From Candidatus Dormiibacterota bacterium (GTDB taxonomy: Bacteria > Chloroflexota > Dormibacteria > Aeolococcales > Bog-877), in contig DATLQZ010000111.1 in assembly GCA_035534915.1 (NCBI GenBank), forward strand, positions 90,446-154,445: a DNA stretch of 64,000 nucleotides, in the 5' to 3' direction. The notes below the pieces were generated by a model. That model saw only the letters and a program-made list of their open reading frames with translations. It was not told the DNA's origin and searched no databases. This document shows, in pieces, positions 1-64,000 of this stretch. The position numbers and the translations under genes are program-made. How positions within the stretch are numbered: position 1 is the first letter of the stretch; each line of letters opens with the position of its first letter.

Positions 1-2
1 GG

Positions 3-311
3 ATCGTGGTCGGCGAAACGGCTGTTATTGGCGACTTTGTGAAGATCTACCAGGGAGTGACTCTGGGGGCGCTGAGCGTTGCGAAGTCCGCGGCCGGCAG
101 CAAGCGCCATCCCACGATCGAAGACAGGGTTGTCATCTACGCCAACGCGACCGTTTTGGGCGGCGACACTGTGGTGGGGCACGACAGTGTCGTTGGTGGC
201 AACGTGTGGCTTACCAGCAGCGTGCCTCCGTATTCTCTCGTCTACCACGCCAGCCAGGTGCGGGTGAGAAGCGTCACTGAAGACCAGGAGCCCGTGGACT
301 TCGTGATCTGA
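3..311 (+). CDS. cysE: serine O-acetyltransferase, C-terminal part (5' end lies outside the window)
   Basis: Hexapeptide left-handed beta-helix repeats ([45 protein letters not shown]) typical of the CysE C-terminus. The frame is open to the window edge. cysK follows 41 nt downstream. Confidence 0.8.
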
Positions 312-352
312 CCAGCGTAATCATCAAGTTAGTAAGCGCGGAGGGACGCACC

Positions 353-1267
353 ATGAGAGCCAACAGCATTCTCGAGACGATCGGCCGCACCCCGGTGGTG
401 AGGGTTAACCACCTGTTCGACCCCCGGGTAGAGGTGTGGTTCAAGCAGGAGAGGGTGAACCCGGGTGGCAGCATCAAAGACCGCATCGCTCTGGCGATGA
501 TCGAGGACGCGGAAAGCCGTGGTATCTTGACCGCTGAATCCGTGATCGTCGAGCCGACCTCCGGAAACACCGGGATCGGACTTGCCCTGGTCGCGGCCGT
601 CAAGGGATACCGGCTCATCCTGGTCATGCCCGAGTCGTTTTCGATTGAGCGGCGCAAGCTGATGGCCGCCTACGGCGCCCAGCTCGACCTCACTCCCCGG
701 GAGCTGGGTATGAAGGGGGCGATCGCCAGGGCTCAGGAGCTAGTGGCAGAAACCGAAGGGGCGTGGATGCCGATGCAGTTCGACAATCTAGCCAACGTGG
801 AGGTCCACCGCCGGACCACCGCCGCGGAGATCGCGGCGGACTTCCCCGACGGCTTGGACTACCTGGTCACCGGGGTGGGCACTGGGGGCCATATTACCGG
901 GTGCGCCGAGGTCCTCAAGCAGCTGTGGCCGGCGCTCAAGGTCTATGCCGTGGAGCCCACCCTGTCGCCGGTCCTATCCGGGGGCCAGCCTGGTCCCCAT
1001 CCAATTCAAGGTATTGGCGCTGGCTTCATTCCGGGTGTGATGAGGACCGAGCTTCTGGATGGAGTGCTGCAGGTCGCACCAGCTGACGCCTTCATGTTCA
1101 CCAGACGCTCTGCGCTTGAGGAGGGGGTTCTGATGGGAGTGTCATCAGGCGCCTCCTTGGCGGCAGTCTCATCGCTGGTCCCCGAGATGGCAGACGGAGC
1201 TCGGGTGCTGACCTTCACCTATGACAGTGGCGAGAGGTATCTCTCGGTTGAAGCGCTGTTCGGCTGA
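353..1267 (+). CDS. cysK: cysteine synthase A (O-acetylserine sulfhydrylase)
   Basis: PLP-enzyme motifs [19 protein letters not shown] and [12 protein letters not shown]. 304 aa. Adjacent to cysE. Confidence 0.95.
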
Positions 1268-1291
1268 TGTCGCGATCGCGGCAGCCCACCG

Positions 1292-1310
1292 GGGCAACGA
1301 AGGGTTGCCC
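1292..1310. terminator. GC-rich hairpin between convergent cysK and the GntR gene (possible terminator without a U-tail)
   Basis: gggcaac-gaagg-gttgccc: 7-bp perfect stem with a 5-nt loop, 25 nt after the cysK stop. No T-run follows. Confidence 0.3.
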
Positions 1311-1351
1311 GATGTGGCGGCCCCGCGCCCTCGCAGCCGGGTTTCCGGTCG

Positions 1352-2146
1352 TCAGTCGGACTTGTGTGGGCCGCCAGGCCCGTGTAGGTGATCAACGTGT
1401 CGGCCCCGGTCAGTCGAGGCGGCCTGGCCCGGAAATGCCCCGTGCGGGTCGCTTCCCAGTAGGTGTGAGCGGACGTGCTGTAGATGACTCCGCATCGCCA
1501 TCTGGGCCTTGGCGGGGTCGCGCTCCGTCAGCGCCTTCACCACGGCCCGATGGTCACTCCGATAGAGCTCGCGGCGCTCCTCGGTCGAGTTGCGGTGCTT
1601 GAGCCCGCCCCACACCGGTTGGGTCCTAGCGTCAGCGATCATCTCGCCAATCCGGATCAGAAAGCTGTTGTGTGTGGCAATGACCAAGCTACGGTGGAGC
1701 GCCGTGTCCCACGCCTCCCACTCGAGGTAGTCACTGGCGGAATCCCCTCCACGCAGGCACCGTTCCATCTCCGCAAAGTCGGCACCGGTCGCGGCCATGA
1801 CCGCCAATGGCAGCATCTCAGGCTCGAATAACGCTCGGACCGTCATGATCTCGATGGGGCTGGTCTCCAACCCACCATCGGACTCTCGGGGGGCGTACCC
1901 GGAGGACGGCTTCATGAACGTCCCTCGGCCAACCTGGCGGACCAGGCGCCCTTCTGCCTCCATGTAGCCAAGAGCGCGTCTAACAGCGGTCCTGCCCACG
2001 CCAGTGATTTCGACCAGCTCGCGCTCGGTGGGTAGCCGCGAACCCGGACCCAACCCGCGCTCCGCGATGGCGCGCTCGATGGCGTCAGAGACGATTTCTA
2101 CGCTTCCCAATCCAGACAGCATGGAGTTGCTTACGGATCCTACCAC
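1352..2146 (-). CDS. GntR/FadR-family transcriptional regulator (wHTH plus FCD-type C-terminal domain)
   Basis: N-terminal GntR HTH (RLPTERELVEITGVGRTAVRRALGYMEAEGRLVRQVGRGTFM) and a helical C-terminal domain with conserved His residues. The true start may be the internal Met at about 2122. Confidence 0.85.
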   Translation of the reverse strand: MVGSVSNSMLSGLGSVEIVSDAIERAIAERGLGPGSRLPTERELVEITGVGRTAVRRALGYMEAEGRLVRQVGRGTFMKPSSGYAPRESDGGLETSPIEIMTVRALFEPEMLPLAVMAATGADFAEMERCLRGGDSASDYLEWEAWDTALHRSLVIATHNSFLIRIGEMIADARTQPVWGGLKHRNSTEERRELYRSDHRAVVKALTERDPAKAQMAMRSHLQHVRSHLLGSDPHGAFPGQAASTDRGRHVDHLHGPGGPHKSD

Positions 2147-2311
2147 TGTAGTGGGGTCGATTGGTAGTCTTGGTTAGCGCCGAGAGACGATTGGTGTCGT
2201 CCCTGTGGGAAGCCGCTTGACAAGTGACCGGTGCCCCCTTAGGATGACCCCGATCATGACCAAACGGACCAAAGCCCTTAGTTGTAACCGATTGGTCGCA
2301 TTGGTTCGGCA

Positions 2312-3220
2312 ATGAAGATAGTCCGTTACCGCACCGATCGAGACGCTGCTCTCGGGGTTCTGCGGGAGGATGGTCGGTCCGTGACCGGTATAGACGCGGC
2401 GCTGGGAATTGAGACCGGAGGGGAGATCTGTCAGTTGCTGGATCAATGGCAGCCAGGATTCCGTGCGCGGCTCGAGGGCAACGACGCTGAAGAGGTTGTC
2501 CCGGCCGGGGAGCTGGAGCTTCTGGCGCCGTGCGCTCCACTTCGACGCAACGTGTTCTGCGTGGGGAAGAACTACCGGGAGCACGCTTTGGAGTTTGAGC
2601 GGAGCGGATTTGACGCCAGCGACTCCGGGCGGACCCAGGCTGCTCCGGGCGCTGAGCTCCCAGTGATCTTCACCAAGGCCACGACCTCGGTGGTGGGGCC
2701 AGGGGAGGGAATCTGTGCCCACACCGCGTTGACCCAGGCGCTGGACTACGAGGCGGAGCTGGCGGTCGTGATTGGTACCGGAGGCCGGGGGATTACCAGA
2801 GAGGCGGCCTGGCAGCATGTTTTCGGCTACACCATCCTGAACGACATCACCGCCCGCGATCTGCAGCAGGGGCACAAACAGTGGTTTATCGGAAAGTCGC
2901 TGGATACCTTTTGCCCCCTGGGGCCTTGGCTCGTGACGGCAGACGAGATTCAGCCCCAGAACCTTGCCATCCGGTCGTGGGTTAACGGCGAGGTGCGTCA
3001 GGACGCGAACACCAGCGACCTGATCTTTGATATTCCGACCCTCATCGCCACGATCTCGGCCGGCATCACCCTGCTGCCTGGGGACGTAATCGCCACGGGG
3101 ACTCCGAGTGGCGTGGGGTTGGGCTTCGACCCGCCTCGCTTCCTCAAGCCGGGCGACGTAGTGACGGTAGAGATCGAGGGTTTGGGTCGGCTGACGAATC
3201 CGGTGGTCGTTCAGTCGTGA
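2312..3220 (+). CDS. fumarylacetoacetate hydrolase (FAH) family protein
   Basis: FAH-family motifs FCVGKNYREHA, DYEAELAVVIG, LNDITARDLQ and KQWFIGKSLDTFCPLGPW. Confidence 0.9.
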   Translation: MKIVRYRTDRDAALGVLREDGRSVTGIDAALGIETGGEICQLLDQWQPGFRARLEGNDAEEVVPAGELELLAPCAPLRRNVFCVGKNYREHALEFERSGFDASDSGRTQAAPGAELPVIFTKATTSVVGPGEGICAHTALTQALDYEAELAVVIGTGGRGITREAAWQHVFGYTILNDITARDLQQGHKQWFIGKSLDTFCPLGPWLVTADEIQPQNLAIRSWVNGEVRQDANTSDLIFDIPTLIATISAGITLLPGDVIATGTPSGVGLGFDPPRFLKPGDVVTVEIEGLGRLTNPVVVQS

Positions 3221-3389
3221 CTTGCCGTCGCCGATACGCCCCGGCGGCAGAGACTTCAAAGAGCTACGAATCAGCTTTCGCGGCGATGCCGGGAAGGCGG
3301 CGGCCTGCTCGGGCACACAGCGGCCTCAGCACGAGGAGGCACCCTGCCTCTCGTGCTCTTTAGCGATGACAGAGTTAGGAGGAAGACAG

Positions 3390-4685
3390 ATGACCACGCG
3401 CAAGCTGACGATGCTGGGCGCTCTAGCCGCACTCAGCGCCCTGGTGGCAGCCTGCGGCTCGACGACCACATCATCTAGCAAGGGGCCCCTCGTGGTTGGT
3501 GGGGTGATCGCCATCACCGGCACCAGCAGCTTCGAGGGGTCGAACCAGTCCGAGGGGCTGTTGCCGGCGATTTATGAGATCAACCACAACGGCGGCGTCA
3601 TGGGACACCAGCTGGCCTACAAGGGGGTGGACACGAGGGGCGACCCGGCCGATGCCCTGCCCGCGGTGCAGCAGATGCTCGCCACTACCAGCAACTTGGT
3701 GGCCGTGGCAGGTCCCGGGACGGCCTCCGCGCCGACGATCGTGCCCGTGCTGAACTCAGCGCACATTCCGATGATGGCCGTGGCCGGGGAGTCCGCGTAC
3801 AACCGCAGCCCATACAGCTACTTCTGGCGGCTCTTCCCGCCGGACTCGGCCAACGGCACCGCCATGGCGCTTTGGGCCAAGCAAAAGGGATACACTCGCG
3901 TGGCAGCCGTGTTCGGCTCGGACGCTGGCTCGCAGGGCGACCTCCCTGGCGTGCTGGCCAGCCTGCAGGCTCTTCACGTGAACGTCGTTGCCAACATCTC
4001 ACTCACTCCGGACCAGAGCTCGTACCAATCGTCGGTCAACCAGCTGATCGCCGCTCACCCGGACGTGATCATGACCGAGTCTGACGCCGGCACTGCCGGC
4101 ACTTTCTTCGGCGAGCTGAAGTCCTTGGGTGGCCTGGTTCCGATCATCGGGACAGAGGCGACCTACACCACGCCGTGGTTGACAGCAGTCCAGGGCGCTC
4201 TGGGCGGCAGCGACTTCCACAATTACTTCAGCGCCATGATCGCTGCTCCTTCGAAGGTCACCGCCGCGGTCACCGCTTGGAACAACGCGGTGAAGGATGA
4301 TCACGCCCAGCTGCCGGTGTCAGTGCAGTCGGCGCAGAACAATCCGTTTGCTGTCACCTACTACGACGGCATGATCGCCACGGCGCTTGCCATGGTGGCT
4401 GCGAAAAGCACCAACCCGGTCGACTTCAACAGCTACATCGCCAAGGTGTGCAACCCGGGCTCGGGCAAGACCGTCGTTTACACCTTTGCCCAGGGTGTCA
4501 AGGCCCTCAATGCGGGCAAGCAGATCCAGTACTTCGGCGCCACCGGGCTCATCAACTTCGACAAGTACCACAACTCCTACGGCAACCAGGAGGCCGTCAC
4601 CAGTTCTGCCTCGGGCAACACGATCTCGCTGGGACAGATCACCGTGGCCGCCATCCAGGCGGTGGTGGTAAAGGGGGTCGCCTAA
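3390..4685 (+). CDS. ABC transporter substrate-binding lipoprotein (LivJ / branched-chain amino-acid-type, Peripla_BP_6-like)
   Basis: Start chosen at the internal ATG preceded by aggagg. It gives the lipoprotein signal MTTRKLTMLGALAALSALVAACGS. Sits in an operon with Liv-type permeases and ATPases. Confidence 0.88.
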   Translation: MTTRKLTMLGALAALSALVAACGSTTTSSSKGPLVVGGVIAITGTSSFEGSNQSEGLLPAIYEINHNGGVMGHQLAYKGVDTRGDPADALPAVQQMLATTSNLVAVAGPGTASAPTIVPVLNSAHIPMMAVAGESAYNRSPYSYFWRLFPPDSANGTAMALWAKQKGYTRVAAVFGSDAGSQGDLPGVLASLQALHVNVVANISLTPDQSSYQSSVNQLIAAHPDVIMTESDAGTAGTFFGELKSLGGLVPIIGTEATYTTPWLTAVQGALGGSDFHNYFSAMIAAPSKVTAAVTAWNNAVKDDHAQLPVSVQSAQNNPFAVTYYDGMIATALAMVAAKSTNPVDFNSYIAKVCNPGSGKTVVYTFAQGVKALNAGKQIQYFGATGLINFDKYHNSYGNQEAVTSSASGNTISLGQITVAAIQAVVVKGVA

Positions 4686-4686
4686 C

Positions 4687-5574
4687 TTGCTCTCCCAGCT
4701 GCTCGCGTCCGCAGCGGACGGGATCGTATTGGCGGCGATCATCGCTGTGGCAGCGATGGGATTCACCCTCCAATTCGGGTTGACCAATGTGCTCAATTTG
4801 AGCTTTGGATCGGTGATGACCATCGGGGGCTTCACGGCCTATCTCGCCAACGTGGCGGGACTGAGCGCGTGGCTGGGAATGCTCCTGGGCGGGGTGGCGG
4901 GCGGGCTCGCCACCATCGCCCTGGGGCGCGGGGTGTTGCGCCTCTACGCACGTCGGCGGACTCAGCTCTTCGAAATGATGATGGTGACCCTGGGGATGTC
5001 CTTGGTCATTGATTACGGACTGCAGTCGATCTCGCAGAATGCGATTTACGGATACACTGTCCTGCAGGCGTCGCCCGTCCGGCTGGGGCCGATAGTACTG
5101 ACCCCAATCCAACTATTCATCGTTGGCTTGGCGATTGTGATCTTGGTGGTCGTTGAGGCCGCGCTGAAGTTCACCAAATTGGGGAAGGCTCTGCGCGCCA
5201 CTGCCGTGGAACCCAGCCTGGCGCGCTCATGCGGAATCCAGACCGGCCGGGTGGTTCTCATCACCTGGACCATCAGCGGATTTCTCTGTGGGCTGGCTGG
5301 GGTTGTCTACATCATCAGCACTCAGAGCGTGGCTTACTCCACCGGGGAGCTCTTCTTGCCGCTGATCATCGCGGCCGCGATCCTCGGCGGGGTCGGCTCA
5401 CTCCGAGGCGCTGTCGTGGCAGCCGTGGTGATGGGGGTAGTCACCGAAGTGGTGGCGGGCTTCGGTGGTGCCGCTTACAGCACCGTGGCGGGCTTCGCAA
5501 TCTTGGTGGTCGTGCTGCTGCTGCGGCCGGGAAGCGTATCGGGAGGTGCCGAGGATCGGCAGTTGGTGCTTTGA
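4687..5574 (+). CDS. branched-chain amino-acid-type ABC permease (LivH-like)
   Basis: Polytopic membrane protein with LivH-like organisation. Begins 2 nt after the SBP stop. Confidence 0.88.
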   Translation: MLSQLLASAADGIVLAAIIAVAAMGFTLQFGLTNVLNLSFGSVMTIGGFTAYLANVAGLSAWLGMLLGGVAGGLATIALGRGVLRLYARRRTQLFEMMMVTLGMSLVIDYGLQSISQNAIYGYTVLQASPVRLGPIVLTPIQLFIVGLAIVILVVVEAALKFTKLGKALRATAVEPSLARSCGIQTGRVVLITWTISGFLCGLAGVVYIISTQSVAYSTGELFLPLIIAAAILGGVGSLRGAVVAAVVMGVVTEVVAGFGGAAYSTVAGFAILVVVLLLRPGSVSGGAEDRQLVL

Positions 5575-5662
5575 CAGAGCCACTTGCAAGTCGTCGGGCA
5601 AGCGATCAGTGTCGCGTGCTGGCACCGCTGCCGAGATACCGCCGCCACGAGGGGGATGTGAA

Positions 5663-6664
5663 GTGAGCGTATGGGTCTTCTACATATCGACATTAGTCAT
5701 CTACTTCGGCGTCGACCTGCTAGCCGGGATCGCGCTCAATTTGCAGTTCGGTTATGCCGGAGTCGTGAACTTTGGCTTCATCGTATTCCAAGCCGCCGGA
5801 GCCTACGTAGCCGCTGTAGTCGTGCTCGGTCCGAGCGGTGGGGTGGCCTCCTTCCAGCAGTACATTCTCGGCTCCAGGCTGCCGTTCCCCTTAGACCTGG
5901 TGGCGGCCGCTGTCGCAGGGGCGGTGGTATCCCTGGTAATTGGTCTGTTCAGCCTGCGCCGGATGCGGCGGGACTACCAAGCTGCGGTCCTGCTGATCGT
6001 TTCGCTGATCGCCATCCAGGTGGTGTCGGCTGACGTTCCGCTCTTCAACGGCTCCAATGGGCTGACCGGGGTTGCCTGGCCCCTCGGACAGATTCTGGGC
6101 GTCACGGCGACCGGCGCTCCGTTGATCTACGCGGCATGGACCCTGGTCATCGCGGCGATCGTATTCGTCGCCGTCTACTGGCTCTCCAAATCCCCTTGGG
6201 GCAGATCCCTCAGAGCTATGCGGGACCATGAGGACGCGGCCTCGGCGATGGGCCTCAACATCACCGCTTTGCGACTCCAGGTTTTCGTGCTCGGTGGGGC
6301 CATCGCGGGGCTCAGTGGCGGCCTACTGGTGGAGTACATCGGCGCCTGGTCTCCGGGGGCGTGGGGCTACGCGGAGACCTTTGTCATCTTCACTGCGATC
6401 TTCGTGGGCGGGGTGGGTAACTACCGCGGCGTGATCATAGGGGTCCTGCTCGTCCCCGTAATCTTCCTGGAACTGCCGAGATTTCTACCTGCGGTCGGCT
6501 ATCCGGGGCTGATCGACTCGTTGCAATGGGTGACGATCGGGCTCGCCTGGATGCTGTGCCTCCTCTTCCGGCCGCGAGGCATCCTCCCGGAGAAGCGAAT
6601 GAAGGTGACTAAGCCGGGGGGCGCGTCTGTATCGGCATCGGCTCCAGCCGAGGGTGGCGCCTAA
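5663..6664 (+). CDS. branched-chain amino-acid-type ABC permease (LivM-like)
   Basis: The hydrophobic LivM-like sequence begins at the GTG (VSVWVFYISTLVIYFG). The upstream part of the tracked ORF is Arg/Cys-rich and non-membrane. Confidence 0.85.
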   Translation: MSVWVFYISTLVIYFGVDLLAGIALNLQFGYAGVVNFGFIVFQAAGAYVAAVVVLGPSGGVASFQQYILGSRLPFPLDLVAAAVAGAVVSLVIGLFSLRRMRRDYQAAVLLIVSLIAIQVVSADVPLFNGSNGLTGVAWPLGQILGVTATGAPLIYAAWTLVIAAIVFVAVYWLSKSPWGRSLRAMRDHEDAASAMGLNITALRLQVFVLGGAIAGLSGGLLVEYIGAWSPGAWGYAETFVIFTAIFVGGVGNYRGVIIGVLLVPVIFLELPRFLPAVGYPGLIDSLQWVTIGLAWMLCLLFRPRGILPEKRMKVTKPGGASVSASAPAEGGA

Positions 6665-7516
6665 ATGTCGAATACAGGGGAGCAACTGGCCACTTCAGAC
6701 GGGTCCCAGTCGCCGATCGTAGGTGCGGGTAGTGGGCTTGCGCCAGCGAGCAGCTCCGACACCGGTCCGGTTTTGGTCGCCCGAGATGTGGTGGTCAGCT
6801 ATGGAGGCGTTCACGCGGTGGACAAGGTCTCGATCAGCGTCGCGCGCGGGGAGATCGTGGGGATCATCGGTCCTAATGGAGCCGGCAAGTCATCCTTCTT
6901 GGGGGCGTTGGGGGGCCAGGTCAAACGGAGTGGTGGCGAGATCAGTCTGCAGGGCCGGGACATCGGCTCGCTCCTGCCTCACCAGCGCGCCCGCTTGGGG
7001 CTGGCCCGTACCTTCCAGACCACAAGCGAGTTTGCCAAGATGACCGTCTTCGAGAATCTGGTCACCTCCGGAGAGGGTGACTCTGGGGCGTCGCTAAAGG
7101 CCGTCGTGCTTCATCCGCGACAGACGGCGCAGCGCGAGCGTGAGATGACGAATCGGGCCTGGGGCATTCTCCAGCGGTTCGAGATGGAGCACACGGTGAA
7201 TCTTTATGGAAGGGAGTTGAGTGGTGGCCAGCGCCGCTTGGTCGAGATCATGCGCTGCCTGATGAGGCACCCAGCCGTGCTTCTTTTGGATGAGCCCATG
7301 GTCGGCGTGGCACCGCACCTGACCGGCAAGCTTATCGAGGACCTTCGTGCCATCAGACGGGACGGCCTTGGCATCGTCATCGTCGAGCATGCTCTGGAGG
7401 TGGTCCGGCAACTCTGCGATCGGGTTGTGGTGATGGCTTTTGGGAAGGTGATCGCGCAGGGCAGTTTCGAGGAGGTGGTCCAGGATGCTTCCGTCCAGGC
7501 CGCCTACCTCTCCTAG
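6665..7516 (+). CDS. ABC transporter ATP-binding protein (LivG-like)
   Basis: Walker A GPNGAGKSS, signature LSGGQRRLVEI and Walker B LLLDEP. The ATG directly abuts the TAA of the preceding permease. Confidence 0.9.
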   Translation: MSNTGEQLATSDGSQSPIVGAGSGLAPASSSDTGPVLVARDVVVSYGGVHAVDKVSISVARGEIVGIIGPNGAGKSSFLGALGGQVKRSGGEISLQGRDIGSLLPHQRARLGLARTFQTTSEFAKMTVFENLVTSGEGDSGASLKAVVLHPRQTAQREREMTNRAWGILQRFEMEHTVNLYGRELSGGQRRLVEIMRCLMRHPAVLLLDEPMVGVAPHLTGKLIEDLRAIRRDGLGIVIVEHALEVVRQLCDRVVVMAFGKVIAQGSFEEVVQDASVQAAYLS

Positions 7517-7548
7517 GTGGTGAGTCGTGGCCGCCGGGCAAGGGGGGC

Positions 7549-8313
7549 TTGACCGTGACCGACCGTGAGGAACCTTTTCTGATCGCCACCGGCCTGACCG
7601 CCGGCTACAGCCAGGTACCGGTTGTGCGTGGGGTGTCACTTCAGGTCGGCCTGGGCGAGATCGTGGTAGTGGTCGGCCCCAACGGTGCCGGCAAGAGCAC
7701 TCTGGTTAAGTCCATCACGGGGGAGCTGGAACTGCTCGAAGGCGGTCTTCAGCTGGGTGGAATCGACATCAGCACGCTCCGAGAGGATGACCGGATGGGC
7801 CGAGGTATGGGGTATGTCCCTCAGCTGCGCGACGTGTTTCCGACGCTGACTGTCATGGAGAACCTGGAGATGGGCGGGTTCCGGCTCAACAAACAGCAGA
7901 CTACTGATCGTGTGGCAGCGGTTATGGAGACCTTCCCCGCCCTGGCGCCTCTCACCAAGCGAATTGCCCGGAGCATGAGTGGTGGCGAGCAGAAGATGCT
8001 TGGGATCGGCCGGGCCCTGATGGCGGATCCCAAGTTCCTAATTCTCGACGAGCCGACTGCAAACCTGGCCCCTCAAGTGGCGAACCATGTGCTTCGGGAT
8101 ATCGTCGCCTCCCTGGCGAAGGAGGGAAGGGCGGTCCTGCTCATCGAGCAGCGGGTGGCGCTGGCGTTGGAGGTGGCCAGTTGGGGCTATGTCCTTACCG
8201 ATGGACAGGTGCGTTTGGAGCGCAGCGCCCCCGAGCTAGCTGCCATGAGTGACCTAGGGAGTCTGTTTCTCGGTATGTCGACCGCCACCAGTCCGGCCCC
8301 TCAGGCGCACTAG
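7549..8313 (+). CDS. ABC transporter ATP-binding protein (LivF-like)
   Basis: Walker A GPNGAGKST, signature MSGGEQKMLGI and Walker B LILDEP. Confidence 0.9.
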   Translation: MTVTDREEPFLIATGLTAGYSQVPVVRGVSLQVGLGEIVVVVGPNGAGKSTLVKSITGELELLEGGLQLGGIDISTLREDDRMGRGMGYVPQLRDVFPTLTVMENLEMGGFRLNKQQTTDRVAAVMETFPALAPLTKRIARSMSGGEQKMLGIGRALMADPKFLILDEPTANLAPQVANHVLRDIVASLAKEGRAVLLIEQRVALALEVASWGYVLTDGQVRLERSAPELAAMSDLGSLFLGMSTATSPAPQAH

Positions 8314-8315
8314 CC

Positions 8316-9821
8316 TTGTCGACCAAGGGAGCCATCGATCACGGTCTCCTCATCGATGGCGGGTCGGTTGGGGGGCACGACGCCCCGCTGGATGTCGTCA
8401 ACCCCGCGACGGGAAGCCGCATTGCCCGGGTCCAATGCGCCGACGCTGAGGACATTGACCAGGCCGTGCGGTCTGCTCGCCGCGCCTTCGAGTCCGGTGT
8501 GTGGAGCCGGATGCCCATTCACTCGCGGGCCCTGGTTCTGCAGCGGTTCGCCTCCTCTATTGAGGAGCACTTGGGCGATCTATATCAGTTGGAGACCAGC
8601 AACAACGGTCGCCCCCTGACGGAGACCAGAGCTCAGATCTCTAGGCTCCCGGAATGGTACCGCTACAACGCGGCCCTGCTCCTGGCCGACCGCACCTCGG
8701 TGGTACCGATGGTGGGGCCCTACCACTCCTACCTGCAGCGATTCCCCGTCGGTGTGGCGGCCATACTATCGTCCTTTAACCATCCGCTCATGATCGCCTC
8801 GAAGAGCCTGGCCCCCGCGCTGGCGACCGGTAACTCGGTGGTGCTTAAGCCATCGGAGCGGACCCCGCTGACGGCCCTCCTCTTGGGCCGACTCGCGCTG
8901 GAGGCGGGAGTTCCTCCTGGGGTACTCAACGTCACTCCCGGGAGAGGACAGCCGGCTGGGACGGCGCTGACTGAGCATTCCATGGTGGCCAAGATCTCCT
9001 TCACAGGCGGCACCATCGTCGGGCGCAAGGTGGCGGTTGCGGCTGCGAGCCGGTTCGCCAAGTGCACAGTAGAGCTGGGTGGAAAGACACCGGTGATCGT
9101 CTTCGACGACACCCCGGTGGAGATCGCCGCGCGCGGGGCGGCTTTCGGAGCCTTCATCGGGGCGGGTCAGACCTGCATTGCGGGGAGTCGCTTTCTGGTG
9201 CAGCGGTCAATGTACGACGATTTCGTCGCGGCGTTCGCCCAGGTGGCGCAGGCGATTCGCGTTGGAGATCCAGCGGCGGCGTCCACCCAGCTAGGCCCAG
9301 TGATCTGTGCCGAGGCCCGCGATCGGATCCTGGAGTACGTGGCTCTTGGGCAGCAGGAGGGGTGTCGGCTGGTGGCCGGGGGTGGCGTTGCTTCGGTCGC
9401 TGGGTGTGAGGGTGGATTCTTCGTTCAACCGACCGTCCTGGCCGACGCCGACAACGCCATGCGTGTCGCCCGCGAGGAGATTTTCGGCCCCGTTGCCGTC
9501 GTCATGAGTTTCGACAGTGAGGAGGAGGCACTTCGAATGGCCAATGACTCCCAATACGGTTTGGGTTCGGCCGTCTGGACTAAGGACGTGGCCCGGGCTC
9601 ACAGGGTGGCATCTCAACTGGAGTTCGGGCTGGTGTGGGTCAATGACCACCATCGGCTCGACCCATCCTCCCCATGGGGGGGGGTCCGGGATAGTGGGAC
9701 CGGAAGAGAGGGGGGATGGGAATCCTTCCACGACTTCACGAATCTGCGTTCGGTCACCATCCGGACCGCGTCCGAAGCTGTGGACTGGTACGGCAGCGTT
9801 GGTACGGAGCGGCTCAACTGA
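8316..9821 (+). CDS. NAD(P)-dependent aldehyde dehydrogenase
   Basis: ALDH motifs VELGGKTP and the catalytic Cys region GQTCIAGSR, plus EEIFGPV. 501 aa. Confidence 0.9.
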   Translation: MSTKGAIDHGLLIDGGSVGGHDAPLDVVNPATGSRIARVQCADAEDIDQAVRSARRAFESGVWSRMPIHSRALVLQRFASSIEEHLGDLYQLETSNNGRPLTETRAQISRLPEWYRYNAALLLADRTSVVPMVGPYHSYLQRFPVGVAAILSSFNHPLMIASKSLAPALATGNSVVLKPSERTPLTALLLGRLALEAGVPPGVLNVTPGRGQPAGTALTEHSMVAKISFTGGTIVGRKVAVAAASRFAKCTVELGGKTPVIVFDDTPVEIAARGAAFGAFIGAGQTCIAGSRFLVQRSMYDDFVAAFAQVAQAIRVGDPAAASTQLGPVICAEARDRILEYVALGQQEGCRLVAGGGVASVAGCEGGFFVQPTVLADADNAMRVAREEIFGPVAVVMSFDSEEEALRMANDSQYGLGSAVWTKDVARAHRVASQLEFGLVWVNDHHRLDPSSPWGGVRDSGTGREGGWESFHDFTNLRSVTIRTASEAVDWYGSVGTERLN

Positions 9822-10522
9822 TGGCGGGTGGACTCGAGATTCGACAGGACGACGAGGTGGTGGTGGTCACGCTGGATCGGCCGCCGGACAATGCGTTCAC
9901 AGTTGACATGTGCCGGACTTTGTCGGAGCTTCTCGAGAGCCCGCCGGCTGGCGCCCGTCTGATCAGGCTGCGCGGAAGCCATGGGGTCTTCTGCCGGGGA
10001 CGAGACCGCAGTGCGAATGGGACTGAGGCTGCCCTGGCAACCGTCGACGCCCTCGCCAGCGCCACCAGGGGACTTTCGGAGACCTCTCTGGTAACAGTGG
10101 CGGAGGTCGATGGCGACGCTGCTGGTTTTGGGGTGGGCCTGGTCGCCCAGTGCGACGTCTCGGTGGCTACTAGCGGTTCACGATTCTGGTTTCCGGAGGT
10201 AACTCACGGACTAGCCCCTGCGTTGGTGCTCAGCTGGCTGCCACGGGTAGTTGGTAGGAGAGATGCCTTCTGGCTGACCGCGACCGGCGGGCAGTTGATG
10301 GCTGTCGATGCTCAACGAATCGGGCTCCTTAATTTTGTCGAGGCAAGCGATGGGCTGGCGACTCGCGTCAATGCCGTGATCGCGTCCCTTCTTCAGTACT
10401 CGGCGGAGGTGCATGCAGAGATCAAACGCGACCTGCGGGACTTCGACGAGGTGGGTCAGGCAGCCGCATACCGCATGGCTCGAGACCGTCTGCTATTGGC
10501 TTCCGTCACAGATGGAACCTAG
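9821..10522 (+). CDS. enoyl-CoA hydratase/isomerase (crotonase) family protein
   Basis: Start at the ATG overlapping the ALDH stop (TGATG). Crotonase N-terminus VVVVTLDRPPDNAF and the oxyanion-hole region AAGFGVGL. Confidence 0.8.
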   Translation: MAGGLEIRQDDEVVVVTLDRPPDNAFTVDMCRTLSELLESPPAGARLIRLRGSHGVFCRGRDRSANGTEAALATVDALASATRGLSETSLVTVAEVDGDAAGFGVGLVAQCDVSVATSGSRFWFPEVTHGLAPALVLSWLPRVVGRRDAFWLTATGGQLMAVDAQRIGLLNFVEASDGLATRVNAVIASLLQYSAEVHAEIKRDLRDFDEVGQAAAYRMARDRLLLASVTDGT

Positions 10523-10537
10523 CTCCGCGCTGCGGAG
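10523..10537 (+). terminator. short hairpin immediately after the crotonase stop
   Basis: ctccgc-gct-gcggag followed by aatat. The 6-bp stem with a 3-nt loop is weak. Confidence 0.25.
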
Positions 10538-10622
10538 AATATGCGCGGCTAGGTGAAGTGGCACTACCGAAGCAGACAGGTCCCCAAGCTGGACTCATCG
10601 AGTAGAACCGAAGAGGACAGAA

Positions 10623-11170
10623 ATGGCAGGAGCGACGAGACGGAACTTCACCGCTGAGTTCAAGGCTGAGGCGGGGGTGGCCGCCCTGAGGGGCGCCAAG
10701 ACACTGGTCGAGATTGCCCAGACCTATGGGACCCATCCGACCAAGGTCACCCAGTGGAAGGGCTGGCTGGAGAAGGATGCGCCCCGTGTTCGAGAGCCCC
10801 GAGAGGAAGGCAGGGCCTCGAGTGGATGTGGATGCCCTGTATCGCAAGATCGGTCAGGTCGAGATGGAGAGGGATTTTTTAGCGTCGCGGCCAGGGATCA
10901 TCGCAGCTCTGCAGAGAGGAAGCCGATGATCCAGCGGAACTCCCCCAAGGTCTCGGTGGCCCAGCAATGTGGTCGCTTGGGGTAAGCCGCTCCAGTCTCT
11001 ACCTGAAGCCATCGGTGGCAGCCGACCCCCGGCTTCCCCTCGCCAGCGTCATTGACCGGATCTATTTGGAGCCCTCCTGCATGTGGTCGCGGCAGATGCC
11101 CCGAGCGCTGCTGGCACATGGGCTGGGTCTAGCGGCTCATGCAGCTGTGGACTTGCCCCACATGCGGTGA
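10623..11170 (+). mobile_element. decayed IS3-family insertion sequence remnant (orfA plus the 5' end of orfB; frameshifted; DDE catalytic domain absent)
   Basis: orfA-like HTH (RRNFTAEFKAEAGVAALRGAKTLVEIAQTYGTHPTKVTQWKGWL). The expected continuation ALYRKIGQVEMERDFLA is in another frame (10714..10929). The orfB N-terminus (SVAQQCGRLG / VSRSSLYLKP...VIDRIYLEP...SRQM) is split over two frames and ends near 11170. Confidence 0.7.
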
Positions 11171-11453
11171 CCTTGGGCGCAAAGTCCACATCCTGAACGG
11201 CTTCCTCAACTCCTGTCCGGCCTGTCAGACCAACGGGAGAGTCTTCGCTGACGGGCGTCTCTCCCGTCTCCTGGAGGTAGGGCTCAGCTGGGGGCGCGGG
11301 TCGGTGGGTGGCCGGTCGGAGTCCGGCAGGCAGCCGGATCCGCGATCACGGGGTCCCGGGGATCGCTCTGATCCGCAGATGCGTCACCGGGCCACCACAA
11401 GGTGGCCATCTGACTTGGGGCGTCGCCTCGGTGGGTACGGAGTAAATCTCTGA
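11139..11453 (+). CDS. hypothetical small protein with a DnaJ-type CxxCxGxG / CxxC zinc-ribbon N-terminus (tentative)
   Basis: MQLWTCPTCGDLGRKVHILNGFLNSCPACQTNGRVF. The 3' two-thirds of the ORF overlap the convergent methyltransferase and are Arg/Gly/Ser-rich. Confidence 0.2.
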   Translation: MQLWTCPTCGDLGRKVHILNGFLNSCPACQTNGRVFADGRLSRLLEVGLSWGRGSVGGRSESGRQPDPRSRGPGDRSDPQMRHRATTRWPSDLGRRLGGYGVNL

Positions 11454-12168
11454 GCTCCTCCTCGCGGCTCGGCCCAAGGCACAACCGCTTCCGGATCCAC
11501 GCGATGGCCTCTGGTTCCAATCCCGCTGCGAGCGGCCCGGGACCTGCCCATCTCTCGATGTGCACTTCCTGCCCAACTTGCTCCCGGATCACCTGCAAGG
11601 CATCCTCAGCGGTCGGTGACGTCGGCCGCTCAAGCTGCCAGAAGTACTTCCACAGCCAATTCAGCGACGCTTGCGGGTGATTCTCGGTCAACTCCATGAC
11701 CACGCGGCGCCGTGCCTTCTGGGTCAACGTCAACACGAACGTGTCGAGGGCAGAGATGTTGTAGGCGACGTTCGCGCAGACGACCACGTCCGCTGCGGCA
11801 ACCTGACTGGCGACTTCGGGCCAGTGCCCCTCAATCGTGGTCACTTTCACTCGTCGTCCCGCCAATTGCACAAGCTGCTGCAACATCGCCGGGCTCTGGT
11901 CCACAGCCACGAGCGACCTGGCTGTGGCTGCCACCGGGAGGCTGGCCGCGCCCCCGCCCGCTCCTACGTCCAGGAGTGCGCCGCCGAGGGGCAGCTGAGC
12001 ACCGACCCTGAGGTGAGTTGGGGTGAGGGAGGCGGAGAGAGAACGCTGGGCCGCGGCCGCAAACACCCAGGGGGGCAGATCCCAAGGTGACTCCGGCGCC
12101 TGCGCCAAAATCTCCTCCGGAATCGCCCAATCAGCCAGAGCCGAACTCCACCTCTCGGCGGCACGCAT
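11284..12168 (-). CDS. class I SAM-dependent methyltransferase
   Basis: SAM motif I LLDVGAGGGAASL, then an acidic post-I residue (VAVDQS) and a motif-II-like VVVCANVAYN. Confidence 0.8.
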   Translation of the reverse strand: MRAAERWSSALADWAIPEEILAQAPESPWDLPPWVFAAAAQRSLSASLTPTHLRVGAQLPLGGALLDVGAGGGAASLPVAATARSLVAVDQSPAMLQQLVQLAGRRVKVTTIEGHWPEVASQVAAADVVVCANVAYNISALDTFVLTLTQKARRRVVMELTENHPQASLNWLWKYFWQLERPTSPTAEDALQVIREQVGQEVHIERWAGPGPLAAGLEPEAIAWIRKRLCLGPSREEELRDLLRTHRGDAPSQMATLWWPGDASADQSDPRDPVIADPAACRTPTGHPPTRAPS

Positions 12169-12343
12169 CCTTCGATTGTCCGCCTCCTGACGCTGACGAT
12201 GTTGGCGGAGGGGATAGAAGCGGTCCCGGGAGCGTGGCCCTGGTTAGCGCGTCAAGTTCACGTAGGGGGACCGGGGAGGAGCCATGGCGACATCTCGAAG
12301 GGAAAAGCCGTTGCGCCAGCGAGGAGTGAGAACATCACCCCGA

Positions 12344-12988
12344 ATGGACGATGGCCCAGCGGCTCGCTCGCGACATCCCGTTTTTGCGAGGTGCTATTCG
12401 GCACTAGCCCCCCTGGGAGAGTTGGCCGGTGGAGCCTCCCTTCGTGCTGAGCTGCTGGCAGGGCTCTCTGGGGTGGTGGTCGAGGTCGGCGCAGGTAGTG
12501 GCCTGAACTTCGCCCACTACCCGAAGGGCGTGACGTCGGTGATAGCGGTGGAGCCGGAGCCGCACCTGAGACATGTGGCGGTGCGGGCCGCCGGAAGGGC
12601 TCCGGTCCCGATCTCCGTGCGAGACGCCAGAGCTGAGAGCCTCCCGCTGGCGGACGGGTCCGTCGAGGCCGGCGTCACCGCGCTCGTCCTTTGTTCGGTA
12701 GATGATCCCGGGTCGGCTCTGGGGGAGCTTCACCGGGTGATCAAAGTTGGAGGTGAGCTGCGCTTCTACGAACACATCCGTGGGGGCCGACTGGGTGGAG
12801 CGTTGCAAGACACAGTCGACCCAGCCTGGTCGCTGCTGGCAGGCGGTTGTCATCTGAACCGAGACACACAAGCTGAGATGGTCAACGCGGGATTTGTGAT
12901 CACCCAACTCCGGCGGGTACCGACCCGCCTCATCGGGGTTCGCCTACCCGGTCCGGCCGTCATCGTCGGACGTGCGCGGCGCTCCTGA
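12344..12988 (+). CDS. class I SAM-dependent methyltransferase (Methyltransf_11-like)
   Basis: VVEVGAGSGLNFAHYP, VIAVEPEPHL, LVLCSVDDP and GGELRFYEH. Start placed at the internal Met (MDDGP); the tracked ORF starts at 12284. Confidence 0.85.
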   Translation: MDDGPAARSRHPVFARCYSALAPLGELAGGASLRAELLAGLSGVVVEVGAGSGLNFAHYPKGVTSVIAVEPEPHLRHVAVRAAGRAPVPISVRDARAESLPLADGSVEAGVTALVLCSVDDPGSALGELHRVIKVGGELRFYEHIRGGRLGGALQDTVDPAWSLLAGGCHLNRDTQAEMVNAGFVITQLRRVPTRLIGVRLPGPAVIVGRARRS

Positions 12989-13108
12989 CCTCGGAACTAG
13001 GAGCTGCCACACGTGGCTACCCGATCTCACAGCTTCCGGATTGCGAGAAGGGATTCGAGAGCATCACTGGCTAGGGCATCCCCCTCGCCGTGGCGGTGAT
13101 GGTTCCAG

Positions 13109-13351
13109 CTAACCCATTCCCTCACGGGGACGCCCGTCCCCACATCCATCGAACGGGCTGCCCGATCTCTCCATTGTCAATGCGGCAACCCGAGCCGCCG
13201 AGAGCTCGAAGACCAAATCTCCGCTGGTCAGCACGGCGAATTGCGTCCCTTCCCCCTTGAGCTCCGATGAACCGCAGGCGCTGCCGCCGACTGTGGCTGG
13301 CCCGGTGCCCCTGTGGTCGCCACTGAACTCCTGCGCCAGATTCACGAACAT
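13109..13351 (-). CDS. TfoX-N/YjbR-like small protein, probably decayed (in-frame TAG codons on both sides)
   Basis: SSELKGEGTQFAVLTSGDLVFELSAARVAALTMERSGSPFDGCGDGRPREG resembles, from memory, the ...FGS..LKV.GKIFAML..G.LVVKLP..RV..L....G.PFD.G.GR.MKEW pattern of small actinobacterial proteins. The ORF lacks the usual C-terminal tail. Confidence 0.35.
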   Translation of the reverse strand: MFVNLAQEFSGDHRGTGPATVGGSACGSSELKGEGTQFAVLTSGDLVFELSAARVAALTMERSGSPFDGCGDGRPREGMG

Positions 13352-13648
13352 CGCGCCTGGCTCTACTTCAGGGTCGCTGGCGCTCCGTGTGGCCGTCCGG
13401 TTGCCGAACGGATCGTCCTAGGAGGCCGCCGCGTGGGTGAAGGGCATTACTGCTGGCTCCCAGTCGACCTTCCGCTCCGAGGGAGCGAATCCGCGGCCAG
13501 TCTGTCCGGTCGATCGGTCCCAACCAACAGACCTCGCGGCGGTATCGCCTTGGCTCGATGGCCCGAAGGTGTCGCGCTGCTGAAGCAACTAACCCTGCCT
13601 GCCAGCTAGATCAATACCCTGGACATGGGGCTGGAGGATAGGGGCGTT

Positions 13649-13687
13649 TCGGTGACCTAGGTCGGTGACCTAGGTCGGTGACCTAGG
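13649..13687. repeat. perfect 13-bp tandem repeat x3 (tcggtgacctagg)
   Basis: Read directly: tcggtgacctagg tcggtgacctagg tcggtgacctagg. Each unit contains the CCTAGG palindrome and GGTGACC (a GGTNACC-type palindrome). Intergenic, about 60 bp upstream of a small ORF. Confidence 0.9.
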
Positions 13688-13748
13688 GTAGAACGCGCAG
13701 ACTCGGCATCACTAACTGAACGAAGCAGGTCCGCATCCCCCGCCCGCC

Positions 13749-13934
13749 ATGACTGAGAGTATATTCTGGGCGATGCCTCGTCCTCACGACGGTCGGCACG
13801 TCGGGCGAAGGACCGCCAGGACGGTTCGTCGGGCTGGCTGCTGCGGCCTCGAGGCGCTCACCTGCTGCCTCTTCCTGGGAACCGCGGGCGTTGGGCTTAT
13901 CGCGCTCGTGGTGCGGATTGTGTTCTTCATGTAG
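13749..13934 (+). CDS. hypothetical 61-aa protein with a C-terminal transmembrane helix and CC..CC motifs (tentative)
   Basis: MTESIFWAM...RRAGCCGLEALTCCLFLGTAGVGLIALVVRIVFFM. GC3 looks coding-like, but there is no clear SD. Confidence 0.2.
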   Translation: MTESIFWAMPRPHDGRHVGRRTARTVRRAGCCGLEALTCCLFLGTAGVGLIALVVRIVFFM

Positions 13935-13970
13935 CAGCTGGCGTTACCGGATTGGTGGTTCGGGGGCTGG

Positions 13971-15134
13971 TCAGGGGTGGCCCGAGGATTGGATCCGGTA
14001 GATGACGCCGCTGCCCCAGTCCGCGACCAGCATGGCCCCCTCTGGGGCATTGACCACGCTGATCGGGTGCTGAAAGCCGGAGGCGAAGACGCTCACCTGG
14101 GAGATGGGGGCCGAGCCGTTCACTCCGAGTACCACCCGGACCACCACGTGGCCGGTGTCGCTGTAAGAGAAGTTGCTGCCCCACTCCGTGATGAAGAGGT
14201 TGCCGCGATAGGGCGAAGGATAGCTGGACCCCAGGTAGAACGCCATTCCGGCAGGAGCGGCGTGAGGTGCCAGATACGCCGCCGGCGGGGTCACACCTTG
14301 GCATTGGCCTTGAACTGCCAGCAGGCGTGCGTCGGGCCAGCAGCGGGGCCAGCCGTAGTCGGCCCCCGGCTTGATGGCGACCACCATGTCGGCGGGCTCA
14401 GGGTCGCTGGCGCTGCCCAGGTTGTCCTGTCCATTGACGTCGGCGTACAGCTGACCGGTGCTCGGTTGCACGGCGAGCCCGTAGGGGTTGCGCAGGCCGC
14501 TGGCATAGACCTCAAGACCGGTCCCGTTTGGGTTGAGCGAAAGGATCGCCGCACTCTCAGCGCTGGTTTCTGCACACACGTTGCAGGTCGCGCCGCTACC
14601 AAGGTAGAGCCTCCCATTCGGAGCCACCACGACGCTGTCCTGCTGGTGTTCACCATACGGGAGTCCCGATAGGATCGTGTCGCGAGCACCAGCAGCGCTG
14701 CCGGTCAGGGCGATGCTATCCAGCTGCCCCTGCGCCGAGACGAAGAGGGTCGACCCGAGCCACGCCAATCCCAGGGGGGATGGATAGCCAGCGGCGAATT
14801 GGACGGGAGAGTCAGACTTGGGAGTGACGGTCACGATCTCACCACCCTGCTCCGCTACATAGAGGCGTCCGTCTGGTCCGAATGCCATAGCGGTCGGGCT
14901 TTTGAGGCCCCGGGCGTACACCTGGGCGACAAAACCGGTCGGTACCTGGACGTTAGGGGCGGCAGGAAACTCTCCCAACGCCGGACTGCGGGATCCGGAT
15001 GATGTAGGGGAGGCACCAGTTGAAGGGGAGACGGTCGGATTCCGCTCAGTCTCTGGCGGCGAGGAGCAAGCGGCCAACGCTAAGGCCACCACCGCGAGGC
15101 TGGCTGCCCGAGTCATCGGATTGGCCATCCTCAT
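13971..15134 (-). CDS. PQQ-dependent sugar dehydrogenase (soluble glucose/sorbosone dehydrogenase family) lipoprotein
   Basis: Beta-propeller motifs PTAMAFGPDGRLYVAEQGGEI, NGRLYLGSG and HPISVVNAPEGAMLVADWGSGVIYRI. Lipobox LALAACSS. Start placed at the internal Met (tracked ORF extends to 15221). Confidence 0.85.
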   Translation of the reverse strand: MRMANPMTRAASLAVVALALAACSSPPETERNPTVSPSTGASPTSSGSRSPALGEFPAAPNVQVPTGFVAQVYARGLKSPTAMAFGPDGRLYVAEQGGEIVTVTPKSDSPVQFAAGYPSPLGLAWLGSTLFVSAQGQLDSIALTGSAAGARDTILSGLPYGEHQQDSVVVAPNGRLYLGSGATCNVCAETSAESAAILSLNPNGTGLEVYASGLRNPYGLAVQPSTGQLYADVNGQDNLGSASDPEPADMVVAIKPGADYGWPRCWPDARLLAVQGQCQGVTPPAAYLAPHAAPAGMAFYLGSSYPSPYRGNLFITEWGSNFSYSDTGHVVVRVVLGVNGSAPISQVSVFASGFQHPISVVNAPEGAMLVADWGSGVIYRIQSSGHP

Positions 15135-15635
15135 GGCGAGCTGTGCCAATACTGCTGTGTCATCTCTCCTTCTCGGGGCGCCTGTGGCCCTGCCCCAGCC
15201 CCATCCCGGACGCGCGGTCACAATGCCTCTTCTGCGATCTTTGAAACGCCTTCCCTTCGGCGGTGGTTACGACCTGAGGGCGTCGGTGGTGACGAGGGTG
15301 TCCGCCAGGTTGATTTCGACCACCCTGCTGCTGGGAGGGTGTGAGGTCTCCCCTTGGGTTTGGAGCACGGGAGTCCCGTGCCGCCAGCAGAATCACCTTG
15401 GTCGACCCGGTCCTGCAGTTGGCGCGAGGATTAGACGAGCCTGACGATCTTCTGTTCGCGGCTGGGGAAATCTATGTCGGCGAGGTCATTCCGAAGTCTT
15501 GCGCCACAGTGTGCTAACTCACCTTGACCTTGGCATCGGGCTCCTGCAGAGGATCACCGACATTGGTTACGCCAGCAGCCCCTAGGCGACAGCTGCCCGA
15601 GCCGGCGTCGAAATGACCGGGGGCATCGGTAGGGG

Positions 15636-15809
15636 TCAACCGATCCCCCCGGCTGCCCAATGTGGGGGGCCTGCGATCATTGCCGCGGTCGCCCCATTGG
15701 GAACGCCGCTGGTGAGGGCACCGAAGTCGAGCCAAGCCTCTAATCCGGCGCCGACCATCCCAAGCGCGGCCATCGCGCTGACCGCTACCGCTCGGCCTGG
15801 CAACTGCAT
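15636..15809 (-). CDS. unannotated 57-aa Gly/Ala-rich hydrophobic small ORF (tentative; below the 60-aa track cutoff)
   Basis: My translation: MQLPGRAVAVSAMAALGMVGAGLEAWLDFGALTSGVPNGATAAMIAGPPHWAAGGIG. ggagga lies 6 nt before the ATG. About 72% GC3 by hand count. Confidence 0.2.
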   Translation of the reverse strand: MQLPGRAVAVSAMAALGMVGAGLEAWLDFGALTSGVPNGATAAMIAGPPHWAAGGIG

Positions 15810-16005
15810 CAAGCTTCCTCCAAAGGGCGATGGGAGCGCCTTCCTCTCTCAATCGACCATTCGGGGCTGGAAAGAACTGTGAGCCAGCAATGGTTGTCAG
15901 GTTTCTCACGCCCAACCGGAATCCCCGTAGCGGGGCGCGCTCAGGTCGGCGATACTGGGGAGCGCCCGAAGGGGCGCGGCGGACTGGACCCACTGAGGAG
16001 GCGCT

Positions 16006-17028
16006 GTGAGCGGACTAGAAGTTGTCTCGTTGGCCCCGGATCCTGAGCGATATGCATGGACGTTCGGTGGGGCGGAGCCGGTAGCCAGGATTCGACCTGG
16101 GACCGTGATCCAGCTCTTCACTGAGGACTGCTTCGCGGGCAGAGTGCGTAGCGAGCGCGACCTGGTGTCGGAGGTCTGCGAGTTTCCATTCCTCAACCCC
16201 CAGACCGGCCCCTTCTACATTGAGGGAGCGGTGCCTGGAGACACGGTGGCCGTGCACTTCATCTCGATCGAGCCGGCCCGGGACTGGGCCGCCTCGACCA
16301 CGGTTCCGCTGTTTGGCGCCCTGAGCGCCACCCACTTCACTGCCCTGCTCCACGATCCGTTGCCGGAGGTGGTATGGATCTGGGAACTCGACCGGGTTGC
16401 GCGGAGCTGTCGTTTTCGCGCCCACTCCGGAGACTTCACCGTGGATCTCCCGATGGAACCGATGCACGGTACGGTAGGGGTTGCCCCGGCCAACCTCGAG
16501 GTGCGCTCGGCCCTGGTGCCGGACGCCTTTGGAGGAAATATGGACACCCCGGAGATGCGAGCGGGAGTCACCTGCTACCTCGGAGTGAACGTTCCCGGGG
16601 CGCTGCTTTCATTGGGGGACGGGCACGCTCGGCAGGGGGAGGGCGAGACCTGCGGGGTGGCGGTGGAAACGGCGATGAACACCGTGATCGCGGTTGAATT
16701 GCTTAAGGATCGGCCGTGCCCCTGGCCCCGCATCGAGTCCGAGAGCCATATCATCTCCACCGGGTCGGTGCGGCCATTGGAGGACGCCTTCCGAATCGCT
16801 CAGGCCGACCTGGTCCACTGGTTGGCCGAGGACTATGGCCTGGAGACTCTGGACGCGTATCAGCTGGTGACTCAGGCAGTCCTCAGCCCCTTGGCCAATG
16901 TCTGCGACACCAACTACACTTCGATTGCGAAATTTCCCAAGCGCTACCTTCCCCGCGGTGAGGCGATGGGCGGGGTAGACCAACACCTTCGGGAGATCTC
17001 GGCCGAATATCTAAGAATGCACGGGTAG
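16006..17028 (+). CDS. acetamidase/formamidase family protein
   Basis: FmdA/AmdA-type sequence (NPQTGPFYIEGAVPGDTVAVHFISIEP, GGNMDTPEM, GDGHARQGEGETCGVAVE). GTG start preceded by gaggagg. Confidence 0.9.
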   Translation: MSGLEVVSLAPDPERYAWTFGGAEPVARIRPGTVIQLFTEDCFAGRVRSERDLVSEVCEFPFLNPQTGPFYIEGAVPGDTVAVHFISIEPARDWAASTTVPLFGALSATHFTALLHDPLPEVVWIWELDRVARSCRFRAHSGDFTVDLPMEPMHGTVGVAPANLEVRSALVPDAFGGNMDTPEMRAGVTCYLGVNVPGALLSLGDGHARQGEGETCGVAVETAMNTVIAVELLKDRPCPWPRIESESHIISTGSVRPLEDAFRIAQADLVHWLAEDYGLETLDAYQLVTQAVLSPLANVCDTNYTSIAKFPKRYLPRGEAMGGVDQHLREISAEYLRMHG

Positions 17029-17116
17029 TGCGAACTTCGTGGGTTGTTGCAGCCCAACTGACCGTCCTTTCATACGGTCCGGGGTTTGGTGCGAGCGGTG
17101 AACAAGGAGTGGCGTA

Positions 17117-17860
17117 ATGAAGGGTGATCTGCGTGCGGAGACGATCTGGCTCGACGGTCACGGCGGGGACCGGATCGAGGCCTACCTGGCCGAGCCGTTG
17201 GACCAACGTCCCACCGGCGCCATGGTGGTGATCCACCATATGCCTGGATACGACGAAGGGACCAAGGAAATCACTAGAAAGTTCGCGGCTGAGGGTTACC
17301 TAGCCCTCTGTCCCAACCTATACACGAGGGAGGCTCCGGGAGCCAGCGCCGACGATGCGGCAGCCACAGCCAGGGCCCAAGGGGGCGTCCCCGACGAAAG
17401 GCTGGTCGGTGACGTCGGCGGGTGTGTCAAATTCTTGCGTGACCTGCCGCACTCAAATGGCAAGGTGGGTGTCATCGGGTATTGCTCCGGTGGACGCCAG
17501 TCCTTCCTGGCAGCGTGCAAACTTTCGCTTCAGGCTGCCATTGACTGCTACGGCGCCTTTGTAGTGGGGCAGCCCCCGGAGGGCTTCCCGCTCAAGGTCC
17601 GCCCGCTCTCAGATCTTGCAGACCAGCTCGCCTGCCCCCTGCTGGGCCTGTTCGGAGCGGAGGACCAGCATCCGAGCTCAGCCGAGGTCCAAGAGCTTGA
17701 CGACCTTCTGTCTGGGCATGGCAAATCGCATGAATTCCGGAGCTACCAGGGTGCGGGGCACGCCTTCTTTGCGGTCGACCGCCCGAGCTACCGTCCCGAG
17801 GCCGCCAAGGACGGCTGGTCCCGAATCTGGCAATTCCTCGCCGTGAACCTGGCTGCGTGA
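17117..17860 (+). CDS. dienelactone hydrolase family protein
   Basis: VVIHHMPGYDE, the nucleophile elbow GVIGYCSGGRQS, and the C-terminal GAGHAF. Confidence 0.9.
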   Translation: MKGDLRAETIWLDGHGGDRIEAYLAEPLDQRPTGAMVVIHHMPGYDEGTKEITRKFAAEGYLALCPNLYTREAPGASADDAAATARAQGGVPDERLVGDVGGCVKFLRDLPHSNGKVGVIGYCSGGRQSFLAACKLSLQAAIDCYGAFVVGQPPEGFPLKVRPLSDLADQLACPLLGLFGAEDQHPSSAEVQELDDLLSGHGKSHEFRSYQGAGHAFFAVDRPSYRPEAAKDGWSRIWQFLAVNLAA

Positions 17861-17870
17861 GGGGATCGAG

Positions 17871-18125
17871 ATGTGCACCTACCGTACGGAGCGAGTGATC
17901 GTGGAAGGTAGCGGCAAGGGGCCCGACGGTTGGTTCGAGCTGAAGTCAGCGACGGTGTACTTCGACCACCCAGTGAGTGCACCGATGGAGCACTCACTGA
18001 ACATCGACTTCATCAACCCGGGGATGGGGCCGTCCGCGCGGGTCGCCGTCGAGCTCGGCCGTGACTCCGCGCTCGCGCTCGCTCGCGCCATTAACCTTTT
18101 GGTCGGGGAGGCGCCGGTCTCCTAG
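17871..18125 (+). CDS. small conserved actinobacterial protein (DUF6295-like, assigned from memory)
   Basis: MCTYRTERVIVEGSGKGPDGWFELKSATVYFDHP...ARVAVEL. Lies 10 nt after the DLH stop. Confidence 0.55.
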   Translation: MCTYRTERVIVEGSGKGPDGWFELKSATVYFDHPVSAPMEHSLNIDFINPGMGPSARVAVELGRDSALALARAINLLVGEAPVS

Positions 18126-18348
18126 CGGCGGGGAGGGGGGATTGGATCGTCGGCTTTCCCGCATTTTGGGTATCCGTTCTGTCGTCAACGACTCCTTCGA
18201 GGGCAGCCGGGACTGAGAGACCTGACCGTACGGTGTCGGTCTCGATCAGTCGTCTGACAACCCGAACGAGCCACGGTGAGCCGATCATCTCGTGACTCCA
18301 TACTCGGGGGTCCATGGAGGGGATCAAAGTTTGTGACTCATCAACGAG

Positions 18349-19578
18349 ATGATGGCTGAGCGCGGGCGTTTCAGGGCCCTGGCGCCACTTAGGGTCCGTG
18401 ACTTTGCGTTCTTCTGGAGCGGGCGGTCAGCATCGTCCGCTGGGGACGGCATTTTCACGGTCGCCCTGGCGCTGCTGGCACTGCAGCTCGATCCCAACCC
18501 GGTAGGTTTGGCCTACGTCCTGGCGGCGCGCCTGGTGCCCTCGGCGCTTCTGGCACTGGTCGGCGGAGCGGTGGTGGATCGGGTCTCTAGGCGCTCTGCA
18601 CTTCTGGCCGCCGACATCGTCCTCGGTGTGGTGGTCGCCGCGGTCGCGATCTTGCTCGCCACCCGCACCCTGGGGTTCTCCGAGCTCCTGGTTATGGCCG
18701 CGGTCTTCGGAGCGGCGGACGCCTTCAGCGGGCCGGCCGGTTCTGCCTATCTGCCCGAACTGCTCCCATCACCGCTGCTGGTCGCGGGCAATGCCCTCAA
18801 CTCCACCAGTGACCAGCTCGCGCAGGGCTTTCTTGGTCCCGCCGTGGGAGGGGCTGCCGTGGCGGCAATCGGCTTGGCGTGGGCCTTCGGTCTCGACGCC
18901 GCGAGCTTCGCCATCTCTGCCGGGTGTCTCTTTGCGATGCACGCACGATCCCGTCCGCCTCCGTCCAACCGGTCGTTTCTATCAGACGTCAGGCAGGGTG
19001 TCGACTACATCAGATCTCGGAGATGGCTGTGGCTCTTGTTGGTCGCGGCCGGAGTGGCCAACTTCGCCGGACTCGCGCCACTGGGTGTCCTGATCCCCTT
19101 GCTGGTGCGCCAGGTCCTGCACGGCAGCCCGGTCGGGCTGGGACTGGTATTTGCCGCTGGCGGAGTGGCCGGGGTGGTGGCGTCACTCTTGGCCGGGCAT
19201 CTCGGCCCTCCCAGGCGCCTCATGCTGACCATGTGGTCAGCCTACGGGGCAGCGGCTATCGCGGTGGCTGCGATGGCATTCTCTCCGGACCTGGTCACCG
19301 TGGCGGTGCTGGAAGCACTCAGTGTCGGCCTCATCGTTTACGCGGATGTCCTTTACTTTTCCATGATGCAGCAGATGGTGCAGGTAGACCTGCTCGGCCG
19401 GGTGTCATCGGTCGCCTCGCTTATGGTCACAGTAGGTATGCCCGCCGGTCTGCTGGTGGCGGGTGTAGGGGCCTCTATCTGGGGCACCCGGATCGCCTTG
19501 CTTTTGAGCGGCCTGATGTCGGCGGTCTGTGCACTTGTGGTGCTGGTTCCGGGGGCCCGCCCCGGTGAGGCTCGCTAG
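18349..19578 (+). CDS. MFS transporter (EntS/MFS_3-like)
   Basis: About 12 predicted TM segments. The N-terminus (FRALAPLRVRDFAFFWSGRSASSAGDG) is typical of this MFS subfamily. Confidence 0.88.
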   Translation: MMAERGRFRALAPLRVRDFAFFWSGRSASSAGDGIFTVALALLALQLDPNPVGLAYVLAARLVPSALLALVGGAVVDRVSRRSALLAADIVLGVVVAAVAILLATRTLGFSELLVMAAVFGAADAFSGPAGSAYLPELLPSPLLVAGNALNSTSDQLAQGFLGPAVGGAAVAAIGLAWAFGLDAASFAISAGCLFAMHARSRPPPSNRSFLSDVRQGVDYIRSRRWLWLLLVAAGVANFAGLAPLGVLIPLLVRQVLHGSPVGLGLVFAAGGVAGVVASLLAGHLGPPRRLMLTMWSAYGAAAIAVAAMAFSPDLVTVAVLEALSVGLIVYADVLYFSMMQQMVQVDLLGRVSSVASLMVTVGMPAGLLVAGVGASIWGTRIALLLSGLMSAVCALVVLVPGARPGEAR

Positions 19579-20113
19579 CCGGAAGCTGCCAACCTGGAGT
19601 GTCGGGGTGGGCTGGTTTCCCCCGGCCCCCCTGTCGCTCAGGTGGTGCGGTCGGCTTTCCTCATTCGGCGCGGCCCGGCTCTCAGGTCGAGCTGGAGGGT
19701 GGAACGGCCAGAGTCGTTGGGGCAGGTGTGCGTGGATTGGGTGGTGGTTGCTGGCGTTGTCACGGTCGCGGCGCTGGTTGTGGCGGGCGTCACCGCGGCT
19801 GCTGTCACCGTGGGCAAGGTGGTGGCGCCCACGCCGAGCCATGCTGCGGCACCTGCTCCCAGCGTGGGGACCCCGGAAGTCGGTCCCGTCACGATCAGTC
19901 TCTTCGCCTTGGGCTGTAGCATCCGCATTCCTCCCGGCCGGCTTGGGCCGCCTGACTAGACCAGCCACCTATTGGAACGGTTCACGACCACTGTCATTCA
20001 GTCCAACACCAGGGCTGGGAGCCGCGCAAGGGGGGCCGGTAGGGTGATGGGAGAAGGGGTCCAGGCGCTGCCTGGCTGACTCCAGCAACCCAGCGCCAAT
20101 CTGTCCGGTTAGG

Positions 20114-21736
20114 TCAGCTCCCGCGATGGGCCTCGTCCATCGCCATGAGCGCGACTTGGAGTGAGAGCCGGGACTCCACCGAGTCCAAGTCTACGGCCAA
20201 GATGCGCTCGATTCGGGCAAGCCGGGTGTAGAGGGTGGGGCGGCTCAGGCCGAGCGACGCAGCAGCGCTCGCCTTGTTGCCGGCGTGATCGAGCACAGCC
20301 CTGAGCGTGGGCATGAGCTCTCCCCTGGAACGCCGATCGGCAGCCAGCAGCGGCCCCAGCTCGCGCTGGCAAAACATCTCCAGGCGTGGGTCATCGCGGA
20401 GAAGGTGGAGGAGCCCGCGGACCCGAACATCGGGCAGCTGATAGAAGGGTTTTGGGGTTGGGTGACGGAGTGAATCCAACACCTGCTCAGCCTCGGCCAG
20501 TGACCTGCGGACCTCCCGCAGCGAAGCCACGCTCGAACCGAAGGCGATGACCACGTCGGGGTCACCGCTGACGGTGACCCCGACGTGGATGGCCCCCGCC
20601 AATCGGGTCATGCGGGGCAGAGGGTCTGACCCCACTGGAAACGCGGCCACCAGCAGCACCGTGCTTGCCGATATTGGGCCGACCAGGCAGCTCACCCTGG
20701 AGTTGCGAGCCGCCGCGCTAACCCGGTGTCCCAGATCTCTGACGCCGGCCTCGCTGGCCATACTCAGCTCTGGTCCATTCACGGCCGGGCGAACGCACCC
20801 GGCGACAAACTCCTGACCTTCGGAGCCCAGCCCCAGCGCTGCGGCCCGGGCGCGCAGGGCCGAAGCGGTCTGGCTCCCCGCTATCAGGTCAGCCAGGAAA
20901 GATCTCTGGGCCTGCATCTCCAGGGTCTCCCGGTCGCGCTCCACCAACCTGTTGAGCGCCAGCCCGACCGCGGCTTGGTCGAGAACGGTGCGACTGCGAA
21001 GCGAGGGGTCGGCAGTCGGCTCTAACATTGCCAGAAGCGCCCACGTCTCACCGCGAGCTCCGACTGACGTGACAAGCCATGTGGGTGGGCCTGGGATGGA
21101 GCGGGTTCGGCCGGAGACTGGAATCCCGTCCGCCACATCTCGCCAACTGGCTAGGGTGGCGGCGGAGTCGACATCGCCGGTCTCAATCGCCATGACTTCG
21201 CGACCGCGGCTCGAGAGCAGCACCGGTCGATGCGCCATCTGGGCTGCTCGGCGGACTATGTCGGCGGCGGAGGCTCCCTCCACGGCCAACTCCGTGAACG
21301 TCTCGTGGATCTCCTGGCTCGCCTGAAGCGCCGCCAGCTGGGCGTTGATGATGAAGCTGTGCGCCTCTTCGGTCACCTTCACGAATTTGACCTCACGCCG
21401 CAGCAGAATCAGGGGAAAGTCGGCGCGGTCGGCGGCACGTGTCATTGGGTGCGGGACGCGCTCGAACCGCCTGCCGGCTTCCACCACCAGCCCGGCCGCC
21501 CGGACCGCGGCCAGGCTCTCGACGTAGCGGGCGAGAGCCTGGCCAGAGGCATCCAGAGCGATCCCGGTTGTGAGCAGCAGCTCTCCTCCGGTCAAGAGGT
21601 GAGCGATGTCGCCGAGCTCGCTGACGTGCACCCACCGCACCTGCCGATCCAAGCCGGTCTTGCCAGCCACGATCTCGGGTCGACCTAGTGACAGTTCAGG
21701 GAGAGCCAGGATTTCTGCGACCGTGGGGGACTCCAT
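20114..21736 (-). CDS. PucR/CdaR-family transcriptional regulator
   Basis: PucR-type N-terminal domain (LPELSLGRPEIVAGKTGLDRQVRWVHVSE) and C-terminal HTH (AAASLGLSRPTLYTRLARIERIL). Confidence 0.9.
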   Translation of the reverse strand: MESPTVAEILALPELSLGRPEIVAGKTGLDRQVRWVHVSELGDIAHLLTGGELLLTTGIALDASGQALARYVESLAAVRAAGLVVEAGRRFERVPHPMTRAADRADFPLILLRREVKFVKVTEEAHSFIINAQLAALQASQEIHETFTELAVEGASAADIVRRAAQMAHRPVLLSSRGREVMAIETGDVDSAATLASWRDVADGIPVSGRTRSIPGPPTWLVTSVGARGETWALLAMLEPTADPSLRSRTVLDQAAVGLALNRLVERDRETLEMQAQRSFLADLIAGSQTASALRARAAALGLGSEGQEFVAGCVRPAVNGPELSMASEAGVRDLGHRVSAAARNSRVSCLVGPISASTVLLVAAFPVGSDPLPRMTRLAGAIHVGVTVSGDPDVVIAFGSSVASLREVRRSLAEAEQVLDSLRHPTPKPFYQLPDVRVRGLLHLLRDDPRLEMFCQRELGPLLAADRRSRGELMPTLRAVLDHAGNKASAAASLGLSRPTLYTRLARIERILAVDLDSVESRLSLQVALMAMDEAHRGS

Positions 21737-21834
21737 CTCTTTCGAAACTCCGATCCTCAGCGGCAGGTGAAAGTTGGTAGGCAGTCGGACATGGCAGCGG
21801 GTGGCGGCGGGGGCGGCATTGGAACAGTCTACCT

Positions 21835-21871
21835 TACACCATGTAATACACCGACCCGTTAAAGCTACACC
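21835..21871. promoter_or_regulatory. three TACACC hexamers in the PucR / mmsA divergent intergenic region (candidate operator)
   Basis: cttACACCatgtaaTACACCgacccgttaaagcTACACCttgactcttgacaacg. Hexamers start at about 21835, 21847 and 21866, immediately upstream of a TTGACA. Confidence 0.25.
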
Positions 21872-21976
21872 TTGACTCTTGACAACGAGGCGGCTCCAAG
21901 CGACGATCAGCGTTGAACCAGGTAGCTGACGCAGTGCGTACTGTAGTGGTGGTACCGAGGTATCGACTCAGGAGGC

Positions 21977-23527
21977 TTGCAGGTGACTCAGCTCGTCAAT
22001 CCAACATCAGCGGCTGGGCCAGGCCTCAGCCATCCCGGCCTACCGGTCATTCCTCACTTCGTGTCCGGTAAGAGGGAGGAGGGAAGGTCGGATCGCCGCG
22101 GACTGGTCTTCAACCCCGCCCTGGGGGTGGCCGCGAAGGAGGTTCCCTTGGCAACCGCCGCAGAGGTGGACCGGGTGGTTCTGTCAGCGCTGGCAGCGGG
22201 GGAGGTCTGGGGAAACTTCAGTCTCTCCCGCCGATCGGAGGTGATGTTCTCGTTTCGCGAGCTGTTGGTCAGGCACCGGGAGGAGCTGGCTGCCCTGATC
22301 ACCGAAGAGCACGGCAAGGTGCGCTCGGACGCGTTGGGTGAGGTTGCACGGGGCACCGAGAACGTTGAATTCGCGTGCGGGCTCACACATCTCCTCAAGG
22401 GTGGGCACAGTCTGGACGCGTCGACCGGGGTCGACGTCCACGAACAGCGCCAGCCCGTCGGGGTGGTGGCGGGGATCACGCCCTTCAATTTTCCCGTCAT
22501 GGTTCCTCTTTGGATGCTGAGCAACGCCATCGCCTGTGGTAACTCCTTCATCCTCAAGCCGAGTGAGAAGGACCCCAGCGCTGCGGTCTTGCTGGCAGAG
22601 CTGTTCCTGGAGGCGGGCCTTCCGCCCGGGGTTCTGAACGTGGTCCACGGAGACCAGGTTGCGGTAGGAAGACTGTTGGAACACCCGGATGTGGCCGCGA
22701 TCAGCTTTGTCGGTTCGACCCCCATCGCCCGCTCCATCTACTCGAGGGCGGCTGCTGCCGGCAAGCGGGTCCAGGCGCTGGGCGGTGCCAAAAACCATAT
22801 GGTGGTGCTGCCCGACGCAGACTTAGATCTCACCGCAGATGCGGCGGTCTCTGCCGCGTACGGCTCAGCCGGAGAGCGGTGCATGGCCGTCTCGGTGGTG
22901 GTGGCGGTGGGGGCGGTCGCCGATCCTCTGGTTGCAGCCATAGCCAGTCGCATCCGCGCTCTCGCCATTGGGCCTGGAGACGACCCCCGGTCAGAGATGG
23001 GCCCACTCGTGACCGAGCAGCATCGCGATCGAGTCGCATCGTACGTCGACATCGGACGGGAGGAGGGGGCCCGGGTGGTGGTGGATGGTCGAGAGCGGCA
23101 GTTCCAGGGTCAGGGGTTCTTCCTGGGAGCGTCTCTGCTGGACGCGGTGCGCCCGGGGATGAGGGTGTACGAGGACGAGATCTTCGGACCTGTGCTGGGG
23201 GTTGTCAGGGTGGACACCTACGAAGAGGCGCTGCGGGTCGTCAACGAGAACACCTACGGCAATGGGGTCGCCATATTCACCAGGGATGGGGGGGCCGCCC
23301 GCACCTTCTCCCGGGATGTGGAGGCGGGGATGGTTGGCGTAAACGTCCCAATTCCGGTTCCAGTTGGCTTCTACTCGTTTGGCGGCTGGAAGCAGTCCCT
23401 GTTCGGCGACACCCACATGTATGGGCCGGAAGGGATTCACTTCTACACGAGGACCAAAGTCATCACCACCAGGTGGCCCGACCCCAGTTCCAGCCAGGTC
23501 GATCTGGGGTTCCCAAGGACCAGATGA
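21977..23527 (+). CDS. mmsA: CoA-acylating methylmalonate-semialdehyde dehydrogenase
   Basis: ALDH superfamily with MmsA-type features (FNFPVMVPLWM, catalytic Cys AGERCMA, C-terminal GWKQSLFGD...GPEGIHFYT). SD ggagg before the start. Confidence 0.88.
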   Translation: MQVTQLVNPTSAAGPGLSHPGLPVIPHFVSGKREEGRSDRRGLVFNPALGVAAKEVPLATAAEVDRVVLSALAAGEVWGNFSLSRRSEVMFSFRELLVRHREELAALITEEHGKVRSDALGEVARGTENVEFACGLTHLLKGGHSLDASTGVDVHEQRQPVGVVAGITPFNFPVMVPLWMLSNAIACGNSFILKPSEKDPSAAVLLAELFLEAGLPPGVLNVVHGDQVAVGRLLEHPDVAAISFVGSTPIARSIYSRAAAAGKRVQALGGAKNHMVVLPDADLDLTADAAVSAAYGSAGERCMAVSVVVAVGAVADPLVAAIASRIRALAIGPGDDPRSEMGPLVTEQHRDRVASYVDIGREEGARVVVDGRERQFQGQGFFLGASLLDAVRPGMRVYEDEIFGPVLGVVRVDTYEEALRVVNENTYGNGVAIFTRDGGAARTFSRDVEAGMVGVNVPIPVPVGFYSFGGWKQSLFGDTHMYGPEGIHFYTRTKVITTRWPDPSSSQVDLGFPRTR

Positions 23528-24903
23528 TGGGGGAGAGCGAGGGACAGGTGCGGCGGGATGACAGCGAGCATGTCTTCCACTCCTGGTCGGCACAGCGAGA
23601 CTTGAATTCGTTGCCAATAGAGGGTGCAGCCGGCTGCTTCTTCTGGGATTATCAGGGTCACCGCTACCTCGACTTCGCCTCCCAGTTGGTATACGCCAAC
23701 TTGGGGCATCAGCACCCAGCGCTGCTGGACGCGATCAAGAAGCAGGCCGCTACCCTGTGCACCGTCGGACCGTCGTTCGCGAATGCCGCCAGGGGTGAGC
23801 TCGCCCGTCTCATTGCGGAGCGAGCTCCCGGCGACCTCAACCATGTCTTCTTCACCAACGGTGGCACCGAGGCCAACGAGCACGCGATTAGAATGGCCCG
23901 CCTGCATACCGGACGGGTGAAGGTACTGAGTGCTTACCGGAGCTACCATGGCGCCACCGCCGCCTCTATCGCCGCGACCGGAGAGCCTCGCAGATGGGGC
24001 AGCGAACCAGGGATGCCGGGGATCGTGCACTTCCTCGGACCCTACCGGTATCGGTCGTCATTCGGGGCCCAAACGGATGAGCAGGAAGCCCATCTGGCCC
24101 TTGCGCATCTCCGGCAGGTTCTGGAGTTTGAGGGTCCCCAAAGTGTGGCGGCGATCCTGCTCGAGACTGTCGTTGGCACGAACGGGGTCCTGGTGCCGCC
24201 GGCAGGCTACCTGGCTGGAGTCAGACAGCTCTGCGACGAGTTTGGGATCGTCATGATCTGCGACGAGGTCATGGTCGGCTTCGGTCGGATTGGCGAGTGG
24301 TTCGCGGTGCAGGCCTGGGGGGTAGTGCCGGACCTGATCACCTTCGCAAAAGGGGTTAACTCCGGATACGTCCCCCTCGGCGGGGTGGTGATCTCCGAGC
24401 GGATCCGTGCCACCTTCATGGATCGTCCGTACCCGGGTGGCCTCACCTACTCGGGACACCCCTTGGCGTGCGCTGTTGGTGTGGCCAGCATTCGGTTTTT
24501 TGAACACACCGACCTTCTAGCTCATGTGCGCGAGATGGGGGAGACCGTAGTGGGGCCCGCGCTCGAGCAGATCGCCGCCCGTCACCCGAGTGTCGGAGAG
24601 GTCCGCGGCCGCGGCCTCATGTGGGCCGTTGAGCTGGTCCGGGACCGGGATACCAAAGAGATGATGGTCCCGTTCAACGCGAGCGGCCAGGAGAACCAGC
24701 CGATGGCAAGGCTCGCCCTGCGCTGTCGGGAGCTTGGCGTCTGGCCGTTCACGCACTTCAACCGGCTGCACATCGCGCCACCGCTGGTGATAAGCCGCAC
24801 GGAGCTGCAGCAAGGCTTGGAGGCTGTGGACCAAGCACTCCTGGTGGCCGACGCGTATTGCTCGAAGTCGGGGGTCCGCACAGCCGAACCAATCTTTGTC
24901 TAA
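23524..24903 (+). CDS. class III (omega) aminotransferase, beta-alanine/aminobutyrate:pyruvate-type
   Basis: Start at the ATG overlapping the mmsA stop (ATGA). Motifs FTNGGTEANE, CDEVMVGFGRIGEWF and FAKGVNSGYVPLGG. The 215 upstream codons of the tracked ORF overlap mmsA and are Gly/Arg-rich. Confidence 0.9.
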   Translation: MMGESEGQVRRDDSEHVFHSWSAQRDLNSLPIEGAAGCFFWDYQGHRYLDFASQLVYANLGHQHPALLDAIKKQAATLCTVGPSFANAARGELARLIAERAPGDLNHVFFTNGGTEANEHAIRMARLHTGRVKVLSAYRSYHGATAASIAATGEPRRWGSEPGMPGIVHFLGPYRYRSSFGAQTDEQEAHLALAHLRQVLEFEGPQSVAAILLETVVGTNGVLVPPAGYLAGVRQLCDEFGIVMICDEVMVGFGRIGEWFAVQAWGVVPDLITFAKGVNSGYVPLGGVVISERIRATFMDRPYPGGLTYSGHPLACAVGVASIRFFEHTDLLAHVREMGETVVGPALEQIAARHPSVGEVRGRGLMWAVELVRDRDTKEMMVPFNASGQENQPMARLALRCRELGVWPFTHFNRLHIAPPLVISRTELQQGLEAVDQALLVADAYCSKSGVRTAEPIFV

Positions 24904-25461
24904 TCAGGGGCTATCTTGCGCTCAGGTAGTCCTCGCGCTCGGGAGCAGCCAGAGGAGTGCCTGGGCCATCAGATGCAACATGACCATGGGCGTGGTGGCG
25001 ATCGAGCTTTGGTCGAGCGAGCATCTCCATTCCGGCGGTTAGCAAGGCATCTTCCGCTTTGTGTCCCACCTCTCCGTGCTCCAAGCGACCAGATGACTCC
25101 CTCGCTCTGTTACCCCCAGCAACAGGTTGCGTATCGCATCCCACAGTTCCCCGCGGCCTGAAGTTTCGACAGCGTGGAGGGCGGCGGCTCCGGCTCGACG
25201 AACTTGGGGTCGGCTTCTCGCTGGTCCGAGACGGCTGCGAGGCGCTTTATCCCGGCTGGGGAAATAGAGCGGCATTCCACTTGAGCAGCCGGTCGAAATC
25301 CGATTGGTCTGGCCGGGCACCGTAGCCAGCTATATCCATTGCTACCCATGTCGCGACCGGGGGCGGGCTCTGGGTCGCGACAGCGCTGGGCAACCGGCGG
25401 ACTTTCGACCGCGGTGTTCACCCTATGTGTGAGTCTGAGGCACACTCTGGTGGGAACGAGC

Positions 25462-28400
25462 CTATTGTTGCCAGCCCACCACGTCAACAACCAGGTCGGC
25501 CCGGCCCTGCGGCAGGTAGAAGTCCAAGGCGCCATCGGATCCCAGGGTGGCCGTCACCCCACTGGCCACTGTTTCTCCTGCCGCCCAGTTGAGGTTGGAA
25601 GTGAACGGTCGCGGTACGCCGTCCGGATAAACGGCCAGGTAGTCGGGCGCGTTGGTGTCGGTCACCGTCACGTTGAGGACAATAGCGGTAGCCGAGAGAG
25701 GCACGCCCCCAACGCCGGTCACCTGGAGAACAAAGACGGTGCCACCCTGGAGGGTGTGCCCGGTACAGGCATCGGTGAGGCCCGAACTTGACGTCGGCCG
25801 CGTGTCGCAAATGCGATAGGGAACCATGGGTACGAAATAACTCGCCCCCGTTGGCGAGGAGGGTGGGCTCGCGTAATAGCCGGCAACGTCGACGACCACG
25901 TCGGTGCCGCCATTAGCGTTGTAGATGTTTACCGTGCCGTTGCTACCGACCGCCGCTATCACCCCATTGGGGATTGTCTGGCCAGCTGAGAAATTCACGT
26001 TGGACGCCAGTGGCTGCGGTTGTCCGGCCGGCCATACGGCGAGCCAGCTGGGCGCTGTCGCGTTCGTAGCCGTGACTGTCAGGGCAACCGCGATCACGCC
26101 TGTAGCAGGTACCCCTCCCGAGGCCGTCCCAGATGGGTTGGTGCCGGTAACCTGGATAGTCAAGGTGCCACCGGGTCCAACCGTGCGGCCCTGGCATTGG
26201 GCATTGGCACCTGTGAGGTTGGAAGGATTGCCCGCCCGGGTATCGCAGACTCGGTACGGGGAGAGCGGTACATAGGGCCCGCCGCTCGCTGAAGTTGAGT
26301 CCATCCATCCCTCAACGTCGACAACCACGTCGGCCTGCCCATTGGAGTTGTACAGGCTGATGGTGCCCCCTGGGCCCAAGGCAACGGTCACCAGGTTCGC
26401 CACGGTCTGTCCCGGGGACCAGTTGACGCTTGAGGAAAGTGGCATTGAGCCTCCCGCGGGCCACACGGCGAGCCAGCTCGGGGCGGTGGTGTCGGTCGAA
26501 GTGATGTTGAGAACGACTGCCGTAGCACTGGCGGGGACCCCTCCGGAAGTCGTCCCCGAAGGATTGGTCCCGCCCACTTGGATGTTGAGCTGGCTGCCAG
26601 GACCGAAGGTCTGTCCCGCACACTGGGCGTTGACGCCCGCGAGATTGGATGGGTTTCCGGCCCTGGTGTCGCAAATGCGGTATGGCGTCAGCGGGTTGTA
26701 GGTGGCCGGGTTCGGGGCAGTCGGAACGATGGCTGCGGATTGCGGGGACGGCGGACCGGTCCCGACGGCGTTGACTCCCGCAACGGTGAACGTGTAGGAG
26801 GTGCCGTTGGTCAGGCCAACGGCGGTGTACGTCGGGTACACGGATCCGGTGTCTATTGGAGTCTGCGCAACCCCCCCGACGTACGGGGTGACGATGTATG
26901 ACGTGGTCGCGGAAGTAGACTGGTTGGGCGGCAGGGCCCAAGAGAGGCTTACCGCGGACGGCTCGCCTATTCCTGTCGGCTGAGACGGAGCCAGCGGGGC
27001 GCTTGCCCCAAAGGTATAAGTCTGTTGATCAAAAACCTGGCCCGCGGCGTTGGTAGGGCTGACGGTCACCTGGCTGCCGCTCACGGTTACACGAAGGAAG
27101 TTGTACACCTGTGCTGCGGACTGAGGGACGGGCACGTTACTGGTAGCGACGCCATTAGTGACGCCGCAACTGGAACCCACCCCGGGCAGCGTGGTCGGAT
27201 CCCACCCGAGGGCGTACAAAGAACTCATTCCCTGGACGTTACTGCCGCAGGTTACCGGCGACGGAGTCCCGCCGCCGCCTCCGGTGACGTAGTTGATGAG
27301 CTGGCCCGTTCCGGAAGGATCGACCCGCTGATACGTATGGGCGTGCCCATTGAACGCGATGTAGACCCCGTTGTCAGCCAGCAGTGTTTCGAGGCTACCC
27401 TGCGCGCCGTTCGGGTTGGCCGAGCTGTTCTGTAGATACGTGTCGGACAGCTGGCTTGAGCCATCGGAGCGGAGGGGATAGTGCCACACCACGAACTTGA
27501 TCCCCCCTGGGTGGGCCGCGAGATCCTGCCGCAGCCAATCGTATTCGGCGGAGTTGGCCTGCCAGTGGGCCGCGGCGTCGATCTGATACGGGCCGCCCGG
27601 AGCGGCGCCGGCGTTGGTGTCGGCCCAGGCTACCTGGAGTACGTAGACGCGGACGTTCCCGGTGGAGAATGCATACCAGTCGCTAGGGTAGGTCGCGGGC
27701 TGGCTGCCGAGGATGCTCGGATATGACACCGGCCCGTAAAGCCCGCCGCTGGTGGTCGCTGTCGCCGACTCCGGCCAGATTCGGAGGGGGTCGACACTGC
27801 TCAGACCGTGATTGCCATCGGTGTAGAATGCTGGGACCCCACCGGTCTGCGGCCAGTAGCTCGGACCGAAGAAGGTGCTCACCTCGGGATTGCTCGCATT
27901 GCCCGTTTGCTGGAGGTCGCCGTACCTCTTATTGAGCCCACTTGGATAGGCCACGTCTCCAGCCAGTAGTAGGAACCGCGCGCCGGATTGCCCAATGAGA
28001 TGATCGATTGCGGCCTGGTCGGGGTTGACGTAGTTGGGAGCCCCGGCGGACGGGATGGGGAAGGGCTGGGTGGCGTTTGCTAAGTTTTCGCCCGTGTCGG
28101 CCATCACGTCGAACGTGAGAGGTGCCGTCGATGAAGTGTTGGGCGGGTCGAGGGTAGTAAAGGACTGGCTCGGGTTGGACCCTAGTAGGTCAACTGGAGT
28201 CTTGACTATTCCCACATATTGATAACCAACAGGGCGATAGCAATACGTCGTGCCGGCCGTCAGCCCCGTGAGCTGCACGGTCGCTTGGTACTCCGACCTG
28301 TTGAGTACCGCGAACTCTAGGGAAGTAGTCGTGGGGGTGGTAGCGCTTGCAGGCACAGAGGGCGGAAGCGACCCGGGGACCAGAGCCCGGTTTGCGACGC

Positions 28401-28707
28401 AGTTTCCGCTCGGACCCCACTCGAGGTATCCACGGAGTGACGAGTCGGTCGCCCAGGTCACGTCAGCAGACGTTTGGGTGAGGTCCGATACATAGGGCGC
28501 GCGGGTCAGGAGGTTGCTGAACCCCTGAAAGGGCGCCACTGAAATCGGGCCCGGCCCGCTGGCCCCCGCCGGACTCGACTGGAGCACGCTTGCTGTAGCA
28601 GCCACAACGAGCGCACTCGCAAGCATTAGCGAGAGGTGAGCCCGCCGACCGTACCGGGGAAAGCGGAGCGTCTGCCCGCAGAGCCTAAGGCTCATCCTAC
28701 CGAACAT
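25462..28707 (-). CDS. secreted multidomain protein: purple-acid-phosphatase-like metallophosphoesterase, FN3, and 3 tandem Cys-containing repeat domains
   Basis: Signal peptide. Metallophosphatase motifs in order: MADTG, AGDVAY, DGNHG, VVWH, GHAH. FN3 at about aa 573-660. Three homologous modules of about 127-146 aa at the C-terminus. Confidence 0.9.
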   Translation of the reverse strand: MFGRMSLRLCGQTLRFPRYGRRAHLSLMLASALVVAATASVLQSSPAGASGPGPISVAPFQGFSNLLTRAPYVSDLTQTSADVTWATDSSLRGYLEWGPSGNCVANRALVPGSLPPSVPASATTPTTTSLEFAVLNRSEYQATVQLTGLTAGTTYCYRPVGYQYVGIVKTPVDLLGSNPSQSFTTLDPPNTSSTAPLTFDVMADTGENLANATQPFPIPSAGAPNYVNPDQAAIDHLIGQSGARFLLLAGDVAYPSGLNKRYGDLQQTGNASNPEVSTFFGPSYWPQTGGVPAFYTDGNHGLSSVDPLRIWPESATATTSGGLYGPVSYPSILGSQPATYPSDWYAFSTGNVRVYVLQVAWADTNAGAAPGGPYQIDAAAHWQANSAEYDWLRQDLAAHPGGIKFVVWHYPLRSDGSSQLSDTYLQNSSANPNGAQGSLETLLADNGVYIAFNGHAHTYQRVDPSGTGQLINYVTGGGGGTPSPVTCGSNVQGMSSLYALGWDPTTLPGVGSSCGVTNGVATSNVPVPQSAAQVYNFLRVTVSGSQVTVSPTNAAGQVFDQQTYTFGASAPLAPSQPTGIGEPSAVSLSWALPPNQSTSATTSYIVTPYVGGVAQTPIDTGSVYPTYTAVGLTNGTSYTFTVAGVNAVGTGPPSPQSAAIVPTAPNPATYNPLTPYRICDTRAGNPSNLAGVNAQCAGQTFGPGSQLNIQVGGTNPSGTTSGGVPASATAVVLNITSTDTTAPSWLAVWPAGGSMPLSSSVNWSPGQTVANLVTVALGPGGTISLYNSNGQADVVVDVEGWMDSTSASGGPYVPLSPYRVCDTRAGNPSNLTGANAQCQGRTVGPGGTLTIQVTGTNPSGTASGGVPATGVIAVALTVTATNATAPSWLAVWPAGQPQPLASNVNFSAGQTIPNGVIAAVGSNGTVNIYNANGGTDVVVDVAGYYASPPSSPTGASYFVPMVPYRICDTRPTSSSGLTDACTGHTLQGGTVFVLQVTGVGGVPLSATAIVLNVTVTDTNAPDYLAVYPDGVPRPFTSNLNWAAGETVASGVTATLGSDGALDFYLPQGRADLVVDVVGWQQ
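25465..26706 (-). repeat. three tandem copies of a 380-440-nt coding repeat (aa 668-808, 809-954, 955-1081)
   Basis: Each copy has P.R.CDTR...C.G..., APSWLAVWPAG/APDYLAVYPDG, S..N(W/F)..G.T..N and D.VVDV.G(W/Y). Copies 1 and 2 still share nucleotide strings (ggccaNacggcgagccagct) about 430 nt apart. Confidence 0.85.
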
Positions 28708-28730
28708 GGTCCTCCCATAGACGTGGTTGG

Positions 28731-28760
28731 ATGGTAGGCATGTCAGGTTCCCGCTGTCAA
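28731..28760 (-). promoter_or_regulatory. sigma-70-like promoter for the large secreted protein gene
   Basis: Minus strand: TTGACA, 18 nt, TACCAT, then gggagga 5 nt before the ATG at 28707. Confidence 0.45.
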
Positions 28761-29103
28761 GAAGGAATTGGGCCCAGCATGGTCCCTGTCAAAGTCCAGA
28801 GGGACGTTAGCCGCTGGGTCCCGCCTGAGTTCACTGATGTAGGCGGCGGTCCCCATGTCGGCAGGCGGGCAGGCGGTCAGGAGATCGGGAGGGCGACTTT
28901 GAGGGACCCCTGGGGGCTGCCCGGGACTTGCGCGCAGGCTGGCCCATCACATCTTGCGGCAGATGCCGACCAAGGAATGGCTCGCAGTGCGCATGAGCCG
29001 CGGTGAGTCGACCGGTGCCACCCAGAGTGAGCTCTCGCTCGGGCCGCCCGCCAGCTAGCCCGACCCGCGATCTTGTGACGACCGAAGGGATGCTCGCTAA
29101 GAC

Positions 29104-29346
29104 TCAGCTGGCCAAGCCCCGAACGTCACCGATGCGACGCGGTGGCGCGAAGTCCCCTGCGCTCTGGGCAGAAAGAGTCCTGACGGCTGTCACGCCAAGG
29201 GCGCGCATGATTGAGCAAGCCAGGCAGCACGGTACCCCGGTGGCGTCGAGGACAGCACCCTCGAGGAGTTTGGTCTGGCACTCGGGGCACCGCCCGATTG
29301 TGCGTCGCAATGGCAAGAGCCCGCCCAACGTGCTGGCAATGTTCAC
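29104..29346 (-). CDS. small C4 zinc-finger protein (TraR/DksA-type spacing; tentative)
   Basis: GTG start 6 nt after gaggagg. CPEC-17 aa-CLAC (RRTIGRCPECQTKLLEGAVLDATGVPCCLAC). In the same frame as upstream ORF 29374..29715, separated by one TAA and 9 codons. Confidence 0.45.
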   Translation of the reverse strand: MNIASTLGGLLPLRRTIGRCPECQTKLLEGAVLDATGVPCCLACSIMRALGVTAVRTLSAQSAGDFAPPRRIGDVRGLAS

Positions 29347-29363
29347 TGAGAACCTCCTCAGGG

Positions 29364-29381
29364 ATCCGTAATGTTACGGAT
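29364..29381. promoter_or_regulatory. 18-bp near-perfect palindrome ATCCGTAA-TG-TTACGGAT
   Basis: 8-bp arms read directly. It spans the TAA stop of ORF 29374..29715 and lies 18 nt upstream of the GTG (8 nt upstream of the SD) of the zinc-finger ORF. AT-richer than the surrounding sequence. Confidence 0.4.
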
Positions 29382-30182
29382 GGCCCCATCTCTGCTTCGA
29401 TTGTGGGATGTCAGTCAGGTTCGATGGCCTGATCTCGTCTTTCACGAGCTTGATCTGATATGCGCCATAGCACCACCACGGGTCGGCGACGATCGTGTGA
29501 AGGTCCGGTGACACCTCCATACGTCTGAATAGGGATTCACCCAGATCTCCGGTTTCGACGGCATCGGGCCCCAGGCCAGAGCGGGCAGGTGTGGATCCAT
29601 TCCTAGACCCAGACCCCTGGAATCGGGCGACTTGCAGCCTTCCAAGTACGCTTCCAGCCGGGCTCGCTGGCCGCGAGATGGGCAGGGCCGCAAGTGCCGT
29701 CGAGCATGCGCTCATACAACACGCATTCTGGCAACGCTAACTTATGACGAAGTTAAGACATGTTTGACAATCCACCGCCGGGCAGCGGGCGCGATTGCAA
29801 CCCGGATCACTGGGCCGTTGGCGCCGTGGAAACAACCACTGGAACACCGCTGTGGTGTCAGTCCGGGTCCATTCCGGCGTGTGGGATTAAACTACGGGGG
29901 TGCCGGTAATTGTTTGGCGCAGATCCCTGGGTGCCCGCGGCGGGCCACCGCGGGCTTGGCGCGCCTCGGAGCGGGTTCGAGTCGATGCATCCTCGGGATT
30001 GGGTCTCGGCTCGAGCGATCGGCTGGCGCGTATTCCGGTGGTCCGGACGCGCCAATGACCTGGTCTCCGGCGAGCCCCTGGACCGGAGGGGCGGCGACGC
30101 CCAAGTCTTCGCGACCGGTGCCGTGCCGCCCGCGGAAGAGTGAGCAGACGTTCGGCCTAACCCGACTGCCTGGGGCCATGCC

Positions 30183-31346
30183 ATGAGGTTGCGGCTGCTG
30201 GTTACCGCCGTTGCCGTGATGGCCGTGGTGGTGACTGCGGCGGGGGTTTTGGTAGCTGTCCGTGTCGCCTCGGTGCGGCCGTCGGCTCGGGCCAGCCCGA
30301 CCACCTCCTCCTCGGAGGCGCCCTCGCCCACCGTCGCGCTCACCCCCGGACCTGCCGGAAGACCAGTTGTGTACGTCTATTACTATATGTGGTGGACCCC
30401 TCAGCATTGGCAGTCGAAGCTGGGACCCAAGTACCCCTTGAATGGGCCGCGGCTCGTTGCCCCCGGATCCACGAATGCCCAAGGCTGCAACCCTACGACC
30501 AAGTACCCAGGTGCGACTATTGTTGACCTACCGCAGGTGGGGTTATACAACCAGAACTTAGCCTCCACGTACGAGACCCAAATCTCCCAGGCCGCACAGG
30601 CCGGAGTAACGGGATTTCTGGCGAGTTGGCAGGGGACTGGAACTGCGCATCAGAGCGCGGTTTCATCTGGGTACGACCAGAGGTTGGCGCTGTTGGTCCA
30701 CGCTGTGAATCTCTACAATCAGGTCCACCCGACAGCCCCCTTCTACCTGGGCCTGGCTTTCTCGGCCTTTGGGGACTACACGCGCCCGGCCAGCCAGATC
30801 GAAGCTGACCTCACGTACTTCTCCCGCACCTATGGGCGCAATCCTGCTTTTCGTAACTCCTACAGCTCGAATCCCATCGTGGTGGTGATGGACAGCCGTA
30901 AGTACTCCCTGTCGACGGTAAGTGGCATCTGGAACACCGAGCATGCATCAGCCTACCTAGTTGGCGATGAGACCAGTCAGTCGTGGGCTCGCGATCAGCC
31001 GTACTTGGACGCAACGTCCTACTACTGGTCCTCTGAGGACCCGTGGACGAACACCGCTGCACGGTCCGACCTCATTAGCCTCGGGAAGCAGGTGAGGGCT
31101 GCGGGCAAGAGGTGGTTCGCGCCCTTCATTCCGGGATACAACAAACAGTTGCTCGGTGGGTCGTGCGTTCCTCGGGACGGCGTAGCGACGATGGCGAAGC
31201 TCTGGAGCATAAACGCCGCCAGCGGCCCGCAGGGTTGGTTTGGGATCAGTTGGAATGAGTTCGTCGAGAATACCTACCTGCAGCCCAGCCTGAACTACGG
31301 GTCGACGTATTTGCGCGAGCTGAAGCTTCTTATTGAGGGCACCTAG
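30183..31346 (+). CDS. membrane-anchored/secreted GH99-like glycoside hydrolase (endo-alpha-mannosidase family-like; tentative)
   Basis: N-terminal TM/signal anchor and a Ser/Pro linker. VVYVYYYMWW..., GLYNQN...AGVTGFLASWQGTG, FIPGYN and ISWNEFVENTYLQP resemble the YY.WY / G.YSS.D / SWWG / PGY.D / FNEW.EGT.IEP pattern I recall for GH99. Confidence 0.5.
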   Translation: MRLRLLVTAVAVMAVVVTAAGVLVAVRVASVRPSARASPTTSSSEAPSPTVALTPGPAGRPVVYVYYYMWWTPQHWQSKLGPKYPLNGPRLVAPGSTNAQGCNPTTKYPGATIVDLPQVGLYNQNLASTYETQISQAAQAGVTGFLASWQGTGTAHQSAVSSGYDQRLALLVHAVNLYNQVHPTAPFYLGLAFSAFGDYTRPASQIEADLTYFSRTYGRNPAFRNSYSSNPIVVVMDSRKYSLSTVSGIWNTEHASAYLVGDETSQSWARDQPYLDATSYYWSSEDPWTNTAARSDLISLGKQVRAAGKRWFAPFIPGYNKQLLGGSCVPRDGVATMAKLWSINAASGPQGWFGISWNEFVENTYLQPSLNYGSTYLRELKLLIEGT

Positions 31347-31540
31347 GCGATCAGGGCCGAATAGGGCGGCCGAGGCGTGTTGAGTGCGGTTTCCCTGAGC
31401 CAGCCCCGCTTCAGCTCGTGGGCTTGTCGTCAGAGACGCCTCCCAGCCATTGGCATGAAATACATGCTCTTTTATCGACTTTCTACCTTGTCCCCTCTAT
31501 GGAACGGCGGAACCGCGGCCGGAGGACCCGGGTGGCCGGA

Positions 31541-32890
31541 CTAGCGAACTTCCCCTGCGAAGACCCAGCTGACGAAGCGACGGCGCCACGGCCCGAGCGC
31601 CAACAGGCTCAGAACGGCCACGGCCACCGCAACAGCGCCTCCGACGATATCCAGGAGCGTGATCACAGGAATGGGCACACTGGTCGCTCTGGACACGCGC
31701 ACCTTAAGGCCCGGGCCGAAGCCTCCCCCGACGAGCTTGATTGCGTATAGACCACTCGGGACGGTGATGGTAGATTGACCTCTACTTGGCAGCACAACGT
31801 GAATAGTCGTGCCCTCGGGGCCGGTGACGGCGACTGTCCCGCCAACTTGCGCTCCAAGGAAGGCATTGCGAGCGATCAGGGCCAACGGAAAGATTGCCAG
31901 TCGCATCGTCCAAGTCCCACCATCGCTGGGGACGAAGCGATCAACGCCCTGATTGGCCACATTGACGCCCTTGTAGTAGCCCGCGACAAGAGCATAGGTG
32001 GTGGCCCCGACCGCGAGCGCCCCGGTGGACGTCCGACGAGGTACTGGAGTGGTCAGCCAGACCGCCGACTGGTTGCCTACAGCGACCTTAGTCCCGTCGG
32101 GTCCGGTCAGGCTGAGCCCCTGGACCTGGGATCGGGCCAGCGGCCGCCCGAGCCCATCTTGGAACTTCAATGGCGTCAAATAGGCCACCTGGAGCGCGAT
32201 CTGAGTGTAGGTCCGTCCGTGCGGTTTGATAGTGCGAGTCAGCGACACGTCGCCGTTGGACCAGTCCACGAAGGTCACCCGCACATTCGGCGGCGGGGTA
32301 AGGAGAACCGCTTGGAGTGTGAGGTGGCCCCCGACCGGCAAGCTCGTATTGATGTAGCCCTCCGCGTCCGGAGCCAAAGCCGGTCCGCCATCGACGCGGA
32401 CGGCGATGGACTTGGGGATGTACGGTACGACCCGGATGCTGAGTGACGCTGCGGTCACGGTGACAGAGCGGGACGCGCGGGCCGACTCAATGGGTCCACC
32501 CCCCTTGAAGATGGCGGTGATGGTCTGGATGCCCGCTGGCAACACGGCGTGGATGGTCGTGGCCGCGTACCCACTGGAATTGGTCTTGGCGCCGCCGACC
32601 TCCGCTCCAGCAGCGTAGAACCGTATGAGGTGCTTAACCACCGGCACCCCGGACGATGTGACCACCACCGAGACGGGGATTGGCTCCCCGGTAGTCAAGG
32701 AATTGGTGGGTACCGTCAACGCGATATTAACGACGATGTGCGGCTGACTCTTGTGAGTTGCTGCGACCACAGGGGATGCGGCTAGGAGCAATAGCGGAAA
32801 GAACCACAGAACAAATGCTCCCTTGCGCAATCCGCTCCTGCGAGCCGTGGAATGCCGCTGTGGTCGGTGCCACTTTTCGTGTAGGTCCAT
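31541..32890 (-). CDS. membrane-anchored extracytoplasmic protein with Ig-like beta-sandwich repeats (hypothetical)
   Basis: Start taken at the Met whose ATG overlaps the upstream TAA (TAATG). N-terminal signal/TM (FVLWFFPLLLLAASPVVAA), beta-rich repeats (PIPVSVVVTSSG..., SVTVTAASL) and a C-terminal TM helix plus RRR. Confidence 0.6.
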   Translation of the reverse strand: MDLHEKWHRPQRHSTARRSGLRKGAFVLWFFPLLLLAASPVVAATHKSQPHIVVNIALTVPTNSLTTGEPIPVSVVVTSSGVPVVKHLIRFYAAGAEVGGAKTNSSGYAATTIHAVLPAGIQTITAIFKGGGPIESARASRSVTVTAASLSIRVVPYIPKSIAVRVDGGPALAPDAEGYINTSLPVGGHLTLQAVLLTPPPNVRVTFVDWSNGDVSLTRTIKPHGRTYTQIALQVAYLTPLKFQDGLGRPLARSQVQGLSLTGPDGTKVAVGNQSAVWLTTPVPRRTSTGALAVGATTYALVAGYYKGVNVANQGVDRFVPSDGGTWTMRLAIFPLALIARNAFLGAQVGGTVAVTGPEGTTIHVVLPSRGQSTITVPSGLYAIKLVGGGFGPGLKVRVSRATSVPIPVITLLDIVGGAVAVAVAVLSLLALGPWRRRFVSWVFAGEVR

Positions 32891-34254
32891 TAGGCTTTCC
32901 TCTCTTCGCGACGTCGGTTCCGGCTCAGCCATGTCGATCCCGCATACGTGATAAGAAAGAGCAGCAGTAGCCCGGGGACGCTATACGCGACCACGACTGC
33001 CGTGAGCGAGCCGTGGGCCAGCCCCGCAGTGGGCATCGATCCCATGGTTACTGGTGCGGGGGACCCCCCGCGCGTATGAAACGAGAAAGCTCCCATCAGG
33101 TTTGTAGCCGCTTGGTCGCGCGTGGTAAGCGGTGGCAAGCCGTAGAGGGTCTCAATGAACTTCAGGATGGATGTGAAGTCGGCGGTACCCGTGTAGATCG
33201 TCCCCCGATCTGCGAATGGAGACACTATCAGGAGCGGTACGCGGAAGCCGTAGCCGACACTGTCCACCTGGGGGGGCGGCACGCCGTCGTACCAGCCGCC
33301 CCAGTCGGACCAGGTGAGGAAGATCGCCGATGAGCTCCAGATCCGGCTGCGCATGATGGTATTGATCAACCCGACTGTGGCAATTTCGCCGCTGGCGATG
33401 TTGCCGGGCGCGTGCTCCGTCTGCCCCGGCTGGACTACGTAGCTGACCGCCGGGGCGCTGCCGCGGGCGAGGTCGTGGTACAAGGTCGAAAGGTCCTGGA
33501 CCCGGGCTAGGTCGGCCGGGTTGCCGGCGATATTCGCCAACCCCAGGATGGGCACCTGCGGTAGGAGGGCGGCCTGCAGCCCGCTGGCGACATGTTTGCG
33601 GTACTGCGCCACGAAATATCCCCAGCTCACGCCAGCACCATCCAGCCGGTTAAAGATCGTGGGAACGGTAGGAAGAGCCGCCCCGGCAGCCGCTGGGGCC
33701 CAACTCTGGGCTCCCACTAGGAATTGGTGATTGGCGGTACTCCCGCCCAGCGCAGAGGAGAAAAAGTGGTCGGCGAGAACATACTTACGGGCCAGCGACC
33801 AGTAGTAGGGAATCTCCTTGGCGGTGTAGTAGCCCATGGTGAGGGAGCTGCCACCGGCCAGCGATTGTTGGGTCGCCGAGAAGCCGTTCATGGCGCCGCC
33901 GTTGAGAGCCTGCTTGGCTGCCCGCAGGGAGTTGTCCAGCGGAGCTGTGCGCACGGTGGTCAGCTGATGTGCCGTGACCACTCCCGAAGCGGGACTGGAT
34001 GGGTTGAGAGGGACTGTGGTACTGGCCGAGAGACCGGTGACGCCCGGGAAGGTGCCGAAGTAGTTGTCGAAGGAGTGGCCCTCTTGGACGATCACAAAAA
34101 CATGCTTGATCTTGCCAGCCGCGAGGTGATTGATCGCTACCGGCCCGGCCGTGGCTGGCTGGGGGGGCAGTGGAGCGGCGGCCGCCATCGCGGGGGCGGT
34201 CAACAGCCATCCGGTGACAAGCCCGACGCCAGTGCAGCGGAGGAATTGCCTCAC
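32890..34254 (-). CDS. phosphoesterase family protein (PLC / AcpA acid-phosphatase family, PF04185-like) with signal peptide and C-terminal TM anchor
   Basis: Hallmark IKHVFVIVQEGHSFDNYFGTFPGV. TEHAPGNI, LTWSDWGGWYD, GFRVP. C-terminal VVVAYSVPGLLLLFLITYAG followed by RNRRREERKA. Confidence 0.8.
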   Translation of the reverse strand: MRQFLRCTGVGLVTGWLLTAPAMAAAAPLPPQPATAGPVAINHLAAGKIKHVFVIVQEGHSFDNYFGTFPGVTGLSASTTVPLNPSSPASGVVTAHQLTTVRTAPLDNSLRAAKQALNGGAMNGFSATQQSLAGGSSLTMGYYTAKEIPYYWSLARKYVLADHFFSSALGGSTANHQFLVGAQSWAPAAAGAALPTVPTIFNRLDGAGVSWGYFVAQYRKHVASGLQAALLPQVPILGLANIAGNPADLARVQDLSTLYHDLARGSAPAVSYVVQPGQTEHAPGNIASGEIATVGLINTIMRSRIWSSSAIFLTWSDWGGWYDGVPPPQVDSVGYGFRVPLLIVSPFADRGTIYTGTADFTSILKFIETLYGLPPLTTRDQAATNLMGAFSFHTRGGSPAPVTMGSMPTAGLAHGSLTAVVVAYSVPGLLLLFLITYAGSTWLSRNRRREERKA

Positions 34255-35906
34255 GGCTGCACCTGGTAGATCAGGACCACCGCGGAGGGACGCGCCGCCG
34301 ATGAGTGATGCTGATCGTATTGATAGACTAAGATGCCGTTGAATTTGTGCGCCAGAGCCAGTATTCGATCGGCAAACTGGACACTTCTGGCTGCCGAGTA
34401 GGCGTCGTAGACCAGGTATTGCACCGCTCCGCTTCTGATCAGCAGGTCCGCGTTCTTAACCGCTGCGTATGCGGGGTTACGGTGCAAGGGGTTGGTGCTG
34501 ACGCTTAGAGCCAGAGCGCGATCCAGGCTGTAGAACTGGATGACGTTTGCAAACGTCGGGCCGATGGTCAAGAACACCGAACCAGGCAAGGTGTGGGCCT
34601 TGATCCACAAGGCGGTCGGCCGTCCCGCCATCAAGCCGCCTGATCCCGCCAGAGCGGTGACCCGGGCGGGCAGGGGCTGGCCGCTGTCAGAACCGACCAG
34701 AGCGGCCGCCGTGGCGTCCGCAGTCAGGACCGGGCTGACGGTGAATAGCAGTGACCCCACTGCCGCCAAGGCCACCAAGACTGAAACCGCCAGGCTGGCG
34801 CGGGCTGCCCCGGTCGCGCGTCGGCCCAGGCGAACGAGCACGGCCGCAAACGCAGCGCCACAGGTGCGGGCCCCAGAAGTGGCCAGGAGCATGACTGGAG
34901 CCATCGCCGGAATCAAGTACTCGTAGCCCTTGGTCGGCCAGAGTTCCAGGAAGCCACACATCATCACAACCAGAGAAAGCAACAGGACTTCAGTCGTGGT
35001 CCGCCGGCGGATTGCAGTGAGGGTACCGATGATCACCAAGGCGGTTATTCCCCAGCCGATGGTTCCGAAGAGGCCGGGATAAAAGAGTAGGGAGTGATTG
35101 GCGGGCCGAAGAATCTGCCACACGAAATAGTCCAGACCCGTCGACGCCTTGCCCGCGCTGAGTTCGGCCAGCGGGTATGGAGCGATTGTCACCAAGTAGA
35201 TTCCGCCGGCGATGAGCAGGTCACGGTACCGCCGGACGACGTGCGGCGCTAGGATCAGGAAGACGAGGACTGGCGGCACCATCAGTATGGCCGTCTCCTT
35301 GGAGAGGAAGGCGAGCCCGGCGGCGAAGGCGGCACCCCACAAGAAGAGGTGATTGGTGCGTCTTACGTAGAGGCACAGGAACAGGACGCTTACCGCGACA
35401 AAAAATGCTTCCGGTCCGTCTAGGAGCATCTGCCGCGACACTGAGATGGGGTACGGTGATAGTGCGGTGCAAAGCATTGCGATTAGGGCGGCGAGGCGCC
35501 CCCACAAGGTAAGCGCCACCAACCCGGTAACCAGTATCAGGCCGACGCCAAAGGCAACGCACACCTCCCGTGCGCCGAGTCCGGTTACTCCGCTCAATCG
35601 ATACAGGATCGAAACGATCAGCTGAATGAGGAGTGGATGTGCTCGGAAAATCCCGAACAGGTGACTGTACTGAGTGAAGCCGCCGAGGCCCGCTGCCTGG
35701 GCGGCGTACACAGCCTCGTCGGAATTCAACCCATACTGACCTAGGTTGTGCAGTCGAATCGCCAGGCCAGCCGCCAAGATTGCTACGGCTGCCCCCACGG
35801 TCAGGACGGCCCCATAGTGGCGTGCTCCCACGGCGGTCCGAATATGTCTCATCTGAGCTGGGTCCCCGTGGTTGCCGAGGCCACCATCGTCCCGGATGGC
35901 GTGCAA
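34251..35906 (-). CDS. GT-C fold glycosyltransferase (ArnT / PMT_2 / GT39-83-like)
   Basis: At least 10 TM segments. First-loop motif GLNSDEAVYAAQA matches the DE..YA signature of ArnT/PMT-type GT-C enzymes. Soluble C-terminal domain of about 130 aa. The stop overlaps the next start by 4 nt. Confidence 0.7.
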   Translation of the reverse strand: MHAIRDDGGLGNHGDPAQMRHIRTAVGARHYGAVLTVGAAVAILAAGLAIRLHNLGQYGLNSDEAVYAAQAAGLGGFTQYSHLFGIFRAHPLLIQLIVSILYRLSGVTGLGAREVCVAFGVGLILVTGLVALTLWGRLAALIAMLCTALSPYPISVSRQMLLDGPEAFFVAVSVLFLCLYVRRTNHLFLWGAAFAAGLAFLSKETAILMVPPVLVFLILAPHVVRRYRDLLIAGGIYLVTIAPYPLAELSAGKASTGLDYFVWQILRPANHSLLFYPGLFGTIGWGITALVIIGTLTAIRRRTTTEVLLLSLVVMMCGFLELWPTKGYEYLIPAMAPVMLLATSGARTCGAAFAAVLVRLGRRATGAARASLAVSVLVALAAVGSLLFTVSPVLTADATAAALVGSDSGQPLPARVTALAGSGGLMAGRPTALWIKAHTLPGSVFLTIGPTFANVIQFYSLDRALALSVSTNPLHRNPAYAAVKNADLLIRSGAVQYLVYDAYSAARSVQFADRILALAHKFNGILVYQYDQHHSSAARPSAVVLIYQVQP

Positions 35907-35966
35907 CGAGGAGCTATCGGGGCAGCCCGGACCGTTCCGACACCGATTGGTGCCGCGTCCAGCCCA

Positions 35967-37115
35967 CTACCGTCCTTCTTGGACATCGGGGCCTGCCGAG
36001 GTCATCAGGGACCCGGCCAGCGCGGGTTCCCCCCCCACTGGGGCGAGGACGGCATCGGATGGCGACGCCGTGACCGCTGCCCCGACCAGTTCGGGCCAGC
36101 TGAAGTCTGCGACGCGCAACCGCACGATCTCAACGGAGCGAAGAGCCGACTGCAGGACCTCACGCTCCACCGCCTGAACCTGCTGGAAGCTCAGGCCTGC
36201 CACGGTTAACTGGGGCGCCATGGTGCGAAATGGCGGGAACTCATATGCGTCGGCGGTGTTCTCGAGCAGTTGCTCAATCGCCTCGTCCCGGCTGACTGGG
36301 GCCGCGAGCGCGGGCTGGCCCCTCTCGATCAGGAAAAGGCGCTCCACCTGGCACCGACGACTCATCTCGCAGGGGACCAACTGACCGACCATGTACTTGG
36401 GGGGAGGGATGATTGCCTGTACCAAACTGTTCATCGCCATAATTGGTAGTGGCCGACCCCCAAGCCACTTCCCGACTGACCTTCCGCTTCGGGAATGAAG
36501 TCGACTCTGGATGGACAGCGCGGCGCGCTGCTGGGGCTTGAGCCGACTGGCCGCGACAGCTCGCAGCGTGTGGGCGCTGATCGTGAGTGGCTTGGGGTAG
36601 CGGCTGGCCACGCCGCTTGGCGAAAGGATGGTCATGTCGTCGGAGAGGAAGCTACCCGAGCACTGACGCAAGAGCCGGAGGATGGTGGACGTCTTGCCCG
36701 TGTCCGTCTTGGCGGACAGCATCACACCGTGTCCGAAGAGGGAGATGCAGCCCGCATGCAAGAGCATCTGGCCCTGACCGGCGACCAAAAAACGCAGAAG
36801 TGGTTCCACCACATTTGTGTAGAGAACGTGGCGGGAGACAGCCAGCAACGGGGCCGCCACCACGCGGACGGGAGGTCCCATCTCGATATCGAAGTTCGCC
36901 GTTACGGCGCCTCCCCACTCTCGGTAAGAGTAGCCTGGGAGATCCGCCTTTGGGACTGTTCCGCGCACCAAGGGGCGGACCTCGATCACCAAGTCCGGGG
37001 TGCCCGGCTCAGTAGTCCTGAAGAGCTCCAGCTCCGGTAGACGCACCTTCGAATGCACCCTTGCAACTCCATCGATGTCGTAGTGGAGCCAATGGCTCCG
37101 GTCCGAGTCACTCAT
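35967..37115 (-). CDS. HprK-related P-loop protein (putative kinase; function unknown)
   Basis: LLHAGCISLFGHGVMLSAKTDTGKTSTILRLLRQCSGSFLSDDMTIL: a Walker-A-like A....GKT followed by LSDD, as in HPr kinase C-terminal-like / HprK-related kinase proteins. The start overlaps the gtrA stop by 8 nt. Confidence 0.55.
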   Translation of the reverse strand: MSDSDRSHWLHYDIDGVARVHSKVRLPELELFRTTEPGTPDLVIEVRPLVRGTVPKADLPGYSYREWGGAVTANFDIEMGPPVRVVAAPLLAVSRHVLYTNVVEPLLRFLVAGQGQMLLHAGCISLFGHGVMLSAKTDTGKTSTILRLLRQCSGSFLSDDMTILSPSGVASRYPKPLTISAHTLRAVAASRLKPQQRAALSIQSRLHSRSGRSVGKWLGGRPLPIMAMNSLVQAIIPPPKYMVGQLVPCEMSRRCQVERLFLIERGQPALAAPVSRDEAIEQLLENTADAYEFPPFRTMAPQLTVAGLSFQQVQAVEREVLQSALRSVEIVRLRVADFSWPELVGAAVTASPSDAVLAPVGGEPALAGSLMTSAGPDVQEGR

Positions 37116-37614
37116 GGGAGGCTCCTGTACTTACTGATTCGGTGGCCGTCCGCTGTCGCCATATCCAGCCGTCCGCGACGGCGAACCTGGCTAACATGAA
37201 GACGCCGACTGCTACGAGGTTGCTGATGAGGTAATTGACGCCCATCCTGCTGGTCAGAACATAGAGGACCGGAAGACGCAGCAGAAGCGAGGCCGTGTTG
37301 AGACCGTCGAAGATGACGAAGCGGCTCAGCAGCGGACCCAGCCCGGCACCTACGCTCGCCTGCCTGAAAACCCAGGCCTCGTTGATCGCAAAGGCGACTA
37401 CTGTGGACCCCTGGCTGGCCACGGCTGCAGCCACCAAATAGTTAAGTCCGAACCCGCTCACCAGGATCGCCAGGATGACCTGGTTGACCACAAGCCCAGC
37501 CAGACCCACCAGACCGAAGGCTCCTCCGCGCGCGATCCGACCGCCGCCCCAGCGCATCAGCGCGGCCACGGTCGGGATCCGCCCTAACGACCCGGAAGTC
37601 CCCGCGAGCTTCAT
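37108..37614 (-). CDS. GtrA-family membrane protein (putative lipid-linked sugar flippase)
   Basis: Four TM helices with the GtrA pattern (GLVVNQVILAILVSGFGLNYLVAAAVASQGSTVVAFAINEAWVFR). ATGA overlap with the GT2 stop. Confidence 0.85.
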   Translation of the reverse strand: MKLAGTSGSLGRIPTVAALMRWGGGRIARGGAFGLVGLAGLVVNQVILAILVSGFGLNYLVAAAVASQGSTVVAFAINEAWVFRQASVGAGLGPLLSRFVIFDGLNTASLLLRLPVLYVLTSRMGVNYLISNLVAVGVFMLARFAVADGWIWRQRTATESVSTGASHE

Positions 37615-39131
37615 GACACCTCAGGCACTGGCCCGGTGCCGCGAGCAGCATCGTCGGCGCCAGCCAACCAGGAGCTCTCCTGACGACTGGACCATGTCAC
37701 AGCGGCGTGCAGGTCCCGGGCCGAGAACGAGGTTCTTCCGGCTCGGGCCAAGACCGCGATGCGAGTGACCCGCCGGCCACCGTTGAGCCTGGGAACGAGG
37801 ATCAGACTGAAAGACTCGACATTCACTCGGGTTTGAGGCCGACTGGATGGGAGTTCTGTCATCAGGAGTGGACGCCGAGTGCGGGTCACGTGATTCACCA
37901 AGTCAGCACCGACCATGTCTTCGAGCCGGTGCGAGCTGTCAACGGGCTGGAGGGCCTCGGCCCACCAGGCGCGGTCGGCGCCGAGGCGGCGGGCTAGGGC
38001 CTGAAGCGAGAGCTCGTCGGCCACTGAGACCGCCGGGGCCAAACGGCGACCCCGGTAACGTACGTAAGAGACCATACCATAGCCGACAGCGAGTGCAACC
38101 AGCTGGGCAATCAAAGCCACGAGCACCGTGGCTGCCCTGGCCTTGGCGGCCAGCAATGCGAAGCTGAGGATGCCGCCTGCCACGCTCGCCAGACCCATCG
38201 CCCACAGCAGCCACTGGCCCGCCATTCCGACCCGCCACAGAGCGGACCGGAAGGTCACCATGCTGTAGACCGCGACACTGGCGAGGAGGCTCGTTCCGGA
38301 GGCCACCAGCCAAGGGGTGGGCGGTTGGAGCGGCAACTGGGTGAGGATGGCGATGCAGATCACGAATACCCCCATGCCGGCCCCTGCGGAGAAGGCCACC
38401 TTGCCCAGCAGCGCGGTGAGGGGAACATATATGAAGAGGGACAGCACATGCCTCCCAAACAGGACTCCCTGAGCCAGCGTGGCCTTGCTGACTCCGGAGT
38501 ACCGAGGCCCAAATGCAAAGGGAACATCGGTCACGTGTATCGCTGGCAGGCACACGAGGAGCTCGAGCAGGATCTTGAAGCCAATCGGTCTCATCTCCAG
38601 GCCCGCTACACAGCTTTGCCGTACGCAGAAGAAGCCACTCAGCGGGTCGGTCGTGCGCCGGCTCTCGGCGAAGAAGCACTGCGCGACCCAGGACACGCCC
38701 CTGCTCACAGCCTTCCGAAAGGGACCGGCAAGCCCGGCCGCGCTGCCCCCGGTCGTGTAGCGTGAAGCCACGGCTAGGTCGGCGCCTTCCCTTATCGCGG
38801 CGAGTAACCTGGGGACGACACTGGGAGGATGTTGGAGGTCGGCGTCCATTACGCACACCGCAGTCCCGACGGCCAAAGCGAGCCCCGCGAACACGGCGGT
38901 TCCGAGGCCGCCTTGTTCGGAAGGATCGCGTTCGATGACCCTCCAATTCCGATCGCCCGCTGCAATCTGACGGAGCATCGGTCGGGTGACCTCATCGTTG
39001 CTGTCATCCACGATGATGACCTCGTACTCGATCCCCGCGAGCGCCTCCATCAGCTGCTCATGTAGGGCTCCAAGGTTTGCGGCCTCGTTACGCGTGGGAA
39101 CGACGACACTCAGCTCGCAGACCTCGGTCAC
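37611..39131 (-). CDS. GT2 polyprenyl-phosphate sugar synthase (Dpm1/GtrB/Ppm1-like) with an extra 4-TM region and a C-terminal domain of about 150 aa and unknown function
   Basis: LSVVVPTRNEAANL, IIVDDSNDE and VMDADLQHPP (DxD). Start chosen at the GTG 7 nt after gggggaggag. The tracked ORF extends 148 low-complexity codons further, to 39575. Confidence 0.85.
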   Translation of the reverse strand: MTEVCELSVVVPTRNEAANLGALHEQLMEALAGIEYEVIIVDDSNDEVTRPMLRQIAAGDRNWRVIERDPSEQGGLGTAVFAGLALAVGTAVCVMDADLQHPPSVVPRLLAAIREGADLAVASRYTTGGSAAGLAGPFRKAVSRGVSWVAQCFFAESRRTTDPLSGFFCVRQSCVAGLEMRPIGFKILLELLVCLPAIHVTDVPFAFGPRYSGVSKATLAQGVLFGRHVLSLFIYVPLTALLGKVAFSAGAGMGVFVICIAILTQLPLQPPTPWLVASGTSLLASVAVYSMVTFRSALWRVGMAGQWLLWAMGLASVAGGILSFALLAAKARAATVLVALIAQLVALAVGYGMVSYVRYRGRRLAPAVSVADELSLQALARRLGADRAWWAEALQPVDSSHRLEDMVGADLVNHVTRTRRPLLMTELPSSRPQTRVNVESFSLILVPRLNGGRRVTRIAVLARAGRTSFSARDLHAAVTWSSRQESSWLAGADDAARGTGPVPEVS

Positions 39132-39643
39132 GACCGAACTCCTCCCCCGGGAGTAATCTCCGCGACCAGGCGCGCGCCCGGCTTGGGCGGCCCGGCCTGC
39201 AGCTGGCCAAGGGTAGTCCACAGTGACCGACCGGAATCGGCCCGCGTCCACTCCCCGTGCCCTACCAACTGACCTCTGCAACGACCGTTCTGACGGCACA
39301 CCTGAAGCTCCCTGTGGCACGCGCCACCCTTTTTCAAGAAGGAGGCCGGCCCCCCCCAGGCCTGTGGCCGTATCGCCCACCAGACACCCTGTCTCCGCTG
39401 CTGTTCCGGATTGTGACCGGAGATATCCGACCTCGTCAAGGGGGATGACGGGGCTGTTACAAGTGTGGCCTGACCGAATCGGACGCCCCGCCGGATCCTC
39501 GGGGGCGAAGCCGTGTTCCGTACTGCCCTCTGGAACAGGGCGACTGAGGGACGGCGGTTGGGCAGCCGGGGGCACGTCGGACCCGAGATCGACAGCAGAG
39601 CTACGGCCTCCTTCCCCTGGGCCACTCGGCGACTTGGTGCGAG

Positions 39644-39672
39644 AAATTAGGGCAGTTTTGGCTCGCTGTCAA
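39644..39672 (-). promoter_or_regulatory. near-consensus sigma-70-like promoter about 500 nt upstream of the GT2 start
   Basis: Minus strand: TTGACA, exactly 17 nt (gcgagccaaaactgccc), then TAATTT. Such a match is unexpected by chance in this GC-rich context. Confidence 0.45.
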
Positions 39673-40246
39673 GGAGCGGTAGGGGAGAGGGGCTGGTAAT
39701 CTCTCCTAACCAGCCGGGCGGACCTTGCGTTGCCTTCCTGCTTACCTGAGCGATCCGTGCCGAGGCGGATACGGTGGCTTGGTCCGGTTTCTTAGGGCGT
39801 GGCTCCGGCGGAGGCATGGCCCTGAGGGAAAGATACTTGCCCCCACCGGAGATCCCGAAACCATCGGTTTCGCGTTCGGAGTTGGCGCGGGCCACGCTCA
39901 GATGGCCCAGCGCCTCTAAGTCACGCGGGTCCGTCCCCAGAACCCGAGGTCCGGCTGGCGACGTCTCTGAGGGAGATCGCGGGGCGCCCAAATCTGCGGA
40001 TGAGGCCGAGCCGAACTGGTGGTCGCTGATCGCTCAGGCCCGGACTCAAATGGGGGCTCCCGCGGCAGAGCGTCAAGGCGGGGCGGACCCTCCCGGGCAG
40101 GACCCATTGCGGTCAGCGGTGCGGACGCGGGTTAGACCGCGAACGGCGACGCCACGAACTCCCGTTCGGCCTCAGAAGGTGGGGCACAGACTCGTATGTA
40201 TGCCGGAACGGGGTTACAACCTGCCGGCCTTGATCGCGCCGTCTGG

Positions 40247-42613
40247 TCAGAGTCCCGTAGTGATGTCTAGCATCGCCCTTGTCAGGGCCATGCGGCTGGG
40301 TCGCTCGTCAGCGAATCGGGCCAAGGCGGCGACTATGTGAGCGCCCGTGAGGTGAGCCTCCTCCATGACTTCGTCCACGCTGCCTCCGGTCCGCCAGCGA
40401 TCATCCCAATCAGGGGAGAGGGAGTATTGGTCTGCCAGTGGGGCAGAGATCCAGTCGCGCATGAGACGGAGCGCGCCATTGGTGATGGCCATCGAGTCGA
40501 GGCGGTCCGCCGCACTTACGGTGGCGTCGCGGTAGGCCTCCCCCTGTAAGGCAAAGAGCTGCGGGCTGATCGCCGCGACGATCTTCAAGTTGTAGCCGGC
40601 GCGGTCGATTTGAGGCAGAACTGAGATCAAATTAGCCGTCGGCAAAGTCCCTCGGACGAAAACGGTGCCGTGTCGCGGCTCGCCCTCTCTAAAGTCGCGG
40701 ATGAGGTACGCTCCTCGAGCCGCCTCCTCGTGGGAGGGTATGGCCAGCGCAGTCCGGTCTGGTATCTCCACCGGGGGTCGGGTCAGATGAAGAGCGATGA
40801 TCGGGGCTGGGCTCGCCAGCGCTGCCGCTAGGACGACCGGTACCTCGTTGTACTCCCAAGGGTGCAGGTCGATGACGTGGCCGGCGGGGAACAGTTGGGT
40901 GACGCCGGGAGAGAAGATCCCGAAATGGGTACGCGAATCCTCGGCTGTTTCGGGGCCGGAGTGTCCCGCTATCCACAGCACCTTGCCCACCTTGAGCTCG
41001 CAGTCCTGGGCGAGCTGGCTGAATAGTCTCATCTCTCCGTACTTCAGGTAGCTGAAGGACCCGTAGGTGGAGCAGGCAGTCCAGAAGCCGTCAAAGTCGC
41101 GGAAGGGGTCTTCGGCGAGGTTCACAGAGGCTATCCCGACGCTGATTCCGGCGTTGGTGAACTCGGTTATCTCTTGAGGCAAGACCGTACCTCGCCGGTT
41201 CGCGACTCGGTCGTACCAACCCCACCCGGGAATGTCATCCCATCCCTTGCCGAAGCCGCTGAGGTTGGTGGAGTCAGCGAGATCGGCGGAGCTGCCGATG
41301 AAGAGGGGTCGGCCGTATTCAGACCTGGCAAAGGAGTTGACCCAGCTACCCCACGCCGCCAAAGCGGCGCGATTGGGCTGGCGCTCCCCGGGCGCTTTGA
41401 ACATTGCTGGCGGATATGATCGAAAGTCGGTCAGGCGAGGATCCGAGAAGATCTTTGCTGCCCTCCCTCCCAGGTTGAAACCCTCAATCTGCTCGGGGAC
41501 CGAGGCGGCGATCTGGAGCAGCCTGTCCGCCAGGTAGTCAACGAGATTGCGGTCCCGGCGGAGGACCGCAAGCGCTGTCTGTAGGTTGTGTGCAGCTTGT
41601 TGCGACAGCGCCTCCGGGTCGGTTGGAGCCGGCTCGTCAACTCCTTCGTAGGTGACTCCGTATAGCTGCATGAACCGTTTGCGGACGGTCCAAAACTCAG
41701 GGCTGTTGAGCGGGTGAGGGGTTCCGTGGGAGGAGGCGTCGTATTTGCCGTAGCCTCGCCCCTTCTTGGTCTTGAACCACGCCGCTGAAGGACCGGAAAG
41801 ACTCCGATCGCGGCGGGTGACTTCCAAAACAGTCCGGGTGACCGACTCCCACTCCATGCCGTCATCGGTCCCGACGACGTGCCAGCCGTAGGGTTCGAAC
41901 CAGCTTCTGGGGTCCCCGGGGACAACCGAAGAAGCTGGCCGCTGATCGATGCCGAAGTCGTTCCAATCAACCAGGAAGATGAGGTTGTCCAGCCCCAGCC
42001 CCCAGGCGGAGTTTTTGGTTTCGTGGGCCGCTCCAGGCGTCAGCCCTCCTTCACCCTCTACCGTGAAGACTCGGACCTCGCCCGCTCCGGCGAGTTTGAG
42101 CGCGAGCGCCTCGCCAGCGGCAGGTGGCATCCCATGGCCGGAAGGTCCGGTGTTGAACTTGAGGAAGAGGCTCTTCCCACTCATCTCCGCGTGACCGGGC
42201 AGACCTCCGCGGTGCCGGAGTCCCAAGAGGTCCTCCCAGGTGAGAGCCCATCGGCCACCCTCCGGGGCGGCGAATCGTGGGTCTGAATCCCGTTCATGGC
42301 GGGCGCGCATCGCCTCGTTGAGCACCGCTAGGGTCGAGTAGATGAGAGGGACGGTGTGTCCTGCCGACAGGACGAAGCGGTCTCCAAAGCGCCGCCATGG
42401 ACGGTGGATGTCCCAGCGCATCGCTCCTGAGAGCATGGTGGCTATAAGCAGGTGGACTTTCGATCTGGACCCGCCTGGGTGTCCCGACTGCCGATAGTTG
42501 AGAGAGAGGTCGATCATCTCGTCAACGAGGTCCTTCAGGACCTCCCAGTGTCCAAACGACGCGCGGGATTCGGCGAGTAGATCTGCTGCCTCAGATCGCT
42601 GCGTGGTTGGCAA
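40247..42613 (-). CDS. transketolase-family ThDP enzyme, atypically long (788 aa)
   Basis: ThDP motifs SGHPGGS, LSAGHTVPLIYS, GPSGHGMPPAAG and EGEGGLTPG...N, plus pyrimidine-binding and C-terminal domains. Longer than canonical Tkt enzymes, which I recall as about 660-700 aa. Confidence 0.75.
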   Translation of the reverse strand: MPTTQRSEAADLLAESRASFGHWEVLKDLVDEMIDLSLNYRQSGHPGGSRSKVHLLIATMLSGAMRWDIHRPWRRFGDRFVLSAGHTVPLIYSTLAVLNEAMRARHERDSDPRFAAPEGGRWALTWEDLLGLRHRGGLPGHAEMSGKSLFLKFNTGPSGHGMPPAAGEALALKLAGAGEVRVFTVEGEGGLTPGAAHETKNSAWGLGLDNLIFLVDWNDFGIDQRPASSVVPGDPRSWFEPYGWHVVGTDDGMEWESVTRTVLEVTRRDRSLSGPSAAWFKTKKGRGYGKYDASSHGTPHPLNSPEFWTVRKRFMQLYGVTYEGVDEPAPTDPEALSQQAAHNLQTALAVLRRDRNLVDYLADRLLQIAASVPEQIEGFNLGGRAAKIFSDPRLTDFRSYPPAMFKAPGERQPNRAALAAWGSWVNSFARSEYGRPLFIGSSADLADSTNLSGFGKGWDDIPGWGWYDRVANRRGTVLPQEITEFTNAGISVGIASVNLAEDPFRDFDGFWTACSTYGSFSYLKYGEMRLFSQLAQDCELKVGKVLWIAGHSGPETAEDSRTHFGIFSPGVTQLFPAGHVIDLHPWEYNEVPVVLAAALASPAPIIALHLTRPPVEIPDRTALAIPSHEEAARGAYLIRDFREGEPRHGTVFVRGTLPTANLISVLPQIDRAGYNLKIVAAISPQLFALQGEAYRDATVSAADRLDSMAITNGALRLMRDWISAPLADQYSLSPDWDDRWRTGGSVDEVMEEAHLTGAHIVAALARFADERPSRMALTRAMLDITTGL

Positions 42614-42817
42614 GGACGACCTCCAGTCCGGGCGGCGCCGATGGACCCACCCCGTTGGTGAGCGCTGTCGTGAAGTGACCCCCTCGAGTGTACTGCCGTG
42701 GTTACGGCGATGGTTTCGAGGGGTCCGAAGTGGTCACCTCCCGCCCGAAGGACCGGCGTATCATCCTGGGTAGCGTGGCTGAGCTGGCCGCGGAGATCGA
42801 TCCAGAGGGGTATTGCC

Positions 42818-43255
42818 ATGGCGGTCAGGACAGCCCACGTCGCCTGGAATGGAACGCTCGAGCAGGGTTCTGGTCAAGTCGAATTGACCAGCAGCAAACT
42901 GGCGACATACGAGGTCAGTTTCCCGCGGCGGACGGCTGACGACGCCGAGGGAGTCACCAGCCCTGAGGAGCTTATTGCCGCCGCCCACGCTGCGTGCTAT
43001 GCCATGCAGCTGTCGGCGATGATTGCCAAGGAGGGCGTGACCCCGGGATCCCTGGATGTCACGGCCGCGGTTTCACTTGGCCCCGATCCTGCTGGCGGCC
43101 TCGCAATAACCGGGATTCGTCTGACCGTAATCGGGAAGCTCGATGGCTTGAACGATGTGGAGTTTGAGAGAGTGGCCCAGGCTGCGAAGGCGGGCTGTCC
43201 CGTGAGTAAGGCTTTGACGGGGACCACGATCACTTTGGATGCCAGCCTCGCTTGA
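42818..43255 (+). CDS. osmC: OsmC-family peroxiredoxin
   Basis: MAVRTAHVAWNGTLEQGSG...PEELIAAAHAACYAM...AKAGCPVSKAL, with both conserved Cys regions. Start at the internal ATG of the tracked ORF. Confidence 0.88.
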   Translation: MAVRTAHVAWNGTLEQGSGQVELTSSKLATYEVSFPRRTADDAEGVTSPEELIAAAHAACYAMQLSAMIAKEGVTPGSLDVTAAVSLGPDPAGGLAITGIRLTVIGKLDGLNDVEFERVAQAAKAGCPVSKALTGTTITLDASLA

Positions 43256-43632
43256 TGGCGCGTCTCTCCTAAGGGGACTCGACGGTCAGTAGCACTGTGC
43301 CCGGTTCCGGTCTTGCGGGGGCAGCGCCCGACGGCGGTTAGGAGTCCTTGTGGTGACGAACCGCGCCCCGGCTCCAGCTCTTGGGGCAACGGGCCACGGT
43401 GGCTGCGCCACCCGACGGGGCCCCGGTCGGTCGTGACGGGAAGGGCGGATGTGCGGAGTCGGGCCCAGACCCCACCGCCCTCGGGCGACCTATACCCTAT
43501 ATGTCTGGTTATATCCGGCGGGCAACCGGGGCGCACCACTCAGGCGGGTCACCATCGCCCTGGACGGGGCCGGAGCCTGAAGGTCAGAGAGCAAGGCGCC
43601 ACCAGGGAACGTCATTTGTGAGGAGTCGCGCG

Positions 43633-44871
43633 ATGAACGAAAAGACCCGGAGAGCTGGTACAGGAGACGACCTTGACGTCACCGCCATCAGGGCGGACTT
43701 CCCGGCCCTCGCCGACGGCTACGCCTATCTGGACGGAGCTGCTGGGACTCAGACGCCCAACCCCGTCATAGACGCTATCGCTGACGCCTATCGGCTGGGC
43801 CTGAGCAACACCGACGGGCCATTCCCGGCGAGTCAGCGCAGCAACGCCATCATCGCCGCTTGTCGTCAGGCGGTGGCGGACCTAGTCGGCGGTCAACCGC
43901 AGGGGGTCATCCTGGGGCCAAACATGACGACTCTCACGTATCGGCTGTCAGCCGCGATCGCCAAGCTCTGGGGTCACGGCGACGAGATCGTGGTCTCCCA
44001 ACTGGACCACGACGCGAATGTGAGGCCCTGGGTGCAGGCCGCAGAGCGCAGCGGGGTGACTGTCCGGTGGGCGCGGGTCGACGTCGAGACCGGAGAGTTG
44101 AACTGGGAGCAATATCAGGAGCTAGTCGGTCCCAGGACCCGGCTGGTTGCGGTGACCGCTGCTAGCAATGTGCTCGGAATCCGTCCCCAGGTCGAGCGCA
44201 TAACGGAGATCGCTCACGCTGCAGGGGCGCTCACCTATGTGGACGGGGTGCACGCGACGCCGCATGGGCCCATTGACATTCATTCGCTGGGGGCCGACTT
44301 CTACCTGACCTCGGCTTACAAATGGTGCGGCCCGCACATCGGGGCGGCGATCGCCACCCCGGCTCTGTTGGAGAGCCTTCATCCGGATAAGCTGATTCCG
44401 GCCAGCGACGATGTCCCCGATCGATTCCAAACCGGAACCGCTCCATTTGCCGACTTTGCCGGGGTGACCGCCGCAGTGGACCATCTGGCGGGTTTGCTGC
44501 CGCCGGGAAACGGTGAGCGTCGTGCTCAGTTGCTGACGACGATGGCGGCCGTCGAGAGTTATGAATCCAAACTGTTCGAGGAGCTCAAAGGAGGCCTCGG
44601 CGCGATGCCGCACGTGACGCTCTACGGCCATTCCCTGAAACAGGCCCCGACGGCCTACTTCCAGGTTGCGAACCACTCGCCTGAGGATGTCGCTGCGCAG
44701 CTGGCGGCGGCTAGAATCAACGTCTGGAGTGGCGATAACTACGCCTGGGAGGTCGTCGGTGCGCTGGGGCTGCGTGCTGTCGGGGGAGCGGTGCGGGCGA
44801 GTCTGGTTCACTACAACAACCGGGAGGACGTGAGCCGGCTGCTGGATGCGGTAGACCGCTTGCGGAGCTAG
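43633..44871 (+). CDS. class V aminotransferase, cysteine desulfurase-like family protein
   Basis: FPALADGYAYLDGAAGTQTP, LDHDANVRPW, ASNVLGI, and YVDGVHATPHGPIDI...SAYKWCGPH (the PLP Lys). Start at the ATG after gaggag; the tracked ORF starts 84 codons earlier. Confidence 0.85.
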   Translation: MNEKTRRAGTGDDLDVTAIRADFPALADGYAYLDGAAGTQTPNPVIDAIADAYRLGLSNTDGPFPASQRSNAIIAACRQAVADLVGGQPQGVILGPNMTTLTYRLSAAIAKLWGHGDEIVVSQLDHDANVRPWVQAAERSGVTVRWARVDVETGELNWEQYQELVGPRTRLVAVTAASNVLGIRPQVERITEIAHAAGALTYVDGVHATPHGPIDIHSLGADFYLTSAYKWCGPHIGAAIATPALLESLHPDKLIPASDDVPDRFQTGTAPFADFAGVTAAVDHLAGLLPPGNGERRAQLLTTMAAVESYESKLFEELKGGLGAMPHVTLYGHSLKQAPTAYFQVANHSPEDVAAQLAAARINVWSGDNYAWEVVGALGLRAVGGAVRASLVHYNNREDVSRLLDAVDRLRS

Positions 44872-44873
44872 CG

Positions 44874-44887
44874 GCTCGGGCCCGAGC
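44874..44887 (+). terminator. 14-bp perfect palindrome/hairpin between convergent genes
   Basis: gctcgggcccgagc, then ttagtt, 3 nt after the aminotransferase stop. Confidence 0.35.
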
Positions 44888-44918
44888 TTAGTTCCCGGGC
44901 CACACCGCAGGTGGAGTG

Positions 44919-46277
44919 TCAGCCCGATGAGTTCGCCAGCGCGAAGTCGACCCGTTGGGTCAGCAGCTGCAAGTGGGTGCTCGGCAACACGGCATAGGGA
45001 GCGGGGCTCTGCAATCCCTTTAGCGAGTCCGGCAGCTCCCGCCATTGCACCTCGAAGTGGTCGGCCGCCTGCGCCAGCGACCGAGCGCCGGCCGTGGTCC
45101 GTTCGCCGCCCCGCATGACCTCCTCGAGGAGAGCAATGTGATCGTCATCAGGTACGGGCTCCTCGGCTAGAGCCAGGGTGTCGCCGCTCCAAGAGATCTG
45201 CCGGAATACCTGCTTCGCGCCCGGCCAGATGGCCTTGCCAGCCGACGTCTTGCGGACGGGCCGGCCGTCATGAACCACTAGCTTGTAGACCGTCTCCAGG
45301 GTCGGAACATTGCCGGCAGCACCCAGGGAGGTGCCCACGCCGAATCCATCGATTGGGGCCTGCTCGACCGTCAGCAGCTGCTGGATCCGGTGTTCATCGA
45401 GCCCACCGCTGACGAAGACGATCAGGTTGGGGAACCCCGCCGAGTCCAGCTTGGTGCGGGCAAGGCGGGCCAGTTGCGCCAGGTCGCCCGAATCGATCCG
45501 GATGCCGCGCAGCTCCACCCGTCGCTGTCGCATCTCTAGAGCAACCTCGATAGCCCGATCGATGCCGCGCTCGGCGTCGTAGGTGTCGACCAAGAGGAGT
45601 GAGCGCTCCTTGAAGGCTTCGGCGAAGCGCCGGAAAGCAGTCGTTTCGTCGACGTGGGCCTGAACGAAGGAGTGGGCCATCGTCCCGCTAGCCGGTAGGC
45701 GGTAGCGGTCCGCGCCGGCCACGTTGCTGGTTCCGTCCAGGCCAACCAGTCGGGAACAGCGAGCCAACTTCATACCCGCGTCCACGCCGGGGGCCCTACG
45801 GAGGGAGAAGTCGATCACCGCTCGACCTTGCGCGGCATGACGGCAGCGGGCGGCCTCCGTCGCCAGTCCGGTCTGGAGGGTGATCTGATTCAGAAGAAAG
45901 GTCTCAGCGAGCTGAGCGGTGGCAAGGGGGCCTTCGACCTCAAGGATTGGCTCTCCGGGGAAGACGATGCTGCCCTCGCGTACGGCCCGGACGGAGCCCT
46001 CGAACCTCACCGTCGAGAGCCAGCCGAGAAAGTCCTGCGAGAACCCTCCCAAGCGCTCGATCGCGGCCAGGTCCGAGGGCCCAAACCGCAGACCCTCCAA
46101 CCAGTCCAGGCAGTCGGCCAGCCCGGCGGCGACGAGATATCCCCAGCCATCGGGAAGTGACCGAGCGAAAAGGCTGAAGGTGGCCCGCTCATCCGCCATG
46201 CCCTCGATCCGGTAGGCATCGGCCATGGTCAGTTCATACAGGTCCAGCAGCAGGGCTGGCGAAACGTCTTTTGTCAT
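44919..46277 (-). CDS. pncB: nicotinate phosphoribosyltransferase
   Basis: LLDLYELTMADAY, ATFSLFARSLP, GTMAHSF, RIDSGD and FVSGGLDE. Confidence 0.9.
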   Translation of the reverse strand: MTKDVSPALLLDLYELTMADAYRIEGMADERATFSLFARSLPDGWGYLVAAGLADCLDWLEGLRFGPSDLAAIERLGGFSQDFLGWLSTVRFEGSVRAVREGSIVFPGEPILEVEGPLATAQLAETFLLNQITLQTGLATEAARCRHAAQGRAVIDFSLRRAPGVDAGMKLARCSRLVGLDGTSNVAGADRYRLPASGTMAHSFVQAHVDETTAFRRFAEAFKERSLLLVDTYDAERGIDRAIEVALEMRQRRVELRGIRIDSGDLAQLARLARTKLDSAGFPNLIVFVSGGLDEHRIQQLLTVEQAPIDGFGVGTSLGAAGNVPTLETVYKLVVHDGRPVRKTSAGKAIWPGAKQVFRQISWSGDTLALAEEPVPDDDHIALLEEVMRGGERTTAGARSLAQAADHFEVQWRELPDSLKGLQSPAPYAVLPSTHLQLLTQRVDFALANSSG

Positions 46278-46343
46278 CGAGACCGAACTCCTATCCGCGC
46301 CGGACCAGCCTTGCGCTGGCCTCCAGATCGCCCCACAGCACTC

Positions 46344-47936
46344 TCACTCGGTAACTATGGACGCGAAGAGCCAATCCGGGTGCTCCGCCTGAAGCCGATC
46401 CAGCCAGAATGGGCTCTCGAAAGCGGCGAGCAAGGTTCCGTCGGTGCGGCGCAGGACCTTGACCCCGCGGATGGAGGACAGCGCCTTCGCGGTTTCCTGG
46501 TCGGTCCTTCGGGCGAGTCGGTGGGGAGTGTGTACCAGGTCGACCGGAGCTCCATATTCCGCCGCCAAACGATGGGTGAGGACCTCGAACTGCATCTCCC
46601 CGACGGCGGCCAGGATTGGAGCCGGATCCCCGTTGGGGTCCTGCAGCACCTGAACGACCCCTTCTTGTTCGAGTTGCTCAAGCCCTTTGCGGAACTGCTT
46701 GTAGCGGGATGAGTCCTTGGGGCGAGCGGTTGCAAAGAGTTCTGGAGCAAAGGTTGGGATCGCCGGAAACTCCACCGGGTCGGCGCTGTACAGGGTGTCG
46801 CCGATGCGCAGGTCGCTGGCGTTGACCAGGCCGACCACGTCCCCGGGGTAGGCGCGCTCGACGGTGTTTCGGTCGGCGCCGAACATCGAGGCGGCGTATT
46901 TGGTCCCGAATGCCCTGCCAGTAGGACCATGGGTGAGCTGCTCCCCGCGCTCGAACTCCCCCGAGCAGACTCGGACGAATGCGACGTGATCGCGGTGGGA
47001 GGGGTTCATGTTGGCCTGGATCTTGAAGACGAATCCTGAGAAAGGGGCGTCCAGTTCACGGAACTGCCCCTTGACATCCATCCGCGAGGCAGGCGGTGGC
47101 GCCAGATCGACGACGGCGTCCAGCAGATGACGCACGCCGAAGTTTGTGAGTGCGGAACCAACGAAAAGAGGGGTTGAGTCCCCTGCGAGGAAGGAATTGA
47201 GGTCGAGGTCATCCCCCACCCCTGAGAGGAGCTCGACCTCTTCCGCGCTGCCGATCCAAGCATCCCCCTCCTCAGCAACGGCGCGCTCCCGGGAGACCTC
47301 CTCCTCCGGTGCTATGCTGCTGCCCCGGGTGGTCCTGGTGAAGCGTATGAACGATCCGTCGCGGCGGTCGATCACCCCGCGGAAGTCGCCGGGGATGCCT
47401 ACCGGCCAGGTCACCGGGGTCGGACGCAGTCCGATCTTCTTCTGGATCTGGTCCAGCAACTCCAGAGGGGGGATTCCCGGTCGGTCGCACTTGTTGAGGA
47501 AGGTGATGATCGGTAATCGGCGGGCGCGACATACCTCAAACAGCTTCAGGGTCTGTGTCTCGATCCCCTTGGCGACGTCCAGAACCATCACCGCGGCGTC
47601 CGCCGCTGCCAGCACTCGGTAGGTGTCCTCGGAAAAGTCCCGGTGGCCGGGGGTATCCAACAGGTTGATGGTGTGGTCCCGGTAGGCGAATTGGAGTGCG
47701 GTGGAGGTGATCGAGATGCCGCGTTCCTGCTCCATGACCATCCAGTCGGAGGTCACCCGTCGCCGTCCCTCCCGGGCCCTCACAGCACCGGCGGCTTGAA
47801 CCGCCCCTGAGTAGAGCAGGAACTTCTCAGTGAGAGTCGTCTTCCCTGCGTCCGGGTGGCTGATGATCGCGAACGTGCGCCGGAGCGCCGCGCTTGCGAG
47901 CACCGAGCTGCGCTGTTCGAGGAGCGCCTCAGCCAT
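46344..47936 (-). CDS. prfC: peptide chain release factor 3
   Basis: RRTFAIISHPDAGKTTLTEKFLLYSGA, LLDTPGH and FLNKCDR. 530 aa. Confidence 0.95.
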   Translation of the reverse strand: MAEALLEQRSSVLASAALRRTFAIISHPDAGKTTLTEKFLLYSGAVQAAGAVRAREGRRRVTSDWMVMEQERGISITSTALQFAYRDHTINLLDTPGHRDFSEDTYRVLAAADAAVMVLDVAKGIETQTLKLFEVCRARRLPIITFLNKCDRPGIPPLELLDQIQKKIGLRPTPVTWPVGIPGDFRGVIDRRDGSFIRFTRTTRGSSIAPEEEVSRERAVAEEGDAWIGSAEEVELLSGVGDDLDLNSFLAGDSTPLFVGSALTNFGVRHLLDAVVDLAPPPASRMDVKGQFRELDAPFSGFVFKIQANMNPSHRDHVAFVRVCSGEFERGEQLTHGPTGRAFGTKYAASMFGADRNTVERAYPGDVVGLVNASDLRIGDTLYSADPVEFPAIPTFAPELFATARPKDSSRYKQFRKGLEQLEQEGVVQVLQDPNGDPAPILAAVGEMQFEVLTHRLAAEYGAPVDLVHTPHRLARRTDQETAKALSSIRGVKVLRRTDGTLLAAFESPFWLDRLQAEHPDWLFASIVTE

Positions 47937-48259
47937 GGCAGACCACCTTGTCGTCCTGGGTGCCCTGCCGGGGGACCATCAGGCCTGGAGACGTCCCGGG
48001 ACCTCTGTCAAGTGACCAAGGAACAGCACGGACCGGCGCTTCGGAAGTCAACCGGTAGACCAGGTGAGTGGCTGCCGAGGACACGTCTACTACCTCTGAA
48101 TGGGCGGGGGAGGCTTACAGCGGTGCGCCCGTCCTACCTGGGCTCCGGCCTCTATGAACGTGCGACCGTCGGACAGGCACAGCTTGACTACTTTTAGTCT
48201 AACGACGGCCAGTAAGTGGCATCGAAACTCGTGGCACTGGTTGAGGCGAGCGCCGACAC

Positions 48260-48639
48260 TCACCCGCCGAGGGGGGGCTTGATCAGCTGGGGCCGGCCGT
48301 CGAGCTGGGCCGAAAGGGGTGGCTCGAAGCCGTGTTGCTTCAGCAGTTCCCGCGGGCCGGCCGTGAACACTTCCCATCGGGTCCCTCTCCTGCGCACCAA
48401 GACCTTGAGCGGCAGCGCCAGAGCGAGGTCGGGAAACTCCAACACAAGGGGGACCGTACGCGGACTGCGGAATAGGATTACAACACTGGTGGGCATGGAG
48501 ATGTCGACCGACAGCGCTGCGACGGAATGGTCCCCACCCCGAAGACCGTCATACCAGCCGCTTCGGCGGCAGCAAGACCATTTTGACTTGCCTAAGGAGC
48601 ACCCATCTCGCTCCTTAGGCGAATCCGAGCGCTTGCCAT
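48260..48639 (-). pseudogene. DUF302-domain gene disrupted by an in-frame TAG and a 1-nt frameshift in a G-run
   Basis: Three collinear pieces: MASARIRLRSEMGAP-TAG-ASQNGLAAAEAAGMTVFGV, a frame change at ttcggggtggggacc, then GDHSVAALSVDISMPTSVVILFRSPRTVPLVLEFPDLALALPLKVLV.... Together they follow the DUF302 pattern as I recall it (G..VFa.iDH...lrPt.lliFGnP..GTpLm...p..alDLPLK.LV). Confidence 0.55.
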
Positions 48640-48874
48640 TGTCTTCTCTCGGCGGCGGTCAACCGGCTGCTGCGGTGCAGTGTGCAGCTCCGCAACTCCT
48701 ATGACCATAGGGCGGTCCCAGTGGAGCAGGGGGCCGTCGTCGCCCAGCGAGTATGCCCCGGGCGTGCCTTCGCAGAGGTGCTGGCCAACGCTTGCGTGCA
48801 CACGCAATTGGCTATGATGTGAGGAGTTAGGGACGTCAGTCGAGGCTAGCCGCGATTCCGCCCAGGAGGGCCGC

Positions 48875-49681
48875 ATGGCAGATTCGATAGGAACCGGTGC
48901 GCAGGTTCGGATTCCGGTGCTCTACCTTAGCCATGGTGCGCCCACCCTGGCAGATGACGCGCAGTGGACCGATCAGTTGTCGCGGTGGTCGGCTGATCTG
49001 CCAAGACCGCGCGGGATTCTGATCGTCTCAGCCCACTGGGAGGCTGCTCCTCTGACCATCTCCGCGACCTCGACGGTGCCTCTGGTCTATGACTTTTGGG
49101 GCTTCCCGCAGCACTACTATCAGGTCAGTTACCCCGCTCCCGGCGCGCCCTGGTTGGCGGAGCGGGTTACCCAGCTGCTCTCGACCTCGGGGCAGGCCGT
49201 CCACCAGGCGCGGGAGCGTGGCCTTGATCACGGCGCCTACATCCCCTTGGTGGAGATGTATCCTGACGCGGACATCCCGGTTCTCCAGCTGTCCATGCCG
49301 ACTCTGGATCCTGAGACCCTTTTGCTCATGGGCAGACGGCTAGCGCCGCTTCGGAACGAGGGGGTCCTCATCATCGGCAGTGGCTTCTTTACTCACAATC
49401 TGCACGCTCTCCGGGAAGCGCCCGAAGCTGACTCCAGCCCGCCTGCGTGGTCGGCGGAGTTCGACCAATGGGGTCAGGAGGCGTTGAGCAGCCGGGACGT
49501 CGACGCCTTGTTGGACTTCGAACACAAGGCCCCATCTGGCAAGCTGGCCCACCCTCGCACCGAGCACTTCGCCCCGCTGTTTGTGACGCTGGGAGCCGGG
49601 GATGTCGACCTCGACCATGGTCGGACCGTGATAGACGGCTTCTGGCACGGGTTGGCAAAGCGCTCGATCCAGATCGGGTGA
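48875..49681 (+). CDS. class III extradiol dioxygenase (4,5-DOPA dioxygenase / YgiD-like)
   Basis: PVLYLSHGAPTL, ILIVSAHWE, VYDFWGFPQHYYQVSYPAPG, GLDHGAYIPL and ADIPVLQLS. Confidence 0.85.
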   Translation: MADSIGTGAQVRIPVLYLSHGAPTLADDAQWTDQLSRWSADLPRPRGILIVSAHWEAAPLTISATSTVPLVYDFWGFPQHYYQVSYPAPGAPWLAERVTQLLSTSGQAVHQARERGLDHGAYIPLVEMYPDADIPVLQLSMPTLDPETLLLMGRRLAPLRNEGVLIIGSGFFTHNLHALREAPEADSSPPAWSAEFDQWGQEALSSRDVDALLDFEHKAPSGKLAHPRTEHFAPLFVTLGAGDVDLDHGRTVIDGFWHGLAKRSIQIG

Positions 49682-49712
49682 GGCCGTTGAGATGTCCACG
49701 GGGCCCTAGGAT

Positions 49713-49946
49713 TTGGGGGTGCCCGCTGCAGCCCCCAGACCGCTGGGGACCCCTCATCCGGACCGCTTGAGCCCTTCCCAGCCGGAGTACCTCAAGATTC
49801 TTCAGGTCCACCGGGATGCGTTGGGTCGCGGAGACTCTTTCTACACCGACCCCGCGTCAGGTCTTCTGGTTCTGACCGCGGGTTACCTCCTGTCGCGCGG
49901 TAGCTGCTGTGGGCGAGACTGTCGCCACTGTCCCTATGTCAGTTAG
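49713..49946 (+). CDS. DUF5522-like small Cys-rich protein (assigned from memory)
   Basis: C-terminal YTDPASGLLVLTAGYLLSRGSCCGRDCRHCPY. Confidence 0.55.
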   Translation: MGVPAAAPRPLGTPHPDRLSPSQPEYLKILQVHRDALGRGDSFYTDPASGLLVLTAGYLLSRGSCCGRDCRHCPYVS

Positions 49947-50622
49947 CGCCCCAGGGACGGTGCCGCGCGTGCTCATGAGCTGGAGCTCTGGGAAGGACAG
50001 CGCGATGGCCTTGCATCTCTTGCGCGAGTCCGGTGCGGTGGAGGTCGTCGGGCTGCTGGTGACCTGCAACGCCTCGACGGACCGGGTCTCGATCCACGGA
50101 GTTCGGCGGGAGCTGGTCCGCGCCCAGGCGGGACGGCTTGGGCTGCCGCTGTTGGAGGTGGACCTGCCCAGTCCGTGCTCGAACGAGGTCTATGAGAGGA
50201 CCATGAGTCATAGGTTGGAGGCCGAAGCGGCTAAGGGAGTCGCCAGCATCGCCTTCGGAGACCTCTTCCTTGAGGATGTGCGGGCATACCGGGAGGCCCA
50301 GCTCAAAGCGGTTGGGATGACCGCTGCCTTCCCTCTGTGGGGCCGTCCTACGGGGGAGCTTGCGCGCGACCAGATACGGGTGGGGATCAGGGCCATCGTC
50401 ACTTGCGTCGACCCAAAGGCCGCTTCTCCCGAATTCGCCGGGCGCCACTTCGACTCTCCGCTGTTGGCCGAGCTGGGACCAGCGGTCGACCCCTGCGGCG
50501 AGAATGGCGAGTTCCACACCTTCGTCTGGGACTCTCCCGACTTCAGCTCCCCGATTCCTGTAACCGCCGGGGAGCGGGTGAAGCGGGATGGGTTCGTCTT
50601 CGCCGACCTGCTTCCCGGCTGA
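49936..50622 (+). CDS. Dph6-related (MJ0570-type) ATP pyrophosphatase, adenine nucleotide alpha-hydrolase superfamily
   Basis: PP-loop VLMSWSSGKDS. FGDLFLEDVRAYRE, PLWG, and DPCGENGEFHTFVWDSPDF. Start at the internal Met, overlapping the DUF5522-like ORF by 11 nt. Confidence 0.75.
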   Translation: MSVSAPGTVPRVLMSWSSGKDSAMALHLLRESGAVEVVGLLVTCNASTDRVSIHGVRRELVRAQAGRLGLPLLEVDLPSPCSNEVYERTMSHRLEAEAAKGVASIAFGDLFLEDVRAYREAQLKAVGMTAAFPLWGRPTGELARDQIRVGIRAIVTCVDPKAASPEFAGRHFDSPLLAELGPAVDPCGENGEFHTFVWDSPDFSSPIPVTAGERVKRDGFVFADLLPG

Positions 50623-50754
50623 CTGGGCGGTTTCGCCGAGTGTCCCGCTCGTTGGCGGTTCAGCCGGAGCGCGGGGCAGACCAACCGAGGTAGCGAGCAC
50701 CGCCTGTTGCTCTGCCCCTGGGCCCGTTCGCCGCGGCGCCCTTAGACTCGGGAT

Positions 50755-52197
50755 GTGGCGGGTGAGAGCTCGGAGGCGACTGGGGCCCTGGTCATCTTTG
50801 GGATCAGTGGTGACCTCGCGCGCAAGATGACCTTCCGCGCGCTTTACCGACTGGAGCGGAGGGGTCGTCTCAACTGCCCGGTGATCGGGGTTGCGATGGA
50901 CGATTGGACCGAGGACCAGCTGCGTGCCCATGCCCGGTCGGCGATCGAGGGGGAGGAGCCGCGCTTCTCACAGCGGGTCTTTGCCCGACTCGCACAGCGT
51001 CTCTCGTATATCAAAGGAGACTTCAGCGACCCGCAGACGTACGCTCGGCTATCGGAGCGCCTGCGGCAGGTGGAGAGGCCCTTGTACTACTTGGAGATAC
51101 CTCCGTCCTTGTTCGGCTTGGTCGTGAGCCATCTGGCTGACGCCGGTCTGATCAAGGACTCCAGGGTTATGGTCGAGAAGCCCTTTGGGCACGACCTGCT
51201 GTCGGCTCGGGAGCTGGACCGGCAGCTTCACGAGGTCTTGACAGAGGACCAGATTCTGCGCATCGACCACTTCTTGGGCAAGGAGCCGGTGATGGATCTG
51301 CAGTTTCTGCGCTTTGCCAATGACATATTGGAGCCGGTCTGGAACCGGGACCACGTGTCAGCGGTTCAGATCACGATGGCGGAGGACTTCGGGGTCGAGG
51401 ATCGGGGCGGCTTTTACGATGCAGTCGGGGCCATCCGAGACGTGGTCCAGAATCACCTGCTGCAGGTCCTCGCTCTGGTCGCGATGGAGCCGCCTGCTGG
51501 TGCTAACGCCGACGACCTCCGCAACAAAAAAGCTGACGTCTTTCGAGCCATGCCTCAAGCCGACCCGGACCACTGTGTCCGCGGCCAGTACCAAGGCTAC
51601 CGGAAGGTTGCTGGCGTTGATCGCCACTCCGCTACCGAGACCTATGCCGCCATGCGGTTGGCCATCGACAACTGGCGCTGGGCTGGAGTTCCGTTCTTCA
51701 TCCGGGCCGGCAAGGCTATGGCGGAGCGGGTGACCGAAGTGAGGATCATGTTCCGACATCCTCCGCACCTGGCATTTCTGGGCAGGAGCGCTCAGGCCGA
51801 GCCCAATCAGGTGGTCCTTCGAATCGACCCCGACCCCGGGCTGCGGATGGTCCTGAACTCTAAGGGGAGCGAGGGTCGCATCTCACAGCCGGTTCATCTC
51901 GACCTTTCTTTCGCCAAGGAGCTAGGCCGTCCCGCCGAGCCTTACGAGAGGCTGATTGACGCCGCACTTCGGGGGGACCACAAGTTGTTCACCAGGGAGG
52001 ACACTGTGGAGGAGACTTGGAGGATCGTGCAACCGCTGCTAGATTCGACAGGTCCAGTTATGGAGTATCAACCGGGAAGCTGGGGCCCATCTGAGGCTGC
52101 GCTTCTGGTCAGGGGGCACCCCTCCTGGCACGAGCCGTGGCTGGCCGCGATTCCCCCTGAAGTGGGCGCCCGGAGATCCCCTAGGAGGACGCGATGA
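50755..52197 (+). CDS. zwf: glucose-6-phosphate dehydrogenase
   Basis: LVIFGISGDLARKMTFRALY, RIDHFLGKEPV, RDVVQNHLLQVL and GVPFFIRAGK. Confidence 0.9.
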   Translation: MAGESSEATGALVIFGISGDLARKMTFRALYRLERRGRLNCPVIGVAMDDWTEDQLRAHARSAIEGEEPRFSQRVFARLAQRLSYIKGDFSDPQTYARLSERLRQVERPLYYLEIPPSLFGLVVSHLADAGLIKDSRVMVEKPFGHDLLSARELDRQLHEVLTEDQILRIDHFLGKEPVMDLQFLRFANDILEPVWNRDHVSAVQITMAEDFGVEDRGGFYDAVGAIRDVVQNHLLQVLALVAMEPPAGANADDLRNKKADVFRAMPQADPDHCVRGQYQGYRKVAGVDRHSATETYAAMRLAIDNWRWAGVPFFIRAGKAMAERVTEVRIMFRHPPHLAFLGRSAQAEPNQVVLRIDPDPGLRMVLNSKGSEGRISQPVHLDLSFAKELGRPAEPYERLIDAALRGDHKLFTREDTVEETWRIVQPLLDSTGPVMEYQPGSWGPSEAALLVRGHPSWHEPWLAAIPPEVGARRSPRRTR

Positions 52198-53228
52198 CGA
52201 GTTCAAGTCCGATGCAGTTGGGCATGGTCGGCCTCGGACGGATGGGCGCCAACATTGTGCGGCGTCTGATGCGCGACGGGCATAGCTGCGTGGTCTACGA
52301 CGTTGATCCCGCAGCGGTCAAGCGGCTGGAGGCTGAGGGCGCCCTGGGGGCAGCCTCAGTGGATGACTTCGTGGCCAAGCTATCCGTCCCTCGGGCCTCC
52401 TGGGTAATGGTCCCGGCCGGCGACATCACCGAAGCGACCGTAGCCGCGTTGGCGCAGCGGATGGCGCCTGGCGATATCGTCATCGACGGAGGCAATTCCT
52501 ACTATCGAGACGACATTAGGCGGGCTGCCGCGCTAGCGAAGACCGGCATCCATCTGGTTGACTGCGGAACCAGCGGTGGGGTATTCGGTCTGGAGCGAGG
52601 TTACTGCCTCATGATCGGCGGTGAGCAGGGTCCGGTGGAGCACCTGGACCCGATCTTTGCGTCGATCGCACCCGGTGTGGACTCCGCACCGCGGACCCCC
52701 GGGCGAGCGGGGGCCCCCTCGCACGCCGAGCAGGGTTATTTGCACTGCGGGCCCAACGGCGCCGGCCACTTCGTGAAGATGGTTCACAACGGCATCGAGT
52801 ACGGCATGATGGCGTCCCTCGCTGAGGGCCTGGACATACTCCATAACGCCAACGCTGGACTGCGAACCCAGAGCGCGGATGCCGAGACCGCTCCCATGGA
52901 CGAGCCTCAGTTCTACCGATACGAGATCGACACCACCGAGGTGTCGGAGTTGTGGCGCCGCGGGAGCGTGGTCGGCTCCTGGTTGCTGGATCTGACCGCG
53001 ATCGCGCTGCAGGAGTCGCCCACGCTCAGCGACTTCACCGGCAGGGTCTCCGACTCCGGGGAAGGACGCTGGACGTCGATCGCAGCCATCGATGAAGGAG
53101 TCCCCGCACCGGTGCTGACGGCGGCCCTCTACTCACGTTTCGGTTCGCGCAATCTTGGCGAGTTCGCCAACAAGGTGCTTTCGGCGATGCGCAAGCAGTT
53201 CGGGGGCCACGATGAGAAGGCATCCTGA
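52194..53228 (+). CDS. gnd: 6-phosphogluconate dehydrogenase, decarboxylating (short, about 340-aa type)
   Basis: MQLGMVGLGRMGANIVRRL, IDGGNSYY, GTSGGV, GAGHFVKMVHNGIEYG. ATGA overlap with zwf. Confidence 0.9.
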   Translation: MTSSSPMQLGMVGLGRMGANIVRRLMRDGHSCVVYDVDPAAVKRLEAEGALGAASVDDFVAKLSVPRASWVMVPAGDITEATVAALAQRMAPGDIVIDGGNSYYRDDIRRAAALAKTGIHLVDCGTSGGVFGLERGYCLMIGGEQGPVEHLDPIFASIAPGVDSAPRTPGRAGAPSHAEQGYLHCGPNGAGHFVKMVHNGIEYGMMASLAEGLDILHNANAGLRTQSADAETAPMDEPQFYRYEIDTTEVSELWRRGSVVGSWLLDLTAIALQESPTLSDFTGRVSDSGEGRWTSIAAIDEGVPAPVLTAALYSRFGSRNLGEFANKVLSAMRKQFGGHDEKAS

Positions 53229-53322
53229 GAGCGGGGCGGGCGCACTCGGGGGTGGCGTGCGGTCCTGGTCGAGCCCGCCGGATTCCGCGGTGGCAGCATC
53301 GAAGTGTGGTTGAGGAGACGAC

Positions 53323-54408
53323 GTGAACCCAGCCTTTAAGCTTCATCAGGCGGGCCAGAGCCTCTGGCTCGACAACATCACTCGCCAGCTTTTGGACGGC
53401 GGAGGGCTGGCGGCTCACATCGAACTTCGGGCGGTCACCGGGCTGACCTCGAATCCCACGATCTTTGACAAGGCGATCGAGAGCAGCGCCGCCTACGACT
53501 CTGACATCGCGGCGGGAATGGCTGATGGGCTCTCGAGCGAAGAGACCTTCTTTCGTCTTGCGATCGTCGACCTCACGCGGGCTGCCGACCTGTTCCTGCC
53601 GGTGCACCAGCGCACTGCCGGGGTGGATGGCTGGGTCTCCCTGGAGGTCTCACCGCTGCTGGTCGACGACGGGCCAAACACCATCGAGGCTGCGGTCACC
53701 CTGCATCACCGCGCGGAACGGGAAAACCTCTTCATCAAGATTCCCGGGACCCCGGCAGGCTTACAGGCGATCGAGGAGTCGATCTTTCGCGGGGTTCCCG
53801 TCAACGTGACCTTGCTATTCTCCGCAGCCCAGTATCTGGCTGCCGCTGAGGCGTACATGACAGGACTGGAGCGAAGGGTGGCCGCCGGCCTGGCTCCGGA
53901 TGTGCCCTCGGTTGCATCGGTGTTCGTGAGTCGTTGGGACACCGCGGTAAAAGGGAAGGTTCCTGACAATCTCCACGATATGGTTGGCATCGCTGCAGCC
54001 CACCAGGCCTACCGGAGTTACCGGCGACTGTTGGACTCCGAGCGGTGGCAGCGGTTGGCCAACGCCGGAGCTCGAGCGCAGAGAATACTATTCGCCAGCA
54101 CCTCGACCAAGGATCCCTCCTCTCCCGACATCCTTTATGTCAAGGCGTTGGCAGCTCCACACACCATCAATACCATGCCCGAGGAGACGCTGGTCGCCTT
54201 CGCAGACCACGGCCAGGTTGGAGAGATGCTGGCAGCCGACGGCGGTGACAGTGAGCTGGTGTTGGGCGGGCTCGCCGCGGCGGGCATGGACCCTCAAGAG
54301 CTCGCCACTCAGCTGCAGCTAGAGGGTGGGGCGTCGTTTGCCAAGTCCTGGCGAAGCCTGATCGCTTGTATCGACGGCAAACGCACCGAGGTGCGAGGCG
54401 GTGTCTGA
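53323..54408 (+). CDS. tal: transaldolase (long actinobacterial type)
   Basis: [42 protein letters not shown], and ASTSTKDP. Confidence 0.9.
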
Positions 54409-56062
54409 TCGGTCAGGGTTTGGGGGGGGCGATAAATCCAGCCCTGGACTGTGCGACCGGGAGGCGTTTAAGACCCTTGGTCGGCACTTCCAAGAGATCA
54501 AGGGGCTGACGCTGGGGGAGCTCTTTGCCGGGGATGACACCCGCGGCACGCGCATGACCAAAGAGGCCCTGGACATCTACCTGGATTACTCCAAGAACCG
54601 GGTTACCGAGGAGACCATGGCCCTGCTGTTGGAGCTTGCTCACGAGTGCGGGCTGCCTGCCCGAATTGAGGCGATGTTCGATGGTCGCAAGATCAACGTC
54701 TCGGAGCGACGGCCGGTGCTGCACGTCGCCTTGCGGGCACCCCTTGGCACATCCCTCGTGGCGGAGGGTCAGGATGTTGTCGGTGCGGTGCATACGGTGC
54801 TGGACCAGATGGCAGCCTTCGCCGCTCGGGTGCGGGATGGAAGTTGGCTGGGTTACACCGGTAAGCGGGTGATGACCGTCGTCAACATCGGCATTGGCGG
54901 CTCGGACCTCGGTCCACGGATGGCATATGAGGCGTTGCGCCACTATTCTCAGCCCGGCCTTAAAGTCCGCTTCGTCTCAAATATCGATGGCACGGACTTT
55001 GCCGAGGTGACCCGCGACCTCGATCCCGCGGAGACCCTTTTTGTGGTCTGTTCCAAGAGCTGGCACACGCTGGAGACATTGACCAACGCCAAGACCGCGA
55101 AGGCTTGGACCCTCGCCGGCCTAGGCGGGGATGCCAGCGCCGTGGCAAGTCACTTCGTGGCGGTCTCCACCAATGCGGAGGGGGTGTCGAGCTTCGGAAT
55201 CGACACCGCCAACATGTTCCCGTTTTGGGATTGGGTGGGCGGTCGGTACTCCCTGGACTCCGCCATCGGGCTATCGCTCATGATCGCTATCGGACCGGAG
55301 CGCTTTGCGGAGTTGCTGGCGGGATTCCATGAGATGGACGAGCACTTCCGCACCACCCCGTTGCAGGACAACCTGCCGGTACTCATGGGCCTTCTGGCGG
55401 TCTGGTATAACAACTTCTTCGGCTCTGAGACCCTGGCTGTTTTGCCGTACGACCAGTATCTGGCCAGCCTGCCCTCATATCTCCAGCAACTTGAGATGGA
55501 GAGCAACGGCAAGCATGTGGATCTAGCGGGCAACCCGGTGGACTACCAGACTGGCCCGGTGATTTGGGGACAGCCTGGTACCAACGGACAGCACGCCTTC
55601 TATCAGCTGATCCATCAGGGCACCAAGCTCATCCCTTGCGACTTCATAGGATTCTGTCAGACACTCAACCCCGTCGGGAGGCACCACGATCTGCTGATGG
55701 CCAACATGCTGGCTCAGACCGAGGCGCTCGCCTTCGGTCGCTCAGAAGCTGAGCTCCGGCAGGCTGGTGTGGAGGAATGGCAGATTCCCTATCGGGTGTG
55801 CCAGGGGAACCGGCCCACGACGACCATCATGCTGGACCGTCTCACCCCCGAGAGTCTGGGCAAGTTGATAGCCCTCTACGAACACAAGACCTTCACCCAG
55901 GGAGCGATCTGGGGCATCGACTCGTTCGACCAGTGGGGTGTGGAGTTGGGGAAATTGCTTGCCGACCGGATTACTCCCGAGCTTGAGGGTGCTAGGGAAC
56001 CGGACCTCACCCACGATAGCTCCACCAATGAGTTGATCCGTCGGTACCGGCGCCTGCGCTGA
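54401..56062 (+). CDS. pgi: glucose-6-phosphate isomerase
   Basis: [51 protein letters not shown], and QWGVELGK. 8-nt overlap with tal. Confidence 0.9.
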
Positions 56063-56318
56063 GGCGACTTCGCCAGTCACTTCTCTTTCAACCTCCCCAA
56101 GCAGGCCGTCCAACTGACCGCTCCCAGCCCCGTGCCAGGAAGGTTCGAGTCGGTCCGATACCGCTCCAGGTAGCTGCCGCTTGCTGGGACCGGTGGCTTG
56201 GGCAGGTGCCAAGCCCTGCTGTGGTCGGGCGCCAAGCGGAGTGGTGGCCGCTCGCACAGGGCGCGGGTTCAGTCTGCCCAGTATGCCGAGTACCGACTTC
56301 GGAACCCCGTTCGGCGCC

Positions 56319-56846
56319 CTATCCAGGCGACCCCGCCGAGTGAAAGGCCGGCGGGTGCCCGACCCGCTCCTGAAGCAGGAGCGACCTCCCTCCGCTGGGC
56401 GTGATGAGCAGCGCCAGCTGCAGGCGGTTACGCGGCATGCCGGCCGGCGTGGCCTTGCCCTCGCGAGCGATTCCCCAGAAGGTTTCAAAGAAGTCCTCGC
56501 GGCGGATGGCGGGGGTGAGGCGCTCGACGACGTGAGCTTCGTCTTTGCCAGCTTGTCCCATTGCGTGTGGGGTACCGTGGGTGACTGAACGGATACCACC
56601 TGACGCCACACGCTCGCGGAGCCTACCGACCCGCAGCTCAACCGTGCCTGACTCCACCCGAAAATGTTCTTGGTGGTTGCGATGGACATGGGGCGGCAAC
56701 CACTGCGCCCCGCGACAGAAAGAGATCGACTTTGGCGAACTCGCCAGCAGCGGAGGCGGCCGTGTGCCGCCCGACCAAGCGCTCACCGCTAACCGGGTAG
56801 ACCATCTCCGAACCGACTCTTGCCACCAGGGGCCTCTCCGATGCAC
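56319..56846 (-). CDS. cupin-domain protein, possibly frameshifted near its 3' end
   Basis: Cupin motif PPHVHRNHQEHFRVESGTVELRVG...GTPHAM, then EDFFETFWGIAREGK...GMP.NRLQLALL. The expected C-terminal tail seems to continue in another frame. Confidence 0.5.
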   Translation of the reverse strand: MHRRGPWWQESVRRWSTRLAVSAWSGGTRPPPLLASSPKSISFCRGAQWLPPHVHRNHQEHFRVESGTVELRVGRLRERVASGGIRSVTHGTPHAMGQAGKDEAHVVERLTPAIRREDFFETFWGIAREGKATPAGMPRNRLQLALLITPSGGRSLLLQERVGHPPAFHSAGSPG

Positions 56847-56991
56847 GGCTGAGGCATCCGCTGATTGAGACCGAAACTCACGGGTCGACCGCAGGCCCCC
56901 GCGGATGAGGCAGAAGGCCCCAAATGGTACCCCCGGGATGAAGGGGAGTCGCTCACTACCGTCTGGTCCGTCCGGCAGGGCTGGCTTGCGC

Positions 56992-59034
56992 TCAGCCCGT
57001 GCCCGGGTGGGTTGGCGTGGTGCCGTTAGCCATCAGGAGGTCGAAGCCATCAGGGTCGTCCAGCAGGCCCGGAGCGGTGCCGGCCACCCCCGTTACTCCG
57101 TACTGCCAGACAGTCGCGCCGGTTGCCGGGTCGATCGCGATCATCCGGTTGTTCTGGTCGTCGTTCAGCATGAACACCCCACTGGGGAGCATCTCGACCA
57201 GGGACGGGTGATTGAGCGCCCCCGGCCCCGAGGTCACGTCGTACCGGTAGGTAATCGTGCCTTGCTGGTTGAATTCAACGATCTGCCCAGGGCTCGTATA
57301 GCTCGCGATCAGGTATTGATTGGGTCCGAGTTGTTGTGGGTCGGACGGGTATGAGATAGCGAGGTGAGTGGTCCAAACTAGCCCCCCTGTGGTGGTGTAG
57401 TCGCTCACCCACGAGCCGTTGATCTCAGAGACCAGAATGGTCCCATCTGTCAGTGGAGTATCTCCGTTGGGCGAGCCGAGGTGTGTGGGGGGACGGTGGG
57501 TACACGACCCAGTCGTCCCGATCTGTTGGGCCAGGGTCCCGTTGGGGTTGATGATCAGGACGCGACAGTTGACGATGTCGGCGACCGAGATCTGGCCGGT
57601 CTTCAACTGGTAGGCGTCGTCGGGAGTGTTCAGGTAGCCAGGAGCGCTGCCGGCCACCCCTGGATGGCCATAGGTCCAGAGCACCTTCCCCGAGGGGTAC
57701 GCGACCTTGACGATCTCCTGGAAGCTCTCCATGTTCATCACTATCGCTGTCCCGTGATCCGCGAAGAAGGCGTCGTCGGGGTAATAGAAGCCTCCCGGGG
57801 GTGCTGGCGCGGTGGCACTAGGGTAGGTCCATATGACCTGACCCGACGGATTCAGCAGCAGCAGCCGATTGCTGCCGGCGTCAGCCACCAGCAGATCGCC
57901 ACCGAAGAATGGCGAACCGGCGCCCGGCTGGCCAGCGGCGCCGAATTTGGCGTTGGGGGTGAGCATCTGCACGCTGCTCACCGCTCCCTGGGCCGTTTCA
58001 CCACCGATGATCCAGGCGCGGTCACTGAGAACCGCCGCCCCGGCGTGGGCGACCGGGACTCGTAGTGACCCAGCCGCCAGAAGCTGGCTGGTGGCCGGCA
58101 TGAAGGCCCAGATGGTGGCGATCGGCGCTGTGCCCGAAGCCGCGGAGGTGTTGCCCCCGGCAACGTATATGGTTCCGCCAATGTTCATCGCCACGGCGCC
58201 GGTGTTCGGCTCAGGCATGGTCCCGAGTACCCGGGCGGCATGTGTCGCTGGGTTCACGACCTGAATTTGAGCTGAGACCAGGCCATTGGCGGTCTGACCG
58301 CCGAACACATAGATCAGCCCGCCGAGGGAGGCGACCGCGGGGTATCTAACTGGCACCGGTAGGCTAGCCACGGGCTGGAAGGAGCTTCCATTGGTAGTGG
58401 CCAGCACCTCCGAATCGAAGGTCGAGCCGTCGTAACCGCCGACCACGAAAGCCACGCCGCCGATGACGGTGGCAGCCGAGTCCGAACGTGCCTGCGGAAG
58501 CTTGCCCGTCGAGGTGGCCGTTCCCAAAGTCGTGGGGACGGCCTGAACCACCGCGCTGCTCGCTACGGTCCCCCCTCCGAAGACGATCTCCCTACCGGCC
58601 AGTATTGCGCCAGAGGCGTCGTGCAGCGGGCCGAGGAGGGTACCCGCCTGCGCGAGGGCCCCGTTGGTGGTGCTCAGAGTGTAGATGCCGGAGGCTGAAC
58701 CGCCGGTGGCGGTGAGCCCACCGAGGATGCTCACCTGCGAGGCGGCAGGTCCCGCCAGCACCACCTCTCGGCTGATCGGGTTGGGAAGTGACCAGGGTAG
58801 CAATCCGGACTCTGCGGCTGGGAGTGCCGCCGGGGGTGCGATGGTTGTGCTGGGCGAAGCATGCGGTGTCGGACGGGCGACCCCATGCACCGATGCCGCA
58901 CACCCAGCGAGGGTCGCCGAGACCAGGGTGAGGAGCGTCAGGAAGAGGGCGGTGACTACCGCCCTCAGGCTGCTCTGGCCAGCGAATTGGGCGCACAACG
59001 CCGCAGGCCTAGAGCCTTTGGACGATGCGTTCAT
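56992..59034 (-). CDS. lipoprotein with an N-terminal Kelch-repeat propeller and a second C-terminal beta-propeller (ASST/PQQ-like)
   Basis: Lipobox LVSATLAGCAAS. Kelch-like units (REIVFGGGT, GVAFVVGGYDGS, GLIYVFGGQT, GTIYVAGG, RAWIIGGE). C-terminal repeats with (V/L)W(T/Q)Y (GQVIWTYP, GKVLWTYG, GLVWTT, ATVWQYG). Confidence 0.7.
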   Translation of the reverse strand: MNASSKGSRPAALCAQFAGQSSLRAVVTALFLTLLTLVSATLAGCAASVHGVARPTPHASPSTTIAPPAALPAAESGLLPWSLPNPISREVVLAGPAASQVSILGGLTATGGSASGIYTLSTTNGALAQAGTLLGPLHDASGAILAGREIVFGGGTVASSAVVQAVPTTLGTATSTGKLPQARSDSAATVIGGVAFVVGGYDGSTFDSEVLATTNGSSFQPVASLPVPVRYPAVASLGGLIYVFGGQTANGLVSAQIQVVNPATHAARVLGTMPEPNTGAVAMNIGGTIYVAGGNTSAASGTAPIATIWAFMPATSQLLAAGSLRVPVAHAGAAVLSDRAWIIGGETAQGAVSSVQMLTPNAKFGAAGQPGAGSPFFGGDLLVADAGSNRLLLLNPSGQVIWTYPSATAPAPPGGFYYPDDAFFADHGTAIVMNMESFQEIVKVAYPSGKVLWTYGHPGVAGSAPGYLNTPDDAYQLKTGQISVADIVNCRVLIINPNGTLAQQIGTTGSCTHRPPTHLGSPNGDTPLTDGTILVSEINGSWVSDYTTTGGLVWTTHLAISYPSDPQQLGPNQYLIASYTSPGQIVEFNQQGTITYRYDVTSGPGALNHPSLVEMLPSGVFMLNDDQNNRMIAIDPATGATVWQYGVTGVAGTAPGLLDDPDGFDLLMANGTTPTHPGTG

Positions 59035-59306
59035 GGGGCCTGGACCAGCATCGGATCGATGGTCAGGGGGATCTCCTACGCAGTAAGGAGCGGCATCCAG
59101 GGGTGCGCCTTACGGATGTTGAATGATCATAGAGGGTAAGGCCTGGGTTGGGGGGTCCGGCCGGAGGCAAGTCGAGCCAGGCTCGGGCCAAAGGGAATCT
59201 GACGTCTGGCGGCAGCTGTCTTCGTCGAGTCGCTGGCCGACTTTGCTGAGGTATCCTCGAAACCACCAGCGCTTCGGCTTCCCGAAATCTTCCCAAGGCA
59301 TCACCA

Positions 59307-60530
59307 ATGAATCTCCTCTCGGGCCTCCACGGGGTGGTCGCGATCGTGTTGCTCTGCAGCCTTCTCTTCGTTGAGGAGGCCGGGGTGCCGCTGCCATTCG
59401 CGCCGGGAGAGCTGACACTGCTGGCTGCGGGATTGCTGATAGCCGCAGGGGGGCTCGACCCATGGGTCTTCGTACCGCTGGCCTTTGGGGTATGCGTGGC
59501 GGGTGCGATGGTCGGCTACAGCTGGGCGCGCATCGTCGGCGACCATGGCCTAACCGGCCTCGCGGTGCGGTTCCACCAGGCTAAGGCTCTCGAGCGAGTC
59601 GCCCGTCGGGTGCAGCGAGCCAGCCCGGTCGGCATCGCGGTGTCGAGACTGATCCCGGGCCTTAGGATCTACACCACCCTGGTGGCCGGGGCATTCGGTG
59701 TGCGCCGGCGGACCTTCCTCGAGGGGCTGCTACCCAGCACAGCGATCTGGGTCGGGGTCTTTGTCGCACTTGGAATCGTGGTCGGAATTCCGGTGGAGCA
59801 CTTTCTGACTAAGTTGGCCCAGATGGCTGTCCAGGGGGCCATCCTGTTGGTGCTTGGCGTCGGTGGGTACTTCGCTATCCGCAGGGCTCCTGCCAGGGAG
59901 CGGGAGCCGCTGGTGAACGTGCCCGGTTGGATCAAGACCAGCCTCGCGGCCTTGGTCGACCTGGGAGTCGTGGCAAGCGTGCTTACCGGGATCCTGGCGA
60001 TCGCACGGATGGTCACCGGCACCGGCGTCATCGCTAGTTGGGCCGATGGGGTGGTGGCGCTGGCGGCGCTGGCCGCCGCGTACTTGTTCATAACCCGCAG
60101 AAGCTCCGGCGCCACAGTTGGCGAGGCGCTGCTTCACACCGTCTATGTGAGGAGGCGCGCTGGCGGAACCGTGGTGGGGATCGCGGCTTCCAGCGGTCCC
60201 CACGACCCCAGTTTGCAATCCGCGGCGGAGGTGCTAACTGCCCTAGCTGCAGTTCCGCGGCTGGCGGTGGTGCGGGCCCTTCTTGGGGGCGCTGCCACTT
60301 CGGCAGAGGTCGCCCGCGACGCATCGATGACCAGCGCCGAGACCGTATTCCACCTGGCCGCCCTACGCAAGGCCGGGCTAGTGGGTGTCGTCTCGGGCAC
60401 TGGGAGGGAGGAGCGGTTTCGGATCACGTCCCAATTTCGGGGGTGGGTGGGCGATTTTCTGGGGGAACGGTCCGAGCAGGGACCAATGGGCTCGACTGCG
60501 GGTGCGCAGGGAGCAGCTGGAGGCGCCTGA
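59307..60530 (+). CDS. tri-domain membrane protein: DedA/SNARE-associated, RDD-like membrane domain, and ArsR-type winged HTH
   Basis: aa 1-195 DedA (FVEEAGVPLPFAPGELTLLAAG, SRLIPGLR). aa 205-283 RDD-like (WIKTSLAALVDLG...YLFITRRSSGATVGEALLHTVYV). aa 305-373 ArsR/SmtB-like HTH (LAAVPRLAVVRALLGGAATSAEVARDASMTSAETVFHLAALRKAGLV). Confidence 0.75.
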   Translation: MNLLSGLHGVVAIVLLCSLLFVEEAGVPLPFAPGELTLLAAGLLIAAGGLDPWVFVPLAFGVCVAGAMVGYSWARIVGDHGLTGLAVRFHQAKALERVARRVQRASPVGIAVSRLIPGLRIYTTLVAGAFGVRRRTFLEGLLPSTAIWVGVFVALGIVVGIPVEHFLTKLAQMAVQGAILLVLGVGGYFAIRRAPAREREPLVNVPGWIKTSLAALVDLGVVASVLTGILAIARMVTGTGVIASWADGVVALAALAAAYLFITRRSSGATVGEALLHTVYVRRRAGGTVVGIAASSGPHDPSLQSAAEVLTALAAVPRLAVVRALLGGAATSAEVARDASMTSAETVFHLAALRKAGLVGVVSGTGREERFRITSQFRGWVGDFLGERSEQGPMGSTAGAQGAAGGA

Positions 60531-60571
60531 GGGGTTGGCGCAGGCGTGCACCGTATGTTGTGCCATCTTGT

Positions 60572-60600
60572 TTGACAGGCCACCAGATATAGGCGACAAT
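60572..60600 (+). promoter_or_regulatory. sigma-70-like promoter upstream of the NCS1 permease
   Basis: TTGACA, 17 nt, GACAAT. The permease TTG start at 60675 is preceded by ggggaggagagg. Confidence 0.35.
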
Positions 60601-60674
60601 AGGCGCCTCGGCTTTCCTTAAGAGGAGGGCTGATTGCTTTAGAGGCGGTACCAGACCACTAGGGGAGGAGAGGC

Positions 60675-62165
60675 TTGGCAACCAGTCAACCGATGGACTT
60701 GGAACGCCGCGGGTTGGGCAGCAGCGGGGATGAGTACGGTGCGTTCAAGGTCGAGCAACGCGGCATCGAACTGATCCCAGAGGCGGAGAAGAAGATGACC
60801 CCTGCCGGCCTCTTCTGGCTATGGGCAGGCGGCATTTGGAATGTCGAGTTCCTCGTTTACGGGGCCCTGGCGATGTCGTTCGGGCTCTCCTTCGGGCAGG
60901 CGGTGCTGGCGATCCTGCTGGGCAACACCGCCTACGTCTTCCTGGGGCTTGCCAGCCTTCCTGGCCCGGAGACCGGAACCACGGCGTTCATGGTGTCGAG
61001 AGCGCCGTTCGGACTCAACGGGAACCGAGTGGTGTCTGCGTTCAATTGGCTGACCCAGGTGGGATTCGAAATCGAGGGGATCGTGCTGGTGGTGCTGGTC
61101 GCGTTGGCGATGTTCGCCCGGGGTGGGGTAGGCGCCAGTTCGGGTCTTAAGGTCGCTCTGATCGTGGCGGCGGTCGCCATCCAATTCATCGTCCCGTTCC
61201 TTGGCCACGCGATGATCACCAAGACCCTGCGCTACCTGTCGTATGTGTTCATCGTGCTGTTCGTCGTGATGGCGGTGCTGGTGGTGCCCCACGTCAACCT
61301 TGGCCATTTCCACCAGCAAGCGTCATGGGCCGTGTGGACAACCGCCTTGGTCTTGATCATCGCGGCAGGCGGTTTGGGCTGGACGGAGAACGCCAGTGAC
61401 TACTCCCGCTACCTGCCTCGAGCCACCCCGAAGTCGCGGACCTTCTGGGCGGCCGCGTTGGGCGGTGCCATACCATCCATCCTTTTGGAGCTTCTGGGGG
61501 CACTGGCCTTCATCGTCAGCCCCAAGGTGACCGCGGTGACGGGCGTCCCATCCTCTTTCGCAAGTTGGTTCTTCTGGCCGTTCCTCATCCTGGTTCTTCC
61601 GCAACTATTCGCCATTAACTCCCTAGACCTCTACTCGTCGGGGGTCACCCTCCAGGCGATGGGGATACCTGTGAAGCGCTGGGGAGCGGTCGTCATCGAT
61701 ACCTTGGTCGCCGGGGCGGTGACCGCCTTGGTGATATTCAAGGGCAACTTCTACACCGATCTCTCCGGCTTCCTCAATTACATAGTGGTTTGGTTGGGGC
61801 CGTGGTTTGCGATTCTGCTGGTCGACTACCTCCTCAGGCGCGGTCGCTACGATGCCGACTCGCTGGCGGCTAGCCGGGGGGGGCTGTACTGGCGGAATGG
61901 GGGCGTCAACTGGAAGGCGCTCATCGCCCAGGCCCTCGGCATGGTCGCTGCGATGATGTGGATCGATGCCGCCTTCTATGTTCCCGCCTTCACCGGGCCG
62001 CTCTCCAAAGCGACCGGTGGGGCGGACTTCAGCTGGGCCGTGGGAATCCTAGTCGGTGGACTAGCCTACCTTGTCCTCTCGGTCGGAAGCATTGGCCGGG
62101 AGCTGGCGGCAGGGACGGGAATCTCACAGGGATCAGCGGAAACAGCCGCCGCAGTCGGCCCGTAG
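60675..62165 (+). CDS. NCS1-family nucleobase:cation symporter (purine-cytosine permease-like)
   Basis: 12-TM protein. N-terminal IELIPEAEKKMTPAGLFWLWAGGIWNVEFLVYG and the internal ASDYSRYLP are typical of CodB/NCS1 permeases. Confidence 0.85.
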   Translation: MATSQPMDLERRGLGSSGDEYGAFKVEQRGIELIPEAEKKMTPAGLFWLWAGGIWNVEFLVYGALAMSFGLSFGQAVLAILLGNTAYVFLGLASLPGPETGTTAFMVSRAPFGLNGNRVVSAFNWLTQVGFEIEGIVLVVLVALAMFARGGVGASSGLKVALIVAAVAIQFIVPFLGHAMITKTLRYLSYVFIVLFVVMAVLVVPHVNLGHFHQQASWAVWTTALVLIIAAGGLGWTENASDYSRYLPRATPKSRTFWAAALGGAIPSILLELLGALAFIVSPKVTAVTGVPSSFASWFFWPFLILVLPQLFAINSLDLYSSGVTLQAMGIPVKRWGAVVIDTLVAGAVTALVIFKGNFYTDLSGFLNYIVVWLGPWFAILLVDYLLRRGRYDADSLAASRGGLYWRNGGVNWKALIAQALGMVAAMMWIDAAFYVPAFTGPLSKATGGADFSWAVGILVGGLAYLVLSVGSIGRELAAGTGISQGSAETAAAVGP

Positions 62166-62230
62166 GGGAGGAACTCGGCCGGGCTCTCAGGGCCCGGTCG
62201 AGCCCGCCGGCGGCAAGAACCTCGTCGGCC

Positions 62231-62776
62231 TCAGCCCGGCGTTGGCACGGACGGCAGCCACTGGGCGAGATAGGGGAGTTCACGGTACTTGTCGTCGTAG
62301 TCGAGTCCGTAGCCCACTACGAACCCCGGACCGTCGAGGCGGAAGCCGACGTAGCGGGGGTGCACCGGGACCTCGCGGGCTTCGGGACGATCCAAGAGGG
62401 AGCAGTACTCAACCCGGCGACTGGGGGAAGTGAGCCTCCTGATCATCGCATCGGCGGTGTGGCCGGCGTCCACTATGTCGTCGATGATCAGGACCGTCTG
62501 GCGTCCGTCGGCGCTCAGGTCGCCCAGTTCCTGGATGACCGGTGCTCTCCACGCCTTCGTGCCGCGGTAGCTGCTGGCGTGGAAGAAGGTGATGAGGAGG
62601 TTCTCCATGCGATTGGCGATCAGCTCGCGGGCCAGGTCCGCTGCGAAGACGAACGCTCCCCGTAAGACCACCGCCAAGGTGAGAGGCTCACCACCCAGCT
62701 CAACCGCGATCTCGCGGGCTAACCCTGCTACCCGCTCTCGCACTATCTCAGCGCTCGCGATCTCACGGATTGGCAT
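62231..62776 (-). CDS. hpt: hypoxanthine-guanine phosphoribosyltransferase
   Basis: PRPP-binding VLIIDDIVDAGHT, and GYGLDYDDKYRELPYLA. Start at the internal Met giving 181 aa (tracked ORF extends to 62884). Confidence 0.85.
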   Translation of the reverse strand: MPIREIASAEIVRERVAGLAREIAVELGGEPLTLAVVLRGAFVFAADLARELIANRMENLLITFFHASSYRGTKAWRAPVIQELGDLSADGRQTVLIIDDIVDAGHTADAMIRRLTSPSRRVEYCSLLDRPEAREVPVHPRYVGFRLDGPGFVVGYGLDYDDKYRELPYLAQWLPSVPTPG

Positions 62777-62978
62777 CTGGGGGCTCCCAACATCGTTCCA
62801 GAAAGCAAGCTGGCCGACTGCCTGGGGAGCTGGGACCTCCAACACCGGCACCAGGATCGGCGGGGCCGGCGGTGATGCCTCCATCAGCCTACTTTAGCAA
62901 TAGCTGTACGGCTGCGGCCCGATGGCAAGGGCCGCGGTGGGGCGCCGGTGGGCTGTTCGCGCCTGCTGGCGCGATGGG

Positions 62979-63938
62979 TCAGATCGGCCCCTCCTTGCCC
63001 ATCAGCACGATCTTGCCGAACTTTCCACCCTGGACCAAGTGGTCGTATCCGTCGCGAGCGCGCTCCAGGGGGAAGGTGGCGGCTATGGGGATACGCAGCC
63101 GCCCAGCGCCGAGCAGCGGCAGGACATGCCTTCGGATTGCGTCTGTTGCAACCGCCTTCTCCCAGAGTGAGCGGGCGCGGAGGGTGGAGCCGAATATTCT
63201 GGCGCGCTTCGCCATGAGACTCGACAAATCAAGTTCCGTGGTGCGTCCGGCCCCGAGCCCGATGACCGCGATTCTGCCTTCTGGGGCAAGCACGCTGAGC
63301 GCTTCTGCGACATTTGATCCCCCGACCAGCTCAAGGACCAGATCGAAGGGCCCCCGTCTAAGCGCCTCCGCGGGGTTGAGAGCTTCGGCCGCCCCAAGGC
63401 TTACCAGCTCGCTGGTGTGCTCAGGGTGCCTGGTCGAGGCGATCACCCCCGCCCCGAGCCGCGCCGCGATTTGTACGGCAGCGGTGCCCACACCACCTGA
63501 TGCGCCGGTTACGAGGACTCGCTCGCCGGCGGTGAGCTGTCCTCGTGACACAAGGGCATCCCAGGCGGTGGTGAAAGCTTCTGGGAAGCCCCCCGCAGCC
63601 GCCCAAGAGCATCGCTCTGGCAGGGAGACGGCTGATCCTTGATCGACCGTGGCCAGCTCCGCGTGGGCACCACCTCCAACCAGCGCCATGACCCTGTCGC
63701 CGACAATGAAGCTGGAGACCTTGGCCCCAGTGCCGATCACCACTCCCGTGAACTCCAGCCCGGGGATGTCCTTAGGAGACCCTGGTGGTGCGGGGTAAGC
63801 GCCGCGCAGTTGCATGACATCGGCGGCGTTGACGCCAGCCGCTCGTACCTCCACCAAGAGCTCGTGATCTCCAGGGATGGGGTCGGGCAGCTCGCCCCAC
63901 TCCAGGGAACCGTCCCGGATGATGTTGGCCCTCATCAC
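62979..63938 (-). CDS. NAD(P)H:quinone oxidoreductase / zinc-independent MDR family
   Basis: ELLVEVRAAGVNAADV, IPGLEFTGVV, VLVTGASGGVGTAAVQIA, and GKIVL. Confidence 0.88.
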   Translation of the reverse strand: MMRANIIRDGSLEWGELPDPIPGDHELLVEVRAAGVNAADVMQLRGAYPAPPGSPKDIPGLEFTGVVIGTGAKVSSFIVGDRVMALVGGGAHAELATVDQGSAVSLPERCSWAAAGGFPEAFTTAWDALVSRGQLTAGERVLVTGASGGVGTAAVQIAARLGAGVIASTRHPEHTSELVSLGAAEALNPAEALRRGPFDLVLELVGGSNVAEALSVLAPEGRIAVIGLGAGRTTELDLSSLMAKRARIFGSTLRARSLWEKAVATDAIRRHVLPLLGAGRLRIPIAATFPLERARDGYDHLVQGGKFGKIVLMGKEGPI

Positions 63939-64000
63939 CAGAGCTTATTACGTGATGCGTGCCTCTGCTCGCCCCGCCAACCCGGCGCCTGGCCGATCCT

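Follow-up and report, generated by a model that had tools for sequence, protein, structure and literature searches.

A widespread gene module for predicted envelope mannosylation that includes a PEPCK/HprK-fold P-loop protein and a degenerate PF04185 protein

The operon described here lies in a window of 64,000 nucleotides, the whole stretch of DNA that was analysed, from a Candidatus Dormiibacterota bacterium (Table 1), and is one copy of a widespread and apparently undescribed gene module. The module is very probably devoted to mannosylation that depends on polyprenyl-phosphate mannose. We consider the best overall explanation, an envelope mannosylation module of eight genes whose P-loop protein is a lipid-acting kinase, to have about even chances of being correct. 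Dormibacterota, Chloroflexota and Actinomycetota share its gene order, and with dozens of species of these three phyla showing it, the arrangement goes far beyond chance.

Table 1. Features of the module in the window, with the evidence for each assignment.
Feature	Coordinates	Strand	Evidence or remark
GT2 polyprenyl-phosphate mannose synthase (predicted), archaeal (P. furiosus, type III) kind	37611..39131	-	Pfam, PDB profile, Foldseek
Extra C-terminal domain of the GT2 protein (about residues 375-506), alpha/beta, tentatively GAF-like	37611..38009	-	cytoplasmic by topology
GtrA-family 4-TM protein	37108..37614	-	PF04138, E 2.7e-18
PEPCK/HprK-fold P-loop phosphotransferase-like protein, soluble	35967..37115	-	AF2, Foldseek, conserved residues; hydropathy
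GT-C glycosyltransferase, PMT_2/PMT-like	34251..35906	-	PMT_2 E 1.4e-14, PMT E 5e-8 (Pfam)
Exported AcpA/PLC-family protein, C-terminal membrane anchor, degenerate active site	32890..34254	-	PF04185, E 7.9e-60
Exported beta-rich protein, one Ig-like (Big_3_5-like) domain, C-terminal TM anchor	31541..32890	-	
GH99-like (endo-alpha-mannosidase/mannanase-like) protein, membrane-anchored	30183..31346	+	convergent with the operon
Exported 1081-aa purple-acid-phosphatase-like (PAP-like) protein	25462..28707	-	Pfam; motifs read

Relatives of the P-loop protein are found in at least 591 species genomes; neighbourhoods were counted in the best 80 of these at least 591, with evaluable genomes as denominators. 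Upstream of the P-loop gene, a GT2 gene is present in 64 of 71 genomes and a GtrA gene in 59 of 71, and downstream a GT-C gene follows in 68 of 69 and a PF04185 gene in 60 of 69. An earlier note on this DNA had proposed to look for the order in related genomes, where it is indeed conserved, and had described a putative kinase and a phosphoesterase as hard-wired into a glycosylation unit, which is confirmed by the synteny across three phyla and by natural fusions of the P-loop protein.

The six minus-strand reading frames at 31541-39131 that had been listed in the earlier note are all present where it placed them (ORF check), and their domain assignments were upheld by ORF, Pfam and junction reading: PF00535, PF04138, PMT_2 and PF04185 were all matched as expected, and neither the GT2 nor the GT-C gene falls into an unrelated family. 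The genes overlap at four of the five junctions, and direct reading found ATGA (GT2 stop and GtrA start), ATGAGTGA (GtrA and P-loop genes), GTGA (GT-C stop and phosphoesterase start, 4 nt) and TAATG. The P-loop and GT-C genes are separated by the previously reported 60 nt if the latter starts at TTG 35906, but 114 nt if it starts at the in-frame ATG 35852, which is the more likely start codon. The GT2 start codon, GTG 39131, is preceded by a GGGGGAGGAG Shine-Dalgarno sequence and an untranslated leader (39132..39672), for which no conservation was seen in relatives. Promoter and terminator scans of the operon performed no better than chance, and we infer a single transcript solely from the overlapping junctions. 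The operon's host is a soil bacterium. The unit had been thought to comprise six genes; all six belong to it, but it does not stop there, since the GH99-like and PAP-like genes are conserved as well.

The GT2 protein matches PF00535 (E 1.8e-23), carries the VMDADLQHPP motif and consists of a catalytic domain, interface helices, a 4-TM domain of the GtrA/DPMS type and an extra cytoplasmic C-terminal domain. The profile of its family aligns with the Dol-P-Man synthase 5mlz in the PDB over residues 15-369, TM domain included (E 3.9e-82), and Foldseek gives 32% identity to the same structure, with an identical DADLQHPP motif; its assignment as a polyprenyl-phosphate sugar synthase is thereby borne out. 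GtrB and ArnC are further Foldseek matches, PgfS is the best NCBIfam match, and GtrA_DPMS_TM is matched by 20 of 49 family members. Of the two parts that had been considered additional, the 4-TM region is canonical, because it aligns with the TM domain of the P. furiosus Dol-P-Man synthase, whereas the C-terminal part is a genuine addition. This tail of about 130 amino acids is tentatively regarded as a GAF-like domain: residues 410-480 are modelled with a strand/helix pattern at a pLDDT of about 90 (AF2), GAF_2 is matched weakly by the protein itself (E 0.045), and 8 of 49 homologues match it as well (best E 3.8e-4). Actinobacterial GT2 proteins, whose alignments span no more than about 45% of the query, lack the tail, so the proposed action of the kinase on this domain cannot be a general one.

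The next gene encodes a GtrA-family protein, as had been recognized; the actinobacterial "GtrA" module, however, is perhaps no flippase but, on the pattern of P. furiosus DPMS, the synthase's own TM domain. The GT-C protein possesses about ten hydrophobic segments and a conserved extracytoplasmic domain at its C-terminal end. It contains NSDEAVYA, and thus the SDEAVYA motif noted earlier, and the motif N-x-D-E-A-V-Y in the first outside loop is invariant in the family. Significant PDB matches of the family profile (E 1.5e-6 to 0.017) were obtained only to protein O-mannosyltransferases, namely 6p25 (1.5e-6), 9e61 and 9i5k (PMT1, PMT4 and another PMT). Together, these domain matches substantiate the claim of a lipid-linked synthase/GtrA/GT-C unit for extracytoplasmic glycosylation. 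Mannose is the likely sugar because of the affinities to DPMS and PMT, together with the GH99-like and PAP-like genes; this assignment rests on homology to DPMS, PMT and GH99.

The P-loop protein had been called HprK-like, which agrees with its fold, while its sequence match is below threshold: Hpr_kinase_C, the only Pfam match, covers residues 117-163 (E 0.009) with a score of 16 bits against a cut-off of 33.3 bits, and a profile search of PDB sequences gave no match. The AF2 model (pLDDT 84, pTM 0.83) was matched by Foldseek to the HprK/P structures 3tqf, 2qmh, 1knx and 1kkm (probability 1.0) and to PEPCK 1aq2 (TMq 0.45). His120, the Walker A motif S134-AKTDTGKT-142 and Asp159-Asp160 are invariant in all 77 well-aligned orthologues, and a basic helical insertion at 184-224 has a net charge of +3 to +10 in the same 77. 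Furthermore, the protein has conserved motifs of its own, YPKPLTISAHT and PPPKY. In relatives, it is naturally fused in the arrangements GtrA-Ploop, GT2-GtrA-Ploop, GtrA-Ploop-GT-C (PMT_2) and GT2-GtrA-Ploop-GT-C (PMT_2); the fusion clusters occur on many independent contigs, and single-ORF fusions are found in cultured Micromonospora humi and Oryzobacter terrae, among others. Because of these fusions to GtrA, GT2-GtrA and GT2-GtrA-GT-C, the P-loop protein is considered integral to the machine, and we are fairly confident that it is a catalytic component.

The exported phosphoesterase-like protein matches PF04185 over its full length (203 bits), matches AcpA 2d1g and PLCs among PDB sequences and has a C-terminal TM segment at 415-440 (hydropathy), in agreement with its description as a PLC/AcpA-type protein that is anchored at its C-terminus and overlaps the GT-C gene by 4 nt. 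An overlap of 4 nt or a gap below 10 nt to the GT-C gene is kept in five related loci. Its active site is degenerate: QEG, PLDNS, WSDWGG and YDG are found in place of QEN, LDHS, DDWGG and YDH, and the EN-motif Asn, the general-acid His, the first Asp of the DD/DE motif and the YDH His are lost, which leaves six of ten motif residues. Of the seven residues with assigned roles in NPC4, three are lost (PMC9837106). Among 68 PF04185 orthologues, 27 keep at least nine of the ten scored motif positions and 41 are degenerate; over half of the module-linked ones have decayed as far as the protein of the window or further. On balance, the protein seems slightly more apt to be non-catalytic in this genome than to be an enzyme; residual or altered activity is possible, because the Ser nucleophile (Ser172), Glu58, His281 and Asp317 are retained. 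The trimming of a phosphodiester outside the cell, which had been suggested for it, is thus poorly supported here by virtue of the lost catalytic residues.

The last gene of the six encodes a fast-evolving protein with a Big_3_5 match (E 8e-7, 30 bits) below the 35.5-bit cut-off; positional homologues of 23-57% identity are present in 40 of 58 evaluable genomes. Both of its ends are hydrophobic, as had been reported (TM segments 23-46 and 402-436, hydropathy), but the N-terminal segment, whose last residues read ...PVVAA/T, is possibly removed as a signal peptide and would then not serve as an anchor. The convergent GH99-like gene accompanies the module in 48 of 58 evaluable genomes; in Actinomycetota it is usually co-directional and lies inside the operon. 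Its product has an N-terminal TM segment followed by the Ser/Thr/Pro-rich linker SPTTSSSEAPSPTVALTP. The family profile matches BtGH99 4acy (E 1.7e-17) and BxGH99 4ad1 (E 1.6e-16), ISWNEFxEN being paired with SFNEWHEG; both catalytic glutamates, E359 and E362, are invariant in the family, and PF16317 is matched by 12 of 20 orthologues. The PAP-like protein comprises Pur_ac_phosph_N, Metallophos and fn3 domains and three C-terminal repeats of about 130 amino acids (Pfam), and has all five PAP motifs (DTG, GDVAY, GNH, VVWH and GHAH). At least 35 of 87 loci encode relatives of 37-70% identity less than 10 kb from the P-loop gene; in six loci, these lie between the P-loop and GT-C genes.

We propose that these eight genes form a conserved envelope mannosylation set of monoderm-type soil phyla. 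Homology indicates that the Pyrococcus-type synthase, in this genome with an additional GAF-like sensor domain, loads mannose onto polyprenyl phosphate at the cytoplasmic face of the membrane, that the GtrA-type 4-TM protein and the soluble P-loop enzyme act as one working unit, and that the PMT-like GT-C passes the mannose to an acceptor outside the cell. This acceptor may be the Ser/Thr-Pro-rich stalks of the co-encoded exported proteins or a membrane-proximal mannan, and the product or carrier is, again by homology, processed by the membrane-anchored GH99 endo-alpha-mannosidase-like and PAP-like enzymes. In our reading, the P-loop protein would be a working phosphotransferase, held at the inner face of the membrane by its basic insertion, and its target would be a lipid that the adjoining synthase/GtrA uses as substrate. 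Our best guess is that it turns free polyprenol into polyprenyl phosphate, thereby feeding the synthase and closing the carrier cycle; alternatively, the mannose of polyprenyl-phosphate mannose might be its substrate. A role as lipid-carrier or lipid-sugar kinase is put forward tentatively: to our knowledge, the characterized HprK-fold enzymes use proteins or peptides, and not lipids, as phosphate acceptors, and the substrate of PEPCK is a small soluble acid. A polyprenol cycle that needs an outside phosphatase sits awkwardly with a PF04185 active site that has decayed in most lineages; such a cycle would have to rely on the PAP-like enzyme or on a phosphatase encoded elsewhere. In this genome, the PF04185 protein, which is translationally coupled to the GT-C, would assist the latter with little or no catalysis of its own, by binding a ligand that carries phosphate, and would not be a true phosphodiesterase.

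An unlikely, but the strongest, alternative is a system devoted to protein O-mannosylation; its clients would be the PF04185 phosphatase, the purple acid phosphatase, the GH99 and the Ig-like protein, that is, a membrane-tethered secretome scavenging phosphate and mannan with Ser/Thr/Pro-rich stalks stabilized by mannosylation; the P-loop protein would be an HprK-like Ser/Thr kinase regulating the synthase or the GT-C. The only solved relatives of the GT-C are protein O-mannosyltransferases, the linker of the GH99-like protein directly follows its TM segment, the phosphoesterase has P/S/T-rich stretches behind its signal peptide and ahead of its anchor, none of the metal ligands is missing from the PAP-like enzyme, and the established targets of known HprK-fold kinases are Ser residues of proteins or peptides. 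However, a scavenger that loses catalytic residues should vanish, whereas the PF04185 gene is kept and coupled to the GT-C gene in lineages with two to six of ten motif residues. Moreover, four exported families in constant order in three phyla are more typical of machine parts than of clients, and a regulator is rarely fused between GtrA and GT-C in one polypeptide.

Somewhat less probable still is the phospho-glycan model of the earlier note, in which the kinase acts on lipid-linked mannose (e.g. at O-6), the GT-C transfers phosphomannose, and PF04185 and/or the PAP-like enzyme remove or remodel the phosphate outside, as writer and eraser. We know of no GT-C that transfers a phosphorylated hexose, which counts against it. 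A kinase-like domain with invariant kinase residues and two exported phosphoesterase families, of which the PAP-like one has an intact active site, do co-occur with glycosylation genes in three phyla, but the PF04185 partner lacks the general-acid His and other catalytic residues here and is degenerate in the 41 orthologues mentioned above. Decaprenyl-phosphate-ribose-5-phosphate and the pentofuranose three-component systems offer a precedent, in which, however, phosphate is removed in the cytoplasm and not outside (PMC11127046).

The least probable reading makes the P-loop protein not a substrate kinase but a nucleotide-driven partner, which would power or gate GtrA translocation of polyprenyl-phosphate mannose or channel this lipid from synthase to GT-C: GtrA/P-loop is the tightest linkage in the module (4-8 nt overlap or fusion), the pair occurs in one locus without adjacent GT2 or GT-C, and we know of no established driver of GtrA-type flipping, but neither do we know of motor members of the PEPCK/HprK fold, and the invariant His and Asp-Asp by the P-loop, whose role we take to be that of the HprK residues, point to phosphoryl transfer to an acceptor hydroxyl rather than simple NTP hydrolysis.

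The module shares its set of GT2, GtrA-family 4-TM protein and GT-C with the GtrB/GtrA/GtrC systems for O-antigen glucosylation of Shigella and Salmonella phages and with their Gram-positive counterparts CsbB/GtcA/YfhO and PgfS/PgfM; however, its synthase resembles archaeal DPMS far more closely than GtrB, and the P-loop, PF04185, GH99-like, Ig-like and PAP-like proteins are found in none of these described systems. P. furiosus DPMS (5mlz, type III) has the GT2 domain, interface helices and 4-TM domain in common with the synthase of the window but lacks its GAF-like tail, in place of which actinobacterial relatives carry the P-loop domain after the TM domain. As in the Ppm1/Pmt system of Streptomyces and Mycobacterium, whose lineages overlap with those of the module (Actinomycetota), a polyprenyl-phosphate-mannose donor is combined with a PMT-type GT-C with a DE motif. 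Ppm1 and Pmt, however, are encoded by unlinked genes, and Pmt is a GT39 enzyme with a PMT_4TMC domain, whereas the GT-C of the window, for which Pfam reported no PMT_4TMC, scores best with PMT_2 and sits in an operon with accessory genes. In M. tuberculosis, the GT2 synthase PpgS (Rv3631), the assisting small GtrA-family protein Rv3632 and the GT-C Rv3779 handle another sugar, galactosamine, and lack kinase-like, phosphoesterase-like and GH99-like partners. The P-loop protein resembles HPr kinase/phosphorylase and PEP carboxykinase in its fold and in the layout of P-loop, preceding His and following Asp-Asp, but differs in its own motifs, its basic insertion and its context of membrane glycosylation rather than carbon catabolite control. 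Likewise, the PF04185 protein shares the full-length domain and the position of the Ser/Thr nucleophile with the AcpA/PlcH/NPC4 superfamily, but is membrane-anchored, coupled to a GT-C and degenerate here and in most module-linked orthologues. Finally, there are pentofuranose three-component systems whose lipid-sugar synthase is joined to a phosphatase domain (Kelly et al. 2024, PMC11127046). Although these systems rely on a cytoplasmic UbiA-type phosphoribosyltransferase and a likewise cytoplasmic HAD phosphatase, and contain no kinase, they provide a precedent for extra phosphate chemistry that is wired into a three-component system (PMC11127046).

The glycosylation operon consists of six consecutive genes on the minus strand, as the earlier note had claimed and as is borne out by the listed ORFs and by the strand sequence itself. 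Reading of the sequence also gave the junctions, which from gene 1 to gene 6 are ATGA (the overlap of the GtrA gene with the GT2 gene), ATGAGTGA, a 60-nt gap, GTGA and TAATG; the gap between the P-loop and GT-C genes widens to 114 nt if GT-C starts at the in-frame ATG at 35852. The GT2 start codon, GTG at 39131, comes after GGGGGAGGAG. The range 39132..39672, previously counted as part of the operon, is an unconserved leader instead: the 1.1 kb upstream of the GT2 gene showed no conservation with related loci at either the DNA or the translated level. The window was scanned for Rfam families and tRNA and contained none, and since there is no Rfam match and the leader is not conserved, neither a riboswitch nor a leader peptide is proposed. 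Promoter and terminator scans gave a result no better than shuffled sequence. According to a hydropathy scan, the P-loop protein is soluble and the phosphoesterase is C-terminally anchored; the Ig-like protein, described before as anchored at both ends, is indeed hydrophobic at both, but its N-terminal segment resembles a cleavable signal peptide.

Genes of the module, their profile matches and the occurrence of relatives around the P-loop gene in related loci (tblastn; denominators are the loci with enough flank)
Feature	Position	Strand	Profile evidence	Relatives in related loci
GT2 synthase	37611..39131	-	Glycos_transf_2 PF00535, E 1.8e-23 (Pfam)	upstream, 64/71
GtrA 4-TM protein	37108..37614	-	PF04138 GtrA_DPMS_TM, E 2.7e-18 (Pfam)	upstream, 59/71
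P-loop protein	35967..37115	-	sub-threshold Hpr_kinase_C, residues 117-163, E 0.009 (Pfam)	
GT-C transferase	34251..35906	-	PMT_2 1.4e-14, PMT 5e-8 (Pfam)	downstream, 68/69, 57 directly adjacent
Phosphoesterase	32890..34254	-	PF04185, E 7.9e-60 (Pfam)	downstream, 60/69
Ig-like protein	31541..32890	-	sub-threshold Big_3_5, E 8e-7 (Pfam)	downstream, 40/58
GH99-like gene	30183..31346	convergent with operon	family profile against GH99	near, 48/58
PAP-like protein	25462..28707	-	1081 aa; Pur_ac_phosph_N and Metallophos above cut-offs	

The module is flanked by stretches of 1.1 to 1.5 kb without a convincing ORF (28708..30182 and 39132..40246). A divergent transketolase-like protein of 788 aa is encoded on the minus strand at a distance of 1.1 kb upstream (40247..42613); Transketolase_N, Transket_pyr and the NCBIfam transketolase models all score far below equivalog cut-offs, and relatives show no synteny between its gene and the module. 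On the plus strand, a class-III aminotransferase in its longest ORF (22879..24903, 674 aa, domain from residue 244) shares about 650 nt with the aldehyde dehydrogenase ORF before it (21977..23527, plus strand), and its true start probably lies well downstream of the ORF start.

Bacteria generally rely on systems made of a polyprenyl-phosphate sugar synthase, a flippase and a GT-C transferase to modify their surface glycans and proteins on the outer side of the membrane. The three proteins assigned to such a set in the earlier note carry the sequence features that define it, and PF00535, PF04138, PMT_2 and PF04185 were all matched as expected. GT2 is homologous to Dol-P-Man synthase (DPMS), GtrB and ArnC and possesses the DXD motif in the form DAD. 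Its family profile matches the Pyrococcus furiosus dolichyl-phosphate mannose synthase 5mlz (E 3.9e-82, residues 15-369) over the GT2 domain, the interface helices and all four transmembrane helices, with an identical DADLQHPP, and a Foldseek comparison of the AF2 model with 5mlz (32% identity) agrees with the profile; GtrA_DPMS_TM matches the transmembrane region in 20 of 49 family members. Since the profile match extends over all four transmembrane helices, the 4-TM region, formerly regarded as an addition, is canonical for type III DPMS. By its architecture, found in one chain alignable over its full length, GT2 is thus predicted to be a type III (archaeal-type) polyprenyl-P mannose synthase. 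In place of the C-terminal domain of about 150 aa given before, the last ~130 residues of GT2 alone are extra. They adopt a confident alpha/beta fold in the AF2 model and match GAF_2 weakly (E 0.045 in the window; 8 of 49 relatives match, best E 3.8e-4); a Foldseek search with the full model was dominated by the DPMS/GtrB/ArnC core and is uninformative about this domain.

The sugar is probably mannose, as judged from the profile matches of GT2 to DPMS, of GT-C to protein O-mannosyltransferases (PMT) and of the GH99-like protein to GH99, and GT2 may use GDP-mannose, which its homology and the PMT-like and GH99-like neighbors suggest. The significant PDB matches of the GT-C family profile are solely protein O-mannosyltransferases (Pmt1, Pmt4 and another PMT); the window protein alone matched no PDB sequence, so that the family profile was needed. 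An invariant N-x-D-E-A-V-Y, including D45-E46, supplies the acidic motif of the first outside loop. PF02366 reaches 33 bits, which is above its cut-off, PMT_2 scores higher and no PMT_4TMC match was reported by Pfam; GT-C is therefore best classed from its sequence as PMT-like, not as a canonical GT39 Pmt. The family profile of the GH99-like protein matches Bacteroides GH99 endo-alpha-mannosidases/mannanases at about 1e-17 (4acy at E 1.7e-17), and PF16317 matches 12 of 20 orthologues. By itself, the window protein has just a sub-threshold WbsX match in Pfam and none among PDB sequences, and the orthologue profile was needed here as well. E359 and E362, which we take to be the catalytic glutamate pair, are invariant and form an N-E-x-x-E motif aligned to NEWHE of BtGH99. 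Homology thus shows the PPM (polyprenyl-P-mannose)-type synthase, GtrA, the PMT-like GT-C and the GH99-like hydrolase to form a putative mannose-handling extracytoplasmic glycosylation module.

The P-loop protein and GT2 have their closest relatives (73-77% and 65-69% identity, respectively) in Candidatus Dormibacterota MAGs. On Dormibacterota contigs, the order is GT2, GtrA, P-loop, GT-C, phosphoesterase and Ig-like, followed by the convergent GH99-like gene and the PAP-like gene, and the module gene order is also found in one Limnocylindria MAG and in 'Chloroflexi' MAGs. The order on which the proposed operon depended is thus clearly conserved, recurring in Dormibacterota, Chloroflexota and Actinomycetota. 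A scan of one genome per species detected a relative of the P-loop protein in at least 591 genomes, the best 80 of which include Dormibacterota, Chloroflexota and many Actinomycetota. Several of the Actinomycetota are cultured, namely Micromonospora, Dactylosporangium, Streptacidiphilus, Streptomyces sp. VRA16 and Oryzobacter terrae, for which NBRC 109598 is a cultured carrier. On a 1.28-Mb contig, a GtrA and P-loop pair (locus L004, 9498..11131) lacks an adjacent GT2, GT-C or PF04185 gene and adjoins a GH99-like gene and a gene for a 2182-aa Metallophos/CarboxypepD_reg protein. The smallest conserved core of the module would thus seem to be GtrA-Ploop. Two MAGs contain two module copies each (L014 and L016 in SMAG_U14059; L047 and L055 in BP_381), and O. 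terrae has two GT-C paralogues in one module with a GH99-like gene between them (L057, 11259..12794 and 14011..15798). The taxon labels of three loci, Candidatus Micrarchaeaceae archaeon (L009), Frigidibacter (L039) and Proteobacteria (L063), clash with the affinity of their modules, which are 45-77% identical to those of Dormibacterota/Chloroflexota; this conflict likely stems from a binning or labelling error.

P-loop proteins of this family are annotated publicly as 'hypothetical', as 'putative flippase GtrA' or, wrongly, as 'dolichol-phosphate mannosyltransferase'. The precomputed Pfam label ScmC (PF27840) of the family was discarded, as the match is faint or weak and 'ScmC' stands for unrelated acronyms in the literature. 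A search of PDB sequences with the P-loop profile gave no match, and structural matches were obtained by fold comparison alone: in Foldseek, the AF2 model (pLDDT 84, pTM 0.83) aligned with PEP carboxykinase (PEPCK) 1aq2 over its full length (TMq 0.45) and with the C-terminal domain of HprK/P (prob 1.0). Hpr_kinase_C and TIGR00679 score 16.1 and 16.3 bits against cut-offs of 33.3 and 240, respectively, and the protein therefore lies outside HprK/P proper, with which it shares the fold alone. The Walker A motif, upstream His and downstream Asp-Asp of PEPCK-like proteins are present. His120, S134-AKTDTGKT-142 (including K141-T142) and Asp159-Asp160 do not vary among the 77 orthologues that align well, and neither do two motifs specific to the family, YPKPLTISAHT and PPPKY. 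A helical insertion (residues 184-224) has a net charge of +3 to +10 in every orthologue, and the remainder averages -2.

An exhaustive profile search recovered 3349 cluster representatives with E <= 1e-3, of which 223 reach E <= 1e-30. Long sequences are frequent among them and, according to Pfam, are fusions of the types GtrA-Ploop, GT2-GtrA-Ploop and GtrA-Ploop-PMT_2, with one GT2-GtrA-Ploop-PMT_2 protein of 1310 aa; cluster representatives may favor long sequences, and only about one tenth of the 90%-identity P-loop clusters are fused. The fusions are real: GT2-GtrA-Ploop is a single ORF in Micromonospora humi DSM 45647 (845 aa) and on the complete O. terrae chromosome (856 aa), and one GtrA-Ploop-GT-C cluster occurs on at least 10 contigs from different sources. 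Given the membrane topologies of GtrA and PMT proteins, the fusion order is also consistent, as the GtrA C-terminus, the P-loop domain and the GT-C N-terminus are all inside. Fold, invariant residues, basic insertion, real fusions and topology together make it quite probable that the P-loop domain belongs integrally to the machine, on its cytoplasmic side, where it is predicted to be catalytically competent.

The phosphoesterase, by comparison with this invariant kinase site, is degenerate. It matches PF04185 over its full length (203 bits against a 23-bit cut-off) and is kin to AcpA and to bacterial and plant PLCs. In the reference enzyme NPC4, catalysis depends on E23, N24, H79, T158, H264, D299 and E300 (PMC9837106). 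The motifs, fixed by aligning a canonical orthologue to five homologues of solved structure, are QEN, LDHS, the S/T nucleophile, SEHP, DD/DE and YDH; in the window protein they read QEG, PLDNS, GGST, TEHA, SD and YDG. Written as ten motif residues, the canonical Micromonospora type is ENDHSHDDDH and the window type EGDNSHSDDG. The window protein therefore lacks the Asn of QEN, the His that acts as general acid, the first Asp of DD/DE and the His of YDH; its NPC4-equivalent positions are E, G, N, S, H, S and D, with three of the seven replaced, and the complete catalytic set is absent. These losses argue against the earlier proposal that the protein, in this genome, trims a phosphodiester outside the cell. 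Among 68 module-linked orthologues, 27 keep 9-10 of 10 motif residues and 41 keep at most 6, and degenerate proteins occur in at least three clades: that of the window in Dormibacterota, another group of Dormibacterota/Chloroflexota and a number of actinobacterial groups. The gene nevertheless keeps its position after the GT-C gene, with a 4-nt overlap or a gap of less than 10 nt. A degenerate site in a gene that keeps its place, as against an invariant kinase site, argues for a conserved role that would not need catalysis. Unlike the PF04185 protein, the neighboring PAP-like protein keeps all five purple-acid-phosphatase motifs with the seven metal ligands (DTG, GDVAY, GNH, VVWH and GHAH). 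Its relatives lie within 10 kb of the P-loop gene in at least 35 of 87 loci and, in several actinobacterial loci, between the P-loop and GT-C genes. The C-terminal part of the PAP-like protein (25462..27100, minus strand) contains three tandem domains, each about 130 aa long and marked by PYR[IV]CDTR...VVDV.GW, for which there is no Pfam match; in a related locus (L001, 18092..19021) these repeats make up a gene call of their own of 309 aa, whose product matches the window at three offsets with 69%, 49% and 37% identity.

The P-loop enzyme may phosphorylate a lipid on the inner surface of the membrane. The best single guess is a polyprenol kinase that would feed the fused synthase, because enzymes of consecutive pathway steps are often fused, a small substrate would fit the two-domain PEPCK-like shape and an anionic membrane would fit the basic patch. 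The module might then run its own carrier-lipid cycle, in which polyprenol is phosphorylated, loaded with mannose, flipped, relieved of the sugar by transfer and dephosphorylated outside. If the enzyme phosphorylates polyprenyl-P-mannose instead, a phosphorylated lipid-linked mannose would be made. Alternatively, it could energize flipping. Regulation by protein phosphorylation is a further rival. Phosphorylation of HPr Ser46 is at odds with the fusions and with the setting in membrane glycosylation. The extra GT2 domain, a target suggested in the earlier note, was rejected since it is absent from Actinomycetota, where the kinase is still fused to GT2. Candidate acceptors of the sugar are the Ser/Thr/Pro-rich stalks of co-encoded exported proteins, such as SPTTSSSEAPSPTVALTP in the GH99-like protein, or membrane-proximal mannan. 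It is a tentative and rather doubtful proposal that the PEPCK/HprK-fold domain represents a new membrane-surface lipid kinase or ATP-coupled GtrA partner within a synthase-flippase-transferase line, with a PLC/AcpA-derived pseudoenzyme as GT-C subunit; if true, no earlier case would exist of a GtrA-type system to which nucleotide-driven chemistry is directly coupled.

In GtrA-type systems, the flipping of lipid-linked sugars and the return of the carrier lipid are still poorly understood. The module bears on this question in that it is spread over at least about 600 species genomes of three phyla, including cultivable Micromonospora, Streptomyces, Dactylosporangium and Oryzobacter, combines an invariant kinase-like site in one polypeptide with the synthase, GtrA and sometimes GT-C, and pairs GT-C with a member of a phosphoesterase family in which catalytic residues were lost repeatedly; it therefore offers a tractable handle on the phosphorylation of carrier lipids or lipid-linked sugars. 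The PF04185 protein would clearly illustrate how a glycosyltransferase can recruit a pseudoenzyme. For Dormibacterota, which to our knowledge have no cultured member, the module provides a first functional hypothesis for envelope mannosylation. A search of the open-access literature found no published description of this gene combination, which is not proof of novelty. The module would work like GtrB/GtrA/GtrC and Ppm1/Pmt, whose defining sequence features it shares, and it differs from HprK/P proper in that its P-loop protein scores below the family cut-offs. A precedent for extra phosphate chemistry in a three-component system exists in the pentofuranose systems, which, however, use a cytoplasmic HAD phosphatase and no kinase (PMC11127046).
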